NCBI GenBank assembly: GCA_038740895.1 | Contig: JAVYLK010000001.1 | Coordinates: forward strand, 105,490 to 169,489 | Reading direction: 5' to 3' | DNA: 64,000 nucleotides | Origin: Candidatus Caldarchaeum sp. | GTDB lineage: Archaea > Thermoproteota > Nitrososphaeria_A > Caldarchaeales > Caldarchaeaceae | Position numbers and translations under genes: made by a program | The notes under the pieces: model-generated | Database searches by the model: none | What the model was told of the DNA's origin: nothing | Seen by the model: the letters and a program-made list of their open reading frames with translations, nothing else | Shown: piece by piece, positions 1 through 64,000 of the stretch | Numbering within the stretch: the first letter of the stretch is position 1 | Layout: every line of letters begins with the position of its first letter

Positions 1-306
1 CTCTACGGCCTCGTGCTGGTTTACGGCGTGAAGAAGCTACGCCCCACTGTCTCAACACGGCTGACGAGTGTTCAGCCCAGGCCGTTGAACACAGCTCCAG
101 CTCAGAAAGCCTTGGCCAAACCTGTGGAAGACGCTCAGTTGTTAGAGTACAGGAAGAGACTGGAGAGGCTGGACGAAGCCGTCAAGCTCATCGAGGAGAA
201 GCTCAAGACACCGGTCAAGCAGACTGAAGATGAGCAGCAGGTCGTGGAAGACACCGGCGTGGTGGAGGGGGGTGGAGGAGTTGAGAAAGGTCCTCGACCT
301 GGCTAA
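1..306 (+). CDS. 3' fragment of a gene starting upstream of the window; hypothetical protein with hydrophobic segment then charged coiled-coil-like tail
   Basis: Reading frame is open from nt 1 (LYGLVLVYGV...). ORF track frame 13..306 ends at a stop at 306. C-terminal EEKLKTP...EDEQQVVED is low complexity. No recognisable domain. Confidence 0.3.
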   Translation, partial: LYGLVLVYGVKKLRPTVSTRLTSVQPRPLNTAPAQKALAKPVEDAQLLEYRKRLERLDEAVKLIEEKLKTPVKQTEDEQQVVEDTGVVEGGGGVEKGPRPG

Positions 307-399
307 GAGCCTGCGGGATGAGATTTCTAAGATTTCGCTGGGCGAGGTTCCGGCGGAGAAACCGTCAAATAGCCGGAAAAAAACCCATGAGCCGTTGCT

Positions 400-1443
400 T
401 TGACTTGTATGTTCCGACAAATTCGTATAAACGCTAAATACCGAGGATATACCCGTAAACTCATGCTCAAGCCACCCGTGGATCAGCTAGAAAAATACTA
501 CAAAACTATACGAACCCGTAGGTCCTACCTGATACTCAACGTCCAAGCAATAGCCAGCAAAGCCGTCCGGGAATGGCTGGACGGCCGCGGCTTTCTCGAG
601 CTTCTCCCGCCCATCATAGGGCCCGTGACCGACCCGGGAATAAGAGGAGCCAAGCAGGCCACCATCGACTACTACGGCCGAGAGTACAAGGTGATGAGCA
701 GCGCCATACTCTATAAGCAGATGCTTGCCACAGCCTTCGGTAAAATCTACTTCTTCTCTCCCAACATAAGGCTGGAACCCCTCGAGTCGGCTACAACGGG
801 GAGGCACCTAGTTGAGTTTGTCCAGATAGACATCGAAGAAGCTGACGCCGACTACAGGGCAGCCATGACGACTGCCGAGAACCTTCTAACCCACACCGTC
901 AACACCGTAGCCGAGAAGGCTAAGCCTTATCTCGATGAGCTCGGCAGAAAGCTGCCTAGGTTCAGCCCGCCTTTCAAAAAGATACAACACGCTGAAGCAG
1001 TCGAAATACTCAAGTCCCACGGAGAGAAGCTCAACCCAACAGCCGAGATACCGTGGCCTCAGGAGGAGAAACTCTCCCGCATAATCGGCGAGCCTTTCTT
1101 CATCATCGACTACCCACGTGGAGCCAGAGGATTCTACGACAGGGAGGACCCGAGCAGGCCGGGCATACTGAAGGACTTCGACCTCATGTACCCGGAGGGG
1201 TTCGGCGAAGCTGCTTCAGGGGCGGAGAGAGAGTATGAGTACGGGAAGGTCTTGGCCAGGCTGAGGGAGAGCGGTGAGAACCCCGCCAAGTACGGCTGGT
1301 ACCTCGACATGCTGAAGGAAGGCATCAAGCCTACGTCGGGTTTCGGCATAGGGCTGGAGAGGCTCACCCGATACCTGTGCGGGCTTCAGGCCGTCTGGGA
1401 GGCAAGACCCTATCCAAAAGTTGCTGGAGTCTACTCTCCGTGA
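400..1443 (+). CDS. Class II aminoacyl-tRNA-synthetase-like catalytic core protein (AsnA / aspartate-ammonia ligase-like, or AsxRS paralog)
   Basis: 347 aa. Class II motif 2-like segment RLEPLESATTGRHLVEFVQIDIE and motif 3-like GFGIGLERLTRYLCG. Size fits archaeal AsnA-type ligases, and there is no anticodon-binding domain. The true start may be internal (MLKPP at about nt 463). Confidence 0.5.
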   Translation: MTCMFRQIRINAKYRGYTRKLMLKPPVDQLEKYYKTIRTRRSYLILNVQAIASKAVREWLDGRGFLELLPPIIGPVTDPGIRGAKQATIDYYGREYKVMSSAILYKQMLATAFGKIYFFSPNIRLEPLESATTGRHLVEFVQIDIEEADADYRAAMTTAENLLTHTVNTVAEKAKPYLDELGRKLPRFSPPFKKIQHAEAVEILKSHGEKLNPTAEIPWPQEEKLSRIIGEPFFIIDYPRGARGFYDREDPSRPGILKDFDLMYPEGFGEAASGAEREYEYGKVLARLRESGENPAKYGWYLDMLKEGIKPTSGFGIGLERLTRYLCGLQAVWEARPYPKVAGVYSP

Positions 1444-1451
1444 GCTGAGGG

Positions 1452-2816
1452 TTGAAGCTTCCGCTCATAACCCTTCTCCTAAGACTGCTGAGAAACCCTC
1501 AAGCATTAAGGTCCCTAACTAAGTTCACGCAGCAGTACCCCGTCGAGGAAGTGGCTGAAAGAGCGGAGAAAGGACGACAGTCCGTCTTCCCGCTCGGCGA
1601 GCTCGACGAGTTCGGCAAAGCCCTGCTGGGGGCCCCGGTTTTCCAGCCAGCTCCGACACGCCACGACATGCTCGACAAACTTCTGATAGTGCCGCCGCTC
1701 TACACGCCCCTTAGGCTGAAGAAGATGGAGGAGCTGATGAGGGAGCCTCTCTTCACAGACGTCGACACCACCTGCAGAGTAGGAGGCTTCAACTCAACCC
1801 TCCCCGTGGTCGTGGCTTCGATGGGCTCAACCCCAATCTACAACAAGGTCAGTCTCGACGTCGCCAGGGGCGCCGCAGAGCTTGGGATACCGTTAGGGAT
1901 AGGCGAGAACGTGGCCACGGTCTGGGGTTATTCAAGAAGAGTCAAGCCCAGCCAGCCCTGCTTTAAGGAGAGGGTGATGACCTACCTGGAGAACATCCAG
2001 GAGGGGTTCGGAGGTGTTTACATCCAGCAGAGCGTCGAGGATGCTTACGACGAGCTGTGGAACAGGGTTTACTCAGACCCCGACATAACCCCCTACATAG
2101 ACGAGGGGAAGGTCGGGTTCGAGATAAAGCTGGGTCAGGGGGCTAAGCCAGGGCTCGGCGGCGAGACTTTCGTCGACAGAAGCTTGGCGCTAAGGCTAGT
2201 TGACAAGTACTCGTTCGACTCCGACCCCCGCAAGGTCGAGAAGCCTCTGTACGAGAGACACTCAGCCCCTGGAACGTTCACACCTGAGATTCTGCGCAGC
2301 ATGATAAGGCTGATGCACAACAACTATCCGAGGGCTAGGGTTTGGCTAAAGTCCGGCCCGTTCCGAGACCTCGAAGAAGTTGCGGAGCTGTGCGACGAGG
2401 AGAAGGCTGACGTGCTTTGGATAGACGGCAAGGAAGGCGGAACGGGGCTAAGCCCCGTAGCGGCTCTGAAGGACTTGGGCCTTCCGCTGGTTGCATGCCT
2501 CCGAAAGGTTGCGTCTCTCAAGCAGCGGCTTACGGTTGACTTCGTCTGCTCTGGGCGGGTCGTTGACGGAGGCGACGTGGTCAAGGTTCTCTGCTTCAAG
2601 GCAGCGGCCTCTGGCCTCGGAAGGCCGATCGTGGTCGCAGCTTACCGGAACGGCGTCCAAGGAGTCAAGAACTACCTGGAGGCTTTGAAGACGGAGGTCC
2701 AGATGCTCACCTCGGCCGTTGGAAAGTACCGAGTGTCTGAGCTAGGCTTGGAGGACGTCTACGCAATCAACACCCAGCTGGCCAGAGACTTAGGTATAGC
2801 GAGCATCTATGACTGA
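1452..2816 (+). CDS. Glutamate synthase large-subunit domain-2-like FMN-binding protein (standalone archaeal GltB-like)
   Basis: 454 aa. GIPLGIGENVA and WIDGKEGGTGLSPVAALKDLGLPLVACL match the FMN / 2-oxoglutarate-binding central domain of GltS. Confidence 0.55.
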   Translation: MKLPLITLLLRLLRNPQALRSLTKFTQQYPVEEVAERAEKGRQSVFPLGELDEFGKALLGAPVFQPAPTRHDMLDKLLIVPPLYTPLRLKKMEELMREPLFTDVDTTCRVGGFNSTLPVVVASMGSTPIYNKVSLDVARGAAELGIPLGIGENVATVWGYSRRVKPSQPCFKERVMTYLENIQEGFGGVYIQQSVEDAYDELWNRVYSDPDITPYIDEGKVGFEIKLGQGAKPGLGGETFVDRSLALRLVDKYSFDSDPRKVEKPLYERHSAPGTFTPEILRSMIRLMHNNYPRARVWLKSGPFRDLEEVAELCDEEKADVLWIDGKEGGTGLSPVAALKDLGLPLVACLRKVASLKQRLTVDFVCSGRVVDGGDVVKVLCFKAAASGLGRPIVVAAYRNGVQGVKNYLEALKTEVQMLTSAVGKYRVSELGLEDVYAINTQLARDLGIASIYD

Positions 2817-3266
2817 GGTTCCGATGGATTTCAAAAACATAAAGTCCTCTTCGGGTATCCTCCTGACGCTTCCCCTGAAGTAGTACATCCACTTCTCCTT
2901 CTTCCTGATGAATGACAGCCTCTCCACGACCTCCTCAGCCTTGACTGGTCTTCGCCACAGGCTCGCTTTTTTGAGAGGTATGTAGTGGGTCAGCTTCTCG
3001 GAGGGATGTCCCACCACGTGGAACCTGATTTCGTCGGTTATCGGCTTAGCCCGTTGGTGGAACTCTCCGTCCCCTATGAACATCCGGCCCTCACGCCCAG
3101 TCATGTAGAAAACAGCGTGTCCACCCTCCTCCAGAGCCTTCATCGATGCAACACGCCTGCTGACAAGCCAGAACCCCTCCCTCAACCTAACCAACGCCAC
3201 CTCCCTCGCCGGCAGAACTTTACCGCCGACGACGTGGTCCTTTACAACGAAAACCCAGGAACCCAC
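2790..3266 (-). CDS. Hypothetical protein, possibly a PUA-like (EVE/ASCH) fold
   Basis: 158 aa ORF filling the gap between neighbouring genes. N-terminal WVFVVKDHVVGGKV resembles EVE/ASCH openings. No firm motif. Confidence 0.35.
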   Translation of the reverse strand: MGSWVFVVKDHVVGGKVLPAREVALVRLREGFWLVSRRVASMKALEEGGHAVFYMTGREGRMFIGDGEFHQRAKPITDEIRFHVVGHPSEKLTHYIPLKKASLWRRPVKAEEVVERLSFIRKKEKWMYYFRGSVRRIPEEDFMFLKSIGTSVIDARYT

Positions 3267-3297
3267 GGTTTCTACAAGCTGGAGGTAAATATATCTA

Positions 3298-5115
3298 TTA
3301 CAGTACTGTGACGGACTTGGCTAGGTTTCTGGGCTTGTCGGGGTCGTAGCCCTTTTCGACCGCGATGTGGTACGCAAGAAGCTGGAACGGAACGGCGTAG
3401 GTTATGGGCGTCAGCAGAGGGTGAGTGCGGGGCAGGCCGATGTAAAAGTCGGCAAGCTCCTTCAGCTCGTTGTCAGCCTCGTCTCCGAAAACAACCACGT
3501 AAGCTCCCCTAGCCTTCATCTCCATGATGCTTCCTATGTTCATCTTCCTGTACTCGTCGGGTGGAGAGACAAAAATAACCGGGATAGATTCCTCCACGAC
3601 GCTAATCGGGCCATGCTTGCTCTCGCCAGCCGGGTAGGCTATGCAAGGGATGTAGGAAAGCTCCATAACCTTCAACCTCCCCTCGTAGGCTGTCGCCGTC
3701 GATATACCTCGGCCGAGGATGAAAAGGAAAGGCTTGGAGGCCAGAACCTTCGAAAGCTCGACTGCCTTAGCCGCCGTCCTCAGCAAGACGTTTTCGACAA
3801 CCTGAGGAGTCTTAAGAATTTCGGCCTTGAACTCATCCATCTCGTACTGGGCTATCTTGCCCCGCAGCCTCGCAAGCCTCAACGCTATCTGAGCAAGAAC
3901 GATGACCTGTGAGGTGAAGGTCTTAGTAGCCGCAACGCCTATCTCAGGCCCGGAGTTCTGCAGCACGTAGGCTCTTGATATCCTAGTCAGAGTCGAGCCA
4001 ACTGTGTTGGTGAGGCCAAGTATTGTGCAGGCCCTAAGCCTGGCAAAGTCAAGTGCCGTCAGCACGTCAGCCGTCTCGCCTGACTGGCTAACAGCCAGCA
4101 CTACAGTGTCAGCTCCCACAGACCCTCCGTAGTTAGGAATGAACTCGGACGCTATCACGGGGTAGGATGCGAGTCGTGCTAGTTGAGATAATTGGTAGCT
4201 GCCGGCCAGGCACGCGTTGTAAGAGGTGCCGGCGCCCAGCAGAAAGATAGCACGCCCCTTGTCAAGCAGCTCCGCCAACAGGTCAACATACTGCTGCTGA
4301 AGCCTCAGCGAATCCATTAGAGTCAGAGGCTGCTCGTAAATCTCTTTGAGCATGAAGTGAGGATGACCCTGCTTCTCAGCTGTTTCTACCGACATCGCGA
4401 CTTTTTTGACGGGGCGTTCAACCAACTCGCCCGTGTCGATTCTATAAATGCTGTATCTGTCGCTCGCCAACACAGCCATGTCTCTGTCATGCAGGAAAAC
4501 CATGTCGTTGGTCATGTCGAGGAGGGCGGTTATGTCGGAAGCTGCCATGTTGAAGCCTTTGCCGACTCCGATGATTAGAGGAGCCTCCTTCCTCGCCACA
4601 AAAAGCCTTCGGGGATCTTTTGTAGAGATAAGTGCGAGAGCGTAGCTACCCTCCAGCTTCCGCAGAGACTTGGCGAAAGCCTGCTCCAGGCTGTCCCCTG
4701 ACTTTAGATGCTCCTCAACGAGGTGTGGTATGACCTCGGTGTCTGTCTTTGAGGAAAACGAGTGGTTGAGGTCTATTAGTTCCTTCTTCAGCTGGAGGAA
4801 GTTTTCGATCACTCCGTTGTGTACGACGGCTATGGTGTTGCTGCAGTCTGAGTGTGGGTGAGCGTTGGCTTTAGTCGGAGCTCCGTGAGTAGCCCATCTA
4901 GTATGAGCTACTCCTATGGTGCCAGGCAACCTGTCAAGACCGAGCCTATTGTTAATGTCGTCAATCCTACCCGCATCCTTCTCAACCAAAAGCGTGTCTG
5001 AATGGATGGTGGCCACTCCAGCCGAGTCATACCCCCTGTACTCAAGCCTCCTCAGAGCCCTTACCAGTATGGATGAAGCCGGTTCCGAGCCCACGTATCC
5101 TACGATGCCGCACAC
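3298..5115 (-). CDS. glmS: Glutamine--fructose-6-phosphate aminotransferase (isomerising)
   Basis: N-terminal catalytic Cys directly after the start (CGIVGYVG, with a GTG start placed before the Cys rather than the upstream ORF-track Met). Ntn glutaminase domain followed by two SIS domains. Length about 605 aa. Confidence 0.9.
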   Translation of the reverse strand: MCGIVGYVGSEPASSILVRALRRLEYRGYDSAGVATIHSDTLLVEKDAGRIDDINNRLGLDRLPGTIGVAHTRWATHGAPTKANAHPHSDCSNTIAVVHNGVIENFLQLKKELIDLNHSFSSKTDTEVIPHLVEEHLKSGDSLEQAFAKSLRKLEGSYALALISTKDPRRLFVARKEAPLIIGVGKGFNMAASDITALLDMTNDMVFLHDRDMAVLASDRYSIYRIDTGELVERPVKKVAMSVETAEKQGHPHFMLKEIYEQPLTLMDSLRLQQQYVDLLAELLDKGRAIFLLGAGTSYNACLAGSYQLSQLARLASYPVIASEFIPNYGGSVGADTVVLAVSQSGETADVLTALDFARLRACTILGLTNTVGSTLTRISRAYVLQNSGPEIGVAATKTFTSQVIVLAQIALRLARLRGKIAQYEMDEFKAEILKTPQVVENVLLRTAAKAVELSKVLASKPFLFILGRGISTATAYEGRLKVMELSYIPCIAYPAGESKHGPISVVEESIPVIFVSPPDEYRKMNIGSIMEMKARGAYVVVFGDEADNELKELADFYIGLPRTHPLLTPITYAVPFQLLAYHIAVEKGYDPDKPRNLAKSVTVL

Positions 5116-5182
5116 GTCAAAACCGTGTTCCAACCTCCTTATAAGCACGCTTCAAACAGTTGATTAACCGGTTAAGCCAGCT

Positions 5183-6118
5183 TTGACAGGTATGGGTAGG
5201 GCTAGGCTTTTACAGCTCGGTCGGGAGACGGACGTCGCTGTAATCAAGGCGTCGGTCAAGGGTTTCAGGTTCACAGACCTTGTCTTCGAAGTGGCTGGAG
5301 CCTTCCAGAAGCCCAACTATCCTGCCAGCGTTGCGGAGAAGCTTGGCGTCAGCAAGCAAATCGTCGGCCAATACGTCAAGAGGCTGGTTGAGCTTGGTGT
5401 GTTGACTGAGGCTGGAGAGGTGGATGTCAGGGGAGGTAGGGCGAGGATGTACGAGGCAACAGTCTCGGGTATGGCCATGCTTTTTCCAAGACCTCGGTGG
5501 CGTAAACATTCCAAGGGCGGTGAGATTCCCGAGAAGCTTTCGAGCTTCCTCAAACCCTTTCTCAGCGGTGGAACACTCAACGGCCTCGTTGTCGTCGGCT
5601 CTCCACACCCTCACGGGCCGTTTAGGTCTGTTGCGACGGACGGACACTACGGCTTTCAGCTCGGGCTGTTCCTCGGGCGATACGTGGACAACATCAGCGG
5701 GTTTAAAGTTCGTCTCGACGTCGACGTAAAGTCTGAGAAGCTCTACGAGAACAACTTGCTGTTGTTGGGAGGGCCTGGTACGAACATAATCACGGCGATG
5801 GTGAACTCAAGCCTGCCAGTCGGGTTCATCGAGGGCAACTACTGGTCCGGAATCATTTCGTCGAGGCAGACCTACACAAGCGAGTTTGTCGGGCTCGTCG
5901 CAAAGTCGCCCAACCCTAACAACCCTAGGAACACGGTGATAGTTTTGGCTGGGTTGAGGGCTTCGGGAACAAAGTCCGCCGTGCTGGCCTTGACCGAGAA
6001 CTGGAGCCGGCTGCTGGAAGCGTACCATGGTGAGCAGAGCTGGGCCGCCGTGGTGGAGGGTTTTGACGTGGACGGAGATGGTAAGGTAGACTCAGTCGAA
6101 ATACTCGAAACCACCTAA
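5183..6118 (+). CDS. Putative winged-helix transcriptional regulator with an uncharacterised C-terminal domain
   Basis: N-terminal HTH-like segment ASVAEKLGVSKQIVGQYVKRLVELGVLTE. The remaining ~220 aa have no recognisable motif. Confidence 0.4.
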   Translation: MTGMGRARLLQLGRETDVAVIKASVKGFRFTDLVFEVAGAFQKPNYPASVAEKLGVSKQIVGQYVKRLVELGVLTEAGEVDVRGGRARMYEATVSGMAMLFPRPRWRKHSKGGEIPEKLSSFLKPFLSGGTLNGLVVVGSPHPHGPFRSVATDGHYGFQLGLFLGRYVDNISGFKVRLDVDVKSEKLYENNLLLLGGPGTNIITAMVNSSLPVGFIEGNYWSGIISSRQTYTSEFVGLVAKSPNPNNPRNTVIVLAGLRASGTKSAVLALTENWSRLLEAYHGEQSWAAVVEGFDVDGDGKVDSVEILETT

Positions 6119-6682
6119 CTCCTTGAACGTCCTCTCGGCTTTCGCAAGGTCCTCCACGGTATCTACATCGGTCAGAAGTCTTTCATCAACCTCCACAACC
6201 CTAGCGCCGACGGTTTTGAGTATGCTCTTAGCTCCAACGTCGCCCTCAAGCATTATCAGCCTGTGGAGAAGCTTTTTAGAGAAAACCGCCGGGGGTGAGG
6301 GCTCGCCGGCCAAGCAGGCTGACACGGCTTCGCAGCACTCGTGTCTAAACACGTCAACAAGCTTCTTGACCACTTTCTTCGTGAACGGCATGTCCCCCAG
6401 AACTATCACCAAGCCCTCGGACTCCGAAGGAGTCCATGAGGCCGCCAGCCTGATGCCTGCGCTCAACCCTCTAGAGGCACGGGTGTTGACCAAGACGGCG
6501 TAGCTTGGAGGTATGAGGGCCTTCTTCACGTCGGAGAGCTGTACCACCACCGCCCTGTGCTCCAGAAAGGATATAGCTTCGACGGCCCAAGCAAGCAAAG
6601 GTCTCCCCATCAGCACGGCGGAGAGCTTGTCCCGGCCGAACCTCTGTGAATAACCCGAAGCGATCACGGCGCCGCTCAGCAT
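6092..6682 (-). CDS. MobA-like nucleotidyltransferase (molybdenum-cofactor guanylyl/cytidylyl-transferase family)
   Basis: N-terminal LSGAVIASGYSQRFGRDKL...GRPLL is the MobA/MocA NTP-transferase signature. About 195 aa. Start is taken at the Met preceding LSGAV. Confidence 0.6.
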   Translation of the reverse strand: MLSGAVIASGYSQRFGRDKLSAVLMGRPLLAWAVEAISFLEHRAVVVQLSDVKKALIPPSYAVLVNTRASRGLSAGIRLAASWTPSESEGLVIVLGDMPFTKKVVKKLVDVFRHECCEAVSACLAGEPSPPAVFSKKLLHRLIMLEGDVGAKSILKTVGARVVEVDERLLTDVDTVEDLAKAERTFKELGGFEYFD

Positions 6683-6754
6683 GGCTGTATCCACGCACCA
6701 TTGCGGCACGATAACCTTAAAAGTGTTTTAAGTACGTATCATTAATGGTACTGC

Positions 6755-7420
6755 ATGTACTCGGCAAGGGAGCGGATAGAGGATTATAGGTCAAGGCTGA
6801 TGAGCCTCGCCCAGGACCAGATGAGGAACGTGCTTGAGCTGCTTAGGAAAACAATTTTGATGCTTGAGCACCTGAACAAAGACCTCGACATCAAGAAAAT
6901 GGACGAGCTTTACACTTCTGTTTTGAAGGCCGACGAAGCCGCCAAGGAATCTAGAAGGCTTGTCGAGAAGGAGGTTTCGGAGATCGGCGCAATCCTTACT
7001 AACAGGGAGGATTTCCTCAGGCTGGTGAACGGCATCGACAAGATAGCTGACACGGCGGAGGGCGTTGCTTACAGGATACTAGGACTCACGAAAGCACGTA
7101 TGAAGATCGACAGAGAAATTCACGCCTCGTTAACTAAGCTTGGGGAAGCGGTTCTCCAGACCGTGATGAAGCTTAGAGAAGCCATGTTTGCTGTCACTCT
7201 CAGCAGCGAGACCTTCCTGCAGAAGATAGAGGAGACTCAGCAGGCTGAGAGGAGCGTGGACGAGATTTACAGGAACCTTGACCTTACTATTCTTCAGCTG
7301 GACATAAAGGTTGGCCAGCTGCTTCTGATACGAGAGATCGTGTCTATGCTTGAGGACATAGCGGACAAGTCGGAGGAGGCGGGCGAAAACCTTCGAGTTC
7401 TTTCGTTCGTAATTCTTTGA
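6755..7420 (+). CDS. DUF47 / PhoU-like helical protein (TIGR00153 family)
   Basis: 221 aa, all-helical. Two PhoU-like repeats with conserved D/E-rich helices (LEDIADKSEEAGENL). Typical size for DUF47. Confidence 0.6.
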   Translation: MYSARERIEDYRSRLMSLAQDQMRNVLELLRKTILMLEHLNKDLDIKKMDELYTSVLKADEAAKESRRLVEKEVSEIGAILTNREDFLRLVNGIDKIADTAEGVAYRILGLTKARMKIDREIHASLTKLGEAVLQTVMKLREAMFAVTLSSETFLQKIEETQQAERSVDEIYRNLDLTILQLDIKVGQLLLIREIVSMLEDIADKSEEAGENLRVLSFVIL

Positions 7421-7427
7421 GTCCGGC

Positions 7428-7967
7428 ATGTTGGCTGAAGGAGAGCTTCTGAGGGACAGTGTCGTAGTCTGGAACCTTGAACACGCTAGGAAGGTTTTCA
7501 AGGAAGGGTTTTACGGCAAACCTCTGGGCATAGCGAAGCCTAAGGACATTAGCTTTGAAGCTCCTTTGGTCCTAGACCTTGTCGAGGCCCTATACCTGCA
7601 GCAAAAGAACAAGCTGTTGGTCTTTTCTGGAGGAAGAACCATCTCTCCGGACGAGCTTGAGAAGCATGCTTCATTGCTTGAGGAGAACTTTTCGATTAAG
7701 TACAGGGTTTACAGAGATTTGAGGGATAGGGGGTTCGTAGTTCTTCCGGGAATCAAGTTCGGCAGCGACTTTGCGGCTTACAGGCACGGGCCAGGCATAG
7801 ACCACGCGCCATTCATCATACAGGTCAAGAACAGGACGGGAAGCATTTCAGCTCTAGAGATAATCAGGGCCGGGAGGCTTGCTACTTCTGTCAAGAAACA
7901 CTTCACCATCGCAGTCCCGTCGGAAGATAAGGTCTCCTACGTGCTGTTCGAGTGGTGGAAGGCCTAG
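7428..7967 (+). CDS. endA: tRNA-splicing endonuclease, catalytic subunit
   Basis: 179 aa. C-terminal catalytic domain carries YRVYRDLRDRGFVVLPGIKFGSDFAAYRHGPGIDHAPFIIQVK (conserved Tyr/His/Lys triad region). Crenarchaeal catalytic-subunit size. Confidence 0.85.
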   Translation: MLAEGELLRDSVVVWNLEHARKVFKEGFYGKPLGIAKPKDISFEAPLVLDLVEALYLQQKNKLLVFSGGRTISPDELEKHASLLEENFSIKYRVYRDLRDRGFVVLPGIKFGSDFAAYRHGPGIDHAPFIIQVKNRTGSISALEIIRAGRLATSVKKHFTIAVPSEDKVSYVLFEWWKA

Positions 7968-7968
7968 A

Positions 7969-8631
7969 TTACTTCATCTTCCTGTACAGGGCGTGAAGAG
8001 TCCTTCCCGTTCTCTTCAGCCCTAGGAGCACGTGCCCTGTTTTATCCGCCCAGCTTATCATGTCAACCTCGGTCGCAGGGTCTGCTGTTATGACGTGGAG
8101 TGTATCACCCGTCTTGACGTTCAGTTCCATGAAATCTCCCATCTGAGTGAGGATCCCCTCACAAGTCTCTCCGAAAACCTTCAGCTCGTGGTGGGGCACT
8201 ACATCGAAGCAAACAACTCCACGGTCGGCGTTAACCCTAGAGTAGTAGTCGAGGGCTTCTCGGAAGCCTGCCAAGGACGGTTGCTCGAAGCATTCCAGCT
8301 CGGCCAGCCAGCCTCTTTCGTAGGGGTCTTCAGCCACCACCTCAGGGTTCGCCACAACATCGTTAGTCCTCAGCACACGGCAGTCAACCGGCGCCGTCAA
8401 AGCACCCTCCATCCTCAACGAAATGTAGAGAGCGAGAGAGGTGTTCTTCCTCAACAGGCTGCCGACCGGCTTAACGCTAATCCTTCTAGGTCTTCCGGCG
8501 AAGTGAAGGAATGGAGTGACAACTCCTACTACGTAAGTCGATGGACGGGTTAGAGGCTTGAACCATAAATCGTTGGGGAGGCTGTAAAGCCTGTCCTCCG
8601 GAAGCAAGCAGCCTTCGAGGCTATTTTTCAA
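7969..8631 (-). CDS. Fusion protein: GcvH-like (lipoyl-domain fold, no lipoyl-lysine) N-terminal domain plus TusA-like C-terminal domain
   Basis: Residues ~10-125 align with GcvH (YVVGVVTPFLHFAGRPRRISV...; ...EDPYERGWLAELE matches the DPYGEGW motif). The lipoylation position reads SLRM, so Lys is replaced by Arg. C-terminal ~95 aa match TusA (CEGIL in place of CPGPL; TGDTLHVITADPATEVDMISWADKTGHVLLGLKRTGRTLHALYRK). Overlaps the upstream rhodanese gene by 11 nt, so the two are co-transcribed. Confidence 0.55.
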   Translation of the reverse strand: MKNSLEGCLLPEDRLYSLPNDLWFKPLTRPSTYVVGVVTPFLHFAGRPRRISVKPVGSLLRKNTSLALYISLRMEGALTAPVDCRVLRTNDVVANPEVVAEDPYERGWLAELECFEQPSLAGFREALDYYSRVNADRGVVCFDVVPHHELKVFGETCEGILTQMGDFMELNVKTGDTLHVITADPATEVDMISWADKTGHVLLGLKRTGRTLHALYRKMK

Positions 8632-9466
8632 TCGGGTACCTGACGAGGTTGCCCCATTCAGTCCAGCTGCCGTCGTAAACCTTCACGCTCGGGTATCCCA
8701 GCAGATGTTTCAGAACGAACCAAGAGACGCTAGCCCTCTCTCCGATTCGGCAATACGTCACCACTTCTTTGTCGGGCAGTACCCCCTTCGAGCCGTACAG
8801 CTGTCTCAGCTCCTCAACGGGTTTGAAGGTTCCGTCCTCCCTTATCGCCTGCCCCCAAGGTATGTTGATCGCTCCGGGTATGTGTCCTCCACGCTGGGCA
8901 TGCTCGTTAGGGTATTCGGGCGGAGCAGTGATCTCTCCCTTGAACTCGGCGGGAGACCTTACGTCGACGAGAACGAGGCCGGGGTCGGCTATCTTCCGTT
9001 TCAGAAGCTCCTCTAGGAAGATTCTGTCGGAATAGCTTACCTTCTCAACCTTGTAGGTTGACGGCTTGGGTCTCGGCGTCTCCTTCGAGAGTTCTCCGCC
9101 GGAGTCGATCCATTTCTTACGTCCTCCGTTGAGGAGCTGCACCTTGCTGTGGCCGTACATTTCGAACACCCAAAATGCGAAGGTTGCGAACCAGTTGTTG
9201 TAATCCCCGTACAGGACGACGTGCGTCTCGTTCGAGATGCCAAGCTTAGACATTAGGGCTTCGAACTCTTTAGCGTCTATTATGTCCCTCGAATCGTGCT
9301 TGTTCATGTCTATCCTCCAGTCTATCAGCAGAGCTCCCGGTATGTGTCCCTGTTCGTATGCGAGCTTGGGGTCGTAGTCCACCTCCACAACGGCTAATCC
9401 GGGTTTGTCGAGGTTCTGCTTAAGCCATTCGACGTTTGTGAGGACTTGCGGGTGTGCGTATGACAT
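8621..9466 (-). CDS. Thiosulfate / 3-mercaptopyruvate sulfurtransferase (tandem rhodanese domains)
   Basis: 281 aa. The second domain has the active-site loop CRIGERASVSWFVL. The first domain is the inactive structural repeat (EQGHIPGALLIDW). Confidence 0.8.
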   Translation of the reverse strand: MSYAHPQVLTNVEWLKQNLDKPGLAVVEVDYDPKLAYEQGHIPGALLIDWRIDMNKHDSRDIIDAKEFEALMSKLGISNETHVVLYGDYNNWFATFAFWVFEMYGHSKVQLLNGGRKKWIDSGGELSKETPRPKPSTYKVEKVSYSDRIFLEELLKRKIADPGLVLVDVRSPAEFKGEITAPPEYPNEHAQRGGHIPGAINIPWGQAIREDGTFKPVEELRQLYGSKGVLPDKEVVTYCRIGERASVSWFVLKHLLGYPSVKVYDGSWTEWGNLVRYPIEK

Positions 9467-9528
9467 GGTTTGTGTCGGGGTTGGCTTTATTTAACCTATT
9501 CTTATCATAAAATAATATTGGTAATATA

Positions 9529-11208
9529 CTAGCCATATCTAAACCTAACGCCCCGACCGTTCCATTCATGTCCGAACCTCACGGCGGCCGGCGGGCCGAT
9601 CACTCCGCACGTCCCGCACGCCACGCACGCAACATGGTCGAACTTCAGCACGCTCGACTGTATGTCCTTCAGCGTCATGTCGTAGACTTTCCCGTCAGAG
9701 TCCGAGCCCGCCTGCTTCAAGTTGAAGCGGTACATGTCTCTGAAGGACGCAAACACTCCCTTTTCATTAACCACGGTGTAGCAGTTAACCGGGCACAGCG
9801 GAACCCATGCCTTCCGGCTGTCGGCCGAGGCTATTTTAGAGTCCACCTGTATGTGGGCCCTCTCCCTGTCCTCGTGATAGTCAAGCAGGCCTGTCATCGC
9901 TTGAATGTTTTTAATGGCGTCCCCGTCCTGCTGGGCCGGGTTGTAGTTGGATGCCTTGACTTTTCTCCCCAGACCGAGCCTGAACATGGCGGACACGCTC
10001 GACGAGTAGAGGAACTTCCTCTCGAGAAGCATGCTGTTCGTCTTGGACTTTCGGATAAGGCTGTACAGAGGCTGCAACATATGCTTGTAAATCGAAAGGG
10101 TTTCGTCGCCGAAGCTCCCAGCTTTATCAGCATGCATGTAGGCTTGAGCTGCCAGAATGCCAGAGGCTATAGCCGGCCTCATGCCGTCTATCAGGGCGCC
10201 GATTTTGTAGAAGACGCCTAGGGAGTCTCCAGCCGCCAGGAATCCGGGGTAGTAGGGCTTCTCAGGAGCAACTTTATAGCCACGAGGTATGTTGTGAGCC
10301 GAGTACTCAGCTATCCTACAATTCTCAACTATCTGAGAGACGAAGGGATGGGCCTCCATCTCCCTCAAGATTTCGTAGGGCTTTCCGAGCTCGTTGAACC
10401 GGGTTGTGAAGACCGATATGGCTGAGGATAGGTCCATCACGACACCGACCGACAGGCTGTCGCTGTTCGGGTAGATGAAGCCACCGCCTACTATGCCGTG
10501 CATGAATGGCCCTAGCAGGTATACTGTCTTAAAGCCGTCTTCGAGCCTGAAGAACTCTTCGATTCTCTGAGAGTTGGTTTTGAAGACATGCTTCAAGCCG
10601 TGGTAAACTTGGTCCGGCTTAATCTGTCCTCGCATCCCCACCCTCTCAGGAAGCAGCGAGGTGACTCCGCTGCAGTCTATCACGAGGTTTGCGCGAAGTT
10701 CCTCGTCCTGTGTTCTCACACCCACGACCCTGCCGTCCTCAAACAGCAAGTCCTCGACGGTTTTCGAGGTTGCGAGTAAAGCACCTTCCTCCACGGCCCT
10801 CAGGGCCATCCACCGGTCGAACTTGGCTCTCAAGACTGTGTAGTCGTGCCCGCTCGAAGCGTTCAGCATCGTCAAACCCAGCCTGGTCGCCAACGACTTC
10901 TTGTCCCACTTGATCAAGCTGAAGCTAACCCCGTCGTTCTCCGACTTAGGCTGGCTGATTAGGTAAAGCTCATGCCCCGTGATCCTTCTCTCGACTGGAG
11001 CCTCCTGCTCGAATTCAGGAAGCAGGTCGATTAAGCCAAGCCCCTTTATGAATCCCCCGAACAAAACCCCGCCCGAAACATTCCTCTGGCCAGGAAGCTG
11101 GGCCTTCTCCAGCATGATGACGTCGTAGCCCTCCCTTGCAAGCGTTATTGCCGCCGCCGACCCCGCCGGCCCCGCGCCGACCACCACCACGTCAAACCTG
11201 TCAGCCAT
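9529..11208 (-). CDS. fixCX: Electron-transfer-flavoprotein:quinone oxidoreductase FixC fused to a ferredoxin-like FixX domain
   Basis: N-terminal FAD dinucleotide fold (DVVVVGAGPAGSAAAITLAREGYDVIMLEK). C-terminal 4Fe-4S ferredoxin-like Cys cluster (CVACGTCG...). 8-nt overlap with upstream ETF alpha. Confidence 0.8.
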   Translation of the reverse strand: MADRFDVVVVGAGPAGSAAAITLAREGYDVIMLEKAQLPGQRNVSGGVLFGGFIKGLGLIDLLPEFEQEAPVERRITGHELYLISQPKSENDGVSFSLIKWDKKSLATRLGLTMLNASSGHDYTVLRAKFDRWMALRAVEEGALLATSKTVEDLLFEDGRVVGVRTQDEELRANLVIDCSGVTSLLPERVGMRGQIKPDQVYHGLKHVFKTNSQRIEEFFRLEDGFKTVYLLGPFMHGIVGGGFIYPNSDSLSVGVVMDLSSAISVFTTRFNELGKPYEILREMEAHPFVSQIVENCRIAEYSAHNIPRGYKVAPEKPYYPGFLAAGDSLGVFYKIGALIDGMRPAIASGILAAQAYMHADKAGSFGDETLSIYKHMLQPLYSLIRKSKTNSMLLERKFLYSSSVSAMFRLGLGRKVKASNYNPAQQDGDAIKNIQAMTGLLDYHEDRERAHIQVDSKIASADSRKAWVPLCPVNCYTVVNEKGVFASFRDMYRFNLKQAGSDSDGKVYDMTLKDIQSSVLKFDHVACVACGTCGVIGPPAAVRFGHEWNGRGVRFRYG

Positions 11209-12295
11209 TAGCCACCCTCTCCACAGCTTCTATGATTCTAGGAAGAGCTTCGTAAAGATCTCCTCTGACTCCGTAGTGCGCTATGTCGAAGATCGGTGCC
11301 TTAGGGTCGTTGTTTATGGCAACGATCTTCTTAGACCTGATCATCCCCACCCTATGCTGGACGGAACCGCTTATCCCAACGGCTATGTACACCTCTGGAG
11401 AAACCGTCTTCCCAGTCTGGCCTACTTGTCTTTCAGACGTCACCAATCCCTGGAGCTCTTTAAGCTCAGAGTAGATTAGGGCTCGTGTAGCGCCCAGCTC
11501 GCAGTTAACCCCTAGCTTTGTGCTCACCAAGTCGACCAGGCTTTTTGCAAGACTGTATCCCTCCCGTGGGTTTCTCGGCTTACCTTTTCCGTCCTTCAGT
11601 ATTCCCAGACCTATGCTGACCACAACCCTGGCCCCCTCCAAGTCGACTTCACTCTTCGGAAGCCTCCTCTCCTCGACCACTTCCACGACGAAGTCTTCAG
11701 GTACAGGCTTAGGATGGTACCTCACCACCTCTCCTTTCCTGCTTCTGTCTTCCTGAAGAGGTTCGAAGTTTCCGGGCCTGATGCTGGCTATTTGGGGCCT
11801 GTGTCTCGGTGTGAAGATCTTAGCCACACGCGTTGCGAAGTCTGGCCTTATCTGTGCCAGCACGCTCTTGTAAGTTGTGTTGGTGGGGCCGAAGTAGTAG
11901 TCCTCTACCTCGAGGTTGATGTTGTCCGTGGCAAGCCCGGTGCCAAGCCTGTAGGCAACTCTCGGCGAAAGGTCTCTCCCCAACTCGTCTGCGACGAACA
12001 GAAGAGCGTAAGGCTTCTCCTTCTCAACCATCTCGCAGAGAACTCTAGTGTAGGGCAAGCAGGTGTAGTTTTTGAGCCAAGGCTCGTCCGCGTACACAAC
12101 CTTGTCTGCTCCTCTGGCAATCGCCTCATCTACCCCTGATTTCAAGTCGTATCCTATGATTGCAGCCACAACTTTGTGTCCAAGCTTGTCAGCCACCTTC
12201 CGTGCTGCGGCGATTATCTCCAGGCTCGGCCTAGTAAGACGGCCGTCCTCCATGACGCAGTAAGCCCAGACGTCCCTATACTGCTCTAGCGACAA
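11201..12295 (-). CDS. etfA: Electron transfer flavoprotein alpha subunit (FixB)
   Basis: 364 aa. C-terminal FAD-binding ETF-alpha domain (SPEVYIAVGISGSVQHRVGMIRSKKIVAINNDPKAPIF). Overlaps neighbouring genes at both ends, consistent with an operon. Confidence 0.85.
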   Translation of the reverse strand: MSLEQYRDVWAYCVMEDGRLTRPSLEIIAAARKVADKLGHKVVAAIIGYDLKSGVDEAIARGADKVVYADEPWLKNYTCLPYTRVLCEMVEKEKPYALLFVADELGRDLSPRVAYRLGTGLATDNINLEVEDYYFGPTNTTYKSVLAQIRPDFATRVAKIFTPRHRPQIASIRPGNFEPLQEDRSRKGEVVRYHPKPVPEDFVVEVVEERRLPKSEVDLEGARVVVSIGLGILKDGKGKPRNPREGYSLAKSLVDLVSTKLGVNCELGATRALIYSELKELQGLVTSERQVGQTGKTVSPEVYIAVGISGSVQHRVGMIRSKKIVAINNDPKAPIFDIAHYGVRGDLYEALPRIIEAVERVANG

Positions 12296-13508
12296 TTCTC
12301 AACCCTCCGAATATCTCCTCAACCAAGTCGTCGAGGCTGAAAATTCCAACAACCCCTTCATGCTTGAACTTGTTCAACAAATCTTCGGGAAGGCTGCTGG
12401 CAAGGTCTCCCTTGCTGAACGGCCCGTAGGTTTTGCCGTTGTGCTGAAACTTCTCCACGTCTCTCTTAAAGACCAAGGTCTCGTCTACAAACTTCTGAGT
12501 AGGAGGCTTGCCCACCTCGTATCCGGGACCGACTATGGTTGGTGATCCCATCAACCCGAGCTTGCTCGGGTCGGCTTTGATGTATTCGGCGTTCCAGACT
12601 CTTACCTCTGCAACTCTGCCGGCGTAGTTTTTCAGCCTAGCATTCTTCTGGAGGTTTGCGGCTGGGACTCGAGGCTCGTAGTGGCTGTCGATAGTGAGGA
12701 GGCAGGGAAAGGTTGTTCGGAGTTTTTGTAGAACGCTGCCAACCTTCCTCACAGCTATGACGTTCCCAGAGTCGGGTGAAACCTCGAAATCACGTACGAA
12801 TGCGATGCTGGGGATTGGTGTGCCGAGCATGCTGCTCAAAGCCTCGGCGGTCTGGGGCCCTGTGTTCCCGGTCTCGCCGTCGCTCGTCTTCATGCCTGTC
12901 AAGATGATGAACTTGTTGACTTCCCTACGATACTTTTCAAGCTCCAAGATAAATCCTTCAACGCTCAATCTTCCTTGTGAGAACCTGTTCACTAGGGTGT
13001 CCTTGACAGTAGGGAGCTTGGAGAAGATGTAGTTTGGAAGCAGGTTTTCCCTGTAAAGCTTCTCAGCTGTTTCTCTGACCAAGTCTACGTCATTCTTCTT
13101 AACGACTTCGACCAGCTTGTCAACAGCCTCCAAATGGTTTTCTACAATTTTCTTGATGCCGCATGCAAGAGTGTATGATGTAGCCCAAGTGTCTGCCCCC
13201 GCCATCCTACGGTCGCTCAGGATTACTCTCTCGTCAAAGCCTGTGAACGATATTCGGGGAACGTAGAAGCTCTCCTCCACAGGCTGAGCCAAGTCTTTCA
13301 TGACGGGCATGATCTTAGGCTCAGGCCCCATGCACACACCAATCGTCTTACCGCCGACTGTCTGCTTTACGTAGTGTGCTGCCTCGATGGCCTTTCCGTC
13401 GTGAGGGTTTAGAACGAGGTCCATCTCCTCCCTCCGGAGGACGCCTGAGACCGTTACGACGCTGGTCGTCTTCGCCGGCACTCCTTTGACAAGGCACACG
13501 ATCAACAT
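12276..13508 (-). CDS. etfB: Electron transfer flavoprotein beta subunit (FixA) with internal insertion and C-terminal extension
   Basis: N-terminal MLIVCLVKGVPAKTT... matches the ETF-beta AMP-binding fold. The GSPTIV motif is present, but the protein is 410 aa against the usual ~260. The extra length is a ~70-aa helical insertion plus a ~70-aa C-terminal tail. Confidence 0.75.
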   Translation of the reverse strand: MLIVCLVKGVPAKTTSVVTVSGVLRREEMDLVLNPHDGKAIEAAHYVKQTVGGKTIGVCMGPEPKIMPVMKDLAQPVEESFYVPRISFTGFDERVILSDRRMAGADTWATSYTLACGIKKIVENHLEAVDKLVEVVKKNDVDLVRETAEKLYRENLLPNYIFSKLPTVKDTLVNRFSQGRLSVEGFILELEKYRREVNKFIILTGMKTSDGETGNTGPQTAEALSSMLGTPIPSIAFVRDFEVSPDSGNVIAVRKVGSVLQKLRTTFPCLLTIDSHYEPRVPAANLQKNARLKNYAGRVAEVRVWNAEYIKADPSKLGLMGSPTIVGPGYEVGKPPTQKFVDETLVFKRDVEKFQHNGKTYGPFSKGDLASSLPEDLLNKFKHEGVVGIFSLDDLVEEIFGGLRIVARAV

Positions 13509-13540
13509 GAAGGCTCTTGATGTATGATGTTTAAGATTCT

Positions 13541-14914
13541 CTATTTAACTTGATTTTCTGAAATCATAATGAATGATTTGCTGTCGAGTATTATCTCTAT
13601 CTCTCCGTACTTGTTTCTTCGAACGTTTATGAATGCCATTCGCAGTCTGGCCCCTTCGTGAAGTGCGTCTATCCTCTCGGCGGCCAAACCCCATGCCGAG
13701 CAGCTGTATGTTTTTCCGGCGTTGTCAATCCACATGGTTAATATTTTTCTGGGGCCGAACCTCGTCTCAACCGTTGTCAGCGGAGTCTTTCTCACCAGCC
13801 TGCAGTCGACGAGCCCGTTGCAGACCCTTCCTTCAAATTCGTCCAACGTGTCTGAATAGGCTGGGGCCGGTCGGGTTTCATCCGTCCTTCTGGCTGATCT
13901 GCCGTAGGCTTGAGGTAGTCCACGTCGTTGAATGACGAAAGCCTTTTCAACAATAACATTTTTCTCAGAGACTTCGGGAAAAACAAGCCTCAGAATCCTA
14001 GACCCGTCGGTTGCAGCGAGAACCCCGTCGAAACACTTCCCGAGAACAGTAAGCGGGAACTCGTGGACGCTCTTGTCCAAAGCCCTCTTCAGAACATCCA
14101 CGTCAAAACCCACGACAGTTAAGAGGCTGTTCGACCCCGTGTGCAGCTCTCCATCCTTCAGGTTTACAGAAGCCGCCATCAACCTGGTTCCTTCCGCAAC
14201 ACCCGACAAAGAGTCGGCCCAATCTCTCCAAGCTGTCAACAACCACACGGCTTCACCGTCCGAAACCACGAGCTCCAACAACCTAGTCTCCTCCTCAACC
14301 GTCCTGACACCGGTGTTCAAAACAACAACAGCTGAAACGTCGACAGTGCCACGCTCGTACGCACGACTCGCAGAAAGATTAAACCTCGAAAAATCCAGAG
14401 GAGGCAGCTTTGCATCATACTGCATCTTCTCTACCCTCGACTTGCTACTTGTATGGAGCACGACGCCGCTGCCCGTCCTGGGTGTGGAGACGTAGCCGTT
14501 CCAGACGGCCAAAACGTCGCCAACCGAAGCGCTCAGCTCGCCGGTCCAAACCATTACGTCGACGGCCCCCGTCCCGTCCCAGAGCCTCAGCCTCGAAAAA
14601 CTCTTGCCATCCTCAGTCGAAAACGTTCCACAGCCGAGGACTCTTCCCACAACGCTCACGTTCTTCAAACCAGGGGTAAGGTCTGAGATAGACGTAAACG
14701 AGTAGTCATGCTGGAGGCTTAGGCCAGCTTCTCCAGACAAACCCCTCTCCTCGAGCAAGATCAGAAGAGCCCCCAGCCTCGTCAGGAATGGTGAAGACTT
14801 TAGCTTGTCCTCGACTATTCTGTCGAGGTCCTGTTTGCTGAGGTCTTTACATGTTTGGAGGATCTTCTCCTCCAGCTCCTCCACACGCATCCGGCGGGAT
14901 GGTTTGTTGAACAC
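13541..14914 (-). CDS. Multi-OB-fold RPA-like single-stranded-DNA-binding protein (putative)
   Basis: 457 aa. At least three segments with the classic RPA OB pattern: VSVVGRVLGCGTFSTEDGKSFSRLRLWDGTGAVDVMVWT; VDVSAVVVLNTGVRTVEEETRLLELVVSDGEAVWLLTAW; ILTMWIDNAGKTYSCSAWGLAAERIDALHEGARLRMAFINV. No zinc ribbon. Confidence 0.45.
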   Translation of the reverse strand: MFNKPSRRMRVEELEEKILQTCKDLSKQDLDRIVEDKLKSSPFLTRLGALLILLEERGLSGEAGLSLQHDYSFTSISDLTPGLKNVSVVGRVLGCGTFSTEDGKSFSRLRLWDGTGAVDVMVWTGELSASVGDVLAVWNGYVSTPRTGSGVVLHTSSKSRVEKMQYDAKLPPLDFSRFNLSASRAYERGTVDVSAVVVLNTGVRTVEEETRLLELVVSDGEAVWLLTAWRDWADSLSGVAEGTRLMAASVNLKDGELHTGSNSLLTVVGFDVDVLKRALDKSVHEFPLTVLGKCFDGVLAATDGSRILRLVFPEVSEKNVIVEKAFVIQRRGLPQAYGRSARRTDETRPAPAYSDTLDEFEGRVCNGLVDCRLVRKTPLTTVETRFGPRKILTMWIDNAGKTYSCSAWGLAAERIDALHEGARLRMAFINVRRNKYGEIEIILDSKSFIMISENQVK

Positions 14915-14973
14915 AATTAAAACTTATATACAGTTTGAATCGAGTGGGCTCCGAGATGCACTTGGTGGATGGA

Positions 14974-15007
14974 GGTGGACGTCTTCCAGAAGGGTGGACG
15001 TCTTCCA
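14974..15007. repeat. Tandem direct repeat GGTGGACGTCTTCCA x2 (4-nt spacer), each unit containing the GACGTC palindrome
   Basis: Seen directly at 14974-14988 and 14993-15007, in the divergent intergenic region between the RPA-like gene and the hypothetical gene at 14994. Confidence 0.6.
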
Positions 15008-15782
15008 TCTAGGTTTGGCTGTTAAACCTTCAAACCTCCGAGGAGACAAGTTTCAAGCCCTAGAGGCGTTGTCGAAGCTTCTGAAAAAGCACGGTTATTC
15101 AGCGCTGGTCATAGACTCTGAAACCGCTGACCAAGACATCAAGCTTAGCGACTACGCAAGGCTTGTCCATCGGTGTGTCGAGTACTCTTTATGCACTCCT
15201 GTGCTGACGATTCCCGTGAGGAGGCATGATTTTCACTGCCGGCTGGAGGAGTTTATGAGCGTCCTGGATTCAACAGACGGCTGTGGTGTCTGCCTAGTGG
15301 CAGGGAACCGCGCTTACTTGGATGAAGACGAGAGACGAATCGCCGCAGGTCCTTTAGTGCTAAAGGCTTGTGAGATGGTTAGGAGAATACGGCGATGCTT
15401 GCTGATGGTCGGCACGGAGCGGATGGAAAAAACAGCCTCAAAAGCTGCCTGCATGTACGGCGCATCCCCTTTCATACTGCTAAACCCCGCACTCTCCGAA
15501 GAACTGGGAAGATACGACACGGCCGTGGGTGTCTACGCCCCGTTCTACATCGGCAACGAAATCGCCGAAGAGGCTCTGGACAGGATGAAGGCTTACGTCA
15601 CCAGACGAGCAGCGAGTACGAGCTTGGAAGAAGCGGTAAACCACTTTTGCCTCATGGGCGGACTTGACGAGGTATCGCAAAGAGTATCCCTGGCTTGTAA
15701 TGGGGTTAACCTTCTGGTGGGGTATCCTCTGGCCCTGGAGGAGCGGCAGATAGCCTTGTTCGCTATGCTTTCACGGGCTTGA
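14994..15782 (+). CDS. Hypothetical protein (start uncertain; in-frame GTG at 14994 chosen to avoid overlap with the divergent upstream gene)
   Basis: ORF track frame 14805..15782. The first 110 codons overlap the opposite-strand gene start, so a later GTG/TTG start is assumed. Cys-rich central part (CTPV, CGVC). No recognised domain. Adjacent to the gcv operon. Confidence 0.3.
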   Translation: MDVFHLGLAVKPSNLRGDKFQALEALSKLLKKHGYSALVIDSETADQDIKLSDYARLVHRCVEYSLCTPVLTIPVRRHDFHCRLEEFMSVLDSTDGCGVCLVAGNRAYLDEDERRIAAGPLVLKACEMVRRIRRCLLMVGTERMEKTASKAACMYGASPFILLNPALSEELGRYDTAVGVYAPFYIGNEIAEEALDRMKAYVTRRAASTSLEEAVNHFCLMGGLDEVSQRVSLACNGVNLLVGYPLALEERQIALFAMLSRA

Positions 15783-16857
15783 AGAGAGGCTGCTTCCTGA
15801 CAACCACCTTTTTCGTAGCGTTTCTGGCGAGTATGTACAACACCGTCCCCTCTGTATGAAGCTCCGCTGGAATCTCGCCTAAAGCTAGGCCCTTGCCGAC
15901 CGAAGGAATGTACCCGCCGCTGGTGACGACGCCCACACGTTTTCCTGAGCTGTCTAGGATGGGGTATCCCGCTCTCGGCACACCGGGTTCCATCGCCTCA
16001 AGAATGGCGATCGTCGAGGAAGGCTTCGCCCTCAGCTTCTCCTCCAGCTTTTTCTTCCCGACGAAGTCTTTCTTCTCAAGGTTTACAGCCCACATCAACC
16101 CAGCCTCTACAGGCGTCTTAGCCTCGTCGAAATCCTGATGTGCAAGTAGATAACCAGCTTCGAGCCTGCAAGCATCCCTGCATGCTAGCCCGCAAGGCTT
16201 CACGCCACCATCCACGAACATTCTCCAAAGACTGGAGTACAACACAGTTCCGCCGCAGGGGATCATAAGCTCGTAGCCGTCGCCTCCGGTGTAGCCGCTT
16301 CTCGTCAAAAGAACCTGACAGCCCCCGAACTCAAAAACTCCTCCTGCGAACCACTTTAGACCGCTGAAATCCCTGCCGAAGACTCTGGAGACGTGGTCGG
16401 ACGCTCTCGGGCCTTGCACTGCGAAGAAGGCGGATCTTTCAGTAAAGTCTTCGACATAAACGTCGGGGCCGGCGTGCTGCGCCACCCAGTCCAGCACCCT
16501 CTCCCGCGAGACGGCGTTAGAGACCATAACGTAGCTGTCTTCCTGGAGCTTGAAAACAGTCATGTCGTCGATTATGCCTGCATCCTCGTTGAGCATCAGC
16601 CCGTACTTCATCCTTCCCGGCTTGAGACGCTCCACATCTATCGTCAGGATTTTCTGCAGAAGAGTTGTTGAAGAAGAGCCCGCTATCTTTGTCCTAGTCA
16701 TGTGGCTTATGTCGAAAATCCCCGACGACTCTCTGACCGCTTTGTGCTCTTCTCTCAAGCTCGTGAAGGCGATTATCGTTCTCCAGCCCGCGAACTCCCC
16801 AACCTCGGCGGATGGGTAGTTTGATTGATAATACCTCAAAAGCGGTATCTCTTTCAC
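15763..16857 (-). CDS. gcvT: Glycine cleavage system T protein (aminomethyltransferase)
   Basis: 364 aa. Folate-binding aminomethyltransferase fold (SGIFDISHMTRTKIAG; GYTGGDGYEL). Overlaps gcvPB. Confidence 0.85.
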   Translation of the reverse strand: MKEIPLLRYYQSNYPSAEVGEFAGWRTIIAFTSLREEHKAVRESSGIFDISHMTRTKIAGSSSTTLLQKILTIDVERLKPGRMKYGLMLNEDAGIIDDMTVFKLQEDSYVMVSNAVSRERVLDWVAQHAGPDVYVEDFTERSAFFAVQGPRASDHVSRVFGRDFSGLKWFAGGVFEFGGCQVLLTRSGYTGGDGYELMIPCGGTVLYSSLWRMFVDGGVKPCGLACRDACRLEAGYLLAHQDFDEAKTPVEAGLMWAVNLEKKDFVGKKKLEEKLRAKPSSTIAILEAMEPGVPRAGYPILDSSGKRVGVVTSGGYIPSVGKGLALGEIPAELHTEGTVLYILARNATKKVVVRKQPLFKPVKA

Positions 16858-18368
16858 TTCAACCTACTCCGAAGAACCCTCCACGTAGGCGTTATAGTCA
16901 AGGGATGCGAGGCTTTGGCCTCGTCTATTCTACCTACCGGCGTGCTGTGAGGTGCTTTACGGACAAGCGTCGGATTTCTGTAGCACTCGTCAACCACCGA
17001 CTCGAAAGCTTGGATGAAGGCGTCCAGCTCTGCCTTAGACTCTGTCTCCGTCGGCTCTACCATAAAAGCCTCCTCCACTATCAGGGGGAAGTAGACGGTG
17101 GGAGCGTGAAAACCATAATCGATGAGGCGCTTAGCAGCCTCAAGGGCGCCCAAACCCGTATCCCTCCGAAGCTTCGCCAAGCTGACCACAAACTCGTGCT
17201 TGCGTGGTCTGGAAGAGTCGTAAGGGAGGCTCACCCCACGAACTCCCGCCAACCTAGAGAGCATGTAGTTTGAAGCCACGACGGCGTAGTTGGCCGCTCT
17301 CCTCAACCCCTCACCCCCCATCGCCAGAATGTATGCATAAGCCCTCACCAGGACGCCGAAGTTTCCGTGAAACATCTTGACAGGACCTATGCTGGCTTGA
17401 CCACCGTCCAGAAGCTCGTAGACGCCGTTGTGCTTCACGATTCTAGGCGGCGGAAGATATTTTGAAAGCTTGGAAACCACCCCAACAGGCCCAGCCCCCG
17501 GGCCTCCTCCGCCGTGTGGCGTTGAAAATGTTTTGTGGAGGTTGAGATGAACGATGTCGAACCCCATGTCGCCCGGCCTGACAACTCCCATTATGGCGTT
17601 CAGGTTGGCTCCGTCGTAGTACAGGAGTGAGTCGTTTGAATGAATAGTCTCGACTATTTTCTCGATTTCTTTCTCGAAGAGGCCCACGGTGTTGGGGTTT
17701 GTGAGCATGATGCCTGCCACGTCGCCGTCGACGATCTTCTCAAGCATCTCGAGGTCGACGCAGCCGTCCTGCCTCGTCTTCACAACCACCACTTCAAAAC
17801 CAGCCATTCCTGCGCTAGCTGGGTTGGTCCCGTGTGCAGAGTCGGGGATGATTATCTTCTGACGGGGCTTGCCTTCTTTCTCAGCGTGGTATGCTCTCAT
17901 GATGAGGCAGCCGACGAGCTCGCCGTGCGCCCCAGCTGCTGGTGCGAGGCAGAAGGCATCCATGCCTGTTATCTCCTTGAGGGCTGTTTCTAGGTTGTAC
18001 AGAAGCTCGAGGCATCCTTGGACTGTTTTCGGAGGCTGGAGGGGGTGTATGTTGGCTGATTCCTCCAGCCAGGCCAAGTGGTTGTTGACGACTGGGTTGT
18101 ACTTCATGGTGCAGCTGCCCAGGGGGTAGAAGGTTGTTGAAATGCTCATGTTCATCTGGCTCAGCCGCGTGTAGTGCCTCAACACTGAGGGCTCTGAAAG
18201 CTCAGGCAGAGGAAGGTCGCTCCGCAACAGATCCTCAGGAACGTCGTTTAGCCTCCTCCTTCCAACCTCCTCAATCTCCGTGTCTGTAGACGGTGGTGAA
18301 TACCCTCTAGCCCCCGGCTTCGAAAGCTCATAAACCAGCTTCTCATCCCAGCAAGCCTGCCTGAACAC
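16854..18368 (-). CDS. gcvPB: Glycine dehydrogenase (decarboxylating) subunit 2
   Basis: 504 aa. PLP-lysine region HLNLHKTFSTPHGGGGPGAGPVGV is characteristic of P-protein subunit 2. Confidence 0.9.
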   Translation of the reverse strand: MFRQACWDEKLVYELSKPGARGYSPPSTDTEIEEVGRRRLNDVPEDLLRSDLPLPELSEPSVLRHYTRLSQMNMSISTTFYPLGSCTMKYNPVVNNHLAWLEESANIHPLQPPKTVQGCLELLYNLETALKEITGMDAFCLAPAAGAHGELVGCLIMRAYHAEKEGKPRQKIIIPDSAHGTNPASAGMAGFEVVVVKTRQDGCVDLEMLEKIVDGDVAGIMLTNPNTVGLFEKEIEKIVETIHSNDSLLYYDGANLNAIMGVVRPGDMGFDIVHLNLHKTFSTPHGGGGPGAGPVGVVSKLSKYLPPPRIVKHNGVYELLDGGQASIGPVKMFHGNFGVLVRAYAYILAMGGEGLRRAANYAVVASNYMLSRLAGVRGVSLPYDSSRPRKHEFVVSLAKLRRDTGLGALEAAKRLIDYGFHAPTVYFPLIVEEAFMVEPTETESKAELDAFIQAFESVVDECYRNPTLVRKAPHSTPVGRIDEAKASHPLTITPTWRVLRSRLK

Positions 18369-19763
18369 TTAACCAACCCTCCTGAGAAACTCAACGTAGC
18401 TGTCTATGTCCCGCCTGCTGTGTACCTCAGTGACCGCCGTAAGTATTGCGTCACCGAGCTTGGGGTAGCCCGGCCCGAGCCTCAGCCCGCCGACGATTCC
18501 ATGCTCGAGGAGGTGCTCAAGAACTCTCGAGCATTCAACGCCCTCGACACGATAGGCGAACTCCATGTAGTGAGGTGCTTCGGTGAAAGGTATTCTTATG
18601 CCTTGAACCTTATTCAGCTTCTCCATGAAGTAGCTTGTTTTGTCGAAGATGTGTCTGGCCAAGTCTCTCAGCCCGTTCTTTCCCAGAAGGGAGAGGTAGG
18701 CGGCTGCTGCCACCGCGCAAAGCGCCTGGTTCGTGCAGATGTTGGAAGTTGCTTTCTCCCTTTTAATGTCCTGCTCTCTAGCTCTCAGGATCATGGTGAA
18801 TGCTCGTTTTCCGTCTGTCAAAGTTTCAGTCATGCCCACAAGCCTTCCGGGCATGGTGTGGACGAGCCTCCGCTCGTACCGGCATCCGAGGATCCCGAGT
18901 AGAGGTCCTCCAAAGCTCATCGGAAGACCCAGCGGCTGTCCCTCCCCCACAACCACGTCGGCCCCATACTCGCCGGGAGGGGTGAAGAGGCCGAGGGAGG
19001 TCGGCTCTGCACCCACGACGAAAAGGGCTCCAGAGTCGTGCGCTATCTCTCCAACAGCCCTCACATTCCTGACAACGGCTCCAACGTAGCTCGGGTTCTC
19101 AACATAGACCACAGATGTTTCGTTGTCTATTGTGTTCTTTAGGCTTTCCTCGTCTACGAACGCCTTGTAGTCCATGGGTATGGTCTCTATTTTCATGCCG
19201 AGGGGTTGTGTGTAGGTTTTTGCCACTCTCAAGCGTTCCGGGCTGCTTAGCTCCGCGACCAAAACCTTTCTACGGCCGTTGTACCGGTTCGCCATCCGTA
19301 AAGCCTCTCCCAGGGCCGTCGCCCAGTCATACATCGATGAGTTTACTACGTCCACGCCGTAGAGGTCTGCTGCAAGGCTTTGGAACTCGAACAAGGCCGT
19401 AAGCATCCCCTGCGAGGCCTCCGGCTGGTATGGTGTGTAGCTGGTCAGGAACTCAGACCTCGAAACTATCTCCTTGACGGCGGCTGGAACGTAGTGGGGC
19501 CAAACACCTCCTCCTATGAACAGCTTCAACCCTGTCTTGTTCTTGCCAAGTATGCTTCTAATGCTTTCGACAACCTCCTGCTCCGACAAGCCAGGCCCTA
19601 AAGCCGGAGGGCTGGGCAGGATATACTTGGACGGTATGTCTGAGTACAGGTCCATGGGGCTTGAAACACCTATAGCCTCGAGCATCTTCCGCAAGTCTTC
19701 GTCCGTGTGATGGCTGAGGTAAGGAGCTTTCTCAACCATGTTCGTGTACAAGACCAATATCAA
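18369..19763 (-). CDS. gcvPA: Glycine dehydrogenase (decarboxylating) subunit 1
   Basis: 464 aa. N-terminal SHHTDEDLRKMLEAIG, TSYTPYQPEASQG. Directly abuts gcvPB. Confidence 0.9.
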   Translation of the reverse strand: MILVLYTNMVEKAPYLSHHTDEDLRKMLEAIGVSSPMDLYSDIPSKYILPSPPALGPGLSEQEVVESIRSILGKNKTGLKLFIGGGVWPHYVPAAVKEIVSRSEFLTSYTPYQPEASQGMLTALFEFQSLAADLYGVDVVNSSMYDWATALGEALRMANRYNGRRKVLVAELSSPERLRVAKTYTQPLGMKIETIPMDYKAFVDEESLKNTIDNETSVVYVENPSYVGAVVRNVRAVGEIAHDSGALFVVGAEPTSLGLFTPPGEYGADVVVGEGQPLGLPMSFGGPLLGILGCRYERRLVHTMPGRLVGMTETLTDGKRAFTMILRAREQDIKREKATSNICTNQALCAVAAAAYLSLLGKNGLRDLARHIFDKTSYFMEKLNKVQGIRIPFTEAPHYMEFAYRVEGVECSRVLEHLLEHGIVGGLRLGPGYPKLGDAILTAVTEVHSRRDIDSYVEFLRRVG

Positions 19764-19812
19764 GACACCTAATAGCGATAGCGTTTAAAGCAAGCCTCCT
19801 CAAACCACCTGC

Positions 19813-20493
19813 ATGAACCTCAGCTTTCCATCGATAATACTCAACTTCAAGTCCTACAGGGAGGCAATCGGCAGGCGAGGGGTTGAGCTAGCCAAGACGG
19901 CTGAAAGGGTTTCGTCGGGGACAGGAGTCCAGGTAGTCGTCTGCCCTAACATCGTCAACCTAGAGACCGTTGCGAAAACCGTGTCCGTACCGGTTCTCGC
20001 TCAACACTGCGACCCATTCGAAGCAGGGCCCTACACAGGGGCTGTGGTCGCTGAATCCCTCAAAGAAATAGGAGTTGCAGGGTCTCTGCTCAACCATTCT
20101 GAGAAAAGGCTCAAGCTCTCAGAAATCGCATCGACTGTCGCAAGGCTGAGGAGCCTCGGCCTAGCTTCTGTTGTCTGCGCCGACGAGGTGCAGGCCGCTG
20201 CCTCCGCTGCTGCGCTGGAGCCCGAGGCCTTAGCTGTCGAACCACCCGAGTTGATAGGTACTGGTGTTTCGGTGTCGACCGCCAGGCCTGAGGTTGTGTC
20301 CGGCGCCGTTGTAAAAGTGAAGAAGGTCAGCATGCGTGTTCATGTTCTCTGCGGAGCAGGTGTCTCGAGCGAGGACGACGTCAGGAAGGCTCTGGAGCTG
20401 GGGGCTGAAGGAGTCCTACTCTCTAGCGCATACGTCAAGAGCCGAGACCCGGAGAAGCTTCTAAGAGCGATGTGCCGAGCTATGCTAGTGTGA
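19813..20493 (+). CDS. tpiA: Triosephosphate isomerase (archaeal short type)
   Basis: 226 aa. N-terminal IILNFKSY, a catalytic His region, and the short archaeal length. Confidence 0.85.
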   Translation: MNLSFPSIILNFKSYREAIGRRGVELAKTAERVSSGTGVQVVVCPNIVNLETVAKTVSVPVLAQHCDPFEAGPYTGAVVAESLKEIGVAGSLLNHSEKRLKLSEIASTVARLRSLGLASVVCADEVQAAASAAALEPEALAVEPPELIGTGVSVSTARPEVVSGAVVKVKKVSMRVHVLCGAGVSSEDDVRKALELGAEGVLLSSAYVKSRDPEKLLRAMCRAMLV

Positions 20494-20898
20494 AGACACT
20501 TCATACCAGATGCTCTTTCCCGAGGCGTCGAAGACGTGAAAATCACTCTCGTTCATGTAGGGAGGCGTGACGATGACCATGATTCTGCCGATGAAGTTGT
20601 TCAAGTCTTCGACGGAGGGCCGGCCCGCCCCCGATGGATGCGAGTGTGCGATGCCTAGGACGCTAAGGTCGATGGGCAGGGCGAAGGGGTTGAAGGAAGA
20701 AAAGTCCTCGCCGTAAACCGACTGCGGCGGAAGCGAAACCTCCTCGACAACCACGACGTTTTTACCGTGTCTTCCGTGCAGAAGAGCTATAACCTCGTTG
20801 GGATGAACCTCCCTAGCCATGGCCAGAACAAGTTCAAAGCAGTCCCTTTTTATAACGACCTTCTCCACCATGTCGTCATTTTCTCGGCCTTCTAACAC
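20485..20898 (-). CDS. JAMM/MPN+ metalloprotease domain protein (Mov34 family)
   Basis: 137 aa. JAMM motif ...E...HSHPSGAGRPSVEDL (HxHx7Sx2D) present. Confidence 0.75.
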   Translation of the reverse strand: MLEGRENDDMVEKVVIKRDCFELVLAMAREVHPNEVIALLHGRHGKNVVVVEEVSLPPQSVYGEDFSSFNPFALPIDLSVLGIAHSHPSGAGRPSVEDLNNFIGRIMVIVTPPYMNESDFHVFDASGKSIWYEVSSH

Positions 20899-21508
20899 CC
20901 TCCACTATGTACTCGACGGAGTCGCCGATGTAGGTAGCGTGGTCAGCTATACGCTCAAGATAACGGAGCATCAGCATTACAGCCATGTCGCATTTCTTCG
21001 AACCCGCCTGCTTTATGCTCTGGTCGACATGGTCTCGGTAGGCTCGGTCTATGAAAGAGTCTAGCTTTTCAAGCTCATCAACCAAGTCAACCTTTTTCTC
21101 TATGAAGCTCTTGATGCTTATATCAAGCATCCTCTTAACTATGGAGCTCACCTCCGAAACAACTTGCTTCTCACAATCCTTCAGATCGCCGAAGGTCGGT
21201 ATAATCTGGGCGATGTCGTAAGCGTACCTGCCGAAGCGTGAAAACCCGTAGGCCACCTCCATAGCCGACCTCAAGAACCTCAAGTCTCCGGCGACGGGCT
21301 GGTACCTAGCTATGAGCTCTACCGACATGTCGGAGACCTCGTCCTGCAGCCAGCGCAGCTTCTCAGAGAGTCCGAAAACCTCTTCCTGAAGGTTTATTCC
21401 CTCCATGAAGCTTTTTACAGCAAGGTCGACAGCCTTCATGCTTAGCTCAGCCATGTCGCTCAGCATGTTTACAACCCTTTCCAGACCGATGTCCATTAAC
21501 CGGGGCAT
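20876..21508 (-). CDS. phoU: Phosphate transport system regulator PhoU
   Basis: 210 aa. Two PhoU repeats. Last gene of the pst operon, overlapping the JAMM gene start by 23 nt. Confidence 0.8.
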   Translation of the reverse strand: MPRLMDIGLERVVNMLSDMAELSMKAVDLAVKSFMEGINLQEEVFGLSEKLRWLQDEVSDMSVELIARYQPVAGDLRFLRSAMEVAYGFSRFGRYAYDIAQIIPTFGDLKDCEKQVVSEVSSIVKRMLDISIKSFIEKKVDLVDELEKLDSFIDRAYRDHVDQSIKQAGSKKCDMAVMLMLRYLERIADHATYIGDSVEYIVEGVRRPRK

Positions 21509-21512
21509 TTCC

Positions 21513-22340
21513 TCACCCTATTCTGCCGGAAATGTAGTCCTCTGTTCTCTTGTCTCTCGGGTTTGTGAATATCTCCTTGGTCGGGCCGAATTCTATGAGC
21601 CTGCCTACCATGGACTCGTCGGGCATCATTACAGCCGTGTAATCGGAAACCCTAGCAGCTTGCTGCATATTGTGCGTGACTATGATGATTGTGTAGCTTG
21701 TTGAGATGCTGCGTAGCAGCTGCTCTATCTTAGCGGTCGATATAGGGTCGAGCGAAACCGTCGGCTCATCCAGAAGAATGACTTCAGGGTCTATCGCCAA
21801 GGTCCTGGCGATGCATAGACGCTGCTGCTGCCCGCCTGAAAGAGAGTAGGCTGGCGAGTCTAGCCTGTCCTTGACCTCGTCCCAGAGCGCCGCCTTCTCC
21901 AAAGCGTCCTTGACTTTTTCACGGAGTTGCTGGCCTGTGAGCTTGAACCCGTTTACCTTTAGCCCGAAAGCTACGTTGTCGAAGACAGACATAGGGAACG
22001 GGTTTGGGCGCTGGAAGACCATGCCTATGACGGACCTGACGGCTACGGGGTCGACCTCACGGCTGTAAATATCGACTCCACGGTAAATTACCCTGCCCTC
22101 GACTTTTGCGTCGGGAATCAGGTCGTTCATCCTGTTCAGACACCTAAGAAGCGTAGACTTGCCGCAGCCGGAAGGACCTATGATGGCTGTAATCTTATCC
22201 CTCTCGAACTTGATGTTTATGTCGGCTATGGCTTGCTTTCGTCCATACTTCACCGACAAGCCCACCGTCTCTACAACTACGCGTCCTTCGTACGTCTCCA
22301 GCTTCGACTCCTCCCCCAACACCTGCTTAACCATGCTCAT
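21513..22340 (-). CDS. pstB: Phosphate ABC transporter ATP-binding protein
   Basis: Walker [10 protein letters not shown], signature [15 protein letters not shown], Walker [12 protein letters not shown]. 275 aa, PstB-type C-terminus. Confidence 0.9.
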
Positions 22341-23234
22341 TTATAACGTCACCCTTCTTTGGTACCTGTACCTGATGGCTATCGCCGCCGAGTTGAGCGA
22401 AAGGAGCATCAGAAGCAGGACTACTATGGCGGCTGAAGAAAGCTCTTGGAAAGCAGCCTGAGGCCTGCTGACCCAGTTGAAGATCTGGAGGGGCATTACT
22501 GTGAACCTGTCGAAGATGCTCGTGGGGTCCTCACGGATGAACAGAAGCCCGCTAATGACTAGTATGGGCGCCGCCTCCCCTATCGCTCTGGAGATGGCTA
22601 GGATGGCTCCTGTCATCATCATCGGAATGGCTCTAGGCAGTATGATGTACCTCGTTACCTGGAGCTTGGTGGCTCCTAGGGCGTACGCGCCCAGCTTGAG
22701 GGCTTCGGGTACAGTTTTTATGGCTTCGGCTGCGGCGACGGTGACTAGAGGCAGGGTCATGATGGCTAGCGTGAAGGCTCCGGCTATGATCGACCGTCCC
22801 CATCCAAGCCCGTAGGTTAGGATGCTCAAGCCGACAAGGCCGAAAACTACTGAAGGTACCCCTGCAAGGTTGGCCATGTTAAACTCGAGAAAACGTTTCA
22901 GGTACTTATTCTGAGACCATTCGGTCAGGTAGAGAGCGGCAGAGATCCCAAGGGGAACACAGATTAACGCGGCTAGGCTCACCGCCCACAAGCTTCCTAG
23001 GAACGCCGACCTCATTCCCGCCTGGTTGGGGTTGGGTGAAGGATAGTCGAGGATAAGGTTCCAGCTCAGCCTGGTGTAGCCGTTAGACAGAACCGTGAAA
23101 AGCAGAGAGGCGACGGTTGCAACGCCTATGAAAACCCCCAACGACAGTATGAACGGAGTGATGGTGTCAAGCCTCTTCTTCGCACGGTCTCTTCTAGTTA
23201 ACACGACCTTGGTGTTCAGTAGCGTATCTGCCAC
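22341..23234 (-). CDS. pstA: Phosphate ABC transporter permease PstA
   Basis: 297 aa. Six TM segments with the EAA-like loop (RAIGEAAPILV). Confidence 0.85.
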   Translation of the reverse strand: MADTLLNTKVVLTRRDRAKKRLDTITPFILSLGVFIGVATVASLLFTVLSNGYTRLSWNLILDYPSPNPNQAGMRSAFLGSLWAVSLAALICVPLGISAALYLTEWSQNKYLKRFLEFNMANLAGVPSVVFGLVGLSILTYGLGWGRSIIAGAFTLAIMTLPLVTVAAAEAIKTVPEALKLGAYALGATKLQVTRYIILPRAIPMMMTGAILAISRAIGEAAPILVISGLLFIREDPTSIFDRFTVMPLQIFNWVSRPQAAFQELSSAAIVVLLLMLLSLNSAAIAIRYRYQRRVTL

Positions 23235-24136
23235 CTCCTGACTATAGCTAGGGCTACTAGGTTGAATATCATCGTTATGATGAATAGCAGCAAGCCGACG
23301 GCGAATATGGACTGGTACTCGATAGTCCCGTGGGGTGCGTCTCCGGTCGCGACCTGAGCTATGAAAGCCGTCATCGTCTCCATCGACTCACGTGGGTCGA
23401 ACGACATAACTACCCTGAACCCGCCAGCGATGGCCGCTATCATCGTCTCGCCCATAGCTCTAGTGAATGCTAGAATTATTGAGGCTAGGATGCCTGACAA
23501 GGATGCTGGAAGGATAACCCTGAACACCACGTCTATCTTCCTGGCTCCGAGTGCATAAGCGGCTTGTCTAAAGTCCTCGGGGACGGAGTACATGGCATCC
23601 TCGCTCAGAGACGAGACTATCGGAATAATCAACACGCCTATCATCAGCCCGACTGCTAGGGCGCTGTGGATGCCCAGCCCGGGGATGAATGGTCTCAGTA
23701 GAGTGGGTGCTATGAAGTAGAGAGCGAAGTATCCGTAGACAACTGTTGGTATCCCAGCCAACAGCTCGATGACGCTCTTCAAAGGCCTTCTGACGGAGGG
23801 TCTGGCGTACTCGCTCAAGTAAATTGCCGTAGCCAGGCCTGCTGGGACTGCTACGACAAGGGCTATGGCTGAAGTAATAGCTGTTGCGGTCAAGAGCGGA
23901 AGAACACCGAACTTCTTTTCAGCAAACAGAACAGTCCACTCTGTCCCCGTCAAAAACTCGGAGGCGGGTACAACGTTGAAGAAGACGCTGGACTCTAGCA
24001 CAAGAGACCCAACAATAACCATGATGCTGATAAACGCAATAGACGAGGTCAGCAACAAAAATAGGTTGGTGATTTTAGTGTTCCTGTTTCTCCTGCGGAC
24101 GCTTTCGACTATGTTTTCAGGGAAGATCTGGCCCAT
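23216..24136 (-). CDS. pstC: Phosphate ABC transporter permease PstC
   Basis: 306 aa. Polytopic, with EAA-like loop (RAMGETMIAAIAGG). Overlaps pstA by 19 nt. Confidence 0.85.
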   Translation of the reverse strand: MGQIFPENIVESVRRRNRNTKITNLFLLLTSSIAFISIMVIVGSLVLESSVFFNVVPASEFLTGTEWTVLFAEKKFGVLPLLTATAITSAIALVVAVPAGLATAIYLSEYARPSVRRPLKSVIELLAGIPTVVYGYFALYFIAPTLLRPFIPGLGIHSALAVGLMIGVLIIPIVSSLSEDAMYSVPEDFRQAAYALGARKIDVVFRVILPASLSGILASIILAFTRAMGETMIAAIAGGFRVVMSFDPRESMETMTAFIAQVATGDAPHGTIEYQSIFAVGLLLFIITMIFNLVALAIVRRWQIRY

Positions 24137-24147
24137 TCAGGCTTCAC

Positions 24148-25254
24148 TTAGTGCGGTCCAGCCGTTTTGTTTTTGAGGAAAGCCAGCTCGTACAGCCCAT
24201 CGAATACGTCGTTCTTGATCAGTATAGTCGCCTTCGCGTAGTAGTGGTCGGGGAACGGAGTGTACGAGACTTTTTTGGCAAGCTTAGCGCCGTTCTCTAC
24301 GTAGTAGATCACGAATTCCCTGAGAAACGGTTTCATGTCCCATGATTTCTTGTTGACGTATATAAACAATGGCCTCGACAGCGGGTACTGGAACGTGCTT
24401 GCTGTTTGGTCGTTCGGCTCGACGCACTGGCCTCCAGCCCTGTCGTCTCTAACTTGCAGGGCCCTGATCTTCGCCTGGGCTTCTGGGTAGTAGGCGTAGC
24501 CGAAGTATCCGAGGGCATACTTCTCCGCCTCAACTCCTGCAACCAGGACGTTGTCGTCCTCAGAGGCTATAAAGTCCGTCCGGCTGGCCTTGGCTTTTCC
24601 GTTAACCCTTTCCGTGAAGTAGTCAAACGTTCCGGAGTCTGGCCCGGGTCCGTACAGCTTGATAGGCTGGTTCGGCCATTCGGGCCTTACATCCCTCCAA
24701 GTTCTGACTTGGCTGTTGGGCTCCCATATCTTCTTCAGCTCGGAAATGGTTATGCAGTCAACCCAGTCGTTCTGCCTGTTGACCACGACCACTAATGCGT
24801 CTATCGCTACTGGGATTTCTATCCATGAGATACCGTTTTTGACAGCCGATTCGTGTTCGGCGCTTGTTATGGGACGGGATGCGTCGTTGATGTCCGTTTC
24901 TCCGGAGACAAACCTTTTGAACCCTCCGCCTGTTCCAGAAATGCCTACTGATATCGAGACCTTGGGATGTCTTTTCATGAACTCCGTGGCGGCTGCTTCA
25001 GTTATCGGATAAACCGTGCTGGAGCCGTCGATCTCGATCTTGCCCGATAGTTCTAGCGGAGTAGTTTCGACCCTTACTTGGACCGTGGTGGTTAGGGTTC
25101 GTGTTATAGTTGCACCCGTTCCTTGGAGTACAGTAGTCGTGAAAGTCGCCGGTGCTGTGAAGGCAGGGCCTACGAAGATTCCAGCCACCAATCCTATCAC
25201 TAGCGAGGCTACGATTGCTGCCATAGTCGAGGTTGTTACTGCTTTCCTGTTCAT
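24148..25254 (-). CDS. pstS: Phosphate-binding protein PstS, membrane-anchored with Thr-rich linker
   Basis: 368 aa. N-terminal TM/signal anchor, a TTT-rich linker, then a PBP fold (IDGSSTVYPITEAAATEF...). First gene of pstSCAB-phoU. Confidence 0.8.
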   Translation of the reverse strand: MNRKAVTTSTMAAIVASLVIGLVAGIFVGPAFTAPATFTTTVLQGTGATITRTLTTTVQVRVETTPLELSGKIEIDGSSTVYPITEAAATEFMKRHPKVSISVGISGTGGGFKRFVSGETDINDASRPITSAEHESAVKNGISWIEIPVAIDALVVVVNRQNDWVDCITISELKKIWEPNSQVRTWRDVRPEWPNQPIKLYGPGPDSGTFDYFTERVNGKAKASRTDFIASEDDNVLVAGVEAEKYALGYFGYAYYPEAQAKIRALQVRDDRAGGQCVEPNDQTASTFQYPLSRPLFIYVNKKSWDMKPFLREFVIYYVENGAKLAKKVSYTPFPDHYYAKATILIKNDVFDGLYELAFLKNKTAGPH

Positions 25255-25299
25255 GGCGGCCGAAGGCTGTTGAAGTTCAATATATAGATGGAGGGTGTG

Positions 25300-25345
25300 G
25301 AATATTTTCGAACAAAATCCATATATTCATCTATATACCAATACA
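25300..25345. promoter_or_regulatory. Divergent promoter region between pstS and the AbrB/PhoU regulator with two TATA-like boxes
   Basis: AATATATAGA (~25290) and CATCTATATACC (~25330) lie in a 98-nt AT-rich gap. The second box sits ~22 nt upstream of ATG 25353, implying a leaderless mRNA. Confidence 0.4.
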
Positions 25346-25352
25346 GCCAAGC

Positions 25353-26333
25353 ATGGAGGTGTACACCAGGCGCATCCAAAGGACCGGAAGAAGCACCTAC
25401 GTCGTCTCCCTGCCTAAGCAATGGGTCGAGGCCAACAAGCTCAGCCGTTTCGACCAGTTGAAGCTGACAGTAATCGGAGGGGGCGTGCTCATCGCTCCCG
25501 ACAGACCACGGGACGTTGCTCAGGCCGAGATAATGGCGGCCGAGGAAAACACCCCCCTAGACGTGGTGAGGCTCATCTTCTCCAAGTACTTAGCCGGCTA
25601 CAGCAGGATCAAGGTGGTATTCCCAAGCTACGCGCCGGCGACTATCTCGTACCTCAAGGAGGTGATCAGGAGATGGCTTGTGGGAGTGGAGATAGTTGAA
25701 GAGTCTGCTAGGGAGCTGGTGGCTCAGTGCATCCCGATGCATGACAGCCTGCCTGTGAAGACATCGGTCGAAAGGATGGCCGGCATAACCGCTAACATGG
25801 TCAAGGACGCTGTTTCAGCTTTCACCAACGGAGACTTGGGCTTGGCTGAGGAGGTTATCAAACGGGATGACGAGGTGGACCGTTTTTATCACTTTGTAGT
25901 ACGCCAGCTCAACATAGCCGTCAAGGATTACACAACTCTCCGTTCACTGGAGCTGAACGACCCAAGCGAATGCATAGTATACGCCTTGGTGGCCAAAAAC
26001 ATCGAAAGGGCGGCCGACCACGCCGTTTCTATTTGCAAACACACCGTCAGCCTGCAGAGCTACCAGCTCGGAGGCCACGACTTCTCCGACCTGGCTGAGG
26101 AGATAACGAACGTCTTCAAGCGTTCTCTCCAAAGCCTTCTAAACTCAGACCTCCGGCTGGCGAGCAAGACGTTGGAGATGGCGGCTGAGGGTGTTTTGAA
26201 GCTGGAGGCCCTCGCGCGGCGTCCTCACAACTCATGGGTTGAAACTCATTACTTGCTTGTGCTCGGAAGCCTGAGGAGGATCCTAGAATATGCTGAAGAC
26301 ATCGCCGAGGCCGCTGTCAACGTCTCCAGCTAG
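25353..26333 (+). CDS. AbrB/SpoVT-like DNA-binding domain fused to PhoU domains: putative phosphate-responsive transcription regulator
   Basis: N-terminal [26 protein letters not shown] is a swapped-hairpin AbrB-type motif, followed by two PhoU-like helical repeats. Divergent from pstS. Start taken at ATG 25353, not the upstream ORF-track start. Confidence 0.7.
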
Positions 26334-26638
26334 CCTAGATTGTTTATGGTTTTGGCCAGCTTGACGTCATAGGTGCTCAAGCCTCCTAAGTCGTGGGTTG
26401 TCAGCCAGATTTCTACACGGTTGTAGACGTTGAACCATTCGGGATGATGCTGGAGCTTCTCCGCCTCGAGAGCTACTCTCACCATGAAACCCATGGCTTC
26501 GACGAAGTCTCTAAACTCAAAAAGACGGTGGAGCTTACCGCCTCTCAACGACCAGCCGGGTCCAACCAGTTCAGAGATCTTCTCTAATTCCTGCTGAGTT
26601 AGAAGACGGTACTCGTCGCCTTCCATGCAGGCTTCCAC
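26330..26638 (-). CDS. Pterin-4a-carbinolamine dehydratase
   Basis: 102 aa. [36 protein letters not shown] matches the PCD signature. Confidence 0.8.
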
Positions 26639-26670
26639 TGCTAATCGGCTATTATACTATGCGCACTTAC

Positions 26671-27753
26671 TTAATGCACCAGACCGGCTCTGAGGAAGTG
26701 GTCGGCCAGTACAAAGGCAACCACCGCCTCCACTATCGGAACAGCTCGGGGTACCACGCACGGGTCATGCCGGCCTGGAACCACCAAGCTCGTCTCGCTC
26801 ATCGTCGAGAGGTCGACGGTTTTTTGCTGACGAGCTATTGAGGAGGCGGGCTTGAACCCAACCCTAACCAGCAGCGGCATCCCAGTGGTAAGCCCTCCGA
26901 GAACTCCTCCAGCGTTGTTCGTTGCAGTCCTCACTCTTCCCCCCTCGATTATGAAAGGGTCGTTGTTCTCCGACCCAGTGAGCCTAGAGCTCTCGAACCC
27001 ACGGCCGAACTCAACGGCCTTAACTGCGGGAATCGAGAAAAGTGCTCTGCTGAGGTCGGAGTCTATTGAGCTGAATACAGGCTCGCCCAGCCCTACCGGT
27101 AGGTTGAGGGCCATGCACTCTACGATTCCTCCTACGCTGTCTCCCCTATGCCTGCTCTCCAGTATGGCTCTCCTCATCCTCTCAGCCGTTTCGGGGTCGG
27201 GGCATCTCACCTCGTTGCTGTACCGACCAGCCCTAACCTGCTCCACTGTCAACGGCGGGCACTTGATGCCGGCGATCTCATGCGAGTAGGCTAGAACCTC
27301 AACCCCGTACCGTTGCAGGAGCTTCTTCGCAACCGCCCCAGCCATCACAAAGCCGGCGGTGATCCTGGCCGAGAACCTCCCTCCTCCCCTGTAGTCGTTA
27401 AACCCTTTGTACTTAACCCTCGCAGGATAGTCCGCATGACCTGGCCTGGGTTTGTTCAGTATCTGCTGGTAAGGCTTAGAGTCGACGTCCTTGTTCCATA
27501 CGACCATCAAGATGGGTGCTCCCGTCGTGTACCCCTCGTAAACTCCTGAGAGTATCTCAACCCGATCCTCCTCAGCCCTCGTTGTAGTGACTATTGACTG
27601 GCCTGGTTTTCTCCTGTCAAGCTCAACCTGGACCCCCTCCTCCGACACCTCTACTCCAGGCGGGCATCCGTCAATCAGCACACCCACGCATCTTCCATGG
27701 CTTTCGCCGAAGCTTATGACAACGAACCTCTCTCCGATTATGTTGCCCGTCAA
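26671..27753 (-). CDS. aroC: Chorismate synthase
   Basis: 360 aa. N-terminal GESHG, RPGHADY, GGGRFSARITAG motifs. Confidence 0.9.
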   Translation of the reverse strand: MTGNIIGERFVVISFGESHGRCVGVLIDGCPPGVEVSEEGVQVELDRRKPGQSIVTTTRAEEDRVEILSGVYEGYTTGAPILMVVWNKDVDSKPYQQILNKPRPGHADYPARVKYKGFNDYRGGGRFSARITAGFVMAGAVAKKLLQRYGVEVLAYSHEIAGIKCPPLTVEQVRAGRYSNEVRCPDPETAERMRRAILESRHRGDSVGGIVECMALNLPVGLGEPVFSSIDSDLSRALFSIPAVKAVEFGRGFESSRLTGSENNDPFIIEGGRVRTATNNAGGVLGGLTTGMPLLVRVGFKPASSIARQQKTVDLSTMSETSLVVPGRHDPCVVPRAVPIVEAVVAFVLADHFLRAGLVH

Positions 27754-30350
27754 CCCAGCTTCCTACGGGAGGGGGCATCTTTATGCTTTAACAGCTGCAG
27801 GCCGACGGAGAAGATTGCCGCTGCTAGAGAAGCCGCTGTATAAGGAGTCAAAGGCAGGACTACCTCCTGGACGCCTTCTTTCGGCATCAGGTTAAACCCG
27901 TAGCTGAGGAAATTCGACTCGATTACGGCTTGCTCAGCGTATTCAGTGAGCTGGCTGAAGTAGGCCAGGCCTCTCTCGTCTGTTCGGGCGACTTCCTCAA
28001 CACCCATGCTGTTCCTGACCACAACCTTCGTGCTTACGAACGGGATGCCTAGGAAGTCTCTGGCCTTGAGCACAAAGCTACCGACCTTGACGCTCAGCCG
28101 GAGCTGCCCAGGTTCTTCAACAACTATCCTTTCAACGTTTTTCACATCAAGGCCTTTGAACAAAACCGCCTCCACCTCGGCCTCACCTAATGGAAGCCAG
28201 TAGCTTGAACCAGCCGCAAGTACGAACTTCTCCCCCGATGAAGTTTTTAGGAAGACCGTTCCGTTCACATCCTTCCCGTCCCTAGAGACGAACAAGGGAG
28301 AAACCAAGGCTTCGGGTCGGTATACCGCCTTCAGATGCTTAGGGTTATCCACGTAAACTCTAGCAGTCGTGCCGTCGGCGCTGTCGACGTCTCCCAACCA
28401 TCCTACGAACACGCTCCTCTCACCGTTCCCCCGATAAACAACCTCCTCCGCTTCCACCACCAATTGTCTGCCGACGGCCCACCACAGCTCAGCAGACCCG
28501 TTCATCTTCTCCACCTTCACCAGAGCCTCGAGAACCCATTCGGCCTTGAACCTTACAGGCTCTCGCACAACCAACTCCACAGCCGGCTCGACTCCCAACC
28601 CAGCCCATCCGAGGAACCTGTACCTAAGCCCTTGACCAGCGTTCCTCAACACCGGCCCAGCGTCCAGCACTATGGGCCCGTTCTTGACAAACCACCCGCT
28701 TTCAACCATGACGGGCTGTGCCGACTCGATCTCCACGTAGTAGTAGACTCTGTAAACGGCTTTGGCTTGTACAGGGTTTCTGACGACGATAGTCGCTGAG
28801 GTGGTGTTCAGCTGGAGCCCTTGCCATTCTTGGAAAACAGCTTGTGTGTTGTTTTCCCAAGTGATTGTGGACGGGGCCGAGAGCTCAAAAACATCGCCCT
28901 CAGCATGCCATGCATCGTGGAGCAGAGCTTCCCCGTGGCTGCTTTTCGCCTGTACACGGAACTCCTTCTTCCAGCTGGCGACGACCGAAACGGGTCGGTC
29001 GACGTAAACCCTGTAAGTGTTTTCGTCGAGCTTCTCCATCGCCGGCCTCGAGTCTACTGAAGTAAGTGTCTGCCTCGCGTCGTCCCCAGTGTACACGTGC
29101 TTCTGTAAAATTCTCAGAACGACAAAACTGCCCTCTGGATACCATCCACCGCCCTCGATTACTTCAAACGGCGATACCACCGAGACGAGAAACTCTTTCA
29201 CATAAACTGCTTCAACGCTAAGAGGCCTGTTGACTACTACCTGCCTAATCCTGCTGGGTTCGCCGTCGCTCCATCCCTCGAACCTAAGCCTGACCCCCTC
29301 ATCCAGCAGGCTATACTCCAAGGCATCGAGCTGAATCGCACGGCCTCTCCTCACCCATTCATCATATACTCCGTCGAGACGTTTGACGGAAACTAGGTAG
29401 TAGACGCCGTATCTCGCTGTGAAATCCTGGGAGGAGTTCACGGTCTGCACTAGCTGGGCTTCTTCAGATATCTTGACGCCGTTTACATGCCAGCCTTCGA
29501 AGCGGAAAAGCGTGCCGTTGCCATGATTTATCAGTGGCGGGACGCTGTACCTAAAAGACTGTCCGTACGCCAGCTGGGTCGAGTTCAGGAACACCCTGCC
29601 TAGCTCAGACTCCATTAGCACACGAACGGTCAAGACTTCCGGTACAGGTGTAAGGTATTTGTAGGCCAACCCTTCAGGAAGCGAAACAGTCGACTGTCTG
29701 GGGCTGCTGAAGGATGTCTGGGAGACCCATGAGTAAGCCACGGCTAGTGCGTAGACGTTGAGGGTTGAGGGAAACTCGGCTGAGTTCAAATGAGTATACA
29801 TCAAATCTTGACTGTACGTTGAGTGGTCTAGGCCGAGGGCGTGCCCGTATTCGTGGGCCGCTACCTTGTACGCTGTCGAGGGGTTGTTGCCCACGCATGC
29901 CTTCGATATTTGTATGGAGGCTCTCAGGATTGCGCGTGTTGCGCTGTTAAACCTCAGCGACGCAACTCCGCACACGTTGTTCCCAAGCGACTCGACGTAG
30001 GATAGACCGACGTCGGCATCTGACTCCCTCAGAACATAACTGTATCTCAGCGTAAGGAGGTAAGAGTATCCGTACTCGCCGACGAAGGCCCTTATGCTGC
30101 CGTACCAGACCTCGACCCCTCTCCTGGCAGCCGAATCTAAAACCTCCGAGCCAGACGGCTGGATGTAAACGTTAAGACTGGTCTTGGACCATGCCCCTAT
30201 GAGGTCTATCTGCCTGCTGCTTGCTTGGAGCGGTGTGAAGGCTTCAGGCGATAAGGCTTGGATGGTTAATTCATACTCTGCAGGAGCCAGCGGTAGGAAA
30301 ACAGCTGCTATAAAGACGGTCAGAAAAATGCTGGCGGAGGCCCTTGTCAA
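27750..30350 (-). CDS. Secreted/surface-anchored zinc metalloprotease, metzincin (matrixin/M10-like) catalytic domain plus a large C-terminal beta-rich region and C-terminal TM anchor
   Basis: 866 aa. N-terminal signal peptide (FLTVFIAAVFLPLAPA). HEYGHALGLDHS (HExxHxxGxxH) followed by a Met-turn LMY. C-terminal hydrophobic helix then RRKLG. Confidence 0.65.
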   Translation of the reverse strand: MTRASASIFLTVFIAAVFLPLAPAEYELTIQALSPEAFTPLQASSRQIDLIGAWSKTSLNVYIQPSGSEVLDSAARRGVEVWYGSIRAFVGEYGYSYLLTLRYSYVLRESDADVGLSYVESLGNNVCGVASLRFNSATRAILRASIQISKACVGNNPSTAYKVAAHEYGHALGLDHSTYSQDLMYTHLNSAEFPSTLNVYALAVAYSWVSQTSFSSPRQSTVSLPEGLAYKYLTPVPEVLTVRVLMESELGRVFLNSTQLAYGQSFRYSVPPLINHGNGTLFRFEGWHVNGVKISEEAQLVQTVNSSQDFTARYGVYYLVSVKRLDGVYDEWVRRGRAIQLDALEYSLLDEGVRLRFEGWSDGEPSRIRQVVVNRPLSVEAVYVKEFLVSVVSPFEVIEGGGWYPEGSFVVLRILQKHVYTGDDARQTLTSVDSRPAMEKLDENTYRVYVDRPVSVVASWKKEFRVQAKSSHGEALLHDAWHAEGDVFELSAPSTITWENNTQAVFQEWQGLQLNTTSATIVVRNPVQAKAVYRVYYYVEIESAQPVMVESGWFVKNGPIVLDAGPVLRNAGQGLRYRFLGWAGLGVEPAVELVVREPVRFKAEWVLEALVKVEKMNGSAELWWAVGRQLVVEAEEVVYRGNGERSVFVGWLGDVDSADGTTARVYVDNPKHLKAVYRPEALVSPLFVSRDGKDVNGTVFLKTSSGEKFVLAAGSSYWLPLGEAEVEAVLFKGLDVKNVERIVVEEPGQLRLSVKVGSFVLKARDFLGIPFVSTKVVVRNSMGVEEVARTDERGLAYFSQLTEYAEQAVIESNFLSYGFNLMPKEGVQEVVLPLTPYTAASLAAAIFSVGLQLLKHKDAPSRRKLG

Positions 30351-30454
30351 GTTTGGACGGTTCTTCGCGGGGCCGGAAATAAACCTTTAACGGAAGCGGC
30401 TCAGCCAAACGCCTTCAAATCATCGTGTTCTTCTTAACTCTGACACATCACGGC

Positions 30455-30476
30455 CGCAGCATATACATATCAACAA
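30455..30476 (+). promoter_or_regulatory. TATA-like element (CATATACATATCAAC) upstream of trmI, in a divergent region shared with the metalloprotease gene
   Basis: ~28 nt upstream of ATG 30500. A reciprocal element GGTTTATTT (minus strand) lies ~25 nt upstream of the metalloprotease start at 30350. Confidence 0.3.
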
Positions 30477-30499
30477 GCTTCTCTTAACTTTAAACCGGT

Positions 30500-31285
30500 A
30501 TGGACGCTGAAACCCCCGAAATCCAAGACTCCGACAGAGTACTGATAATCACCGAGAAGCGGAAGAGATACTTGGTTCAAGTTAGGCAGGGCAAGAAGTT
30601 TCACAGCAGCGAAGGCTTCATAGACACCTCCGTCCTCATAGGCAAGCCGTTCGGATGCACAGTCGTCAGCAACACAGGGTCTAGATGGGTTGTACACAGG
30701 CCGACGGTCGTCGACAGGCTCATGTTCTTCCCAAGGACTACCCAAATAGTCTACCCGAAAGACATAGGCTACATAGTCGTTGCTTCCGGAGTCGGGCCTG
30801 GGAGCAGGGTTCTTGAGGCTGGTGCTGGAACCGGTGTTTTAACAACCATGCTGGCGCATCTCGTAAGGCCTACTGGAATGGTTTACAGCTACGACGTAAG
30901 AGCGGAGTACCTCGAAGCGGTTAGCTTTAGGCTTAGGCAGCTTGGTCTAGATAAGTTCGTCGAGCTAAAGCTTGGAGACGTGGCTAAGGACGCCTCCGAG
31001 GAAGAAATTGACGCAGCCGTCATCGACATCCCAGAACCTTGGACGGCTTCCAAACGTTGCTACGAATGCCTAAAGCCCAGCGGGATCTGGGTGTCCGTAA
31101 GCCCAACAGTTGAGCAGGTGGTTCAAACATGCGAGGCGTTGGAGAAAACAGGATACAGCGACATCACCTGCGTAGAGCTCTTCCTGAGAAACCTGAGAGT
31201 CAAGAGAGGAATGACTAGGCCAGAGTTCATCATGAGAGGACACACCGCCTACATCGTTTCAGCTAGGAAAACCTTGGCCGATTAA
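30500..31285 (+). CDS. trmI: tRNA (adenine-N1)-methyltransferase TrmI (Gcd14 family)
   Basis: 261 aa. SAM motif VLEAGAGTGVLTTMLA and the Gcd14-type N-terminal beta domain. Confidence 0.8.
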   Translation: MDAETPEIQDSDRVLIITEKRKRYLVQVRQGKKFHSSEGFIDTSVLIGKPFGCTVVSNTGSRWVVHRPTVVDRLMFFPRTTQIVYPKDIGYIVVASGVGPGSRVLEAGAGTGVLTTMLAHLVRPTGMVYSYDVRAEYLEAVSFRLRQLGLDKFVELKLGDVAKDASEEEIDAAVIDIPEPWTASKRCYECLKPSGIWVSVSPTVEQVVQTCEALEKTGYSDITCVELFLRNLRVKRGMTRPEFIMRGHTAYIVSARKTLAD

Positions 31286-31887
31286 GAGCCTCTGCCGCCA
31301 AGCTCCACGATACACTCGGCGATCTGCTTAGCCGCTTCCTCGGCGTGCTGGAAGGGGTAGGCCTGAGGATAGTTGAGGTCTAGTATTTTCAGATAGCACA
31401 TGGCTGAGTTGGCGGCCGCCACTACGAACTGCCTCCCCAAGTTCTGGTCGTATATAATCTGCTCGATGCTCGACACCTCTCTCCGCCGCCCGACCCCTGC
31501 AGCCAAATCCTTCATACGCCTCTCAACAATATCCTCGGGCCTGAACTCCATGTAGACTATGACCTCCGGCTTTATCAGCTTGACAACTTCGTCGGGGAGG
31601 CCTGGATAGTAGGAAGACCCCGACTTAATGACCGAGTGCGTGTCGATGATAACCGTGTCGTCGAGGCTGGCTATCTTCTCCGCTGCAGCAATCTGCAACC
31701 TCTGGTAATCCCTAAGCCCGAGAATCCTCCGCATCTCGTCTCTATGTTTCACGCCGTACCTGCTGGCCGCCTCCTCGAACATCAAGTCGCCGAAGTTAAC
31801 GACTCTTACGTCGGGGATAATCTCAGCCACTTTCCTGATGGTTGTTGTCTTGCCCGAGCCGGGCAGAGCCGTTACAACGATTTTCAC
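31282..31887 (-). CDS. adkA: Archaeal-type adenylate kinase
   Basis: 201 aa. MKIVVTALPGSGKTT P-loop at the N-terminus. Size and layout of archaeal AdkA. Confidence 0.65.
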   Translation of the reverse strand: MKIVVTALPGSGKTTTIRKVAEIIPDVRVVNFGDLMFEEAASRYGVKHRDEMRRILGLRDYQRLQIAAAEKIASLDDTVIIDTHSVIKSGSSYYPGLPDEVVKLIKPEVIVYMEFRPEDIVERRMKDLAAGVGRRREVSSIEQIIYDQNLGRQFVVAAANSAMCYLKILDLNYPQAYPFQHAEEAAKQIAECIVELGGRGS

Positions 31888-31917
31888 AGCCTAAGTCTCT
31901 AAAGCGCCGTAAAAAAC

Positions 31918-32847
31918 CTACCCCCCGGGAAGCTCGAGTTGTTTCTCAAGCTTCTGCTTCATCGACAAATACTCGCTCTGCTTCAGCTCGCCGATCTTGT
32001 ACCGCAGCTCTAGCTTGTTCAACTCTCTCCTGATTTTGTGGTGCTGTTCCATCAAAACATCTAGAACCTTCAAAGCCGCATCGATGTCTTCCTCAATCTG
32101 GGTGACGATGTTCTCTTTGATCCCAATCTCCCTCCAGTTTGTTTTGATTTTGTTTAGCTTATCCTCAAGCTGTGTCTTGAACGATGGAAGGTCGCCCAGC
32201 CTTATGTTGAAGGGGTTTCTGAGGTACATCAGCTTTGGCCTAAGCTTGCTTATCTCCCTCTCGATCTCAAGCTTCTGAGTGATGTACTGCCTGTCAGGAA
32301 TCTCGCCTATCTCGTGCTTAACCTTGAGCTTCTCCAGCATCGAGCCGAGGCTGTTGAGCCTCTCCTCAACCTTCTTAATCTCGTTCTCCCTCCTCTCGTT
32401 CAGCGTCCTCAGCCTAGACCTGTACTCGCTGTAAAGCTCCTCGAAAACGTCGGGGTCGGCCTCTCGCTCCAAGAACAAGTCTATCAACCGGAGATACCAC
32501 GAGTAGACTGAGGAAGTCTGGTCAACCAGCCTCTTCTCCTCAACAACAGCTTCTTCAACGCTTGCAGTAGACACTCCAGCAGGTTGTTCAACAGCTTCGA
32601 CAGTCGTCTCAGCAGCCGGGCCGGACGGAGCCTCCGCAACCTCCGGAGGTGCCTGAACAACAGGCTCAGCAGGCTTCTCCAGCGTGTAGCCGCAGTATAT
32701 ACAGAATTTCCCCTTGATCGTGAGTCGGTGGCAGTTGGGGCATTCAATCCTTGTGGTGGCCAATTCGATGTTTCCAAGGTTTTTCGGCCTAATAAAATTT
32801 ATCAACGAGTCTCTTGACAGCAATTGCTGGTTAATACCGCCAGACAT
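31918..32847 (-). CDS. Hypothetical zinc-ribbon plus coiled-coil protein
   Basis: CPNCHRL...CIYCG zinc ribbon, an Ala/Pro/Glu-rich linker, then a long heptad-rich C-terminal half. Start placed at the internal Met (MSGGINQQ) to avoid overlap with the divergent histone gene; the ORF track extends it to 32976. Confidence 0.4.
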   Translation of the reverse strand: MSGGINQQLLSRDSLINFIRPKNLGNIELATTRIECPNCHRLTIKGKFCIYCGYTLEKPAEPVVQAPPEVAEAPSGPAAETTVEAVEQPAGVSTASVEEAVVEEKRLVDQTSSVYSWYLRLIDLFLEREADPDVFEELYSEYRSRLRTLNERRENEIKKVEERLNSLGSMLEKLKVKHEIGEIPDRQYITQKLEIEREISKLRPKLMYLRNPFNIRLGDLPSFKTQLEDKLNKIKTNWREIGIKENIVTQIEEDIDAALKVLDVLMEQHHKIRRELNKLELRYKIGELKQSEYLSMKQKLEKQLELPGG

Positions 32848-32938
32848 TCCTTGGAAAGAGGCTTCGAAACTCGTTGCACGTTTAGCTGGTTCTCTAGCCT
32901 CTGAAAAGGTTTTAAGCAGGACTACCGCATCCAGATTG

Positions 32939-33178
32939 ATGAACGACGAGCAATCAGACTTTCCGTCTGCTCCCATCCATCGCCTGATGAAGAAAGCTGG
33001 GGCCGGCAGAGTAAGCGAGGACGCGGCTGAAGAGCTTAAGAGGGTTCTCGAGAGCGTAGGCTCGATGATCGCTAAGGAAGCCCATGAGCTTGCTCAGTAC
33101 GCTGGCCGGAGGACGGTGAAGAAGGAGGATGTAGAGAGAGCTGCTAGAACCGTTTTGCGAGGGGTTATCGGGTCCTAA
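32939..33178 (+). CDS. Archaeal histone (histone-fold DNA-binding protein)
   Basis: 79 aa from ATG 32939. IHRLMKKAGAGRVSEDAAEELKRVLESVGSMIAKEAHELAQYAGRRTVKKEDVERAARTV matches the HMf-type histone fold. A longer 154-aa upstream-extended reading is possible but lacks histone-like sequence. Confidence 0.7.
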   Translation: MNDEQSDFPSAPIHRLMKKAGAGRVSEDAAEELKRVLESVGSMIAKEAHELAQYAGRRTVKKEDVERAARTVLRGVIGS

Positions 33179-33185
33179 GCTCGTT

Positions 33186-33215
33186 TAGCTTTAAATTCAT
33201 CCATTAAAATCCAGA
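33186..33215 (+). promoter_or_regulatory. Candidate thermosome promoter (TTTAAAT / ATTAAAA elements)
   Basis: AT-rich boxes 20-45 nt upstream of ATG 33234 in an otherwise GC-rich context. Confidence 0.35.
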
Positions 33216-33233
33216 GTCTAGGGTTGATGTGAA

Positions 33234-34859
33234 ATGTCTCTAGCACCAGGTCAGCCAGTAATAATTCTGAAGGAGGGGACGACGAGGACGCAGGGAAGGT
33301 CTGCGCAGAGGAACAACATAGCTGCTGCGAAGATCATCGCAGAGATCGTCAGAACCACTCTTGGCCCGAAGGGGATGGATAAGCTGTTGGTCGACAACAT
33401 CGGCGACGTTATAGTGACGAACGACGGGGCAACTATCCTCGAGAAGATAGACGTCGAGCATCCCGCCGCAAAGATGATTATCGAGGTAGCTAAGTCTCAG
33501 GACCATGTTGTCGGAGACGGCACGACGACTGCTGTTGTGCTCGCCGGCGAGCTTCTCAGGAAAGCGGAGGAGCTGATTGAGCAGAAGATACACGCCAGCA
33601 CTATCATATCGGGATACAAGAAAGGGCTTGAGATGGCTTTGAACGTCCTCAACGAAAACGCAGCAAAGATAGACCTGAACGACCGCCAGACCCTCCGCAA
33701 GGTCATAACAACGGCACTCGGCAGCAAATCCCTCGGATTCGCCCTAGACAGGCTTGTCGACGTAGCCATCGAATCTGTCCTGAGTGTGGCCAAAGATGTG
33801 AACGGAAAACTCAAGGCCGACAAGGACGACATTCAGATAGTCAAAAAGATCGGTAAGAGCCTGAACGAGACGGAGCTGGTTAGGGGCGTAATCGTGGACA
33901 AGGAGGTTGTCCACGCCGCCATGCCTAAAAGGGTTGAGAACGCAAGGATAGCGCTGATAGACAGCCCGTTCGAGATCGAAAAAACAGAGTTCAGCGCTGA
34001 GATAAGAATCAGAGACCCACTGAAGATAAAGGAGTTTCTGGACGAGGAGACGAACATCCTCAAGGGGATGGTTGACAAGGTCAAGGCTGTTGGTGCGAAC
34101 GTTGTGTTCTGCCAGAAGGGCATCGACGACGCCGCCCAGTTCTTCCTAGCTAAGGAGGGCATACTGGCAGTGCGTAGAGTCAAGAAGAGCGACATGGAGA
34201 AGCTTGCTAAGGCCACCGGTGGAAGGGTTGTGACGAACTTCGAGGACCTTTCGCCTAAAGACCTTGGAAAGGCTGGTCTGGTTGAGGAGAGAAAGATAGG
34301 TGAGGATAGAATGGTGTTCGTCGAGAAGTGCGAGAACCCGAAGGCTGTGGCTGTTCTTTTGAGGGCAGGGCTGGAGAGGCAGCTCGACGAGGCTGAGAGG
34401 GCTTTAAACGATGCTATCATGAACATGGTGGACTTGGTGGACGACCCGCGTGTGGTGCCCGGAGGCGGGGCGATAGAGGAGGAGCTTGCGAAGAACTTGA
34501 GGGCCAACGCCGGTAAGTTCTCTGGCAAGGAGCAGCTGGCTTTCACGGCTTTCGCTGAAGCCCTCGAGGTCATTCCAAGGACGCTGGCGGAGAACGCTGG
34601 TCTCGAGCCTGTTGAGATAATGGCCCAGCTGCGACATGCGCACGAGAACAACGGAAGGAGCGTCGGCGTCAACATATTCGGCGGAGGAGTTGCCGACATG
34701 CTCAAAAACGGAGTAATCGAGCCGGCCAAAGTCAAGATACATGCGTTGAGGTCTAGCTTTGAGGCCACTTCGATGATTCTACGGATCGACGACGTTGTGG
34801 CAGCTTCCAAGAAGAAAGAGGAGAAGAAGAAGGAAGAATCCGAAACTCCGGAGTTCTAA
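33234..34859 (+). CDS. ths: Thermosome subunit (group II chaperonin)
   Basis: 541 aa. [40 protein letters not shown]-terminal KKEEKKKEE tail. Confidence 0.95.
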
Positions 34860-34872
34860 CCTTTTTTCAAAA
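34860..34872 (+). terminator. T-rich tract (CTTTTTTC) immediately after the thermosome stop codon
   Basis: Archaeal terminators are oligo-T runs. T6 begins 3 nt after the TAA. Confidence 0.45.
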
Positions 34873-34909
34873 ACCTTTCATATTTATTAGTTCAAATTTA
34901 ACGCAAAGT

Positions 34910-35290
34910 TTGATGAAAACAAGCCAAGTTTTGGGTACTCTAGTAGGAGTTGGAGTTTTCGTGCAGATACTGCTGGGAGAGTCGAGGCTCGCCGCCGGCA
35001 TCCTTAGGGACGTGCATGCGACGATAGGTTTGGCAGGTCTAGCGGTCGTCCTAGGTTATGCTTACGTCAACAGGCGGAGCAGGATTGCCCTAGCGATGGC
35101 TTCCATAGTTGTTGTCATCACCGCTGCTCAAGTCGTCTTAGGGCTCTCGCTCTACGGCCTTCTTCCACTGGTGATGAGCCATTCAGCTCTTGAGATAAGC
35201 CATAGGTTCACGGCTTACATCCTGTTCGCAGCGGGAATAGCAGTAAGCATAGCTGCAGTCATTCTAAGAAGGAGGTCTTCACAAGCCTAG
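34910..35290 (+). CDS. Small integral membrane protein (4 predicted TM helices), hypothetical
   Basis: 126 aa, almost entirely hydrophobic helices. Confidence 0.4.
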   Translation: MMKTSQVLGTLVGVGVFVQILLGESRLAAGILRDVHATIGLAGLAVVLGYAYVNRRSRIALAMASIVVVITAAQVVLGLSLYGLLPLVMSHSALEISHRFTAYILFAAGIAVSIAAVILRRRSSQA

Positions 35291-35325
35291 GGTTTTGTTT
35301 AAATCCAAGAAATGCATAACATTTA

Positions 35326-36534
35326 TTGATGGTATTCCCGTTTTTTTCTCTTCAAGATTTTAGCGTTGAACTGACTGAGGAGCATGAAATATTCCGCAAA
35401 TCCGTGCGTGAGTTCGCCGAAAACGTTCTGGAACGACATGTAGCTGAGATTGAGAGGACTAACAGGATCCCAGACCATCTAATTGAAAAGGCGGCTGAGT
35501 TGGGCTACTTCGGCCTCGGAATACCTGAGGAATACGGCGGTCAGGGAGTCGACCTTATGTCTGTCGCAATATACGTTGAGGAAATTTCCAGGGTTTGTCC
35601 AGCCTTCACAGTCGCTACGCTGGTCCACAGGCTATTCACCTACCCCGTGATGGTTTATGGGACAGACGAGCAGCGACGCAAGTATCTTCCACCCCTTGCC
35701 TCAGGAAAGAAGCACGCAAGCCACGCGACCACCGAGCCGGGAGCTGGCTCAGACGTGGCGGGCATACAGACGACTGCCGTCAGGAAGAATGGTGGCTGGG
35801 TATTGAACGGCCGAAAATACTTCATATCGGGGGCTGACAAAGCTGACTACTTCATAGTTCTAGCAAGGACTTCGCCACCTCCCAGCAGGAAAGAGAGGAG
35901 CAAGGGGTTGACTTTCTTCATACTTGAAAAGGGAGCCGAGGGTCTCAAGCTGGGCGAGAGAATTGAAGTGATGGGGATCCGGGGCAGTCACCCGTACGAA
36001 CTTATTCTGGACAACGTCCACGTGTCTGAGAATAACATGGTCGGGGAAGAGGGTCAGGGTTTCAAGATTGCGATGGACACCTACGACCACGGCAGGATTG
36101 GTGTTGCAGCGCAAGCGGTCGGCATAGCTCAAGCATGCTTCGAGAAAAGCCTGCAGTACACGCTTCAGCGGAGAGCTTTCGAAAGACCTCTGATATACTT
36201 CCAAGCCGTCCAGTTTCACATCAGCGAGATCCTGACATACCTCGAGGCCGCTAGGCTGATGCTCTACTGGTCGTCGACCATGGCGATGAAGAATAGGCAG
36301 GGAGCAGTCATGGCCGCCTCCATGGCTAAGCTTTTCGCCACAGAGGCTGCTGAAAAAGCCGCTCTCAAGGCGATCTCCCTTCACGGAGGCGTTGGCGTGG
36401 CCACCGACGGCATGGTTGAGAGGTTTCTGAGAGACACTCAAATATTGAAAACCTACGAGGGAGCCAACGACATACAGAAACTAGTAATACTTAGGCAGAT
36501 GCTCAAAACAACTTTTGGAATGGATGTAGAATAG
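35326..36534 (+). CDS. Acyl-CoA dehydrogenase
   Basis: 402 aa. ACAD N-terminal, middle and C-terminal domains. Catalytic-base region YEGANDIQKLVI near the C-terminus. Confidence 0.85.
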   Translation: MMVFPFFSLQDFSVELTEEHEIFRKSVREFAENVLERHVAEIERTNRIPDHLIEKAAELGYFGLGIPEEYGGQGVDLMSVAIYVEEISRVCPAFTVATLVHRLFTYPVMVYGTDEQRRKYLPPLASGKKHASHATTEPGAGSDVAGIQTTAVRKNGGWVLNGRKYFISGADKADYFIVLARTSPPPSRKERSKGLTFFILEKGAEGLKLGERIEVMGIRGSHPYELILDNVHVSENNMVGEEGQGFKIAMDTYDHGRIGVAAQAVGIAQACFEKSLQYTLQRRAFERPLIYFQAVQFHISEILTYLEAARLMLYWSSTMAMKNRQGAVMAASMAKLFATEAAEKAALKAISLHGGVGVATDGMVERFLRDTQILKTYEGANDIQKLVILRQMLKTTFGMDVE

Positions 36535-36544
36535 CCTTCCACAA

Positions 36545-36555
36545 ACTTTTTTAGT
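36545..36555 (+). terminator. T-rich tract (CTTTTTTAG) after the acyl-CoA dehydrogenase stop
   Basis: T6 run 12 nt downstream of the TAG at 36534. Confidence 0.4.
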
Positions 36556-36585
36556 AAACCACTACACTCTAGTCGAGGGAAGCCG

Positions 36586-37131
36586 ATGAACCATCTACTC
36601 AACTTAGCTTCCGCCGCCCTAGCAAGCTTCGCAATAATGATCCTTCTCTCAACTCTTGAGTTCACAGCCGAGCAACCCGCCCAGCCAGTTGTAGCGGCTG
36701 TGGTCCTGGCAGCCGTAGCAGCCGGCTTCGCTGGACGCTCGCCGGTCAGGGCCGCTGTGGGTGTCTTGATTGGCGGGGTGGCGGCTTTTACGCTTGCGTC
36801 TCTCTGGGGCGTTAAGCTCTGGTCTCCCTCGCCCGTACCGTCTGACCTCCCAGTCATAAGGATGATGCTCATAGGTGGTACCGCCCTTCTGGCCGCCGGA
36901 GTCGGTCTAGTGGCCTCGGAGATTCTTTCAAAACCCAAGCCGTCTGGTTTGAAAGAGGAGACGCCGAAGCCGGCGAAGCAGCCTGTCGTCGAGCTCGAGG
37001 TCGTCAAGAAAGAGGTTCGAGAGGCCGTGCCCGAGCCGGGAAACAGAGTTTGCAAGTTCTGCGAAAACGTAATTCCAGCAGAGTCGGTCTTCTGCCCCAT
37101 GTGCGGGGCTAAACTGGTCGAAGCAGAGTGA
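36586..37131 (+). CDS. Membrane protein with C-terminal zinc ribbon, hypothetical
   Basis: 181 aa. Three to four TM helices, then CKFCEN...CPMCGAKL. The stop overlaps the Lhr start (ATGA), suggesting co-transcription. Confidence 0.45.
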   Translation: MNHLLNLASAALASFAIMILLSTLEFTAEQPAQPVVAAVVLAAVAAGFAGRSPVRAAVGVLIGGVAAFTLASLWGVKLWSPSPVPSDLPVIRMMLIGGTALLAAGVGLVASEILSKPKPSGLKEETPKPAKQPVVELEVVKKEVREAVPEPGNRVCKFCENVIPAESVFCPMCGAKLVEAE

Positions 37132-39980
37132 TGCAAGACGGAGAATCTTTATCGGTGCTAAGCCTACTGGTTAAACCGCTTCAGGAAGCCATTCTAGAGA
37201 GGTTCAGCGAGCTTACCGAGCCTCAGGTCCAGAGCATTCCAAGGATACTCGAGGGTGAGAACCTTCTGCTGATGGCTCCCACGGGTACCGGTAAAACTGA
37301 GGCGGCGATCATACCCCTGCTGAACAGGCTTATGAGCCAGCCGGGAGGAGAAGGCGTTAGGATACTTTACATCACGCCGTTGAGAGCCTTGAACCGAGAC
37401 CTTCTAGAAAGGATAGAATGGTGGGCTGCGAGGTTGGACATGACTGTAGGAGTGAGGCACGGCGACACGCTTCAGCGAGAGAGAAGAATCCAGACGCTAA
37501 TGCCTCCAACCATTCTTATCACGACGCCCGAAACCCTCCAGATACTCCTCACCGCCCGCACTTTCCGACGACATCTAAAACACGTAGAGGCAGTCGTTGT
37601 GGACGAGGTTCACGAGCTTGCCGGAGACAAAAGGGGTGCGCAGCTATCGGTTGCGTTGGAGAGGCTTGTCGAGATTACCGGAAGAGACTTTCAGAGAATC
37701 GGTCTCTCGGCCACTGTAGGCAGCCCTGAGAAGGTTGCTTCTTTCCTCGTCGGTGTCGGAAGACGATGCAGCGTCGTGAGGGTTCCAGTTGTCAGGCACC
37801 TAAAAATCACCGTCGAGTATCCTGACCCGTCTCCAGAGGATTTCCGGCTGGCTGAGATGTTGTCCATCTACCCGGACGTGGCGGCTAGAATGAGCCTCAT
37901 CAAATCACTAGTCGACAGCCACGAGTCGACTCTTGTGTTCACCAACACACGCCCCTTGGCCGAGGTTCTGACAAACAGGTTTAGGGCCTGGGACGAAACA
38001 GCCCCTATAGGTATTCATCACGGAAGCCTGTCGAAATCGACTCGAGTCGGTGCTGAGCAGGCTCTCAAGACTGGAGGTCTTTCAGGTGTTGTTTGCACGT
38101 CCTCGCTCGAGATGGGCATAGATGTTGGCAGGATTGAACTCTGCATACAGTACAATTCACCCCGTGAAGTCTCCCGGCTCGTCCAGAGGGTTGGACGCAG
38201 CGGCCACACAATAAAGCGGACGGCGAAAGGCGTGATAATTGTTGCTGATTCGGATGATGCTTTGGAGAGTCTGGTGATCGCTAGGAGAGCGCAAGGGGAC
38301 GAGTTGGAGCCGACCGAGATCTTCGAAAACTCCTACGACGTGCTGGCCCACCAGATAGCGGGGATTGTGATAGAACGAGGTGAAATAAAGGTTGAAAACC
38401 TCGTCAACATCCTAAGGCGTTCCTACTGCTACAGAAACATAAACACAGAGCAGGTCGTCAAGAATGCGCAGCATCTGGAGAAACTCGGAGCTGTCCTGAT
38501 AACTACCGACAACGTCATTACCCTAGGAGTCAAGCGGACAGTCCTGTACGACTACTACTTCAGCAACCTATCCATGATACCGGAGGAAAAACAGTACCTT
38601 GTGGTTAACGAGTCGACAGGCGAAGCCGTGGGAATACTGGACGAAGAATTCGTGGCAGAGCACGGAGATCCTGGGACTAGGTTCATACTCATGGGCAAAG
38701 CTTGGGAGATAATTCAAACCTCCAACGCGAGGATCTATGTCGCACCTCTGGAAAGCCTCGAGGGAGCTGTTCCTTCATGGGTTGGCGACGAGATACCGGT
38801 CCCGTACCAGGTTGCTGAAGAGGTTGGAAGAATCAGGCGGGTTTATGCGGAGGCATTACAGGCGGATAGAGCCGACATGGTTTTGTCCGAGCTTTCCCAA
38901 GCCTACAGAACAAACACGTCGTTGCTGAAAAAATCCCTTAGAGAGGTTGAGCAGCACCTCCGCCTTGGAATTCCAGTCCCTTCGGACAAGACTTTCGTAT
39001 TAGAGGAGACCCCAGAGTACGTGGTTTTCCACATAACGGGCGGGCTGAAGGCTAACAGGACGCTTTCAAGAGTTCTGGCTCATCGTCTTGCCTCGAGGAC
39101 GGGGGCAGTAGTTGCGGTTCAGCAGGACGCCTACAGGATTGTCTTCAAGTCAAAAGAGATAGATGCAGACATGGTTGAGGATGAGTTGAAGAACCTGCTT
39201 GGCGCCGACTGGAGGGACACCGTCGCCAGGGCAGTCGAGTCGTCGAGCCTTTTCAGGAGAAGGCTCGTGCACGCTGCTCGTAAAATGGGAGTGCTCAGCA
39301 AGGAGGCCAGCATACTCGACGTCAGCGCTGTCAAGCTCGCTGAGATGCTTAAGGATACTGTTGTCTACGAGGAGGCGCTCAACCACAGCCTTGTCGCAGA
39401 CTTCGACTCGTCAACAGCCCTGACCCTGGTCAATAGAATCGTCCAGGGGAATACGGGCCTGATTAAAGTACGGGTTAAATCTCCGTCACCTCTGGCTGCG
39501 CTAACCTTAAACAGGTACAGCAGCGACGTAGACGTAGTGGCTTCCGACAGGCTTGAGAAGCTTGTGCTGAACGCTGTAAGGGGAAGGCTGAACAACGAAC
39601 CTGTCACCCTGGTGTGTGTTTCTTGCTGGAATTGGTACAGGCGGTGCTTCGTCAAAGAGCTTGAACCACGGCCCGTCTGCGGGTCTTGCCAGTCTACAAG
39701 CCTCGGAGTTTTGACCGTCGAGCCGGAGGAGGTGATGAACCTTCTAGCCAGGCGTGGAAAACCTTCCAACAGGAAGGAACGTGGCTACCGGTCTCAAGCC
39801 GTTAAGACTGCGATGTTGGTGGAAAGGTATGGGAAGGCAGCTGTCTTCACGCTCGCCAGCAAGTACCTCTCAGCCCAAGACGCCTCCGAAGTACTTGCGC
39901 AGGAGTCAGGCTTGGGGTCCAAGCTTGTCGAACTCATCGTCGAGAGGGAGCGTAAAAAGATTCAAGAAATGTTCAGGTAG
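37128..39980 (+). CDS. lhr: Lhr-type large ATP-dependent DEAD/DEAH-box helicase
   Basis: 950 aa. Q-motif/Walker A (QVQSIP...MAPTGTGKTEAA), DEVH box, a HRxGR-like motif (QRVGRSGH), and a C-terminal Lhr-specific region with a CxxC...CxxC cluster (CVSCWNW...CGSCQ). Confidence 0.8.
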   Translation: MMQDGESLSVLSLLVKPLQEAILERFSELTEPQVQSIPRILEGENLLLMAPTGTGKTEAAIIPLLNRLMSQPGGEGVRILYITPLRALNRDLLERIEWWAARLDMTVGVRHGDTLQRERRIQTLMPPTILITTPETLQILLTARTFRRHLKHVEAVVVDEVHELAGDKRGAQLSVALERLVEITGRDFQRIGLSATVGSPEKVASFLVGVGRRCSVVRVPVVRHLKITVEYPDPSPEDFRLAEMLSIYPDVAARMSLIKSLVDSHESTLVFTNTRPLAEVLTNRFRAWDETAPIGIHHGSLSKSTRVGAEQALKTGGLSGVVCTSSLEMGIDVGRIELCIQYNSPREVSRLVQRVGRSGHTIKRTAKGVIIVADSDDALESLVIARRAQGDELEPTEIFENSYDVLAHQIAGIVIERGEIKVENLVNILRRSYCYRNINTEQVVKNAQHLEKLGAVLITTDNVITLGVKRTVLYDYYFSNLSMIPEEKQYLVVNESTGEAVGILDEEFVAEHGDPGTRFILMGKAWEIIQTSNARIYVAPLESLEGAVPSWVGDEIPVPYQVAEEVGRIRRVYAEALQADRADMVLSELSQAYRTNTSLLKKSLREVEQHLRLGIPVPSDKTFVLEETPEYVVFHITGGLKANRTLSRVLAHRLASRTGAVVAVQQDAYRIVFKSKEIDADMVEDELKNLLGADWRDTVARAVESSSLFRRRLVHAARKMGVLSKEASILDVSAVKLAEMLKDTVVYEEALNHSLVADFDSSTALTLVNRIVQGNTGLIKVRVKSPSPLAALTLNRYSSDVDVVASDRLEKLVLNAVRGRLNNEPVTLVCVSCWNWYRRCFVKELEPRPVCGSCQSTSLGVLTVEPEEVMNLLARRGKPSNRKERGYRSQAVKTAMLVERYGKAAVFTLASKYLSAQDASEVLAQESGLGSKLVELIVERERKKIQEMFR

Positions 39981-40572
39981 GGTTCTCTTCTCCTTGTCCT
40001 TGTGAGAGGCTCGAGACAGCCTTTATCAACTCCTTCTGGTCGACCTCAGCCAACGCTCTCCATCCTACTGCGAGCATGCCGTCGCCGATGTCATGCAGGT
40101 ATCCACGTCTAACAAACCTCTCAAGTGCGGCCTCGACACGCCACTTCGGAAGCTTTGACTCAAGTAAATCGATCAATTCTTTCTTCGGGGCCCTCCCACC
40201 GCGAGAAAACAGAACAGCTAGAGAAGTCGACAACACAGCCAGGTCGTCTATCCTCCAGCCTGCAGCAACTATGTCCGATAGGCTGAGCGGGTCAGCCAAA
40301 GTGATGAAGTACCGGGCCCGGTCGTAGTCCTCCTCCGACGGCTCTTTGTCGGAAGGTGTTTCGAACAGCGTCTTCACTCTCAAGCCGAGCGGCTCGAGCC
40401 TGTGGTTAAGGCTCTCCAGCACCTTCAGGTAGTTCTTGCCGATTCTTCTGCGCAGCTCGTACCCCCTAACTCCGGGAAGCCTGTGGCTCGTGAACAGAAG
40501 CATCGCCATGGCCGTCGAAATCTTCTTCCTGGCAGCCGTCTGCTCGGGAGAGCCCTCAGTCAAGCACACCAC
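39973..40572 (-). CDS. ScpB-like (kite) protein with tandem winged-helix domains
   Basis: 199 aa. Two wHTH-like repeats: AMAMLLFTSHRLPGVRGYELRRRIG... and LSTSLAVLFSRGGRAPKKELIDLL...RVEAALERFVRRGYLHDIGDG. These align to the ScpB pattern (AYRQPITRAEIEEIRGV...ALIKEVGR). Overlaps the upstream kleisin-like gene by 17 nt. Confidence 0.5.
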   Translation of the reverse strand: MVCLTEGSPEQTAARKKISTAMAMLLFTSHRLPGVRGYELRRRIGKNYLKVLESLNHRLEPLGLRVKTLFETPSDKEPSEEDYDRARYFITLADPLSLSDIVAAGWRIDDLAVLSTSLAVLFSRGGRAPKKELIDLLESKLPKWRVEAALERFVRRGYLHDIGDGMLAVGWRALAEVDQKELIKAVSSLSQGQGEENPT

Positions 40573-41374
40573 CCTTCTTCAGCACGACAACCAACGAGGC
40601 CACGTTCCTTCTCTCAACCTTATTCTCCAAAGGCCTTAAAGTTATCTGACCAGTCAACGGGTTCCTCGACGCCTCCGCAAGCCCTTCGCTAAGCAGGAAG
40701 GCTGTCAAGTAAGCCCTTTCAAAGACCTTTTCAACCCCCTCCTCCAAGACGAAAGCCTTGTAGTCTAGAACGCCTTCCTCGTTCCTCCGCTCGAGCATTT
40801 CCCGGTGGAGACGCATCATTTCGCTCTCCAGCAAGCTTCTCTCGCTAAAAACCCATCCAACACCAGTATCGCCTAACCCGGAGCCCGTGTCCGAGCTCGC
40901 AGGTTTCCAAGAAGCTCTGGACGGAAGGCTCATAAAGTACTCGAGGCCCGAAACCGCCATCCCAAGCGTGAGTTGCTCTGCAGTAACTATGGGCCTCCAG
41001 CTAATCGCCAAAGCCTGAGCCAGGGACTTTTTGTCAGCTTCAAGAACTTTGAGGGCGACTGTTTGGGCGTCGACGAACAGGGATGAGGCTCTGTCCTTGA
41101 GCCATTTGTGCTGGAGGGCTATGACCGTCGCTATTCTGTAGATCGTCTCCGCGTCGAGGACCAGCAGCTCCGTGTTTTCGAATTTTTCAGCGATGGCCCG
41201 GAGCCTCGTCAGCATGTTCTTGACGTCCACCGAGTAAGGATCTGTTCCCGTCTGAACCACCGAGTCGCACAGCGAAATAAGCTTCTCCAACTCCTCCCTA
41301 GCTAGTCTCAAGCTTTTCACTGGGCACCGCCTCCGCAACAGACACCGTAGACCTGCCCCTAACGTTCTGGACAA
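40556..41374 (-). CDS. Kleisin (ScpA)-like protein
   Basis: 272 aa. C-terminal FERAYLTAFLLSEGLAEASRNPLTGQITLRPL resembles the ScpA C-terminal winged helix. The N-terminal helical region has ScpA-like hydrophobic periodicity. The ORF-track start overlaps the SMC-like gene by 77 nt, so the true start is probably a later GTG/ATG. Confidence 0.45.
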   Translation of the reverse strand: MSRTLGAGLRCLLRRRCPVKSLRLAREELEKLISLCDSVVQTGTDPYSVDVKNMLTRLRAIAEKFENTELLVLDAETIYRIATVIALQHKWLKDRASSLFVDAQTVALKVLEADKKSLAQALAISWRPIVTAEQLTLGMAVSGLEYFMSLPSRASWKPASSDTGSGLGDTGVGWVFSERSLLESEMMRLHREMLERRNEEGVLDYKAFVLEEGVEKVFERAYLTAFLLSEGLAEASRNPLTGQITLRPLENKVERRNVASLVVVLKKGGVLD

Positions 41375-43043
41375 GTATTACGTTCATATCACCGCTGTAA
41401 GGAAGCCTGCCGGGAGTTATGATGATGTACTGGGCCTCGCCGTCCCTGCCAGCCGTTGCTGTGAGTATGTTGATTATTCTCTCCCTGTTAAGAGGGTCTA
41501 GATGAACGTCGAACTCGTCGACGGCCCTGAAGGGCGACTTGATATGTTTCTGAAGAGCCAGCAGAAAAGCCATCGTCGCAACGATCCTCTCGCCTCCGCT
41601 CTGCGTGTGAGCATTTAGAAGCGTTGGCTCAACCCCCCTGAACCCCACGTATATCTCAACAGAAGCCTTATCTATGTCGTTCAGGTACCTCAGCTCGATC
41701 TTACCCGTCCCGCCCACCAGCGATAGGATCCTCTGATACTCGGGCTCTACCGATTGTATCAGGTTTCGGAGGAAGCTGCGCCACTTCTCTTTCCTGAACT
41801 CGGTCTCCTCCAACGCCTTCCTAGCGTTCTCGCTCAATTGCCTAGCCTTCAGCTCAGCCTCTCGAAACTTCGCCTCCGCCAGCATGAACATTTCCTCAGC
41901 ATGAGGCACAGGCTTGCCCAAGGAAGCCAGCTGAAGCTCCAGCGCTTTAAGATCATCCAAAACCTCGACAGGCTTCCGCACGGTCTCTATCTTCTGCCCT
42001 TTTGAGGAAGCCTCAGCAAACCTTCTCGCCAACTCTTTCTCAGCGGCCGCTAGCTCGTACTTGATGTCCTTCAACTCCGTCTCACGTATCTCCTTGAATG
42101 CTTCAGCCCTTCCCAGCTTCTCAGCGGCCTTGATGACTGCGTCAACGTTCTCCTCGAGGCTCGAACCTGTGTTCTCGGTCCTTACTATGTTCAGCAACCG
42201 TTGACGGGCTGTCTCAGTCTCCTGAGCCGCGTCAGAAACATCTCTACCAAGCTTCTCAACCTCCCTGCCGACCGCCATCAGTCTTTCAACAAGCCTGTCC
42301 CTCGACTTCTCCGCCTCTCTTACCAAGGACCAGAGATGCTCGGCCTCTAGCAAAGCTTTACGCTCTTCTAACTCACGGATCAACGTAAGCTTCTTGTACT
42401 CTTCCTTCCAAAAATCAACAGCAGCCCCAGCATCCTCGAGCGTCTTCCTCAACACAGCCTCCTCTGCAAGAAGAGCCGTGAGCTTCTGTTCAGCCTCCTT
42501 TATCCTCTCCCTCAAGCCTGAAGCCCCGACAGCCTCCTCTATCATGGCCAGCTTCTCGACGCTGTCCCTGCTGACGAACTGCTCGATCATGTTTTGATGC
42601 ATTATTATCAGGATGTTGTCAGGGTTTATTCCGACTCTGGCTAGAAGGTTCTCTACTTCAGCCTTTGTCCTGAACTTGTTGTTTACGTAGTGCCAGTACT
42701 CTCCGCTTTTCTTCAAAAACCTAGCTATCGACACAGAGTCGGACTGGATGGAAGGCAACGGCCTCCGACCGTCGACAGGCTTGTTGTCTAGGACCACGAC
42801 TACACGTGCTGCGTCCATTCCTCTCCTTATCAAGTCGCTCAGCCGTTGTCCCCGCTCCGTGTAGGACTGGCCAAGGGCTACGGATATGGCTAGAAGAATG
42901 GATGATTTTCCGGCTCCGTTAGGGCCTACTATGACGTTGAGGCCGTTGGTCAGCTGGATGCGGCTATACTCATGGGACATGAAGTTCTCTAGGATAACCT
43001 CCTTGATGTAGGGCCTTGGCAGGTTGTCCTGGTTGGTAGTCAA
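41298..43043 (-). CDS. Miniature SMC/Rad50-family ABC ATPase (581 aa, short coiled coil, no hinge or zinc hook detected)
   Basis: N-terminal head IKEVILENFMSHEYSRIQLTNGLNVIVGPNGAGKSSILLAISVALG (Walker A). About 270 aa of heptad-rich coiled coil. C-terminal head with signature/D-loop QSGGERIVATMAFLLALQ...FRAVDEFDVHLD and H-loop-like QYIIITPG. No CxxC hook. Confidence 0.7.
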   Translation of the reverse strand: MTTNQDNLPRPYIKEVILENFMSHEYSRIQLTNGLNVIVGPNGAGKSSILLAISVALGQSYTERGQRLSDLIRRGMDAARVVVVLDNKPVDGRRPLPSIQSDSVSIARFLKKSGEYWHYVNNKFRTKAEVENLLARVGINPDNILIIMHQNMIEQFVSRDSVEKLAMIEEAVGASGLRERIKEAEQKLTALLAEEAVLRKTLEDAGAAVDFWKEEYKKLTLIRELEERKALLEAEHLWSLVREAEKSRDRLVERLMAVGREVEKLGRDVSDAAQETETARQRLLNIVRTENTGSSLEENVDAVIKAAEKLGRAEAFKEIRETELKDIKYELAAAEKELARRFAEASSKGQKIETVRKPVEVLDDLKALELQLASLGKPVPHAEEMFMLAEAKFREAELKARQLSENARKALEETEFRKEKWRSFLRNLIQSVEPEYQRILSLVGGTGKIELRYLNDIDKASVEIYVGFRGVEPTLLNAHTQSGGERIVATMAFLLALQKHIKSPFRAVDEFDVHLDPLNRERIINILTATAGRDGEAQYIIITPGRLPYSGDMNVILVQNVRGRSTVSVAEAVPSEKLETS

Positions 43044-43183
43044 TCCTTCAGGCCGGCCTACGACGGAGGATAATATAAATTACCATCAACTCTCAAATCA
43101 TACGTATGTATGTCATGGACAATTATGCCTGCCGCCGAACCCGCTAACATATATAGACACGTTCCAGGCTTCCCCGTTCGAGC

Positions 43184-44314
43184 ATGTCGCAGGAGCTGGA
43201 GAGAATCGCAGCGATCAGAGCCCGTGAAGCGGTGAACTACGACAGGTCCGGCCAGAGGCTTAAAGCAGTCAAGCTGTACAGGGAGGCGATCGAGTTGTTG
43301 TGGAAGCTTTACCGGCTAGCTCCCGACTCGTCGGTCAAAAGGATCTACGCCGACAAAATTAAAGAGTATCAGGCTAGGATAGAGGAACTGTCCAACGAAT
43401 CCCCTCCACCGTTCAAGGAGGTTCAGTTCAACCAAGCCGAGCTGTCCAACTCCAAACCCAGCCTCACCCTGACCGAGAAGCCAAAGGTCCGGTGGGACGA
43501 CATAGTCAACATAGAGGAGGCGAAGAGAGCTATCAAGGAGAGCATAATATTCCCGACCAGAAGACCAGACCTTTTCCCGCTTGGCTGGCCGAGGGGGATT
43601 CTGCTTTTCGGCCCGCCAGGCTGCGGCAAGACTCTCCTAGCAGCTGCGGTTGCGTCTGAGCTAGATGCAGGGTTTCACTCTCTGGACGCCGCCAGCATTA
43701 TGTCCAAGTGGCTGGGGGAGTCGGAGCGGAACATCTCCAAGTTGTTCAACACCTGCAGGCATGAAGCTAAATCAGGCAAGCCTGTCATTATCTTCATCGA
43801 CGAGGTTGACTCTTTAACCACGGAGAGGTTCATGGAAGTGGGTGGTGAGGCGAGGGTCAGGAACCAGCTGCTGAAGGAAATGGACAGCATCCTAGACAAG
43901 GGTAGGAAAGACTTTCTGTACGTAATCGCAGCGACCAACAAGCCTTGGCTGCTGGATGAGCCCTTCATCAGAAGGTTCCAGAAAAGGATCTACGTCTCGC
44001 TGCCCGACATCGACGCAAGGCTGCATCTGTTTAGAATGTACACTAACGGCCTTAACCTAGACAGCGGCGTTGAACTCGCTCAGCTGGCAAAAATAACTGA
44101 CGGCTACTCGGCGGCAGACATTCACGACATATGCGTAGAGGCGCAGCTACGTGTCGTCAGCGAATACTTCTCCTCTTCTGACGGCGATGAGGGAGAGCCC
44201 AGACCTATTACGATGGATGACTTCATGGAGATCATCAAGAAGAGAAAGCACTCGATCGTTCTGGAGAATTTGAAGAAGCTGCTGGACTGGAACTCAAAGT
44301 ACGGAACTAGCTAG
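43184..44314 (+). CDS. cdvC: CdvC / Vps4-like AAA+ ATPase with N-terminal MIT domain
   Basis: 376 aa. MIT-like three-helix N-terminus (AIRAREAVNYDRSGQRLKAVKLYREAIELLWKL). AAA core ILLFGPPGCGKTLLA, Walker B IIFIDEVD, SRH, and a Vps4 C-terminal helix. Confidence 0.85.
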   Translation: MSQELERIAAIRAREAVNYDRSGQRLKAVKLYREAIELLWKLYRLAPDSSVKRIYADKIKEYQARIEELSNESPPPFKEVQFNQAELSNSKPSLTLTEKPKVRWDDIVNIEEAKRAIKESIIFPTRRPDLFPLGWPRGILLFGPPGCGKTLLAAAVASELDAGFHSLDAASIMSKWLGESERNISKLFNTCRHEAKSGKPVIIFIDEVDSLTTERFMEVGGEARVRNQLLKEMDSILDKGRKDFLYVIAATNKPWLLDEPFIRRFQKRIYVSLPDIDARLHLFRMYTNGLNLDSGVELAQLAKITDGYSAADIHDICVEAQLRVVSEYFSSSDGDEGEPRPITMDDFMEIIKKRKHSIVLENLKKLLDWNSKYGTS

Positions 44315-45083
44315 CTTCTGCGACCTCCAGCTGTATCAAACCCTTATCGTGCAGGTTTTTCAAAACTTCTGAAGCTGTCTGAGGGTCTATCTTCAGCTCA
44401 GCTGCGAGAACGTGAAGGTCGAGCTCCTCATCCTCCCTACCCACGACGTAGCTGTAAACAGTCTTCTCCAAGTCTGTAAGCCTAGGGGCCTCGGGGAACG
44501 ATTGACGCACCTTCTCAGCAGCTATCCTCCTAGCTTCGTCGAGGATGAACGAAACTTCCTGAGAGACGTTCGTGTTGCTGTCAGACACGGGCTCTACGTA
44601 GACGCCCGAGCTGGTCATGAAGTCCTCGATCAACACCATTAGGTTCCTCAAGTGTTCAGACGCCTCGGGTGAGACGTCAGCTATCTCGGCCAGAGTGTTC
44701 TGAAGCATGGCCGACAGAGGCCTGATGAGGGACAGGGCCTCGCCCAGTTCAAGGATGCTTTCAAGCCTAATCTTGACCTGCAGCAGTACGAGCTGGCTGT
44801 GAAGAACTATTCCAGCCAGTTTTTTAACCTCAGCAATCTCCGAGGCGTAGATCTTGGCCTTCTCATCATCCTTTGACTGGATAGCGTCAACGCATTTCTC
44901 GAAGTATTCACGGCTCCTTGCCAGCATCTCTCTATACTTGTTGTTGAGCCTCTCGATGTGCCCGTTAAGAGAGGATATTGACTTTTCAATTCTTGCAGCC
45001 ATCTCCTCATGAAGGTCCATCTGGGGAGGTTCCTCCGCCTGTTGTTCGGGCCAGTCGTTCCTACGCTTCAGAAACCCAATCAA
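44307..45083 (-). CDS. cdvB: CdvB / ESCRT-III (Snf7-family) protein with C-terminal winged-helix domain
   Basis: 258 aa. N-terminal ~170 aa helical hairpin-rich, Snf7-like. C-terminal LTDLEKTVYSYVVGREDEELDLHVLAAELKIDPQTASEVLKNLHDKGLIQLE forms a winged helix as in crenarchaeal CdvB. Divergent from cdvC. Confidence 0.7.
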   Translation of the reverse strand: MIGFLKRRNDWPEQQAEEPPQMDLHEEMAARIEKSISSLNGHIERLNNKYREMLARSREYFEKCVDAIQSKDDEKAKIYASEIAEVKKLAGIVLHSQLVLLQVKIRLESILELGEALSLIRPLSAMLQNTLAEIADVSPEASEHLRNLMVLIEDFMTSSGVYVEPVSDSNTNVSQEVSFILDEARRIAAEKVRQSFPEAPRLTDLEKTVYSYVVGREDEELDLHVLAAELKIDPQTASEVLKNLHDKGLIQLEVAEAS

Positions 45084-45170
45084 TCCAACTGTCCGCAGAG
45101 GTCGAGATTAATATGCTTCATCTATCCTATGACGGCGGATATTCCCTTGCTATTACTTGGATTATACTTC

Positions 45171-45584
45171 TCAGGAGCATCTGGACAAGAAGATGTCTTC
45201 CCTCTCGTATTCGGCCATCCACGTTCTTGTTGAGCTGGGCTTGAGCCTCAGGCCGACAAGCATGTAGCCCTCCGGAGTATCGGCTATGGAAGAGGCAAGC
45301 GCCTGCTCGATAGAGTCTGCGACTCGTTCCTTCACAACACGCTTCTCGCCGCTTTCCCTCTCGGCACGATAGCACACTAAGCACAGCGTTTTTCCGCGGA
45401 GCACAGTAGAAGTAAACCTTCTTACTGAGGAGCCGCACTTGTCGCAGACAATCATATGGAGGCCGCATTTTCGGCAGACAGCTCCGTAGCCAGCGACGTA
45501 GTGGAATGTTTCGCCCGGCTTTGACTCTGCTCCGCACGACTTGCATACGGTTTTTTCACCGGTTTTCTGGATGTGGCCGAGCAT
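45171..45584 (-). CDS. Double zinc-ribbon protein, hypothetical
   Basis: 137 aa with four CxxC pairs (CKSCG, CRKCG, CDKCG, CLVC). Co-oriented and immediately upstream of cdvB. Preferred over an overlapping Arg-rich 139-aa ORF in another frame. Confidence 0.35.
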   Translation of the reverse strand: MLGHIQKTGEKTVCKSCGAESKPGETFHYVAGYGAVCRKCGLHMIVCDKCGSSVRRFTSTVLRGKTLCLVCYRAERESGEKRVVKERVADSIEQALASSIADTPEGYMLVGLRLKPSSTRTWMAEYEREDIFLSRCS

Positions 45585-45595
45585 CTCTGGTTATG

Positions 45596-45628
45596 TGGAT
45601 TTTTTATGCATATAAGTTTACCAGAGAT
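45596..45628. promoter_or_regulatory. Divergent promoter region (TTTTTATGCATATAAGTTT) between the zinc-ribbon/cdvB unit and the sufB/D gene
   Basis: The TATA-like element lies 20-35 nt upstream of ATG 45649. Confidence 0.35.
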
Positions 45629-45648
45629 ACAGCTATTAACGGCTGTGA

Positions 45649-47028
45649 GTGGCATTCAACGGTTTGAACGACTTCACAGCCCTGATGTCTCAAAAGTTCG
45701 GACTAGAGCCTGCATGGCTTTCTAGGCTTAGGGTTAAGTTTCTCGAGCTGTACAGGTCGATGCCGCCCGAGACCTCCGAGCTCTACATCCGGCATTACGA
45801 GGCGCCAGACCTGAGCGAAGAACGTCTTTACGGCATGCTCCCTGAAGGCATCGAGGACGATGTGCCCAACGAGTTCAAGCACGTCAAGGAGGACAAGGAG
45901 CATCCGACCGTCGTCTACGTCGGCGGGAAGCTGGCACACCTCTACATCCCGAATGATTTTGTTTCGAAGGGCGTTGAAGCATCCACGCTCGGGGAGGCTT
46001 TAAAGAAGCACGAAGGATTCATTCGTGAAATTTTAGAGAGAGCGGCGAACTCCCGCTACCTAGACAAGTACTCAAGCCTTACCCAAGCCCTCTTCACCTC
46101 CGGCACGTTCATAAGGATTCCACGGTCCACCGAGCTGACCAAGCCTTTCCGAATACTCTACATCGTCGACAAGCCGTCGGAAGCCTTCTTCACAAAAACC
46201 ATCCTACTAGCCGAGAGCCAGTCATCTGCCTCCATCGTTGAGGAGCTTCACGGCCTTCCAGGTTCTGCGGGAAGCATAGTCGGCCAGAACGTCGAGCTGG
46301 TTCTAGGCGATTCATGCAGCGTTAGACACGGTGTTCTTCAGAATTTGGGCCACGACCACATGTACCTCGCTAACAGGCTGGCCTACGTTGGAAGAGGCTC
46401 TTCAGCCATGGTTGTGGGTTCTTTGATCGGCGGTGGGTTGTCTAAGGTTAGGGTTGACAGTGTGATGGCTGGAGACGGCTCGAGCGTGAACGACTTTGAG
46501 CTGGTGTTCGGCGACGGCGAGCAGAGGATGGACTTAACCGCCAACCTTCATCACGTCGGCTACGGCACGCAGGGTAGGGAAGTGTCGAAAGGAGTCGTCA
46601 AGGAAAAGGCCCGGGTTATCTTCAAAGGCATGATAACCATAGAGAAACAGGCCAAGAACACCAACGCCTATCTTGCTAAGCACGCTATGATAATGAGCCC
46701 GGAGGCCCGGGCCTACGCCATCCCATCCCTCGAGATCGAGACTGACGAGGTAAAGGCCACACACTCGGCAAGCGTTAGCCAGATAGACCCCGACCAGGTC
46801 TACTACCTGATGACTAGGGGAATTCCCTACGAGGAGGCCAGGAAGATGCTCGCCCTAGGATTCTTCGAGCCCGTGGTCTCGATGATTGACCTTGACGAGG
46901 TGAGGTGGGGTCTCAGAAGCCTGCTAGAGAGCAAGTGGGGTGGAACGGTGGCGGAGCTCTTTGAGGAGCCTGAGGTCGCGGTCTCAAGCCTTTTCGGAAC
47001 CCACTACAAGTACAGGTATGGAAAATAG
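45649..47028 (+). CDS. Fe-S cluster assembly protein of the SufB/SufD family
   Basis: 459 aa. C-terminal beta-helix region with the conserved SufB/D core (GVLQNLGHDHMYLANRL...; ...KGMITIEKQAKNTNAYLAKHAMIMS...). No sufC adjacent. Confidence 0.75.
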   Translation: MAFNGLNDFTALMSQKFGLEPAWLSRLRVKFLELYRSMPPETSELYIRHYEAPDLSEERLYGMLPEGIEDDVPNEFKHVKEDKEHPTVVYVGGKLAHLYIPNDFVSKGVEASTLGEALKKHEGFIREILERAANSRYLDKYSSLTQALFTSGTFIRIPRSTELTKPFRILYIVDKPSEAFFTKTILLAESQSSASIVEELHGLPGSAGSIVGQNVELVLGDSCSVRHGVLQNLGHDHMYLANRLAYVGRGSSAMVVGSLIGGGLSKVRVDSVMAGDGSSVNDFELVFGDGEQRMDLTANLHHVGYGTQGREVSKGVVKEKARVIFKGMITIEKQAKNTNAYLAKHAMIMSPEARAYAIPSLEIETDEVKATHSASVSQIDPDQVYYLMTRGIPYEEARKMLALGFFEPVVSMIDLDEVRWGLRSLLESKWGGTVAELFEEPEVAVSSLFGTHYKYRYGK

Positions 47029-47575
47029 GCTTAGGTCCCGCCTACATTCGCTTGAAGAGAGATTCATGGAGACAATCCACGGAAGGAGCTACGCAGCCGT
47101 TGCCATAATCCTCAGAAACCTCGATAGGAGCCCTGAAGTAATACTGGTGAAGAGGGCTACAAGGCTGGATGACCCTTGGTCGGGTCAGATAGCTTTTCCA
47201 GGAGGCCGACGCAAGCCATCCGACCAAAGCCTAGTCCAGACGGCTCTGAGGGAGTTGAAAGAGGAGACGGGTGTTGGCGAAGAGGCTGTCGAGGTTTTGG
47301 GAGCCCTGCCCTTTACGTCGCCGGCCAACTCACCGGATTTGCTGGTCAAGCCTTTTGTAGGGCTTTTAGATGGTGAGGTCGTCTTCGTCGAAGGAAACGA
47401 GGTTCAGAGAGTCTTCTGGGCTCCTCTGCTGGGGTTAAAACCTGTGGTTAAACGGGTTTACTCAAAGTCAGGTTCGACGGTTCGCAATCATCTGTGCTAC
47501 GCTTACGGCGACGACCTGGTCTGGGGGATGACGTCCAAGCTAGTAAGACAGGTCTTGACGACGTTGGGGCTATGA
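47018..47575 (+). CDS. NUDIX hydrolase (CoA-pyrophosphatase-like)
   Basis: Nudix box GGRRKPSDQSLVQTALRELKEETGV. Start at ATG 47018, overlapping the SufB/D stop by 11 nt. Confidence 0.7.
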   Translation: MENRLRSRLHSLEERFMETIHGRSYAAVAIILRNLDRSPEVILVKRATRLDDPWSGQIAFPGGRRKPSDQSLVQTALRELKEETGVGEEAVEVLGALPFTSPANSPDLLVKPFVGLLDGEVVFVEGNEVQRVFWAPLLGLKPVVKRVYSKSGSTVRNHLCYAYGDDLVWGMTSKLVRQVLTTLGL

Positions 47576-48841
47576 CCTGCGTGCCTTGGCAAACCTTTCG
47601 GCGGCTTCAACGAGAGCGTCGACATCTTCCTTGGAGTGGGCCGCTGAGATGAACAGATGCGGGTTGTACGGCGGCACGTACAATATTTTCTCCAAGACCA
47701 TGTGCTTCGAGAACTCGACTGTAAGCCTCAAGTCCTTGGTCCTGTTTGCCGTATGTATGTCGACCGGCTTCTCCTTCGTGAAGTGTATGCAGACAAGCGA
47801 CCCTATTCCAGTTATGTGGGCGTTCAGGGGCTCGAGGGCTTCTTCAAGCCCCTCCCTAGCCCTCCTGCCTAGGCTGTCCAGGTGATCGTAGACAAGCCCC
47901 TTCTCCAGCTCTTTGAGCAGGACGTATCCAGCCCTCATGGCTAACGGGTTGCCGCTGTATGTTCCACCGTGGAAAACTCTCTCGTAGGGCATAGGCCTCT
48001 TCTTGTGGTCAAGAACCTCCATTATCTCAGACCTTCCGCAGAAGGCGCCTGTCGGGAAAGGACCTCCGCCTACGCATTTTCCCAGCACAGTCATGTCTGG
48101 AACAACCCCGTAAAGCTTCTGAGCCCCGCCCGGCGAAAGCCTAAACCCCGTGATCACCTCATCAAATATCAGAACAGCCCCGACCCTGTCGCATATCTCT
48201 CTCAACCCCTTCAGATATTCTCGGTCGGCTGGGATGAACCCACCAGCTCCAAGAACGGGCTCGACGACTATGGCCGCAACCTCCCTACCATTTAGCCTTC
48301 GCTCGACTCCTTCGAGGTCGTTGAAGGGTAGAAGCAGGGTGTTTGCCGTAGCTTCCTCAGGCAACCCTAGCGTGGAGGGCTTGTCAACGGGGTAAGAAAC
48401 ACCCACCTGCAGCCCGTCGTACCCGCCGTGCCATCCTCCCTCAATCTTGCCCACGATCTTCCTGCCCGTGAAACCCCTAGCCGTTCGGACGGCGTACATG
48501 TTGGCCTCCGTTCCGCTGTTAGTCGGCCTAACCTTCTCAGCGGAAGGAACCATGCTGCAAACCTGCTTAGCCCACTTGACCTCCCAGGGATGAGGATAGC
48601 CAAAATGAGCCCCTCTCCACAGCTGTTCAGAGGCAGCCTCCAGAACAGGCCTGTAGCCGTGGCCCATCAAGAGAGCGCCGTGGCCCATCCAGAAGTCAAC
48701 ATACCTGACCCCGTGCAGGTCCCACACGTAGGCCCCCTCAGCCCTCTCGACATAAACAGGCCTTGGGTCGATGTGCCTTACGCTGTAGGTAACACCTGCA
48801 GGAAGATACTTTTGGGCTTCCTCAAAAAGCTCCTGCTCCAC
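47570..48841 (-). CDS. hemL: Glutamate-1-semialdehyde 2,1-aminomutase (class III aminotransferase)
   Basis: 423 aa. LIFDEVITGFRLSPGGAQ, PLP-lysine context (VLGKCVGGG), GTYSGNPLAM. Confidence 0.7.
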   Translation of the reverse strand: MEQELFEEAQKYLPAGVTYSVRHIDPRPVYVERAEGAYVWDLHGVRYVDFWMGHGALLMGHGYRPVLEAASEQLWRGAHFGYPHPWEVKWAKQVCSMVPSAEKVRPTNSGTEANMYAVRTARGFTGRKIVGKIEGGWHGGYDGLQVGVSYPVDKPSTLGLPEEATANTLLLPFNDLEGVERRLNGREVAAIVVEPVLGAGGFIPADREYLKGLREICDRVGAVLIFDEVITGFRLSPGGAQKLYGVVPDMTVLGKCVGGGPFPTGAFCGRSEIMEVLDHKKRPMPYERVFHGGTYSGNPLAMRAGYVLLKELEKGLVYDHLDSLGRRAREGLEEALEPLNAHITGIGSLVCIHFTKEKPVDIHTANRTKDLRLTVEFSKHMVLEKILYVPPYNPHLFISAAHSKEDVDALVEAAERFAKARRS

Positions 48842-49080
48842 GCTTTAAGCAGTTCGTCTGCGGTTTAAAAACATGAGCGTGTTCCCCCGGTATGTAGGCT
48901 GGAACATTCGACATCGCTCGAAAAGCAAAAGATTTAATCACTTCAAAACAAGCTCCTGCCGGGATGCTTGGTGTGAGGCACCGCATCACGGCCACGGCGC
49001 TTATCGCAGCCGACCTTCTATTCCTATCCTTCATCATCTACTTCGCATATCTGTAAGATTTTATATAGCGGCGGCTGTAT

Positions 49081-50421
49081 GTGTCCTTAGTCATGGAAAC
49101 TTTAGCAGAGCCGCAGCAGGCCTACTTCAGGGTCTTGGAGCTGATGGAGAAGCATCACGAGTTGTTCAGGAAGTCTATACCGCTCGTAGCCAGCGAGAAC
49201 GTGGTCAGCCCAGCAGTAAGGGAGGCGATGGCTAGCGACCTCCAGCACAGGTATGCGGAGGGATGGCCTGGTGAGAGGCTTTACGCTGGATGTAAGTACA
49301 TAGACGAGATAGAGTTGTTGGCTATAGAGCTGGGTAAGCAGGTTTACAGAGCCGAGTTTGTGGACGTTAGGCCTATTTCAGGGGTGGTGGCGAACCTGGT
49401 GGCCTACTGCGCTTTCGCACGTCCGGGGGACATGATGGTTGCTTTAACGATTCCTCACGGAGGCCACATAAGCCATGGCAAGGAAAAGTGGGGAGGAACC
49501 GCTGGAGTGGTTAGAGGGCTTGAGGTTGAGAGGTACGAGTTCAACGAGGACCTGCACGAGATAGACGTGGACGCAACAGCTCGGAGGCTCAGGCGGATAG
49601 AGTCCGAGACAGGAAAGAAGCCTAGGCTGTTCATGCTGGGCGCCAGCGTCTTCCTCTTCCCCCACCCGGTCCGGGAGGTGAGGACGTTAGCCGACCAGTA
49701 CGGCGCCCACCTGGTCTACGACGGGGCCCACGTAGCCGGCTTGATAGCGGGCGGCAAGTTTCAAGACCCTATCAGGGAAGGAGCAGACTGCATGACGATA
49801 AGCACTCACAAGACGCTGGCTGGACCCCAGCACGGCATGGTTGTGTCGTGGTCAAAATACGCCGAACGGCTCAAGCAGGTAGCGTTTCCAGGCCTTCTCT
49901 CGAACCATCATCTACACGCCGTCGCAGGCGTGGCGATCGCTCTAGCTGAAGCCCTTGCATTCTACAGAGAATACGCCATGCAGATCATCAGAAACTCCAA
50001 AGTTCTGGCCGAGTCTTTGTACGAACATGGTGTCCAAGTCCTTTACGAAAGCAGGGGTTTCACCGAGTCCCACACCTTGATAGCAGACGTGTCGAAGTAC
50101 ATGGACGGCAGGACTGCTGAGGAGAGGCTTGAGAGGGCCGGCATAATCCTGAACAGGAACCTCATACCCAAAGACTACAGGATGAAGACCGACTACCGTA
50201 AGCCAAGCGGCATAAGGATGGGTACGCAGGAGGTCACACGACTGGGCATGAACGAGTCCGAGATGAAGCACATAGCCGAGCTGATTGCGGACGTGGTTGT
50301 GCGTGGTCGAAACCCGGTGGAGGTTGCTGAAGAGGTCGCTGAGTTCAGGAAAGACTACCGTAAGGTCAAGTTTTGTTTCGAATCTGCGACAGGAGCCTAC
50401 GACTACGTGAGGATCAGGTGA
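49081..50421 (+). CDS. glyA: Serine hydroxymethyltransferase
   Basis: 446 aa. LVASENVVS; PLP-lysine motif TISTHKTLAGPQHGMV; archaeal SHMT length. Confidence 0.85.
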   Translation: MSLVMETLAEPQQAYFRVLELMEKHHELFRKSIPLVASENVVSPAVREAMASDLQHRYAEGWPGERLYAGCKYIDEIELLAIELGKQVYRAEFVDVRPISGVVANLVAYCAFARPGDMMVALTIPHGGHISHGKEKWGGTAGVVRGLEVERYEFNEDLHEIDVDATARRLRRIESETGKKPRLFMLGASVFLFPHPVREVRTLADQYGAHLVYDGAHVAGLIAGGKFQDPIREGADCMTISTHKTLAGPQHGMVVSWSKYAERLKQVAFPGLLSNHHLHAVAGVAIALAEALAFYREYAMQIIRNSKVLAESLYEHGVQVLYESRGFTESHTLIADVSKYMDGRTAEERLERAGIILNRNLIPKDYRMKTDYRKPSGIRMGTQEVTRLGMNESEMKHIAELIADVVVRGRNPVEVAEEVAEFRKDYRKVKFCFESATGAYDYVRIR

Positions 50422-50428
50422 TCGTAAG

Positions 50429-51142
50429 ATGAATGAGGATTATGTAGTGGTCGTCAAGAGCCTCAAGAAGGTTTACCGGAGCAACGGGCTTGAGACTGTG
50501 GCTTTGAACGGCGTGGACCTAAAGATTAAACGGGGTGAGATGCTTGCCATCGTCGGGCCGAGCGGAAGCGGCAAGTCCACGCTGTTGAACATGCTCGGAG
50601 CTCTTGACAAGCCTACGGAGGGAAGCATAGTCATAGACGGCGTAGATATTAGCAGAATAGACGACAACAAGAGAGCCGAATTCCGAAACAAGAAGATAGG
50701 GTTCGTGTTCCAGTCGTACAACCTGATCAACAGGCTGCAGGTGGTGAAGAACGTCGAGCTGCCTTTGATGATTTTAGAGGTTCCTGAGGAAAGGAGAAGA
50801 AAACTAGCCCTCAGCATGCTCGGGGAGGTTGGCCTCGACTCCAAATCTTTTAAAAGACCGACCCAGCTAAGCGGCGGAGAACAGCAGAGAGTAGCGATAG
50901 CCCGAGCTCTCGTGACGGAGCCTAGCATAATCCTTGCGGATGAGCCTACGGGCAACCTAGACTCCAAGTCAGGAGCCGTTGTTGTGAACCTGCTGAGAGA
51001 ACTCACACGTCGAGGGAACACAGTCATAGTCGTCACGCACAACATGGAGGTCGCTAGGGCCGCTGACCGCATAGTCTACATTAAGGACGGTAAGATAGAA
51101 AAAGAGGAAATAGTCAGATTACCTCAAGTAGAACAGTCATGA
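50429..51142 (+). CDS. ABC transporter ATP-binding protein, MacB/LolD family
   Basis: 237 aa. Walker [11 protein letters not shown]-loop, signature [15 protein letters not shown], Walker [12 protein letters not shown]. The stop overlaps the next gene start (ATGA). Confidence 0.85.
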
Positions 51143-53103
51143 AAGCCTTGGTCCTACTCCTTTCAGCGATGGTTCTGGCGTCCTGGTTTAGCTTGTTCGA
51201 GGCTTATGGGCTTACTATTCAAGTTGTCGACCTTTCGTGGGGAAGCCCGTCGAACCCTGAGAAAGCCATTCCCGGCGACAGCAACGTCGAGTTGAGCGTT
51301 GTCGTAGCCAACATAGGCAACAAGCCGGTGTGCTCTCTGGAGGCTGAGATCCTGCCCAAGCTCAACAGAAGTCTGCCGATCGCGAGCTGGGAGACGGGTA
51401 AGCCTTTGAAGGCCTTCCTCCAGACTCAGCTAAACCCAGGGACGATGGGGAGCCTTGTCTTCAGGGTCAACGTCCTCGAAGATGTTAGACCGGGTAGGTA
51501 CGAAGCAGACCTCAGGCTCTCTTTCAGGGAATGCACCTCAACCTCGGACGTCCTGCCAGTAGCCCAGATGGTCTCATCCATCGTCCTCCAAATATACCCG
51601 CCTCCGTCCATGCGAATAATCAGAACAACATGGCTCGTCGACGGCATCGAGAGGTCGGTCGGACCGGGCTCTGGGCCAGCGGTCTTACGCATTTACTTGG
51701 AGGCGCCTGTGGAGACTTCGGTGAGCAACGTCGAGATGAGGATTTCGCCGCCCAGAGGGTTTACAGGTAAGACTTTGTACGACGCTTACCTCGAGAGGAT
51801 ACCGGCCGGCAGCGTCTTCGTGCTTGAGTTCCCGCTAGTCGTCTCAGACGACGTACGGGTCGGGGTGCATTCTTTTGACGCTGAGATAATGTACAGGAAT
51901 AAGTACGGCACGATGGTGAGAATGGTTCAGGTCTTCGACGTGGAGGTTTTGGGCAGGGAGGAGATAGTTGTCGAGTCTGCGGCCCAATCCGTAGCGAAAG
52001 GCTCCTACGGCGTTCTCAAACTCTTGCTGAAGAACACAGGATCAGCCCCCGCATACAACGTCGAGCTTGTTCTGCGACCCGACGACGTTAGGATAAGCGT
52101 CCTCGACGATAAACTTTCTGTAGGCATTCTCCAGCCGGGAGACCGGAGAGAGGTTAGCGTGAACGTTTTCGTCGACCGTTCAGCCGAAACATCGGTCTAC
52201 ACGGCTACAGCTGCCATAGAGTACCGAGACGGCTATGCCAACCACAAGTCTAAAGAGTTTAGAATCGCGTTCAACCTCGTTGAGGAGTTCAGGCGAGGGT
52301 TCAAAGCGGCTGCAAGCCAGAGATACATCTACGCAGGCTCCTCGACATCTGTCGAGCTCATAGTAATAAACGAAAACTCCTACACGGTCCGTGAAGTACG
52401 GATAACTGTGTCGCCCGACACCCCATCGGTCGCAGTAGTTGAGGGCGAAACTAAGGCGGTCCTGGATTCGATGATGGCTGGTCAATCTTACGTGATGCCG
52501 TTGAAGATCCTCGCAACATCCCAGGCCGGCGATTCTGTGGCGACGATTACCGCCTTAGTAGAGTACCGGGACCAGGCCGGGGTCAAGGTTGCTGAGAGCT
52601 TGGCGGTATCATTAGCCGTAAGAGCGGACATAGACATCAGGTTCAAAGGGGTTCAGCTCTCTCCATCAAGGGTTAGGGCGGGGGAGACTGTTGACGTGGC
52701 TGGTGATGTCGTCAACGAGGGGTCTAACATAGCCCGAGCCGTGGCGGTCGAGCTGATAGGCGCTCCTCCCTATGAGGCTTTGGGAGAGTCAAGGTCTGTC
52801 GTCGGCCTGGTCAACCCTTCACAGGTCTCCGCTTTCACATTAAACTTTAGAGTCCAGAACAACGCACAGCCGGGTAAGTACAACGTCGTTGTGAAGGTTT
52901 CGTTCAGAAACGGGTTCGGTGAAGTTTTCCAGAGAGAGACTGTTCTGGAGTACGAGGTGGTTCAAGGCAACCAACTGTCTGCGACTACGGTATCTCAGCC
53001 TGTTCAGCAGAGGTTCGACCCGATCCTAATGGCTTTGGTTGCCGTAGTAGTTCTAGCCCTCGTCGGGCTTGCTGTTCTCAGGAGAAGAAGGAAGCAGGAA
53101 TGA
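51139..53103 (+). CDS. Large surface protein: signal peptide, about five repeated beta-sandwich (CARDB/Ig-like) modules, C-terminal TM anchor
   Basis: 654 aa. N-terminal [22 protein letters not shown], and a C-terminal hydrophobic helix followed by RRRRKQE. The internal repeats share a V..V.N.G...A.NV periodicity. Translationally coupled to the flanking ABC genes. Confidence 0.6.
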   Translation: MKALVLLLSAMVLASWFSLFEAYGLTIQVVDLSWGSPSNPEKAIPGDSNVELSVVVANIGNKPVCSLEAEILPKLNRSLPIASWETGKPLKAFLQTQLNPGTMGSLVFRVNVLEDVRPGRYEADLRLSFRECTSTSDVLPVAQMVSSIVLQIYPPPSMRIIRTTWLVDGIERSVGPGSGPAVLRIYLEAPVETSVSNVEMRISPPRGFTGKTLYDAYLERIPAGSVFVLEFPLVVSDDVRVGVHSFDAEIMYRNKYGTMVRMVQVFDVEVLGREEIVVESAAQSVAKGSYGVLKLLLKNTGSAPAYNVELVLRPDDVRISVLDDKLSVGILQPGDRREVSVNVFVDRSAETSVYTATAAIEYRDGYANHKSKEFRIAFNLVEEFRRGFKAAASQRYIYAGSSTSVELIVINENSYTVREVRITVSPDTPSVAVVEGETKAVLDSMMAGQSYVMPLKILATSQAGDSVATITALVEYRDQAGVKVAESLAVSLAVRADIDIRFKGVQLSPSRVRAGETVDVAGDVVNEGSNIARAVAVELIGAPPYEALGESRSVVGLVNPSQVSAFTLNFRVQNNAQPGKYNVVVKVSFRNGFGEVFQRETVLEYEVVQGNQLSATTVSQPVQQRFDPILMALVAVVVLALVGLAVLRRRRKQE

Positions 53104-54329
53104 AGACGAATGACTATGTTAGGTTTGCCTGGTCAGCTCTCAAGGACAGACGTCTCCGAACAACGCTGACCATCCTCGGAATAGTCGTAGGCCCTGCCCT
53201 GATAACGGCTCTTAACGCAACCACGGCAGGCCTGACACAGAACATCATATCGAACCTCCAGGTGTTCGGAGCCGACATGATACTCATCCAACGTGTGGGC
53301 GACTTTAACCTGGATGACGCCGTGATAAGGAACATACGCCAGACGCCCGGGGTGCGGGAGGTTTACCCCTACTACTTGATAGCTTCAGGGGAAATCAAGA
53401 CAAGGGGCAAGACTTTCACGATGGACCCTATCCGGTCCTACACCATCTTGGCGGTCAACCTCAAAGACCTGCCCAACCTGTTCCCGAACATAAGGCTGGA
53501 CGCCGGCGAGATAATAGACAACCCCTCCTACGCACTAGTCGGGTACAGCGCCTGGAACCCTAGAGACCCCGACATACCCCCCATAGACCTAGGCTCTCTC
53601 TTCACAGCCTCGACGGGAGGGGCTGCAAGGTCTTTCTCAGTCTCCGGAAGGTTTGACAAGTACGGTCAGGCTCTTTTCCTCAACCCCGACACCCAGATAT
53701 TCGTCAATCTGGATGCGGGCAGGCTTCTCACCAACCGTAGAAGCTACAGCGGAGCTTTCGTAAGAATAACAGAGCCGGGTGTTAGCGACAGCGTGGTGGT
53801 AGAGCTGGAGAACAGGTACGGCGAGAACATAAGGGTCTTCTCAATCACAGCCATATCTGAGACTGTCCAGCAGATTATAGGCACCCTAAACGTTTTCTTC
53901 TCATCCGTCGCTTCGATGAGCCTTCTAGTCGCATTCCTAGGCATCATGACTACGATGTTCACGTCGGTCAACGAGAGGGTTAGGGAGATTGGGCTGGTCA
54001 AGGCGCTCGGGTTCAGGACGAGAGACGTGATGCTGAATTTCTTGACGGAAGCCTTAATCATAGGGCTCATAGGCGGGTTAGTTGGAACAGCTGCCGGAGT
54101 TGCGACGTCGTTCGTGCTGGCCGATATCTTCTCAGGCCCCCCAGCCGAGAGCAGGCCTGGAACCTTCGCAGTAGGCGGCCCGCAGGCTGTAAGAATAACG
54201 CCTCTCATAACGTCTGAGCTAGTCATCACAGGCGTGCTCGTCGCTGTAGTAGTATCCGTGCTAGCCGGGCTGGTCCCAGCCTACAGAGCTTCAAAACTAG
54301 AGCCGATGGAGGCTCTGAGGCGTGAGTGA
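53100..54329 (+). CDS. ABC transporter permease, FtsX/MacB-like
   Basis: 409 aa. N-terminal TM helix, a large extracytoplasmic MacB-type domain, and three C-terminal TM helices of the FtsX fold (LGFRTRDVMLNFLTEALIIGLIGGLVG). Confidence 0.8.
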   Translation: MKTNDYVRFAWSALKDRRLRTTLTILGIVVGPALITALNATTAGLTQNIISNLQVFGADMILIQRVGDFNLDDAVIRNIRQTPGVREVYPYYLIASGEIKTRGKTFTMDPIRSYTILAVNLKDLPNLFPNIRLDAGEIIDNPSYALVGYSAWNPRDPDIPPIDLGSLFTASTGGAARSFSVSGRFDKYGQALFLNPDTQIFVNLDAGRLLTNRRSYSGAFVRITEPGVSDSVVVELENRYGENIRVFSITAISETVQQIIGTLNVFFSSVASMSLLVAFLGIMTTMFTSVNERVREIGLVKALGFRTRDVMLNFLTEALIIGLIGGLVGTAAGVATSFVLADIFSGPPAESRPGTFAVGGPQAVRITPLITSELVITGVLVAVVVSVLAGLVPAYRASKLEPMEALRRE

Positions 54330-54369
54330 ACGGTTGTGTTTTTATTGACCTGAAAAAGGTTATGTCTGT

Positions 54370-55653
54370 ATGCTGAACATTAAACAGCTGAGGGCCGACC
54401 CGGAATACTTCAGGCGGGGGCTTGCTAGGAGGCGGCTGGCGGCCGATGTCGTCGACAGGATCCTAGAGCTGGACGCTGGCAGAAGGTCTCTGCTGAAGAA
54501 GGTTGAAGAGCTAAGGCATCTCAGGAACCTGGCGGCTGACGCCGTCGCCGCAGCGAAGAAGAGAGGGGAAAAAGCCGACGAGCAGTTGCAAAGGATGAGG
54601 CAGGTCAACGAGCAGATAGACGCTTGTGAGAAAGAGCTGGAGAGCGTCGAGTCAAACCTTCACAGCCTTCTGTACAACACTCCGAACGTTCCCCACGAAT
54701 CTGTTCCTGAAGGTGATTCAGAGGAGTTCAACCAGGTTGTCAGATCATGGGGTGAGGTGAGGAAGGAGGAGTGGATGAGGGATCATGTGGAAGTGTTGAA
54801 AAGCTTGGGTATGGCCGACCTCGAGGCTGCAGCCTCTGTGGCGGGGGCACGTTTCTACTACTTGTTCAATGACCTAGTCCTCCTCAACATGGCTCTCGCA
54901 AGGTATGCGCTTGAGTTTCTCCGTGCACGTGGGTTCAAGCTAGTCCAGCCCCCTTACATGCTAACCAGGCGTGTGATGGAGGGAGTCGTCTCGTTCCAAG
55001 AGTTTCAAGACATGCTCTACAAGGTTGAGGGCGAGGAGCTTTATCTGATAGGCACGGCCGAGCATGCGATAGCGGGCCTGCACGCCGGCGACATTCTGGA
55101 CGGCAGATCGCTACCCCTGAGATACGCAGGAATCAGCCCTTGTTTCAGGAGAGAAGCCGGAGCCCACGGCAAGGACACCAAGGGTATTTTCCGTGTCCAC
55201 CAGTTCGAGAAAGTAGAGCAGTTCAGCTTCACGAAGCCAAGCCAGTCATGGAGCGAGCACGAGTACCTCATCTCCAACGCCGAGGAGATATATCGTTCTC
55301 TTGGACTGCCTTACAGGATTGTGAACATCTGCATAGGGGAGCTGGGCGCGATCGCAGCCAAGAAGTACGACCTCGAGGTCTGGATGCCTGCGCAGGGAAG
55401 GTACCGGGAGCTCGTATCCTGCAGCAACTGCACAGACTATCAAGCGGTCAGGCTCAACATCAGGTATCGTGAAGAACCGCACGTCGAGGAGACCGAGTAC
55501 GTCCACACTTTGAACAGCACGGCCGTGGCTACCGAGAGGACTATAGTGGCTATACTCGAAAACTACCAGCGCAGGGACGGCTGTGTTGACGTGCCGGAGG
55601 CTCTTCAGCCTTACATGAACGGGATGACGGTAATCAGGAGTACTGCTCGATAG
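54370..55653 (+). CDS. serS: Seryl-tRNA synthetase
   Basis: 427 aa. N-terminal coiled coil (MLNIKQLRADPEYF), class II motifs 2 and 3 (FRREAGAHGKDTKGIFRVHQFEKVEQF; GRYRELVSCSNCTDYQAVR). Confidence 0.9.
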   Translation: MLNIKQLRADPEYFRRGLARRRLAADVVDRILELDAGRRSLLKKVEELRHLRNLAADAVAAAKKRGEKADEQLQRMRQVNEQIDACEKELESVESNLHSLLYNTPNVPHESVPEGDSEEFNQVVRSWGEVRKEEWMRDHVEVLKSLGMADLEAAASVAGARFYYLFNDLVLLNMALARYALEFLRARGFKLVQPPYMLTRRVMEGVVSFQEFQDMLYKVEGEELYLIGTAEHAIAGLHAGDILDGRSLPLRYAGISPCFRREAGAHGKDTKGIFRVHQFEKVEQFSFTKPSQSWSEHEYLISNAEEIYRSLGLPYRIVNICIGELGAIAAKKYDLEVWMPAQGRYRELVSCSNCTDYQAVRLNIRYREEPHVEETEYVHTLNSTAVATERTIVAILENYQRRDGCVDVPEALQPYMNGMTVIRSTAR

Positions 55654-56971
55654 AGCTGGAAACGTAAGCAGCAAGCTTTTGCGGCATCTCGAGCGCTGCA
55701 GGCTCGGCGCTTCTCAACAGGTAGCTGGCGGAGGCCGTTGAAAGAAGCGGGTCGGCTCCGGCTCCAACAAACCAAGCCACCAAGGCTTGTGCGTAGGCGT
55801 GGTAGGCCTGCGTCAAAGGCCTTCCCATCCAGTTGAGGTAGGTTTTCGACCCGTTGGTCATCGAGTCCACCTCGCCCACGACGTATATGGGTGCCGCAAG
55901 CTTACGGCACAGCTCCTCGACGTCTTTCAGCAGCGTCTGATAAACCTGCCTCAGCTCGCCTGCGAGGGGTTTTTCGCTGAACAAGACGTAGACAGGGTTT
56001 AAGCCGGCTGTGGCTAGGTTGGAGACGACTACGGGCTGACTTCGGGGGAGGAACGGCTTTACGCTTGAAGGGTTTATGTCCCCGGCTAGGAGGACAGACC
56101 GTGAGGCGGCTACGGCGTAGCGAAGCTCAGGGTTCTCGACGAGCATGTCGAGGTTGCAGAAAGCTGTGAATCCTTTCAACGAAGTCAGGAACTCCCGCAC
56201 CCTCTCGTCAGGCCCCTTCTCGCCGAAGATGTAAGCTATCCTACCCGTGTAAAGCTTGTCCCTGCCGGCTTTCCTGACTAGAAGCTTCAACTGCCCGGGC
56301 CCGGCAACAACCCCCGCCTCGGCGGGTATTCCGATCCTCTCGACAACGGTCTTCTCCTGGATTCTTCGATGCACGGGCTTAGGCATGTGAAGAGCCACGA
56401 CTAGGTCGGGCTGGAAAAAAACCTCCCCCTCCCCCGTGTCGGGGTCGAGCCCCGTAGGTATGTCGACCGAGAGCTTGAAGGCTTTGGAGCTGTTGGCCAA
56501 GTCTACGGCAGTTTTCAAGACACCCGAAAGCCCTCCTCTAGCCCCAGTCCCTAGGATTGCGTCGACGATTACGTCAGCTTGGCTGAACGCCTCTACATGC
56601 TGCAGGAGCTCTTCAGTAGAGTCAACGCTGTCGAGCTTTATCGAGAGCTTCATGTTCCTCACCGTCTCGAAGTTTCGCCTAGACTCGTCTGTCTTTATCT
56701 TCGAAGGGTCTGCGAGAATCAAAACCTTCGTCTCAGCGCCCATGCCGGTGAGATGTCTCGCAGCAGCAAGCCCATCGCCGCCGTTGTTCCCGGGCCCGCA
56801 CAGTACGAGCACCTTCCTCCCCCCAACATCCTTCAAGACGTTAAGAACCGCCTCCGCCACAGCCCTTCCAGCGTTTTCCATCAAAACAACTCGCTTCAAC
56901 CCCATCCATTCACAGTTCTCGTCAACCACCGTCATCTCGTCAGAAGTAATTGTTCCAGACGCCGAAGCCAA
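55634..56971 (-). CDS. nnr: Bifunctional NAD(P)H-hydrate repair enzyme Nnr (YjeF-N epimerase plus ADP-dependent dehydratase)
   Basis: N-terminal YjeF_N motifs (LMENAGRAVAEAV; VLCGPGNNGGDGLAAARHL; DAILGTGARGG). C-terminal carbohydrate-kinase-like half. TTG start at 56971 is supported by a TATA box ~25 nt upstream; an alternative ATG is at 56935. Confidence 0.6.
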   Translation of the reverse strand: MASASGTITSDEMTVVDENCEWMGLKRVVLMENAGRAVAEAVLNVLKDVGGRKVLVLCGPGNNGGDGLAAARHLTGMGAETKVLILADPSKIKTDESRRNFETVRNMKLSIKLDSVDSTEELLQHVEAFSQADVIVDAILGTGARGGLSGVLKTAVDLANSSKAFKLSVDIPTGLDPDTGEGEVFFQPDLVVALHMPKPVHRRIQEKTVVERIGIPAEAGVVAGPGQLKLLVRKAGRDKLYTGRIAYIFGEKGPDERVREFLTSLKGFTAFCNLDMLVENPELRYAVAASRSVLLAGDINPSSVKPFLPRSQPVVVSNLATAGLNPVYVLFSEKPLAGELRQVYQTLLKDVEELCRKLAAPIYVVGEVDSMTNGSKTYLNWMGRPLTQAYHAYAQALVAWFVGAGADPLLSTASASYLLRSAEPAALEMPQKLAAYVSSSIEQYS

Positions 56972-56990
56972 ACCAACAACCCAGTCAGGA

Positions 56991-57003
56991 CATTTTTATA
57001 TAA
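56991..57003 (-). promoter_or_regulatory. TATA box for nnr (minus strand reads TTTATATAAAAATG)
   Basis: Centred ~25 nt upstream of the TTG at 56971, which supports a leaderless start there. Confidence 0.4.
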
Positions 57004-57074
57004 ACATTACAACGCCGAAACAACGACACATTACGCCGATATGCGTAGTCCACAACAGAACCATGCACCCAACA

Positions 57075-57340
57075 GCCCTAGGCCGGGGAGGCTTCCTTCT
57101 GCGGCAATAACCTCCAGCCACGGCTGGCGTAAAGACCTCCCCGGACGGGGATGGATATAATCACCGGCCTGCTGGAGTCCTGCTAGGAAGCTGTCTCAAG
57201 TTCTCCGTCGGGCTCCTTTCAGCATCGTTCCCTTCAAGTCGCCTTTATGCCTTCACAGCCGAATTACTTCACAGTTAGTCAGGGCAGCCCTGTCTGCGGA
57301 CGGAGCTAACCTAGGATGCTCGAAGAGCCTCGCTGCGGAA
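57075..57340. ncRNA. Candidate structured ncRNA (SRP/7S RNA or RNase P RNA?), identity and strand unresolved
   Basis: A ~375-nt gene-free, GC-rich interval between nnr and tRNA-Met. It contains perfect local helices (CCGGGGAGG at ~57083 pairs with CCTCCCCGG at ~57148; hairpin CCAGCC-AC-GGCTGG at ~57113). SRP-like GGAAGC/AGAAGGAAGC elements and an RNase-P-like TCGGGCTCC are present. Confidence 0.25.
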
Positions 57341-57346
57341 ACCCTG

Positions 57347-57421
57347 TGGGCCCGGTGGGATTCGAACCCACGGCCACCAGGTTATGAGCCTGGCGCTCTG
57401 ACCTGGCTGAGCTACGGGCCC
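57347..57421 (-). tRNA. tRNA-Met or tRNA-Ile2 (anticodon CAU), elongator type, no encoded CCA
   Basis: Reverse complement reads GGGCCCG-UA-GCUCAGCCAGGUCAGAGC-G-CCAGG-CUCAUAA-CCUGG-UGGCC-GUGGGUUCGAAUCCCAC-CGGGCCC-A. Full cloverleaf with a 7/7 acceptor stem and U33. The anticodon stem has A29-U41, so it is not an initiator. Confidence 0.85.
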
Positions 57422-57442
57422 TCGTCGTACTTGATCGTTGAA

Positions 57443-57455
57443 GGTGTTTTTATGT
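57443..57455 (-). promoter_or_regulatory. TATA-like box (minus strand reads ATAAAAACAC) upstream of tRNA-Met
   Basis: Lies 23-32 nt upstream of the tRNA 5' end at 57421. Confidence 0.4.
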
Positions 57456-57507
57456 CTGATGGTTGGATGGGTTATCGTTATATTGTAGACCGTTTAACGG
57501 ACTATGA

Positions 57508-57939
57508 GTGGAATTGGTTCGGCAGGTCGATTATTCGCCTAAGCCCATCGACCCAGACTTTCTCAAGAAGCCTGATGAATTTCCTTTGACCGGCACGCAC
57601 AACGGACACGAGGTCAGGGCTGAGGGGTTGACGAGGCTCGACGCAAACGGCAACCCGTATCCGACGAAGCTAGGGATTCACGGGAAGATCGTGGCAGTTG
57701 ACTGGGAAGCCTGCATCGCTGACGGCATCTGCATGGACGTGTGCCCTGTGAACGTCTTCGAATGGGCTCTGAACCCGGGAAGGTCTGGGACTGGCAACGA
57801 CCTCTACCCAGTAGAGGGTGAGTTGTACGAAAAATACAGGACGGACAAGTCGGAGCCCATAAGGGAGGCTGACTGTATCTTCTGCATGGCTTGCGAAGCA
57901 TCCTGTCCAACCAAAGCTATAAAAATAAATCCTCCCTAA
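57508..57939 (+). CDS. Zinc-containing 7Fe ferredoxin (Sulfolobus type) with extended N-terminus
   Basis: C-terminal 100 aa align nearly residue-for-residue with Sulfolobus Zn-ferredoxin: HNGHEV / LGIHGKIV (zinc His ligands), CIADGICMDVCPVNVF and CIFCMACEASCP cluster motifs, terminal INPP. GTG start at 57508; the true start may be downstream. Confidence 0.8.
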   Translation: MELVRQVDYSPKPIDPDFLKKPDEFPLTGTHNGHEVRAEGLTRLDANGNPYPTKLGIHGKIVAVDWEACIADGICMDVCPVNVFEWALNPGRSGTGNDLYPVEGELYEKYRTDKSEPIREADCIFCMACEASCPTKAIKINPP

Positions 57940-57973
57940 ACGCTTAACAACCTCCTATCAACAACCTCTATTT

Positions 57974-58669
57974 TTGATGAAGCTGGTTTTCTCTGAGGAA
58001 GTCTCTTCAGCGTTCAAGGGCCTCGGCGTGTTGTTGCTGGAGTTCAGCGGCGTATCTCAGGGCAGGGAGGCCATCGAGCTGGACGCCTTCGTCGAGGACG
58101 CCGTTGAGGACGTTAGGAGGAAGTTCAGCCTGGAGACTCTAACTCAAAACCCGATGGTGAGAGCCTACAGGGACTTTTTCTGGAGGATTGGAGTGGACCC
58201 GACCAAGACGAGGCCTTCGGCTGAGGCTCTTCTTCGAAGAGTGCTTCAGGGCAAGGCCTTCCCGCGAGTCAACGTTCTGGTGGACGTCTACAACGTGGTC
58301 TCTATGAAACAAGTCGTTCCCATAGCCGCCTACGACACCGAAAAAATCTCGGGAGAACTTTTTATGCGCTTCGCCAGAGAAGGCGAGTCTTTCCACGGCA
58401 TAGGCATGGACAGACGGTATAACCTTTCAGGCAGAGAGCTCGTCGTCCAAGACGGTCAGAAACTGTTGGCGGTTTACCCTTACAGGGATGCAGAGACAAC
58501 TAAGGTCTCTGAACACAGCCGGAAAATTCTGTTCATGGTCTGCGGCGTTCCCGCCATAGAGACGAGCTACCTACATGAGACATCGTCCATCCTTGCTGAA
58601 GCCGTTAAGAAGTTCTGTGGAGGAGTATGTATATCCGAGGAGTTGGCTATCGCCGGGGGTGGGATTTGA
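57974..58669 (+). CDS. B3/B4 tRNA-binding domain protein
   Basis: 231 aa. MVRAYRDFFWRIGVDPTKTRPSAEALLRRVLQGKAFPRVNVLVDVYNVV matches the B3/4 domain (PheT-like / YtpR-like). The 3' end overlaps the opposite-strand tRNA-Ser by 18 nt. Confidence 0.6.
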   Translation: MMKLVFSEEVSSAFKGLGVLLLEFSGVSQGREAIELDAFVEDAVEDVRRKFSLETLTQNPMVRAYRDFFWRIGVDPTKTRPSAEALLRRVLQGKAFPRVNVLVDVYNVVSMKQVVPIAAYDTEKISGELFMRFAREGESFHGIGMDRRYNLSGRELVVQDGQKLLAVYPYRDAETTKVSEHSRKILFMVCGVPAIETSYLHETSSILAEAVKKFCGGVCISEELAIAGGGI

Positions 58670-58759
58670 ACCCACGCGGCCCGGAAAGGCCACCGGCTGT
58701 CCTGACCAGCTGCTGCATGATCTCGAGGCCGGCCCACTACCTGGCTGTGGGACCCCGGC
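58651..58759 (-). tRNA. tRNA-Ser (anticodon CGA) with a 23-nt intron after position 37 and a long variable arm
   Basis: Reverse complement reads GCCGGGG (acceptor), D-arm, anticodon stem CCGGC, loop CUCGAG, intron AUCAUGCAGCAGCUGGUCAGGAC, then A-GCCGG, variable arm GGCCUUUCCGGGCC, T-arm GUGGGUUCAAAUCCCAC, CCCCGGC-G. Stems pair perfectly. Long variable arm is typical of Ser. Confidence 0.75.
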
Positions 58760-58796
58760 TTCTGATGCTGTTCTGGAATTCGTTGTATTAAGTTTG

Positions 58797-59747
58797 TCAG
58801 ACATAGTCCGAACGGTTTACGATGTTGTGGGGCTTTTCTCCTCTGAAGTACCGGACTAGGTTTTCGACGGCGTGCTTCTTCATCCTAGTTAGGACTTCGG
58901 GGTTTCCGAAAGCTCCAGCAACCCAGGGAGTGCCCATGAAGTTGGGTTGTTCAAAGAGCTCGGTTTCCCAAGGCTCGTTCATCTTGACGCTCCACCAGAC
59001 GTCGGTGGCTACGCAGGCGTCGGGGTTTTCCTTCATGTAGGCCATCAAGTCGTTCCTGTCTATCAGCTCTGCCCTTCCCACGTTAACCACTACGGCGTTC
59101 TTCTTCAGCAGACGCATCCTCCGGAGGTTGATCATACCACGGGTCTGTTTCGTCAGCGGAGCCGCTAGCACGACAAAATCACTTCCTGCCAAAATCTCGT
59201 CCAGCCTTTCGGGGCCTACAACCATGTCTACTACTGCGGGAGAGGAGCCTGAACGAGTGACCCCGACTACACGCATGCCGAAAGCCTTGCCGATCTCCGC
59301 CACCCTCCTGCCTATCTCACCCATCCCCACCACCGACAAGGTTTTGCCTCCGAGAAGAATAGTCTTCACGTCCTGCCGGAAGTCCCCCTTCCTCGTCCTA
59401 GGCAGGTATACGTGGAGTTTTTTGGCCGCCGCCAGAAGCAGAGCCCAAGCATGCTCCGCAACTGCCTCGGCGTTGGAGCCCATGTTCCCGCAAACAATCA
59501 CGTGTTCGGGGATCGAAGCCCAAGGCAGGAAGTCGACGCCTGCCGACAAAGCCTGGATAAGCTTCAGGCTCGTGAGCTTTCTCAGCTCTGAATCACTCAT
59601 CTGTACACACAGGACAGCCTCGGCCTGCTGTTTGGCAGTCTCTACACCCTCGCTGGAAGGAGTGTAAACGTCAGCGTACGCCCTCAGCCCCGAAACGTCG
59701 ACATCATCTAGCTCGACGTACGACACTACAGATGGTTTCCGCCTCAA
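58797..59747 (-). CDS. D-isomer-specific 2-hydroxyacid dehydrogenase family protein (glyoxylate/hydroxypyruvate reductase-like)
   Basis: 316 aa. NAD fold GKTLSVVGMGEIGRRVAEIGKAFGMRV. Catalytic R/E/H region near the C-terminus. Confidence 0.75.
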   Translation of the reverse strand: MRRKPSVVSYVELDDVDVSGLRAYADVYTPSSEGVETAKQQAEAVLCVQMSDSELRKLTSLKLIQALSAGVDFLPWASIPEHVIVCGNMGSNAEAVAEHAWALLLAAAKKLHVYLPRTRKGDFRQDVKTILLGGKTLSVVGMGEIGRRVAEIGKAFGMRVVGVTRSGSSPAVVDMVVGPERLDEILAGSDFVVLAAPLTKQTRGMINLRRMRLLKKNAVVVNVGRAELIDRNDLMAYMKENPDACVATDVWWSVKMNEPWETELFEQPNFMGTPWVAGAFGNPEVLTRMKKHAVENLVRYFRGEKPHNIVNRSDYV

Positions 59748-60286
59748 CCGCTAAATGTGTCTTCGGGAGCCGGGTAATAAACCTCAGTCACCAACTTTCT
59801 CGAGCAGTAGATACAGTATACTACTGTCTTAGCGCACTCCATGTGGTATACGGCGCCGCAGCTGCATTCGAGCACTACGTCGGTTTCTGCCTCGGGCGTT
59901 GATGCGAGTAGGGGTTTGAGCTGCTTGCCGCAGTAGCTGCACATCCTCGAGAGCGCCAACACGTCTCTGACTGTGAATATGCCGACAACCCTGTTCCCCT
60001 CCGTAACAACGACTCTCCTAACCTTCTTCCTGTTCATCAAGTCCACGGCTTCGAGCAGAGACGCTTCTATGTCTATCGTGAGAAGGGGAGCGCTCATCAC
60101 GTCTTTGACGAGGGTCTTCGAGGGGTCGAGGTTTTTGGCAACGACCCTGGACACTATGTCCCTCTCGGTGACGAGTCCGAAGGGCACGCCGTTGAGCGAC
60201 ACGACTAGCCCGCTTACCTTTCTGTCGGTCATCATCTTAGCGGCTTCGAGGACTGTTGCATTCCCGTCGATAGATATTATCTGCAT
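59744..60286 (-). CDS. CBS-domain pair protein with C-terminal zinc ribbon
   Basis: Two CBS motifs (VRDVVRMQIISIDGNATVLEAAKMM...; VKDVMSAPLLTIDIEASLLEAVDLM...). C-terminal CSYCG...CSCG...C..YC...C cluster. Start placed at Met 60286; the upstream ORF-track extension would collide with the divergent gene. Confidence 0.6.
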   Translation of the reverse strand: MQIISIDGNATVLEAAKMMTDRKVSGLVVSLNGVPFGLVTERDIVSRVVAKNLDPSKTLVKDVMSAPLLTIDIEASLLEAVDLMNRKKVRRVVVTEGNRVVGIFTVRDVLALSRMCSYCGKQLKPLLASTPEAETDVVLECSCGAVYHMECAKTVVYCIYCSRKLVTEVYYPAPEDTFSG

Positions 60287-60370
60287 CCGCACAACGTCCC
60301 TTACCTTAGCACCCGGCCACAACGGTAGGAAAACGTTATGCTGGCTAAAAAGCGTTAAAACGGGGAAACG

Positions 60371-61051
60371 TTGAAATATTCCGGACAGGTTTTCAGGCTG
60401 ATGCGTCTTCTCCAGATCTCGGACGTTCACGGTAGCCTTGAAGCAGTCTCGAAGGCTGTCGCAATGTCTAACGGATGCGACGCCGTTCTGGTGGTGGGGG
60501 ACATCACCCACTTCGGCGGAGTCCCCCAAGCGGAGCCTCTGCTGCAGAAACTGGCCGGCAGCGGGCTTAAGGTCTACTTCGTCGCAGGCAACTGCGACCA
60601 TCCAGCTCTCCTGACGTGGGAGCCGTCAAATCCAAACATAGTAAACCTTCACCTCAGGACTGAAAAGTTTGAAGGCATGGAGCTGGTCGGGCTTGGGGGT
60701 GGAAACCTGTCCCCCTTCAACACTTTGATCGAGTTCAACGAGGATGAGATTAGTTCGATGCTCTCGGGCCTTAAGCTGTCCACCGAACGCTTTATCTTGG
60801 TCAGCCACACACCGCCCTACGGAGCCGACGCCGACGTAGCACGTGGAAGGCATCTGGGAAGCACGGCCGTGAGGAAGTTTGTGGAGGAGAAAAAGCCTGT
60901 TGCAGTATGCTGCGGACACATTCACGAAGCGAGGTCGGTGTCTTTCATAGGTCGTACCGTGGTTGTCAACGCCGGCCCTGCGAGGGATGGTTTCTGCGCA
61001 TACCTAAACATTTCAGGTCCCGAGGTTTCGGCCGAGCTTCAACGTCTGTAA
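60371..61051 (+). CDS. Calcineurin-like metallophosphoesterase
   Basis: MRLLQISDVHGSLEA...VVGDITHFGG and a later GNCDHP motif (D-x-H / GD / GNHD-like). Confidence 0.7.
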   Translation: MKYSGQVFRLMRLLQISDVHGSLEAVSKAVAMSNGCDAVLVVGDITHFGGVPQAEPLLQKLAGSGLKVYFVAGNCDHPALLTWEPSNPNIVNLHLRTEKFEGMELVGLGGGNLSPFNTLIEFNEDEISSMLSGLKLSTERFILVSHTPPYGADADVARGRHLGSTAVRKFVEEKKPVAVCCGHIHEARSVSFIGRTVVVNAGPARDGFCAYLNISGPEVSAELQRL

Positions 61052-61061
61052 GGCGTGGGAC

Positions 61062-61847
61062 ATGACAAGGTATGTCGTTGAGGTCATCAACGTGGGCAAC
61101 GAGCTGTTAGACGGAAGGACGATCAACACAAACCTCAACTGGGTCTGCGGAAGGCTCAGCCAGCTTGGCTACACGGTATCCAGGGCCGTGGTCGTGAGGG
61201 ACAGCATCAAAGACATAACGGCTGCTTTGAGGGAGGCTCTACGACGGAGGCCGGGATGGGTCTTCATGACGGGAGGTCTAGGGCCAACGCATGACGACAA
61301 GACCCTCCAAGCTGTCGCTAGGGCTATTGGAGGACGTCTAGTCCTACGTAGAGACGTCGTGGAGACTATCAGGCAGAGATACCTCAAGCTCGCCGAGAGA
61401 GGCTTGATCAAGGAGCCTATTCTCACCAAGGAGAGGCTCAAGATGGCTAGGCTGCCGGAAGGGTCGACGCCGTTGAGGAATTTTGAGGGAGCGGCTCCCG
61501 GCGTGTTGGTCGAGTACCGTGGGGTGAGAGTCGTCTGCCTGCCTGGCGTTCCGAGGGAGTTGACTTCGATTTTCGACAACGAGGTGGCCCCAATACTGGA
61601 GAAGGAGGCCCGGGGTAGGGGGTTCATCGTGGAGAACGTTGAGGTGAGGGGAGTGGTCGAGTCCAAGCTCGCTCCTCTGCTTGTTAAAACCATGAAGAAG
61701 TTTCCTAAGATATATCTGAAGAGCAACCCGAAAGGCGTCGACAACGGTCCTCTCGTGGTGGTTGACTTTATAGCTGAAAAAAGTCACAGGAGCCAGCTGG
61801 AGGATGCGATGAAGTACTTCAAAGAGGCTTTGAAGGGGATGGATTAG
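61062..61847 (+). CDS. MoCF-biosynthesis (MoaB/MogA/CinA N-terminal-like) domain protein
   Basis: 261 aa. EVINVGNELLDGRTINTN...VFMTGGLGPTHDDKT matches the molybdopterin-binding / CinA N-domain signature. Confidence 0.6.
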   Translation: MTRYVVEVINVGNELLDGRTINTNLNWVCGRLSQLGYTVSRAVVVRDSIKDITAALREALRRRPGWVFMTGGLGPTHDDKTLQAVARAIGGRLVLRRDVVETIRQRYLKLAERGLIKEPILTKERLKMARLPEGSTPLRNFEGAAPGVLVEYRGVRVVCLPGVPRELTSIFDNEVAPILEKEARGRGFIVENVEVRGVVESKLAPLLVKTMKKFPKIYLKSNPKGVDNGPLVVVDFIAEKSHRSQLEDAMKYFKEALKGMD

Positions 61848-61850
61848 GCT

Positions 61851-62867
61851 TTGGATTGGATGGACGAGCTTATCGGCAAGGCTTGGCGCTATGTCCTCTC
61901 GTCTCCTGAAATGTACAGACGCGGGCTTGAGAATGGCTTAAGGCTGGCGGGGCCCTGGGCAGAAGGCTTCCGGAAAGTCTTGATCCTGGGGGTGGGAGGT
62001 TCCGGGATGGTCGGGGACATCGTGGCCAGCTTGAGACAGCCGGAAGGAGTGTTGACGGTTCAGTATGTGAAAGACGCCAAAACACCGGCTTCGACGGGGC
62101 CTGACACTTTAACCGTAGCCGTAAGCTACTCGGGCAACACCGCCGAAACGCTCCAAGCCGCCGTCGACGCTCTCTCCAAAGGCGCGACGGTCGTGGGCGT
62201 GTCCTCGGGTGGTCGACTAACTTCATTCCTCCAGTCTAGAGGTCTCAGGGTTGTGGGGGTTTCGGAGGGTCTGGAGCCAAGGTATGCCGTGCCTGAGATG
62301 GTGGGCGTTGTCTACGGAATCCTGTCCGCATTCCAAGGCTTCTCCCAGGAGGTTTTTCTAGAAGCCGTCGACGACCTAGAAGACTTCCTAGGCTTGTTTA
62401 GAGAGTTTGGCGACAACTACGCGATGCAAATCGCCTCCACACTCCCAGACAGGACTGTGGTTGTGCTGTCGTCTGAGATCCTCAGGCCCGCCGCCCACCG
62501 GCTTAAGACCCAGCTCAACGAAAACGCCAAACACAGGGCTTACACGGCTTTCTTGCCCGAAGCTTGCCACAACGAGGTTGAAACATGGTCGGATACGGAA
62601 CGCTTCGCCTACGTCATGCAGCGGAGCGTCTACGAACTAGCCGTCCACGCCGACGCATTCGCATGGATGAAAAGCTATCTAGTCGATAGGGGAGCCGTAT
62701 GCCATGACGTCCTAATCGAGTCAAGAACACGCGCTTCGGAGGTTTTGAAGCATGTGGCGTTATCAGACATGGTGAGCGTCTGTTTAGCTGGCCTCAAGAA
62801 AGTCGACCCATTCAAGCTTAGCATCATTCCGTTGCTCAGGCCCGTTCTGCGGAGACATCTTCCCTGA
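61851..62867 (+). CDS. Bifunctional phosphoglucose/phosphomannose isomerase (SIS-domain, crenarchaeal PGI/PMI type)
   Basis: 338 aa. SIS motif VLILGVGGSGMVGDIVASL and a second SIS-like half. Length matches the Aeropyrum/Pyrobaculum PGI/PMI family. Confidence 0.55.
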   Translation: MDWMDELIGKAWRYVLSSPEMYRRGLENGLRLAGPWAEGFRKVLILGVGGSGMVGDIVASLRQPEGVLTVQYVKDAKTPASTGPDTLTVAVSYSGNTAETLQAAVDALSKGATVVGVSSGGRLTSFLQSRGLRVVGVSEGLEPRYAVPEMVGVVYGILSAFQGFSQEVFLEAVDDLEDFLGLFREFGDNYAMQIASTLPDRTVVVLSSEILRPAAHRLKTQLNENAKHRAYTAFLPEACHNEVETWSDTERFAYVMQRSVYELAVHADAFAWMKSYLVDRGAVCHDVLIESRTRASEVLKHVALSDMVSVCLAGLKKVDPFKLSIIPLLRPVLRRHLP

Positions 62868-63582
62868 GTTCAGAGAGTAAAGGTATTGCCCTGACCTTCT
62901 CGTCCGGCAGCATGTTCCAGAAGATACGTTCGGGCTTCTTGTTCTTCGGGCAGACGATAGTTTTCGTGTTTGTGTGGATGAAGTCGACTGGAAGGTCGTA
63001 GGGCTCCGAAGGTATATGGTCTACGACTTGGGCGTCGTGGACCGTGGTCACGACCGGAGTTCGCTCGCTTACCTTTCCAAGCATCCGTAGCAAGGCGTAC
63101 TCTATCTCCGAATAGCCTTCACCCTTTCCAACACGCCATCCTTCCGGCGACACAGCCACGCTTCCCGCCACGACGAAGTCTATGTGCGGAAGGTCTCGAG
63201 GATTCGTCTTCAACCCATGCCTGAAGGCTCCCGAGATAGTGGCCGCCTTAGCTAGGCTTTTCCCTGGAATCCTTCGCGGGTCTAGGACCAGAAAGCCCTG
63301 GGAGATCCTCGGCGTTGGGAAGACAAGCACCTTCCCGTCCTCCAAGACTCGACGCCTAACCGGGGCCTGGGGAGCGTCGGGGTTGACCTTCACGCAGAGG
63401 GCCCGTCGATATTCGTCCGAGGCAGCCAGCCGTGCAGCGGCCTCTTTCGCTCCCAGAAAGTTGGGGATTCGGCCGTTCACGGGTCTGGGAAACGCAGCCA
63501 GGCCCTCTTCCTCAAGCCTCCGCCAAACCCGCTCCCTAATTTCTTGCTTGAGAAGACTTGAACGCTCTGACAAGCTCCTCAT
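62836..63582 (-). CDS. 5-formyltetrahydrofolate cyclo-ligase family protein
   Basis: 248 aa. NGRIPNFLGAKEAAARL and VVAGSVAVSPEGWRVGKGEGYSEIEYALL (G-x-G-YYD-like). Confidence 0.65.
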   Translation of the reverse strand: MRSLSERSSLLKQEIRERVWRRLEEEGLAAFPRPVNGRIPNFLGAKEAAARLAASDEYRRALCVKVNPDAPQAPVRRRVLEDGKVLVFPTPRISQGFLVLDPRRIPGKSLAKAATISGAFRHGLKTNPRDLPHIDFVVAGSVAVSPEGWRVGKGEGYSEIEYALLRMLGKVSERTPVVTTVHDAQVVDHIPSEPYDLPVDFIHTNTKTIVCPKNKKPERIFWNMLPDEKVRAIPLLSELREDVSAERA

Positions 63583-64000
63583 AGCTCTGCTTAACCTCCT
63601 CCACAGCCGCCTCGTCCTCGAGAGTGGTTATGTCTCCGAGGCTGGCGCCGACGGCCACGGCTCTTATGAGCCGCCTCATAATCTTGCCGCTCCTGGTTTT
63701 AGGTAGCTTTTCGACGAAAACTATGCCGCTAGGTGTGGCTATCGGTCCGTAAACCTCTCTGACATATCGAACAAGCTGCTCGGCCGTCTCCGGCCCCGGT
63801 CTATAGCCGGTCTTCAGAACGACGTAGGCCAGCGGCACCTCCCCCTTGACCTCGTCGGGTATGCCGACGACGGCGGACTCGGCTACGGCCGGATGCGAAA
63901 CCAGGACGGACTCAAGCTCGTAAGTCCCAATCCTGTGTCCCGCAACCTTGAGAACCTCGTCAGCCCTGCCGGCGACCCATATGTATCCGTCCGTGTCTTT
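63536..64000 (-). CDS. AMP-forming acetyl/acyl-CoA synthetase, C-terminal part (gene continues beyond the window end)
   Basis: The C-terminal LPKTRSGKIMRRLIRAV is the Acs signature. The frame is open upstream to the window edge. Confidence 0.7.
   Translation of the reverse strand, partial: KDTDGYIWVAGRADEVLKVAGHRIGTYELESVLVSHPAVAESAVVGIPDEVKGEVPLAYVVLKTGYRPGPETAEQLVRYVREVYGPIATPSGIVFVEKLPKTRSGKIMRRLIRAVAVGASLGDITTLEDEAAVEEVKQSYEELVRAFKSSQARN

What the first reader, a model, noticed from the sequence alone, without database searches (positions are those of the whole stretch)
7969..9466. Rhodanese co-transcribed with a GcvH-like::TusA-like fusion that lacks the lipoyl-lysine
The 220-aa protein has a complete GcvH-like fold in its N-terminal half, including the DPYxEGW-type motif (EDPYERGWLAELE). 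The position that carries lipoyl-lysine in glycine-cleavage H proteins reads ...ISLRMEGALTAPV..., so Lys is replaced by Arg and it cannot be lipoylated in the usual way. The C-terminal half is TusA-like, with the conserved sulfur-carrier cysteine in a CEGI context instead of CPxP. The gene overlaps a tandem-domain rhodanese (active-site CRIGERAS) by 11 nt. This reads as a dedicated sulfur-relay module (rhodanese to a TusA-like Cys carrier) in which a lipoyl-domain scaffold has been repurposed. The parts resemble the LbpA/TusA/DsrE components of Hdr-like sulfur oxidation loci, but that fusion and the loss of the lysine are unusual.
Basis: partly seen in the sequence, partly recalled or inferred. 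Interest (0 to 1): 0.6.

Follow-up and report, generated by a model that had tools for sequence, protein, structure and literature searches.

The report
Archaeal rhodanese plus LbpA-TusA fusion
This is a real, conserved two-gene unit of archaea: an ordinary sulfur-transferring enzyme (rhodanese) sits next to an undescribed carrier protein that joins a lipoate-carrier-like domain, which no longer needs its lipoate-bearing lysine, to a TusA-type sulfur-carrier domain.

Summary
A 281-aa tandem rhodanese (8621-9466, minus strand, active site YCRIGERAS) overlaps by 11 nt a 220-aa protein (7969-8631). The N-half of that protein has the GcvH fold, with Arg73 at the tip of the lipoyl-lysine hairpin. 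Its C-half is a TusA fold with the carrier cysteine (Cys157) in a CEGI context.

Three things are new.
1. The fusion is not a one-off. It is an archaeal family found in at least 165 reference genomes (Nitrososphaeria including ammonia oxidisers, Caldarchaeales, Bathyarchaeia, Thermoplasmata).
2. An orthologous rhodanese lies next to it in 81 of 92 loci and in 11 of 12 sequence groups. No other neighbour is conserved.
3. The N-domain is closest to LbpA, the lipoate-binding protein of sHdr sulfur oxidation. It keeps LbpA's two signature cysteines (Cys8, Cys141). The lipoyl-lysine position, however, flips freely between Arg (62%) and Lys (33%). No sHdr, DsrE or lipoate-synthesis genes lie nearby.

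The most likely function is a housekeeping sulfane-sulfur relay, from rhodanese to Cys157, with Cys8/Cys141 as a possible second station. It would work without lipoate, and the final acceptor is unknown. I found no paper describing this family. I rate it a new variant of a known kind, of moderate interest.

The parts
8621..9466 (-). Tandem-domain rhodanese (281 aa) of the thiosulfate-sulfurtransferase type
   Evidence: ORF. Pfam gives Rhodanese twice, E 1.5e-39. The closest solved structures are T. thermophilus rhodanese 1UAR (E 5e-98) and M. tuberculosis CysA/SseA. Orthologues next to the fusion gene in other archaea have a median identity of 55%.
8750..8752 (-). Codon of the catalytic Cys239 in the active-site loop YCRIGERAS
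   Evidence: Codon TGC. It is the only cysteine column conserved in 74 of 74 aligned orthologues, whose consensus is YCRIGERSS.
8621..8631 (-). 11-nt overlap between the rhodanese stop (TAG, 8621-8623) and the fusion gene's TTG start (8629-8631)
   Evidence: Read directly from the sequence. Caldarchaeales relatives show a 2-nt gap or a 4-nt overlap.
7969..8631 (-). 220-aa LbpA/GcvH-like::TusA-like fusion protein
   Evidence: ORF. Domains. AlphaFold2 model with pLDDT 96.4 and pTM 0.90. A 99%-identical protein is annotated as hypothetical in Candidatus Caldarchaeum sp..
8221..8622 (-). N-terminal LbpA/GcvH-like domain (residues 4-137)
   Evidence: Pfam GCV_H E 1.2e-10. Foldseek TM 0.84-0.85 to GcvH structures. 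It scores higher against an sHdr-cluster LbpA than against E. coli GcvH: 44.8 against 28.9 bits for this protein, and the same direction for 121 of 121 family members.
8413..8415 (-). Arg73 codon (AGG) at the position of the lipoyl-lysine, at the tip of the beta-hairpin
   Evidence: Aligned to E. coli GcvH Lys64. Across the family this position is Arg 75, Lys 40, other 5, gap 1, of 121 members. The Lys/Arg state is already randomised at 60-70% identity.
8608..8610 (-). Cys8 codon: the N-terminal LbpA-signature cysteine (motif G-C-x-x-P-E-D-x-x-Y)
   Evidence: Conserved in 115 of 116 family members with data. The same cysteine occurs in stand-alone LbpAs. The signature is described in PMC6067878.
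8209..8211 (-). Cys141 codon: the second LbpA-signature cysteine, here in the structured linker (V-x-C-F-x-x-x-P-D) before the TusA domain
   Evidence: Conserved in 119 of 120 members. The single family member lacking it also lacks Cys8. It aligns with the C-terminal cysteine of stand-alone LbpAs.
7972..8196 (-). C-terminal TusA-like domain (residues 146-220, beta-alpha-beta-alpha-beta-beta)
   Evidence: Secondary structure. Foldseek TM 0.87 and rmsd 1.3 A to E. coli TusA 3LVJ_C. The C-half profile matches E. coli TusA at E 1.4e-10.
8161..8163 (-). Cys157 codon: counterpart of the persulfide-carrying Cys19 of E. coli TusA, in a CEGI context instead of CPxP
   Evidence: Aligned to TusA Cys19. 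Invariant in 120 of 120 members; the family consensus is E-C-[SA]-A-[VT].
9467..9528 (-). AT-rich intergenic spacer upstream of the rhodanese, with a TATA-like TTAAATAAA (9486-9494) about 24 nt before the ATG. This is a possible own promoter for a leaderless rhodanese/fusion transcript.
   Evidence: Read from the sequence. The promoter assignment is inference from the usual archaeal TATA-box spacing and was not tested.

Best explanation
The two genes encode a self-contained cytoplasmic sulfane-sulfur relay that is conserved in many archaea.

**Step 1 (inferred from family knowledge).** The tandem rhodanese takes a sulfane sulfur from thiosulfate or another persulfide donor onto Cys239 of its CRIGERAS loop.

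**Step 2 (inferred from conserved gene pairing, and from experimentally shown rhodanese-TusA exchange in other organisms).** The sulfur passes to Cys157 of the TusA-like domain of the fusion protein.

**Step 3 (hypothesis).** The N-terminal domain derives from the LbpA type of lipoate-binding protein. It packs rigidly on the TusA domain and keeps LbpA's two signature cysteines (Cys8, Cys141). These could serve as a second sulfur-binding or resolving station, or as a docking surface for the acceptor.

**Lipoate.** Lipoate is not involved. The lysine site is Arg in this protein and in most relatives.

**Cellular role.** The unit sits among housekeeping genes and occurs in organisms not known to oxidise sulfur (ammonia oxidisers; this last point is from my own knowledge). 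I therefore think it feeds or buffers sulfur for general cellular needs rather than for dissimilatory oxidation. The final acceptor is unknown.
For: **Shown here**
- Domain identities and the alignment of the key residues.
- The rhodanese is an ordinary TST-type enzyme with one invariant cysteine.
- The fusion is a family of 121 unique sequences here. About 35 clusters at 50% identity show the full two-domain architecture in the 1.8-billion-protein library, and at least 165 reference genomes encode a relative.
- The rhodanese orthologue is adjacent in 81 of 92 loci and in 11 of 12 sequence groups. No other gene family occurs in more than 4 groups.
- Cys8, Cys141 and Cys157 are essentially invariant, and Cys8 and Cys141 are lost together in the single exception.
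- The Lys/Arg state flips as if neutral. In stand-alone two-cysteine relatives of LbpA type, Lys is kept in 52 of 54, and the two exceptions appear to be truncated fusion proteins.
- The nearest stand-alone relatives are LbpAs inside sHdr clusters.
- No sHdr, DsrE or LipS homologue lies within 10 kb in any locus, nor anywhere in the 64-kb window.

**From the literature**
- LbpA is defined by two cysteines that GcvH lacks, plus a strictly conserved lysine (PMC6067878).
- Aquifex TusA co-purifies with LbpA, and the rhodanese Rhd442 exchanges sulfur with TusA (PMC11094781).
Against: - No sulfur transfer was tested, so donor, direction and acceptor are all inferred.
- In most lineages the two genes are convergent rather than in one operon. 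The link therefore rests on conserved adjacency, not on co-transcription.
- Some loci with long flanks lack an adjacent rhodanese, for example L041, L048, L076 and L090.
- Cys157 is not in the canonical CPxP motif, and this protein's TusA score is below Pfam's cut-off.
- The tools did not return model coordinates, so I could not check whether Cys8 and Cys141 lie near Cys157 or near the Arg73 hairpin.
- One third of family members keep a Lys that could in principle be lipoylated.
Confidence: 0.6

Rival explanations
1. The pair supplies sulfur specifically for 2-thiolation of the tRNA wobble uridine (U34). In that role it would parallel bacterial TusA and the eukaryotic tandem rhodanese Tum1.
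For: - In 21 Nitrososphaeria loci the gene directly upstream of the fusion, co-directional with a 12-41 nt gap in intact cases, is Elp3, the radical-SAM/GNAT enzyme that modifies position 5 of U34.
- In this window the fusion gene ends 1 nt from the convergent tRNA-splicing endonuclease gene.
- A wyosine-synthesis radical-SAM gene lies beside it in L060.
- From general knowledge: E. coli TusA starts the s2U34 relay, and yeast Tum1 is a tandem rhodanese that feeds Uba4/Urm1.
Against: - The Elp3 linkage is confined to two of the twelve sequence groups (both groups consist of Nitrososphaeria-type genomes), so it may be inherited synteny.
- No Ncs6/NcsA, Urm1/SAMP or E1-like gene was seen as a conserved neighbour.
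- Yeast TUM1 is only a distant match to this rhodanese: E 1.7e-13, against 5e-98 for Thermus rhodanese.
- Archaeal genomes often cluster informational genes, so the tRNA-related neighbours may be coincidental.
Confidence: 0.15
2. The fusion is a protein-dithiol acceptor that replaces dihydrolipoate. The rhodanese would load Cys157, and Cys141/Cys8 would then resolve the persulfide. That releases sulfide and leaves a disulfide to be re-reduced by thioredoxin. The net result is thiosulfate reduction or assimilation, or sulfane detoxification.
For: - A lipoyl-carrier scaffold has dropped its lipoyl-lysine but strictly keeps two extra cysteines, which are lost only together.
- The classical rhodanese reaction with dihydrolipoate yields sulfite and sulfide (references cited in PMC6067878).
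- The unit sits in housekeeping surroundings.
Against: - The same two cysteines are present in lipoylated LbpAs, so they did not arise as a substitute for lipoate.
- I have no geometric evidence that the cysteines can reach each other.
- No thioredoxin or reductase is a conserved neighbour.
Confidence: 0.12
3. It is a working H-protein or LbpA, acting as a lipoate-dependent carrier for glycine cleavage or for sHdr sulfur oxidation. Several databases annotate it this way ('glycine cleavage system H protein').
For: - It matches Pfam GCV_H above the cut-off.
- gcvT, gcvPB and gcvPA lie 7 kb away on the same strand, and the window holds no separate gcvH.
- JGI names relatives as H-protein.
- One third of the family has Lys at the site.
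Against: - Arg73 cannot be lipoylated, and Arg/Lys interchange freely in the family.
- The NCBIfam GcvH equivalog score is 28 against a cut-off of 115.85.
- The gcv linkage exists only in Caldarchaeales.
- No sHdr, DsrE or LipS genes lie near any of the 92 loci.
Confidence: 0.03
4. The three conserved cysteines bind a metal or an Fe-S cluster, or form a redox switch. The protein would then act with respiratory electron-transfer modules (ETF/FixCX here, complex I elsewhere) rather than as a sulfur carrier.
For: - Three near-invariant cysteines.
- In Caldarchaeales the pair follows etfB-etfA-fixCX on the same strand.
- In one Thermoproteota clade the pair sits between nuoI and nuoJ, with the fusion gene overlapping nuoI by 4 nt.
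Against: - Both respiratory contexts are lineage-specific.
- An AT-rich, TATA-like spacer separates fixCX from the rhodanese.
- No fourth conserved ligand is evident in the alignment.
- The universally conserved partner is a sulfurtransferase.
Confidence: 0.07

Closest known systems
[quoted passage not shown] 2018, PMC6067878)
   Same: It shares the GcvH-type fold and the two signature cysteines, one near the N-terminus and one at the C-terminal end of the domain. It is the best-scoring stand-alone relative. It also acts in the company of TusA and rhodaneses.
   Different: LbpA's strictly conserved lipoyl-lysine is Arg here and is variable (Arg or Lys) across the fusion family. The domain is fused to TusA. 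No shdr, dsrE, slpl or lipS genes lie nearby. The family occurs in ammonia-oxidising archaea, which are not known to use sHdr (general knowledge).
TusA (E. coli YhhP and TusA of sulfur oxidisers; Pfam PF01206)
   Same: It has the same two-layer alpha/beta sandwich (TM 0.87) and the cysteine at the start of helix 1, aligned to Cys19. It partners with a sulfurtransferase.
   Different: The CPxP motif is replaced by CEGI (family consensus C-[SA]-A-[VT]). The domain is not free-standing but packed rigidly against an LbpA-like domain (pTM 0.90). The conserved partner is a TST-type rhodanese rather than IscS or DsrE.
Rhodanese-TusA(-DsrE2) sulfur-relay modules of sulfur oxidisers (Allochromatium rhd-tusA-dsrE2; Hyphomicrobium Rhd442-TusA-DsrE3C, PMC11094781)
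   Same: A rhodanese and a TusA-type carrier are encoded side by side. Sulfur exchange between such proteins has been shown experimentally in those systems.
   Different: There is no DsrE-family member and no downstream oxidising enzyme (rDsr or sHdr). The rhodanese is a tandem-domain CysA/SseA type rather than a single-domain enzyme. The carrier has the extra LbpA-like domain.
GcvH, the H-protein of the glycine cleavage system
   Same: It has the same fold (TM about 0.85, rmsd about 2 A) and conserved framework residues (W23, G36, P81, N90, the PY-x-x-GW motif).
   Different: It has no lipoyl-lysine. It scores far below the NCBIfam equivalog cut-off. It has extra cysteines and a TusA fusion, and its linkage to gcvT/gcvP is not conserved.
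GcvH-L of Streptococcus/Staphylococcus (PDB 5A35) and other H-protein paralogues with non-glycine roles
   Same: This is another example of an H-protein fold recruited outside glycine cleavage. It is a structural match (TM 0.75).
   Different: GcvH-L keeps the lipoyl-lysine and works with a macrodomain/sirtuin pair (general knowledge). Neither partner is present here.

Membership tests
GcvH (glycine cleavage H-protein) | Hybrid barrel-sandwich H-protein fold | tested here: met
   Foldseek match of the AlphaFold model to 1ONL, 3A8J and 1HTP: TM 0.84-0.85, rmsd 1.7-2.2 A. Pfam GCV_H scores 41.8 bits against a cut-off of 22.2.
GcvH (glycine cleavage H-protein) | Lipoyl-lysine at the hairpin tip (E-S-V-K motif) | tested here: not met
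   Arg73 aligns with E. coli Lys64. There is no Lys in the hairpin. The family has Arg 75, Lys 40, other 5, gap 1, of 121.
GcvH (glycine cleavage H-protein) | Score above the curated equivalog threshold | tested here: not met
   TIGR00527 scores 28 bits against 115.85. NF002270 scores 41.3 against 117.
GcvH (glycine cleavage H-protein) | Conserved association with gcvT/gcvP | tested here: not met
   gcvT/PB/PA lie at 15763-19763 in the window, and the same arrangement is seen in Caldarchaeales relatives. It is absent in the other lineages.
LbpA (sHdr-associated lipoate-binding protein) | Two conserved cysteines, near the N-terminus and near the C-terminus, that GcvH lacks (PMC6067878) | tested here: met
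   Cys8 and Cys141 align with the cysteines of LbpAs from sHdr clusters. They are conserved in 115 of 116 and 119 of 120 family members.
LbpA (sHdr-associated lipoate-binding protein) | Strictly conserved lipoyl-lysine | tested here: not met
   This protein has Arg73. Stand-alone two-cysteine relatives keep Lys in 52 of 54; the two exceptions look like truncated fusions. The fusion family does not keep it.
LbpA (sHdr-associated lipoate-binding protein) | Encoded in or next to an shdr cluster with dedicated lipoate ligase/synthase genes | tested here: not met
   No HdrB1/B2, HdrC1, DsrE or LipS homologue was found in the 64-kb window or within 10 kb in 91 other loci. The rest of each genome could not be searched.
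TusA / SirA (PF01206) | Two-layer alpha/beta sandwich with beta-alpha-beta-alpha-beta-beta order | tested here: met
   Secondary-structure elements E148-152, H157-171, E177-182, H187-198, E201-208, E211-217. TM 0.87 and rmsd 1.3 A to 3LVJ_C.
TusA / SirA (PF01206) | Conserved cysteine at the N-terminus of helix 1 (E. coli Cys19) | tested here: met
   In the profile alignment, 'GveCsav' matches 'GLRCPEP' at E 1.4e-10. Cys157 is invariant in 120 of 120 members.
TusA / SirA (PF01206) | CPxP motif around the cysteine | tested here: not met
   This protein has CEGI. In the family the residue after the cysteine is Ser/Ala/Glu, and Pro in only 5 of 121.
TusA / SirA (PF01206) | Score above Pfam's gathering cut-off | tested here: inconclusive
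   This protein scores 25.0 bits against 28.6. However, 36 of 37 family members match TusA at E <= 0.01, with a best E-value of 6.7e-14.
TusA / SirA (PF01206) | Carries a persulfide (or thiosulfonate) on the cysteine | not testable with these tools
   This needs mass spectrometry of the protein after incubation with a loaded rhodanese.
Tandem rhodanese, thiosulfate-sulfurtransferase type | Two rhodanese domains with the catalytic cysteine in a six-residue CRxGx[R/T]-type loop of the C-terminal domain | tested here: met
   Two Pfam stretches. The loop is C239-R-I-G-E-R-A, and the orthologue consensus is YCRIGERSS. Thermus rhodanese 1UAR matches at E 5e-98.
Tandem rhodanese, thiosulfate-sulfurtransferase type | Thiosulfate:acceptor sulfurtransferase activity | not testable with these tools
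   This needs an enzyme assay.
rhd-tusA-dsrE2 type relay module | A DsrE-family sulfurtransferase encoded with the rhodanese and TusA | tested here: not met
   Searching all 92 loci with four DsrE proteins from the sHdr clusters of loci L092 and L093 gave no hit.

The most novel reading that the evidence does not exclude
The fusion defines an undescribed, lipoate-independent branch of the LbpA family. In it the two LbpA cysteines, together with the covalently attached TusA cysteine, would form a cysteine-only sulfur-handling site fed by a dedicated rhodanese.

If that is right, this two-gene unit is the general sulfane-sulfur hub of Nitrososphaeria (including ammonia oxidisers), Caldarchaeales, Bathyarchaeia and Thermoplasmata. 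It could supply, for example, tRNA U34 thiolation next to Elp3.

It would also be a natural 'Rosetta-stone' fusion showing that TusA and LbpA act on each other directly. That would give an experimental handle on what the unexplained LbpA cysteines do in sHdr sulfur oxidation.
Probability: 0.25. Interest if true: 0.75.

Novelty: new variant of a known kind. Interest (0 to 1): 0.55.

Why it matters
Rhodanese-TusA relays and LbpA proteins are known, but two points remain open. One is the role of LbpA's two conserved cysteines. The other is how TusA hands sulfur to LbpA.

This family joins the two proteins covalently, keeps the cysteines and dispenses with lipoate. It therefore separates the cysteine-based function of the scaffold from its lipoate-based function.

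The family is also widespread in ecologically important archaea, including soil ammonia oxidisers and Bathyarchaeia, whose cytoplasmic sulfur trafficking is largely uncharted. Databases currently mislabel it as 'glycine cleavage system H protein' or 'hypothetical protein'. Correcting that label matters for metabolic reconstructions that count gcvH.

Tried and rejected
**Searches that failed or were unavailable**
- The search for related loci on the whole-family alignments A2 and A3 failed because no stretch was conserved enough. A four-sequence alignment worked.
- The tools do not return model coordinates, so I could not measure distances among Cys8, Cys141, Cys157 and Arg73.
- The word-indexed protein search with the family profile recovered only 15 proteins. 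The exhaustive representative search was needed to see the family.
- Literature searches for a GcvH/LbpA-TusA fusion found nothing relevant. I searched on TusA+GcvH+fusion, PF01597+PF01206, TusA+Elp3, LbpA cysteines and LbpA+AlphaFold. The supplements of PMC11094781 are not held.

**Readings considered and rejected**
- A functional link to the upstream EtfB-EtfA-FixCX genes, which recalls the EtfAB of type II sHdr clusters. I rejected it because the synteny exists only in Caldarchaeales and an AT-rich promoter-like spacer intervenes.
- A link to the gcvT/gcvP genes 7 kb away. This linkage is specific to one lineage.
- A link to complex I, where the pair sits between nuoI and nuoJ. This occurs in one small clade only.
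- Replacement of the rhodanese by another sulfurtransferase in loci that lack it. The genes found there are unrelated: ADH, HemD, CofD, Tyw1.
- A second, canonical GcvH in the window. None was found at E <= 10.
Full report
**1.

The window is archaeal. The 220-aa protein is 99% identical to a hypothetical protein of Candidatus Caldarchaeum sp.. On the minus strand lie a 281-aa ORF (8621..9466, ATG start) and a 220-aa ORF (7969..8631, TTG start). They overlap by 11 nt: the rhodanese stop TAG is at 8621-8623 and the fusion's TTG start is at 8629-8631.

- **Domain matches.** Pfam finds two Rhodanese stretches in the first ORF (E 1.5e-39). In the second it finds GCV_H (E 1.2e-10, residues 30-120) and TusA (E 1.7e-5, 25.0 bits, just under the 28.6-bit cut-off).
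- **The lysine position.** Alignment to E. coli and T. thermophilus H-proteins puts Arg73 on the lipoyl-lysine...yislRmegaltapv... against ...aesvKaasdiyapv.... Its codon is AGG, one transition away from Lys. The nearest lysine (K62) is 11 residues upstream, outside the hairpin.
- **Structure.** An AlphaFold2 model built on only ten sequences was mediocre (pLDDT 76.5). With 37 family sequences it became very confident and rigid across both domains (pLDDT 96.4, pTM 0.90). Residues 72-74 form the turn between strands 65-71 and 75-79. The C-half has the beta-alpha-beta-alpha-beta-beta order of TusA.
- **Structural matches.** Foldseek gives TM 0.84-0.85 (rmsd about 2 A) to H-proteins for the N-half. 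It gives TM 0.87 (rmsd 1.3 A over 73 columns) to E. coli TusA in the IscS complex for the C-half. No solved structure matches the whole protein.
- **The TusA cysteine.** A profile of 22 C-halves finds E. coli TusA at E 1.4e-10, with the family cysteine on TusA Cys19.

**2. The fusion is a family, not an oddity**

The word-indexed search found only nine close relatives, named Caldarchaeum where a source gave a name. The exhaustive profile search of 1.84 billion representatives found about 35 clusters at 50% identity with the same full-length architecture, 215-250 aa.

Source names place them in Aigarchaeota, Bathyarchaeia, Thermoprotei, unclassified Thermoproteota and Methanomassiliicoccales. 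A scan of one genome per GTDB species with two conserved peptides gave 165 genomes with a relative. The 80 best are mostly Nitrososphaerales, including Nitrososphaera and Nitrososphaeraceae. The rest include Gagatemarchaeum, Bathyarchaeia and Thermoplasmata/Methanomassiliicoccales.

All 37 aligned members match Pfam GCV_H, and 36 match TusA. Databases call them 'hypothetical', 'glycine cleavage system H protein' or 'sulfurtransferase TusA family protein'. I found no paper on them.

**3. The rhodanese is the one conserved partner**

In six gene-context look-ups the fusion gene was always next to a 280-287 aa rhodanese.

I then called ORFs in all 92 loci: 80 reference genomes, 11 loci from the six contig look-ups (metagenome assemblies and one NCBI genome assembly), and the window.
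- 81 loci have an orthologue of the window's rhodanese beside the fusion (phmmer E about 1e-100 to 1e-115 for full-length copies).
- Several of the remaining loci simply end at a contig edge.
- After grouping the fusion proteins at 55% identity (12 groups), the rhodanese is adjacent in 11 groups. No other gene family is found in more than 4 groups.
- The recurrent others are housekeeping genes: TFIIB, chorismate synthase, a Bud32-like kinase, Ham1, DinB and an Obg-like GTPase.

Orientation differs between lineages. In Caldarchaeales, the P0041 lineage and loci L044/L064 the rhodanese is upstream on the same strand, with an overlap or a short gap. In most others the two genes are convergent, with 1-100 nt between their stops. 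Co-transcription is therefore likely here but is not the general rule.

The rhodanese itself is ordinary and well conserved. Median identity is 55% across these archaea, with a single invariant cysteine in YCRIGERSS. It is close to Thermus rhodanese 1UAR (E 5e-98) and to mycobacterial CysA/SseA.

Upstream of it, the 62-nt spacer after fixCX is AT-rich. It carries TTAAATAAA about 24 nt before the ATG. This fits an archaeal TATA box driving a leaderless transcript. That is my inference and was not tested.

**4. The N-domain is LbpA-like, and the lysine site is no longer constrained**

In 121 unique family members three cysteines are essentially invariant: Cys8 (115/116), Cys141 (119/120) and Cys157 (120/120). 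The single exception lacks Cys8 and Cys141 together.

- **Nearest relatives.** After the full-length fusions, the best hits of the family profile are stand-alone 137-160 aa proteins. They have the same N-terminal G-C-x-x-P-E-D-L-x-Y cysteine and a cysteine at their C-terminal end, aligned with Cys141. They come from Aquificota, Hydrogenisulfobacillus and Chloroflexota.
- **These relatives are LbpAs.** Two that I looked up lie inside textbook sHdr clusters. In the Hydrogenivirga locus the order is tusA, dsrE genes, hdrC1B1A-hyp-hdrC2B2, lbpA and a radical-SAM gene. The Hydrogenisulfobacillus locus has the same hdr core with dsrE genes, a second GcvH-like gene and a lipoate ligase.
- **The signature.** Cao et al. 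describe exactly this: two strictly conserved cysteines, near the N- and C-termini, that GcvH lacks, together with a strictly conserved lysine (PMC6067878).
- **Relative scores.** The Hydrogenivirga LbpA scores higher than E. coli GcvH against all 121 fusion members (median 77.6 against 43.2 bits). An HMM of the fusion N-domain gives 115-148 bits to LbpA-type proteins and 93.5 bits to E. coli GcvH.
- **The lysine.** Among stand-alone two-cysteine proteins Lys is present in 52 of 54, and the two exceptions look like truncated fusions. In the fusion family the site is Arg in 75, Lys in 40 and another residue in 5. Pairs of sequences differ in Lys/Arg state 46% of the time already at 60-70% identity, which is the value expected for random assortment.

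The selection at this site is thus for a basic residue, not for a lipoylation site. The rest of the hairpin stays conserved in most of the family (E70 in 110/121, F75 in 84, R79 in 90), though less so in the Caldarchaeales subgroup. The hairpin therefore probably still matters, perhaps as a docking or anion-binding surface. That is speculation.

**5. What is not there**

Pfam annotation covered nearly all large ORFs of the window up to about 59.7 kb. It shows no hdr-like, dsrE, tRNA-thiolation or lipoate-synthesis genes. Searching all ORFs of the 92 loci with sHdr-cluster proteins gave the following:
- no HdrB1, HdrB2, HdrC1, DsrE or LipS hit;
- only generic flavoprotein and SdhB matches for HdrA and HdrC2;
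- weak lipoate-ligase matches in one clade.

No second GcvH-like ORF is in the window.

**6. Most likely mechanism**

Rhodanese-to-TusA sulfur exchange has been shown experimentally in other systems, and Aquifex TusA co-purifies with LbpA (PMC11094781). With the gene-pair conservation, this makes the following the best-supported reading.
- The rhodanese forms a persulfide on Cys239 (inferred from the family).
- It hands the sulfur to Cys157 of the TusA-like domain (inferred from adjacency and precedent).
- The LbpA-derived domain is fixed against the TusA domain. It contributes Cys8/Cys141 as a further sulfur-binding or resolving site, or as the surface that meets the acceptor (hypothesis).

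Lipoate is not needed. The housekeeping surroundings, the absence of sHdr and DsrE nearby, and the presence in ammonia oxidisers (general knowledge: not sulfur oxidisers) all argue for a biosynthetic or homeostatic role rather than a dissimilatory one.

The acceptor is open. The only lead is Elp3 directly upstream in 21 Nitrososphaeria loci. This points to wobble-uridine modification, but it is limited to two of the twelve sequence groups (both groups consist of Nitrososphaeria-type genomes). The other local contexts are likewise lineage-specific: ETF/FixCX in Caldarchaeales, and nuoI/nuoJ in one Thermoproteota clade.

**7. Comparison, novelty and verdict**

- **What it works like.** It works like a rhodanese-TusA relay.
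- **What it is not.** It is not a member of GcvH in the functional sense, having no lysine and scoring far below the equivalog cut-off. It is not a canonical LbpA, having no conserved lysine and no sHdr context.
- **TusA half.** The TusA half meets the fold and cysteine criteria but not the CPxP motif.
- **What it is.** The combination is an LbpA-type scaffold with its cysteines but without the lipoyl requirement, fused to TusA and paired with a TST-type rhodanese across several archaeal classes. As far as I could search, it is undescribed.

I rate it a new variant of a known kind, with interest 0.55.
- The fusion and the Arg are normal for a large family.
- The LbpA affinity is specific rather than vague.
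- The sHdr/DsrE context is absent.

The main gaps are the lack of any transfer assay, the unknown acceptor, and my inability to measure cysteine geometry in the model.

Noticed in passing
window 9529-13508 (-): Directly upstream on the same strand is an ETF-type operon with unusual parts. It has a 410-aa EtfB-like protein with only a weak, split ETF match, a 364-aa EtfA, and a 559-aa FixC-like flavoprotein. The last has a C-terminal extension of about 180 aa beyond the FixC match that is rich in cysteine motifs (…CPVNCY…, …CVACGTCGV…). The order etfB-etfA-fixC-rhodanese-fusion is conserved in Caldarchaeales relatives only.
   Followed up: partly
window 15763-19763 (-) and 49081-50421 (+): gcvPA, gcvPB and gcvT form a cluster without a gcvH, and no canonical H-protein ORF is found anywhere in the 64-kb window. 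A serine hydroxymethyltransferase gene lies 30 kb away. The genuine lipoylated H-protein must be encoded elsewhere in the genome.
   Followed up: partly
L014-L068 (21 loci), e.g. L014:4788-6383 (+), L018:8367-9980 (+): In one large group of Nitrososphaeria genomes, Elp3 (radical SAM + GNAT, a tRNA U34 modification enzyme) sits immediately upstream of the fusion gene on the same strand, with a 12-41 nt gap in intact cases. This is a possible hint at a tRNA-thiolation acceptor, or it may be inherited synteny.
   Followed up: partly
L008:3961-11848, L012 and L013 around 10001: In one Thermoproteota clade the fusion gene and the convergent rhodanese are inserted in the middle of the complex I operon. 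The order is nuoA-B-C-D-H-I, then the fusion, then the rhodanese on the opposite strand, then nuoJ-K-N. The fusion overlaps nuoI by 4 nt, and a lipoate-protein ligase gene lies 5 kb downstream.
   Followed up: partly
P0049 (1391 aa) and P0079 (742 aa): Two long proteins in the representative library carry repeated matches to parts of the family profile. P0049 has three GcvH-like stretches, with Arg at the aligned lysine position (QSMR) of the scored stretch. P0079 has five TusA-like stretches. I did not examine their nature.
   Followed up: no
window 7428-7967 (+) versus 7969-8631 (-): The tRNA-splicing endonuclease gene (EndA) converges on the fusion gene, with only one base between the two stop codons. 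The same arrangement occurs in Caldarchaeales relatives (L001, L003).
   Followed up: partly
window 6092-6709 (-): A MobA-like nucleotidyltransferase gene (molybdenum-cofactor guanylyl/cytidylyl-transferase family) lies 1.3 kb downstream of the fusion, and it is there in Caldarchaeales relatives too. Molybdenum-cofactor synthesis is another sulfur-requiring pathway that TusA influences in E. coli (general knowledge), but the linkage is specific to this lineage.
   Followed up: no
window 31918-32976 (-), 43184-44314 (+): The window holds a weak CdvA-like coiled-coil protein and a Vps4-like AAA ATPase with an MIT domain. These are components of the archaeal ESCRT-type cell-division system and are unrelated to the finding.
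   Followed up: no
window 27750-30350 (-): An 866-aa ORF has only a short matrixin/reprolysin-type zinc-peptidase motif match near residues 106-189. The remaining roughly 680 residues have no Pfam match.
   Followed up: no

What the first reader, a model, noticed from the sequence alone, without database searches (positions are those of the whole stretch)
39973..43043. Compact SMC-like / kleisin-like / kite-like three-gene operon with a miniature (581 aa) SMC-family ATPase
Three co-directional, overlapping genes on the minus strand encode: (i) an SMC/Rad50-superfamily ABC ATPase with complete head motifs (Walker A GPNGAGKS; signature QSGGER; D-loop/Walker B AVDEFDVHLD) but only ~270 aa of coiled coil, with no recognisable hinge or zinc hook; (ii) a 272-aa protein whose C-terminus resembles the ScpA/kleisin winged helix; (iii) a 199-aa protein with two tandem winged helices arranged like ScpB (kite). 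Canonical archaeal SMC is about 1150-1200 aa, so a half-length SMC-like protein with its own kleisin and kite partners is not the textbook condensin. The architecture is reminiscent of condensin-like defence or segregation modules (Wadjet/MksBEF-like, Lamassu LmuB-like). No nuclease or other effector gene is attached, which argues against a complete defence island. The cluster is flanked by an Lhr helicase on one side and cdvC/cdvB on the other. It could be a minimal chromosome-organisation machine, a ClsN/arcadin-4-like segregation factor with previously unrecognised partners, or a new SMC-family system.
Basis: partly seen in the sequence, partly recalled or inferred. Interest (0 to 1): 0.75.

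Follow-up and report, generated by a model that had tools for sequence, protein, structure and literature searches.

The report
Hingeless archaeal SMC5/6-like three-gene operon
This Caldarchaeum operon encodes the archaeal relative of the eukaryotic SMC5/6 DNA-repair complex (ATPase, Nse4-like kleisin, Nse1/3-like kite), a kind already catalogued, whose arm is naturally one third of normal length with no hinge and whose operon usually sits next to an Lhr repair helicase.

Summary
Three overlapping minus-strand genes encode a 581-aa SMC-type ATPase, a kleisin (254 aa from its real GTG start) and a roughly 196-aa kite.

All three proteins point to SMC5/6:
- The ATPase's best solved-structure sequence matches are eukaryotic Smc5 and Smc6.
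- The kleisin's best profile and fold matches are Nse4.
- Members of the kite family hit the Pfam MAGE/Nse3 and Nse1 models.

The operon is orthologous to a published example of an archaeal "SMC5/6-related" gene cluster (van Hooff et al. preprint, archaeon HR02). It is therefore a new member of a known kind.

Three points appear in none of the papers I could search:
- The short arm is real and conserved. It is a coiled coil of about 17 nm ending in a variable 5-residue hairpin, with no hinge and no zinc hook. Most clusters of the family are 548-685 aa. Rarer long relatives carry a hinge-like domain or a CxxC hook.
- A convergent Lhr helicase gene abuts or lies near the operon in 42 of 59 informative loci from two archaeal classes.
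- The published table missed the kleisin in Caldarchaeum.

The most likely function is an ATP-driven DNA clamp for repair or replication stress. It is not a defence system, and the gene is not a pseudogene.

The parts
41298..43043 (-). Short-armed, hingeless SMC5/6-related ATPase, 581 aa, TTG start
   Evidence: Family matches: Pfam SMC_N 9.7e-35. Best PDB sequence hits are Smc5 and Smc6 at 2e-33, against archaeal Smc at 3e-25. AF2 model, pLDDT 84.6: heads plus a 114-residue helix, a 5-residue apex turn and a broken return helix. Best Foldseek hit is the engineered P. yayanosii Smc 'head + coiled coil + joint' construct 5xei. ATPase motifs are invariant across the family.
40556..41320 (-). Nse4-like kleisin, 254 aa from GTG 41320 (the longest ORF starts at 41374)
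   Evidence: All homologues are about 254 aa. Best profile-vs-PDB hit is yeast Nse4, E 0.0036. The AF2 model shows an N-terminal helical domain with a 45-residue helix, a disordered linker and a C-terminal winged helix. Best Foldseek hit is Nse4 in the Smc5/6 holocomplex 7qcd_F, E 8.5e-5, followed by Rad21, Scc1-C and ScpA-C. A GGAGG lies upstream of the GTG.
39973..40563 (-). Nse1/Nse3(MAGE)-like kite, about 196 aa from TTG 40563 (the longest ORF starts at GTG 40572)
   Evidence: The window protein gives a faint Pfam SMC_Nse1 hit, E 0.057. Of 34 family members, 8 hit SMC_Nse1 and 7 hit MAGE, and none hits ScpB. P0195 passes the MAGE gathering score, 26.2 against 25 bits, over the second winged helix. 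UniRef names the homologue P0191 'MAGE domain-containing'. The gene follows the kleisin in 70 of 80 loci. No structure model was made.
43044..43183 (.). 140-bp divergent intergenic region between the ATPase and cdvC, with TATA-like boxes for both genes
   Evidence: Read directly. ATTTATATTA lies about 30 nt upstream of the ATPase TTG, and TATATA-type sequence lies on the cdvC side. This is inference by eye and was not tested.
37128..39980 (+). Lhr-type SF2 helicase, 950 aa, convergent, its 3' end overlapping the kite gene by 8 nt. It is the only conserved neighbour of the operon
   Evidence: Pfam DEAD, Helicase_C, WH_Lhr and DEAD_assoc. Of 59 related loci with at least 3 kb beyond the kite gene, a convergent Lhr abuts in 26. 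In 16 more it lies within about 3.3 kb. These loci come from Caldarchaeales and Methanomethylicia. Lhr is also 2.3 kb downstream in the locus of the hinge-bearing relative, L082.

Best explanation
The three genes form one operon. It encodes the archaeal SMC5/6-related complex in its short-armed form.

Inferred assembly, by analogy with solved Smc5/6 and Smc-ScpAB structures:
- Two copies of the 581-aa ATPase sandwich two ATP molecules between their heads.
- One Nse4-like kleisin ties the pair together asymmetrically. Its N-terminal long helix packs on the conserved coiled-coil neck of one ATPase. Its C-terminal winged helix sits on the cap of the other.
- A homodimer of the Nse1/3-like kite sits on the kleisin's middle.
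- DNA is clamped on top of the engaged heads, inside the kleisin/kite compartment.

The arms are only about 17 nm long and end in a poorly conserved hairpin, with no hinge or hook. The complex therefore cannot close the large arm-and-hinge compartment that long-armed SMCs have. It probably acts as an ATP-gated DNA clamp or short-range translocase rather than a long-range loop extruder.

The conserved juxtaposition with an Lhr helicase and the kinship with Smc5/6 point to DNA repair or replication-stress handling. The operon is a vertically inherited chromosomal housekeeping gene set.

Shown: gene structure, family kinship, fold, arm anatomy, conservation and synteny. Inferred: stoichiometry, DNA clamping and the repair role.
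For: Identity of the proteins:
- ATPase: PDB sequence scores are Smc5/Smc6 117-119 bits, archaeal Smc 92, Smc3 69 and Rad50 36.
- In the 1.84-billion-protein library, the next tier after the archaeal family is made of 950-1180-aa proteins at about 1e-33. The one checked is fungal. These proteins share the QYxxITP motif with the archaeal family.
- Kleisin: the Nse4 results are.
- Kite: MAGE and Nse1 hits.

Orthology to a published cluster: locus L039 is BEHE01000017.1. Its genes _4, _3 and _2 are the published SMC5/6-related SMC, Nse4-related kleisin and Nse1/3-related kite.

Operon structure: overlapping genes with an internal GGAGG. The gene order is colinear in 70 of 80 loci.

Active enzyme: all ATPase motifs are invariant.

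Conservation along the protein, as mean frequency of the commonest residue: neck 0.67-0.70, heads 0.75-0.81, apex 0.39. The only indels fall at the apex. This fits a conserved kleisin-binding neck and a non-functional tip.

Shortness is a family trait. Most clusters are 548-685 aa.

Long-armed relatives carry the same kleisin and kite. For P0320 (982 aa, hinge-like middle domain) the HMM E-values are 5.6e-28 and 2.5e-31. For P0336 (928 aa) they are 8e-24 and 1.3e-14.

Lhr linkage: 42 of 59 informative loci.

Housekeeping context: GC content matches the surroundings, and the neighbours are core metabolic and translation genes.
Against: - No multimer prediction or experiment was possible. The 2:1:2 stoichiometry, the neck and cap contacts and the DNA clamping are all by analogy.
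- The kite has no structure model. A profile of the kite family found no Nse1, Nse3 or ScpB chain in the PDB. The Pfam hits cover only the second winged helix and mostly fall below the curated cut-off.
- Foldseek does not separate SMC subfamilies for the ATPase. The top hit is canonical archaeal Smc.
- Lhr is convergent, not co-transcribed, and is missing near the operon in the Wolframiiraptor/Geocrenenecus group. The functional link is therefore suggestive only.
- Without a hinge, it is unknown how, or whether, the two arms stay together.
- A role in chromosome organisation cannot be excluded. This applies especially if, as the published table suggests for C. subterraneum, no canonical SMC is present.
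Confidence: 0.8

Rival explanations
1. It is an anti-plasmid or anti-phage SMC module of the Wadjet/MksBEF or Lamassu type. It would sense foreign DNA and trigger a nuclease or abortive infection.
For: PADLOC models mad3 (4e-32) and LmuB (6e-26) match the ATPase. LmuB is also a short-armed SMC-like protein. Eukaryotic Smc5/6 restricts extrachromosomal DNA (established knowledge).
Against: - The PADLOC hits are generic SMC_N head similarity and are weaker than the SMC model hit (TIGR02169, 1.7e-53).
- The kleisin and kite have no PADLOC hit at all.
- There is no JetD or LmuA-type effector, integrase or other defence gene within the window.
- The locus is syntenic, with housekeeping neighbours, across the genus Caldarchaeum. 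The operon is present across whole archaeal orders, including two complete genomes.
- Base composition matches the surroundings.
Confidence: 0.04
2. It is the cell's condensin equivalent, a minimal chromosome-organisation and segregation machine functionally coupled to the neighbouring Cdv division genes.
For: cdvC and a cdvB-like gene lie directly upstream, with cdvC divergent. The published table records no canonical SMC for Caldarchaeum subterraneum, so this could be the only SMC-type complex there.
Against: - The Cdv adjacency is found only in the 11 Caldarchaeum loci and in none of the other lineages carrying the operon, apart from a weak, distant cdv match in L080.
- The related HR02 genome has a separate condensin-type SMC-kleisin-ScpB cluster as well as this operon.
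- Arms of 17 nm with no hinge are poorly suited to the large-loop capture attributed to condensins (inference).
- The conserved neighbour is a repair-type helicase.
Confidence: 0.12
3. It is a member of another SMC-superfamily branch (Rad50/SbcC, RecN, ClsN/ASRP or arcadin-4), and the two small genes are unrelated winged-helix proteins.
For: NCBIfam gives weak hits to Rad50 (2e-22), ASRP (1.8e-11), arcadin-4 (7.6e-9) and RecN (1.7e-6). The protein's length is similar to RecN and ASRP.
Against: - All these scores are far below the curated cut-offs: 79 bits against 1000, 43 against 300, 34 against 860, and 27 against 408.
- There is no zinc hook.
- No Mre11 gene is adjacent.
- The Smc5/6 and Smc hits are much stronger.
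- The middle gene matches Nse4 and other kleisins by profile and by fold.
Confidence: 0.02
4. It is a decayed or truncated canonical smc-scpA-scpB locus, that is, a pseudogene or assembly artefact.
For: The ATPase is half the normal SMC length.
Against: - Length is conserved across the family. The 120 closest homologues are almost all 551-636 aa, and most clusters of the wider family are 548-685 aa.
- The catalytic motifs are invariant.
- The model is confident and shows a clean hairpin apex.
- The same architecture occurs in 80 genomes, including complete ones.
- Pfam gave the kleisin no hit at all and the kite no ScpB hit.
Confidence: 0.01

Closest known systems
Archaeal 'SMC5/6-related' SMC-kleisin-kite operons (Yoshinaga & Inagaki 2021, PMC8665677; van Hooff, Raas, Tromer & Eme, bioRxiv 10.1101/2024.01.07.573240)
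   Same: The family is the same and the gene order is the same. The window operon is orthologous to the published HR02 example, BEHE01000017.1_4/_3/_2. The published table counts the Caldarchaeum ATPase and kite as SMC5/6-related and Nse1/3-related.
   Different: Nothing separates it as a kind. The differences lie in what has been described. The texts I could search do not mention the short arm, the missing hinge or the Lhr neighbour. The published table scores Nse4-related kleisin as 0 for Caldarchaeum subterraneum, whereas the kleisin is present here.
Eukaryotic Smc5/6-Nse1/3/4 core complex
   Same: - It gives the closest solved-structure sequence matches for the ATPase.
- The QYxxITP motif is shared.
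- Nse4 is the best profile and fold match for the kleisin.
- The kite shows MAGE/Nse1-type similarity.
- The complex probably uses the same DNA-clamp geometry on engaged heads (inference).
   Different: - There is one ATPase gene here, so a homodimer rather than an Smc5/Smc6 heterodimer.
- There is one kite rather than Nse1 plus Nse3, and at about 196 aa it has no room for a RING domain.
- No Nse2, Nse5 or Nse6 gene lies in the operon.
- The arm is about 17 nm rather than about 35-50 nm (the latter from general knowledge).
- There is no hinge.
Prokaryotic Smc-ScpAB condensin
   Same: It has the same three-part logic: an ATPase dimer, a kleisin and a kite dimer. The ATPase model superposes best on the P. 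yayanosii Smc head, coiled coil and joint construct 5xei. The kleisin's C-terminal winged helix matches ScpA-C with TMt 0.70.
   Different: - Sequence similarity to Smc is weaker than to Smc5/6.
- Pfam gave the kleisin no hit at all and the kite no ScpB hit.
- There is no hinge, and the protein is about half the length.
- A separate condensin-type cluster coexists with this operon in the related HR02 genome.
Short-armed SMC-like proteins without kleisin/kite partners (RecN; Lamassu LmuB)
   Same: Overall size is similar, about 550-600 aa, with short antiparallel coiled coils and no canonical hinge. PADLOC LmuB matches at 6e-26.
   Different: From general knowledge, those proteins do not pair with an Nse4-like kleisin and a tandem-winged-helix kite. 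The hits here are to the generic head only. RecN scores 27 bits against a cut-off of 408.

Membership tests
Archaeal SMC5/6-related complex (SMC5/6-related aSMC + Nse4-related kleisin + Nse1/3-related kite) | ATPase head closer to eukaryotic SMC5/6 than to canonical SMC | tested here: met
   PDB phmmer gives Smc5/Smc6 at 2e-33 (117-119 bits) and archaeal Smc at 3e-25 (92 bits). In the representative library, the tier after the archaeal family consists of 950-1180-aa proteins; the one checked is a fungal protein. I ran only a rough NJ tree. The ML phylogenies are published.
Archaeal SMC5/6-related complex (SMC5/6-related aSMC + Nse4-related kleisin + Nse1/3-related kite) | Orthology to a published member of the class | tested here: met
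   L039 is BEHE01000017.1 of archaeon HR02. Its ATPase is 53% identical to the window's. Its kleisin scores 4e-81 with the A1 HMM and its kite 1e-72 with the A2 HMM. These are genes _4, _3 and _2 in the 'Gene cluster examples' sheet.
Archaeal SMC5/6-related complex (SMC5/6-related aSMC + Nse4-related kleisin + Nse1/3-related kite) | Adjacent kleisin of the Nse4 type | tested here: met
   In the profile-vs-PDB search, Nse4 is the top hit at E 0.0036, ahead of ScpA at 0.68. By Foldseek, Nse4 7qcd_F is the top hit at E 8.5e-5 with probability 1.0. The domain layout is N-helical domain, linker, C-terminal winged helix.
Archaeal SMC5/6-related complex (SMC5/6-related aSMC + Nse4-related kleisin + Nse1/3-related kite) | Adjacent kite of the Nse1/Nse3 (MAGE) type: tandem winged helices | tested here: inconclusive
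   Of 34 family members, 7 hit Pfam MAGE (best 7.9e-6; one is above the cut-off) and 8 hit SMC_Nse1, and none hits ScpB. The hits cover the second winged helix only. The family profile finds no kite in the PDB. The orthologue in HR02 is classed as Nse1/3-related in the literature.
SMC proteins proper (Smc, SMC1-6, MukB) | Central hinge (dimerisation) domain at the end of a long (about 35-50 nm) arm | tested here: not met
   The AF2 model has a 5-residue turn at the apex of a 114-residue helix. There is no Pfam SMC_hinge hit. The apex is the least conserved region and the only site of indels.
SMC proteins proper (Smc, SMC1-6, MukB) | ABC-type head split between the N and C termini, with Walker A, Q-loop, signature and Walker B/D-loop motifs | tested here: met
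   Pfam SMC_N 9.7e-35 spanning residues 12-543. The motifs are invariant. Foldseek matches SMC heads at 1e-18 to 1e-23.
Eukaryotic Smc5/6 holocomplex | Smc5/Smc6 heterodimer, Nse1 RING, Nse2 SUMO ligase, Nse5/6 | tested here: not met
   The operon has one ATPase gene and one kite gene of about 196 aa. No further genes are conserved with it except Lhr. It is a relative of the holocomplex, not a member.
Smc-ScpAB condensin | ScpA (PF02616) kleisin and ScpB (PF04079) kite | tested here: not met
   At E up to 1, Pfam gave the kleisin no hit at all and the kite no ScpB hit. None of the 34 kite homologues hit ScpB. In the kleisin profile search, ScpA reaches only E 0.68, behind Nse4.
Wadjet (JetABCD) / Lamassu (LmuACB) | Dedicated nuclease or effector (JetD; LmuA) and defence-island context | tested here: not met
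   No effector lies in the operon or the window. The kleisin and kite have no PADLOC hit. The synteny is conserved and the neighbours are housekeeping genes.
Rad50/SbcC, ClsN/ASRP, arcadin-4 | CxxC zinc hook at the arm apex; curated family score | tested here: not met
   There is no Cys in the arm of the window protein and no CxxC hook in any of the 46 aligned sequences. NCBIfam gives Rad50 79 bits against 1000, ASRP 43 against 300, and arcadin-4 34 against 860.

The most novel reading that the evidence does not exclude
The archaeal SMC5/6-related lineage lost the hinge and the distal arm once. It has since operated as a natural 'mini-SMC': two heads with necks and joints, one Nse4-like kleisin and a kite dimer. 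On this reading the complex works with the conserved neighbouring Lhr helicase on damaged or stalled DNA, and in Caldarchaeum it may be the only SMC-type ATPase. If so, hinge and long arms are dispensable for the core function of a kleisin/kite SMC complex. It would also give a small thermostable model of the Smc5/6 core. A Bathyarchaeia subclade would then have re-lengthened the arm and acquired a Rad50-like CxxC hook.
Probability: 0.3. Interest if true: 0.75.

Novelty: new member of a known kind. Interest (0 to 1): 0.5.

Why it matters
The operon belongs to the archaeal sister group of eukaryotic SMC5/6, which bears on how the eukaryotic repair complex arose. That kinship is already published.

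What this analysis adds is that most members of the group, including this one, are natural hingeless complexes with 17-nm arms that still keep a kleisin and a kite. Current models of SMC action (DNA entrapment, segment capture, loop extrusion) give the hinge and long arms central roles. A conserved complex without them tests what the head-kleisin-kite core can do on its own. It is also small and thermostable, which suits structural work.

The recurrent pairing with an Lhr helicase suggests a concrete and testable repair partnership. It resembles the links between Smc5/6 and helicases such as Mph1/FANCM and Sgs1 in eukaryotes (this comparison is from general knowledge).

No experiment has been reported for any member of this archaeal group in the literature I could search.

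Tried and rejected
- **Defence system.** I scanned all three proteins against PADLOC. Only generic head hits came back, and nothing matched the kleisin or kite. The neighbourhood is housekeeping genes. Rejected.
- **ScpA/ScpB identity of the small proteins.** At E up to 1, Pfam gave the kleisin no hit at all and the kite no ScpB hit. Rejected in favour of Nse4-like and Nse1/3-like.
- **ClsN/ASRP, arcadin-4, Rad50, RecN, RecF.** All score far below the curated cut-offs. Rejected.
- **Functional link to cdvB/cdvC.** The adjacency is genus-specific. Rejected as a conserved association.
- **A second SMC, ScpA or ScpB in the window.** None was found among the ORFs of 150 aa or more that I scanned. 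The rest of the genome is not available.
- **Sequence-only PDB searches of the kleisin and kite.** These gave nothing. A kite family profile against the PDB also found no kite.
- **Confirming the hinge of the long relative P0320.** A PDB sequence search of its middle region gave no hinge hit. Pfam gave SMC_hinge as the best hit, but below the cut-off.
- **Literature.** Searches for a described short-armed or hingeless archaeal SMC5/6-like protein, or for an Lhr-SMC link, found none.

Full report
**1. What is in the sequence**

Three co-directional, overlapping minus-strand ORFs lie at 41298-43043 (581 aa), 40556-41374 (272 aa) and 39973-40572 (199 aa).

- Homologues show that the middle protein is 254 aa. 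Its real start is therefore GTG 41320, ten bases downstream of a GGAGG, and it overlaps the ATPase stop by 23 nt.
- The third protein is annotated as 196 aa in its closest relatives. It most likely starts at TTG 40563, inside TTGACTGA, which also contains the kleisin stop.
- The 140-bp region between the ATPase gene and the divergent cdvC gene carries TATA-like boxes. One of them, ATTTATATTA, lies about 30 nt upstream of the ATPase start (read by eye, not tested).
- GC content (0.53-0.55) matches the rest of the window.
- The nearest homologues (92-99% identity) come from Candidatus Caldarchaeum MAGs, in the Aigarchaeota / Nitrososphaeria_A.

**2. The ATPase**

It is an SMC-type ABC ATPase.
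- Pfam SMC_N matches at 9.7e-35 across residues 12-543.
- NCBIfam SMC_prok_A matches at 1.7e-53, on the head portions only.
- Walker A, Q-loop, signature, Walker B and D-loop residues are invariant in 46 family members that go down to 51% identity.

Sequence similarity points to SMC5/6.
- Among solved structures, the best sequence matches are yeast and human Smc5 and Smc6 (2e-33, 117-119 bits). They are followed by archaeal Smc (3e-25), Smc3, Smc1 and Rad50.
- In a search of 1.84 billion representative proteins, the family itself extends to about 1e-95. The next tier, at about 1e-33, consists of 950-1180-aa proteins. The one I checked is fungal.
- That tier shares with the archaeal family the motif Q-[YF]-x-x-I-T-P downstream of Walker B. 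From memory, canonical SMCs carry the H-loop His at that position. I did not test this here.

The AlphaFold2 model is confident (pLDDT 84.6).
- The N-head spans residues 13-172.
- A single 114-residue helix runs from 175 to 288, about 17 nm.
- A 5-residue turn (NTGSS) follows at 289-293.
- The return strand is broken twice (helices 294-348, 358-375 and 382-441), which looks like an SMC joint.
- The C-head spans 445-569.

Foldseek's best match over the whole chain is the engineered Pyrococcus yayanosii 'Smc head with coiled coil and joint' construct 5xei (E 5.7e-23, TM 0.59/0.66). Smc5/6, cohesin and condensin heads all match at about 1e-20. The natural protein therefore corresponds to head, neck and joint of a normal SMC, closed off by a hairpin.

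There is no hinge domain. There is no Cys in the arm of the window protein and no CxxC hook in any of the 46 aligned sequences. The apex (271-310) is the least conserved part, with a mean top-residue frequency of 0.39. The heads score 0.75-0.81 and the neck 0.67-0.70. The apex is also the only place where relatives carry insertions.

**3. The kleisin**

Single-sequence searches found nothing.
- A profile of 29 homologues finds yeast Nse4 as the best PDB hit (E 0.0036, over the C-terminal region). Human EID3/NSMCE4B follows at 0.29 and ScpA at 0.68.
- The AlphaFold2 model (pLDDT 66.8; the domains themselves score 70-90) has an N-terminal helical domain that includes a 45-residue helix. A disordered linker follows at 132-159, then a C-terminal winged helix.
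- Foldseek's best hit is Nse4 in the yeast Smc5/6 holocomplex (7qcd_F, E 8.5e-5, probability 1.0, 242 aligned columns). Next come Nse4 7tve_G, Rad21, Scc1-C (TMt 0.64) and ScpA-C (TMt 0.70).

It is a kleisin, closest to Nse4.

**4. The kite**

- The window protein gives only a faint Pfam SMC_Nse1 hit (E 0.057).
- Of 34 family members scanned, 8 hit SMC_Nse1 (best 8e-4) and 7 hit MAGE, the Nse3 family (best 7.9e-6). None hits ScpB.
- The MAGE matches cover the second winged helix (kite residues about 107-176 against profile positions 118-206 of 207). One member exceeds the curated cut-off.
- UniRef names one homologue 'MAGE domain-containing'.
- A family profile did not find any kite in the PDB.
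The two-winged-helix fold therefore rests on its size, its position, these partial hits and the literature.

**5. Conservation and neighbours**

A scan of one genome per GTDB species returned 80 loci. They come from Caldarchaeum, Pelearchaeum, Terraquivivens, Calditenuis, HR01/HR02, Wolframiiraptor, Geocrenenecus and Methanomethylicia. The set also includes one Hadarchaeales MAG and some Thermoprotei MAGs. Two Methanomethylicia loci are from complete Methanosuratincola chromosomes.

- HMMs built from the three alignments show the order ATPase, kleisin, kite in 70 of 80 loci. Most of the remainder are cut by contig ends. The ATPase ORFs that are not cut by a contig end are 572-629 aa.
- CdvC, CdvB and the SufBD gene are neighbours only in the 11 Caldarchaeum loci (apart from a weak, distant cdv match in L080).
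- The one neighbour that persists is the Lhr helicase (Pfam DEAD, Helicase_C, WH_Lhr and DEAD_assoc). Of 59 loci with at least 3 kb beyond the kite gene, a convergent Lhr abuts it in 26, often with overlapping 3' ends as in the window. In 16 more it lies within about 3.3 kb. These loci are in both Caldarchaeales and Methanomethylicia.
- Lhr is absent near the operon in the Wolframiiraptor/Geocrenenecus group.
- The other window ORFs I scanned are housekeeping genes. They include tRNA-intron endonuclease, triose-phosphate isomerase, a pst/PhoU phosphate transporter, chorismate synthase, GlmS and a NUDIX protein. There is no ScpA or ScpB, no second SMC, and no defence or mobile-element gene.

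**6. Arm variants within the family**

Most 50%-identity clusters of the family are 548-685 aa. Three kinds of longer relative exist.

- **P0320 (982 aa).** It has a globular middle domain whose best Pfam hit is SMC_hinge. The hit is below the cut-off (E 0.0043, 17.9 bits against 22.5) but covers profile positions 4-107 of 116. A PDB sequence search of the same region found no hinge. Its locus carries an orthologous kleisin (HMM 5.6e-28), a kite (2.5e-31) and an Lhr gene 2.3 kb downstream.
- **P0336 (928 aa).** It also has an orthologous kleisin and kite (8e-24 and 1.3e-14).
- **Bathyarchaeia forms of 1016-1047 aa.** They carry a conserved mid-arm C-[DE]-[KR]-C-G-S motif, which looks like a Rad50-type zinc hook. 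In the one locus examined, no kleisin or kite is adjacent.

I built a rough neighbour-joining tree of the head domains, without support values.
- P0336 and P0320 fall at the base.
- All short forms group in one clade.
- The hook-bearing forms are nested among the short ones.

This suggests a single hinge loss followed by a secondary re-lengthening with a hook. It needs a proper phylogeny.

**7. What is already known**

- Yoshinaga & Inagaki (2021) defined 'SMC5/6-related aSMC', with 80 sequences, 66 of them from TACK archaea. They used a 500-1500-aa length filter and removed the coiled coil before tree building.
- van Hooff et al. (bioRxiv 2024, version of 2025) showed that many TACK and Asgard archaea have a second operon encoding an SMC5/6-related SMC, an Nse4-related kleisin and an Nse1/3-related kite.
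- Their gene-cluster sheet lists BEHE01000017.1_4/_3/_2 of archaeon HR02 as such a cluster. That is my locus L039, whose ATPase is 53% identical to the window's and whose gene _1 is Lhr. The window operon is thus an orthologue of a published example.
- HR02 also has a separate condensin-type SMC-kleisin-ScpB cluster.
- For Caldarchaeum subterraneum, their table records the following:
  - an SMC5/6-related SMC;
  - an Nse1/3-related kite;
  - no Nse4-related kleisin;
  - an adjacent pair of an unclassified archaeal (condensin-type) kleisin and a ScpB-like kite;
  - no canonical SMC.
  The kleisin found here fills the gap in that row.
- None of the three papers' texts mentions a short arm or missing hinge in this group.
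- Library searches found no description of a hingeless archaeal SMC5/6-like complex or of an Lhr link. The library does not cover most subscription journals, so this absence is provisional.

**8. Most likely mechanism**

Shown:
- an intact, conserved ABC ATPase of the SMC5/6 lineage;
- a kleisin with both SMC-binding modules;
- a kite-sized partner with MAGE/Nse1 similarity;
- tight operon coupling;
- a conserved neck and a non-conserved apex.

Inferred by analogy with solved Smc5/6 and Smc-ScpAB structures:
- Two ATPases engage their heads around two ATP molecules.
- The kleisin bridges the neck of one and the cap of the other.
- A kite homodimer binds the kleisin.
- DNA is clamped on the heads, inside the kleisin compartment.

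With 17-nm arms and no hinge or hook, the arm compartment is either open or held only by arm-arm packing. I therefore favour an ATP-gated clamp or short-range translocase over a long-range loop extruder. The SMC5/6 kinship and the recurrent Lhr neighbour point to repair or replication-stress work. This last step is the weakest, because Lhr is convergent rather than co-transcribed and is not universal.

**9. Verdict**

- This is a new member of a known, purely bioinformatically described kind.
- The hingeless short arm, the apex variants, the Lhr association and the overlooked Caldarchaeum kleisin are additions worth recording. They give the locus moderate interest.

Noticed in passing
Outside the window: proteins P0293, P0295, P0315 and P0333 (Bathyarchaeia; locus L081): Long members (1016-1047 aa) of the same SMC5/6-related family carry a conserved mid-arm C-[DE]-[KR]-C-G-S motif where a hinge would be. 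It looks like a Rad50-type zinc hook. In a rough NJ tree they nest inside the short-armed clade. In L081 no kleisin or kite gene is adjacent.
   Followed up: partly
Outside the window: L082 (P0320, 982 aa) and L083 (P0336, 928 aa): These are long-armed relatives at the base of the rough tree. P0320 has a hinge-like middle domain (Pfam SMC_hinge, E 0.0043, below the cut-off). Both keep an orthologous kleisin and kite. L082 also has Lhr 2.3 kb downstream. This suggests that the hinge was lost within the family.
   Followed up: partly
window 37128-39980 (+) and 36586-37131 (+): The Lhr helicase gene overlaps by 4 nt with an upstream 181-aa ORF. That ORF ends in a zinc ribbon and its N-terminal half looks hydrophobic by eye. 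The small ORF is also found next to Lhr in Caldarchaeum, Pelearchaeum and HR01 loci (L001-L015), so the two may be co-transcribed partners. Lhr itself ends in a Cys-rich segment that looks like a zinc ribbon (CVSC...CGSC).
   Followed up: partly
window 45171-45584 (-): A 137-aa ORF next to the cdvB-like gene has several CxxC pairs and no Pfam hit. It is conserved at the same position in the Caldarchaeum loci that extend that far (E 1e-55 to 1e-87). Its function is unknown.
   Followed up: no
window 43184-45083: A Vps4/CdvC gene (MIT + AAA) is convergent with a 258-aa gene, and the two overlap by 8 nt at their 3' ends. Pfam detects only the C-terminal winged helix (MarR/TrmB-like) of the 258-aa protein, with no Snf7 hit. 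It may be a divergent CdvB/ESCRT-III. Its adjacency to the SMC operon is specific to the genus Caldarchaeum.
   Followed up: partly
Literature table (van Hooff et al., Supplementary Table 3), Caldarchaeum subterraneum_A row: The published survey records an adjacent pair of an unclassified archaeal (condensin-type) kleisin and a ScpB-like kite for this genus, but no canonical SMC. If that is correct, either the kleisin-kite pair is orphaned or it works with the short SMC5/6-like ATPase. I could not check this because only 64 kb of the genome is available.
   Followed up: no
window 27750-30350 (-): An 866-aa ORF whose only Pfam matches are a short zinc-metallopeptidase motif region (Matrixin/Reprolysin-like, residues about 106-189). 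The rest of the protein is unannotated.
   Followed up: no
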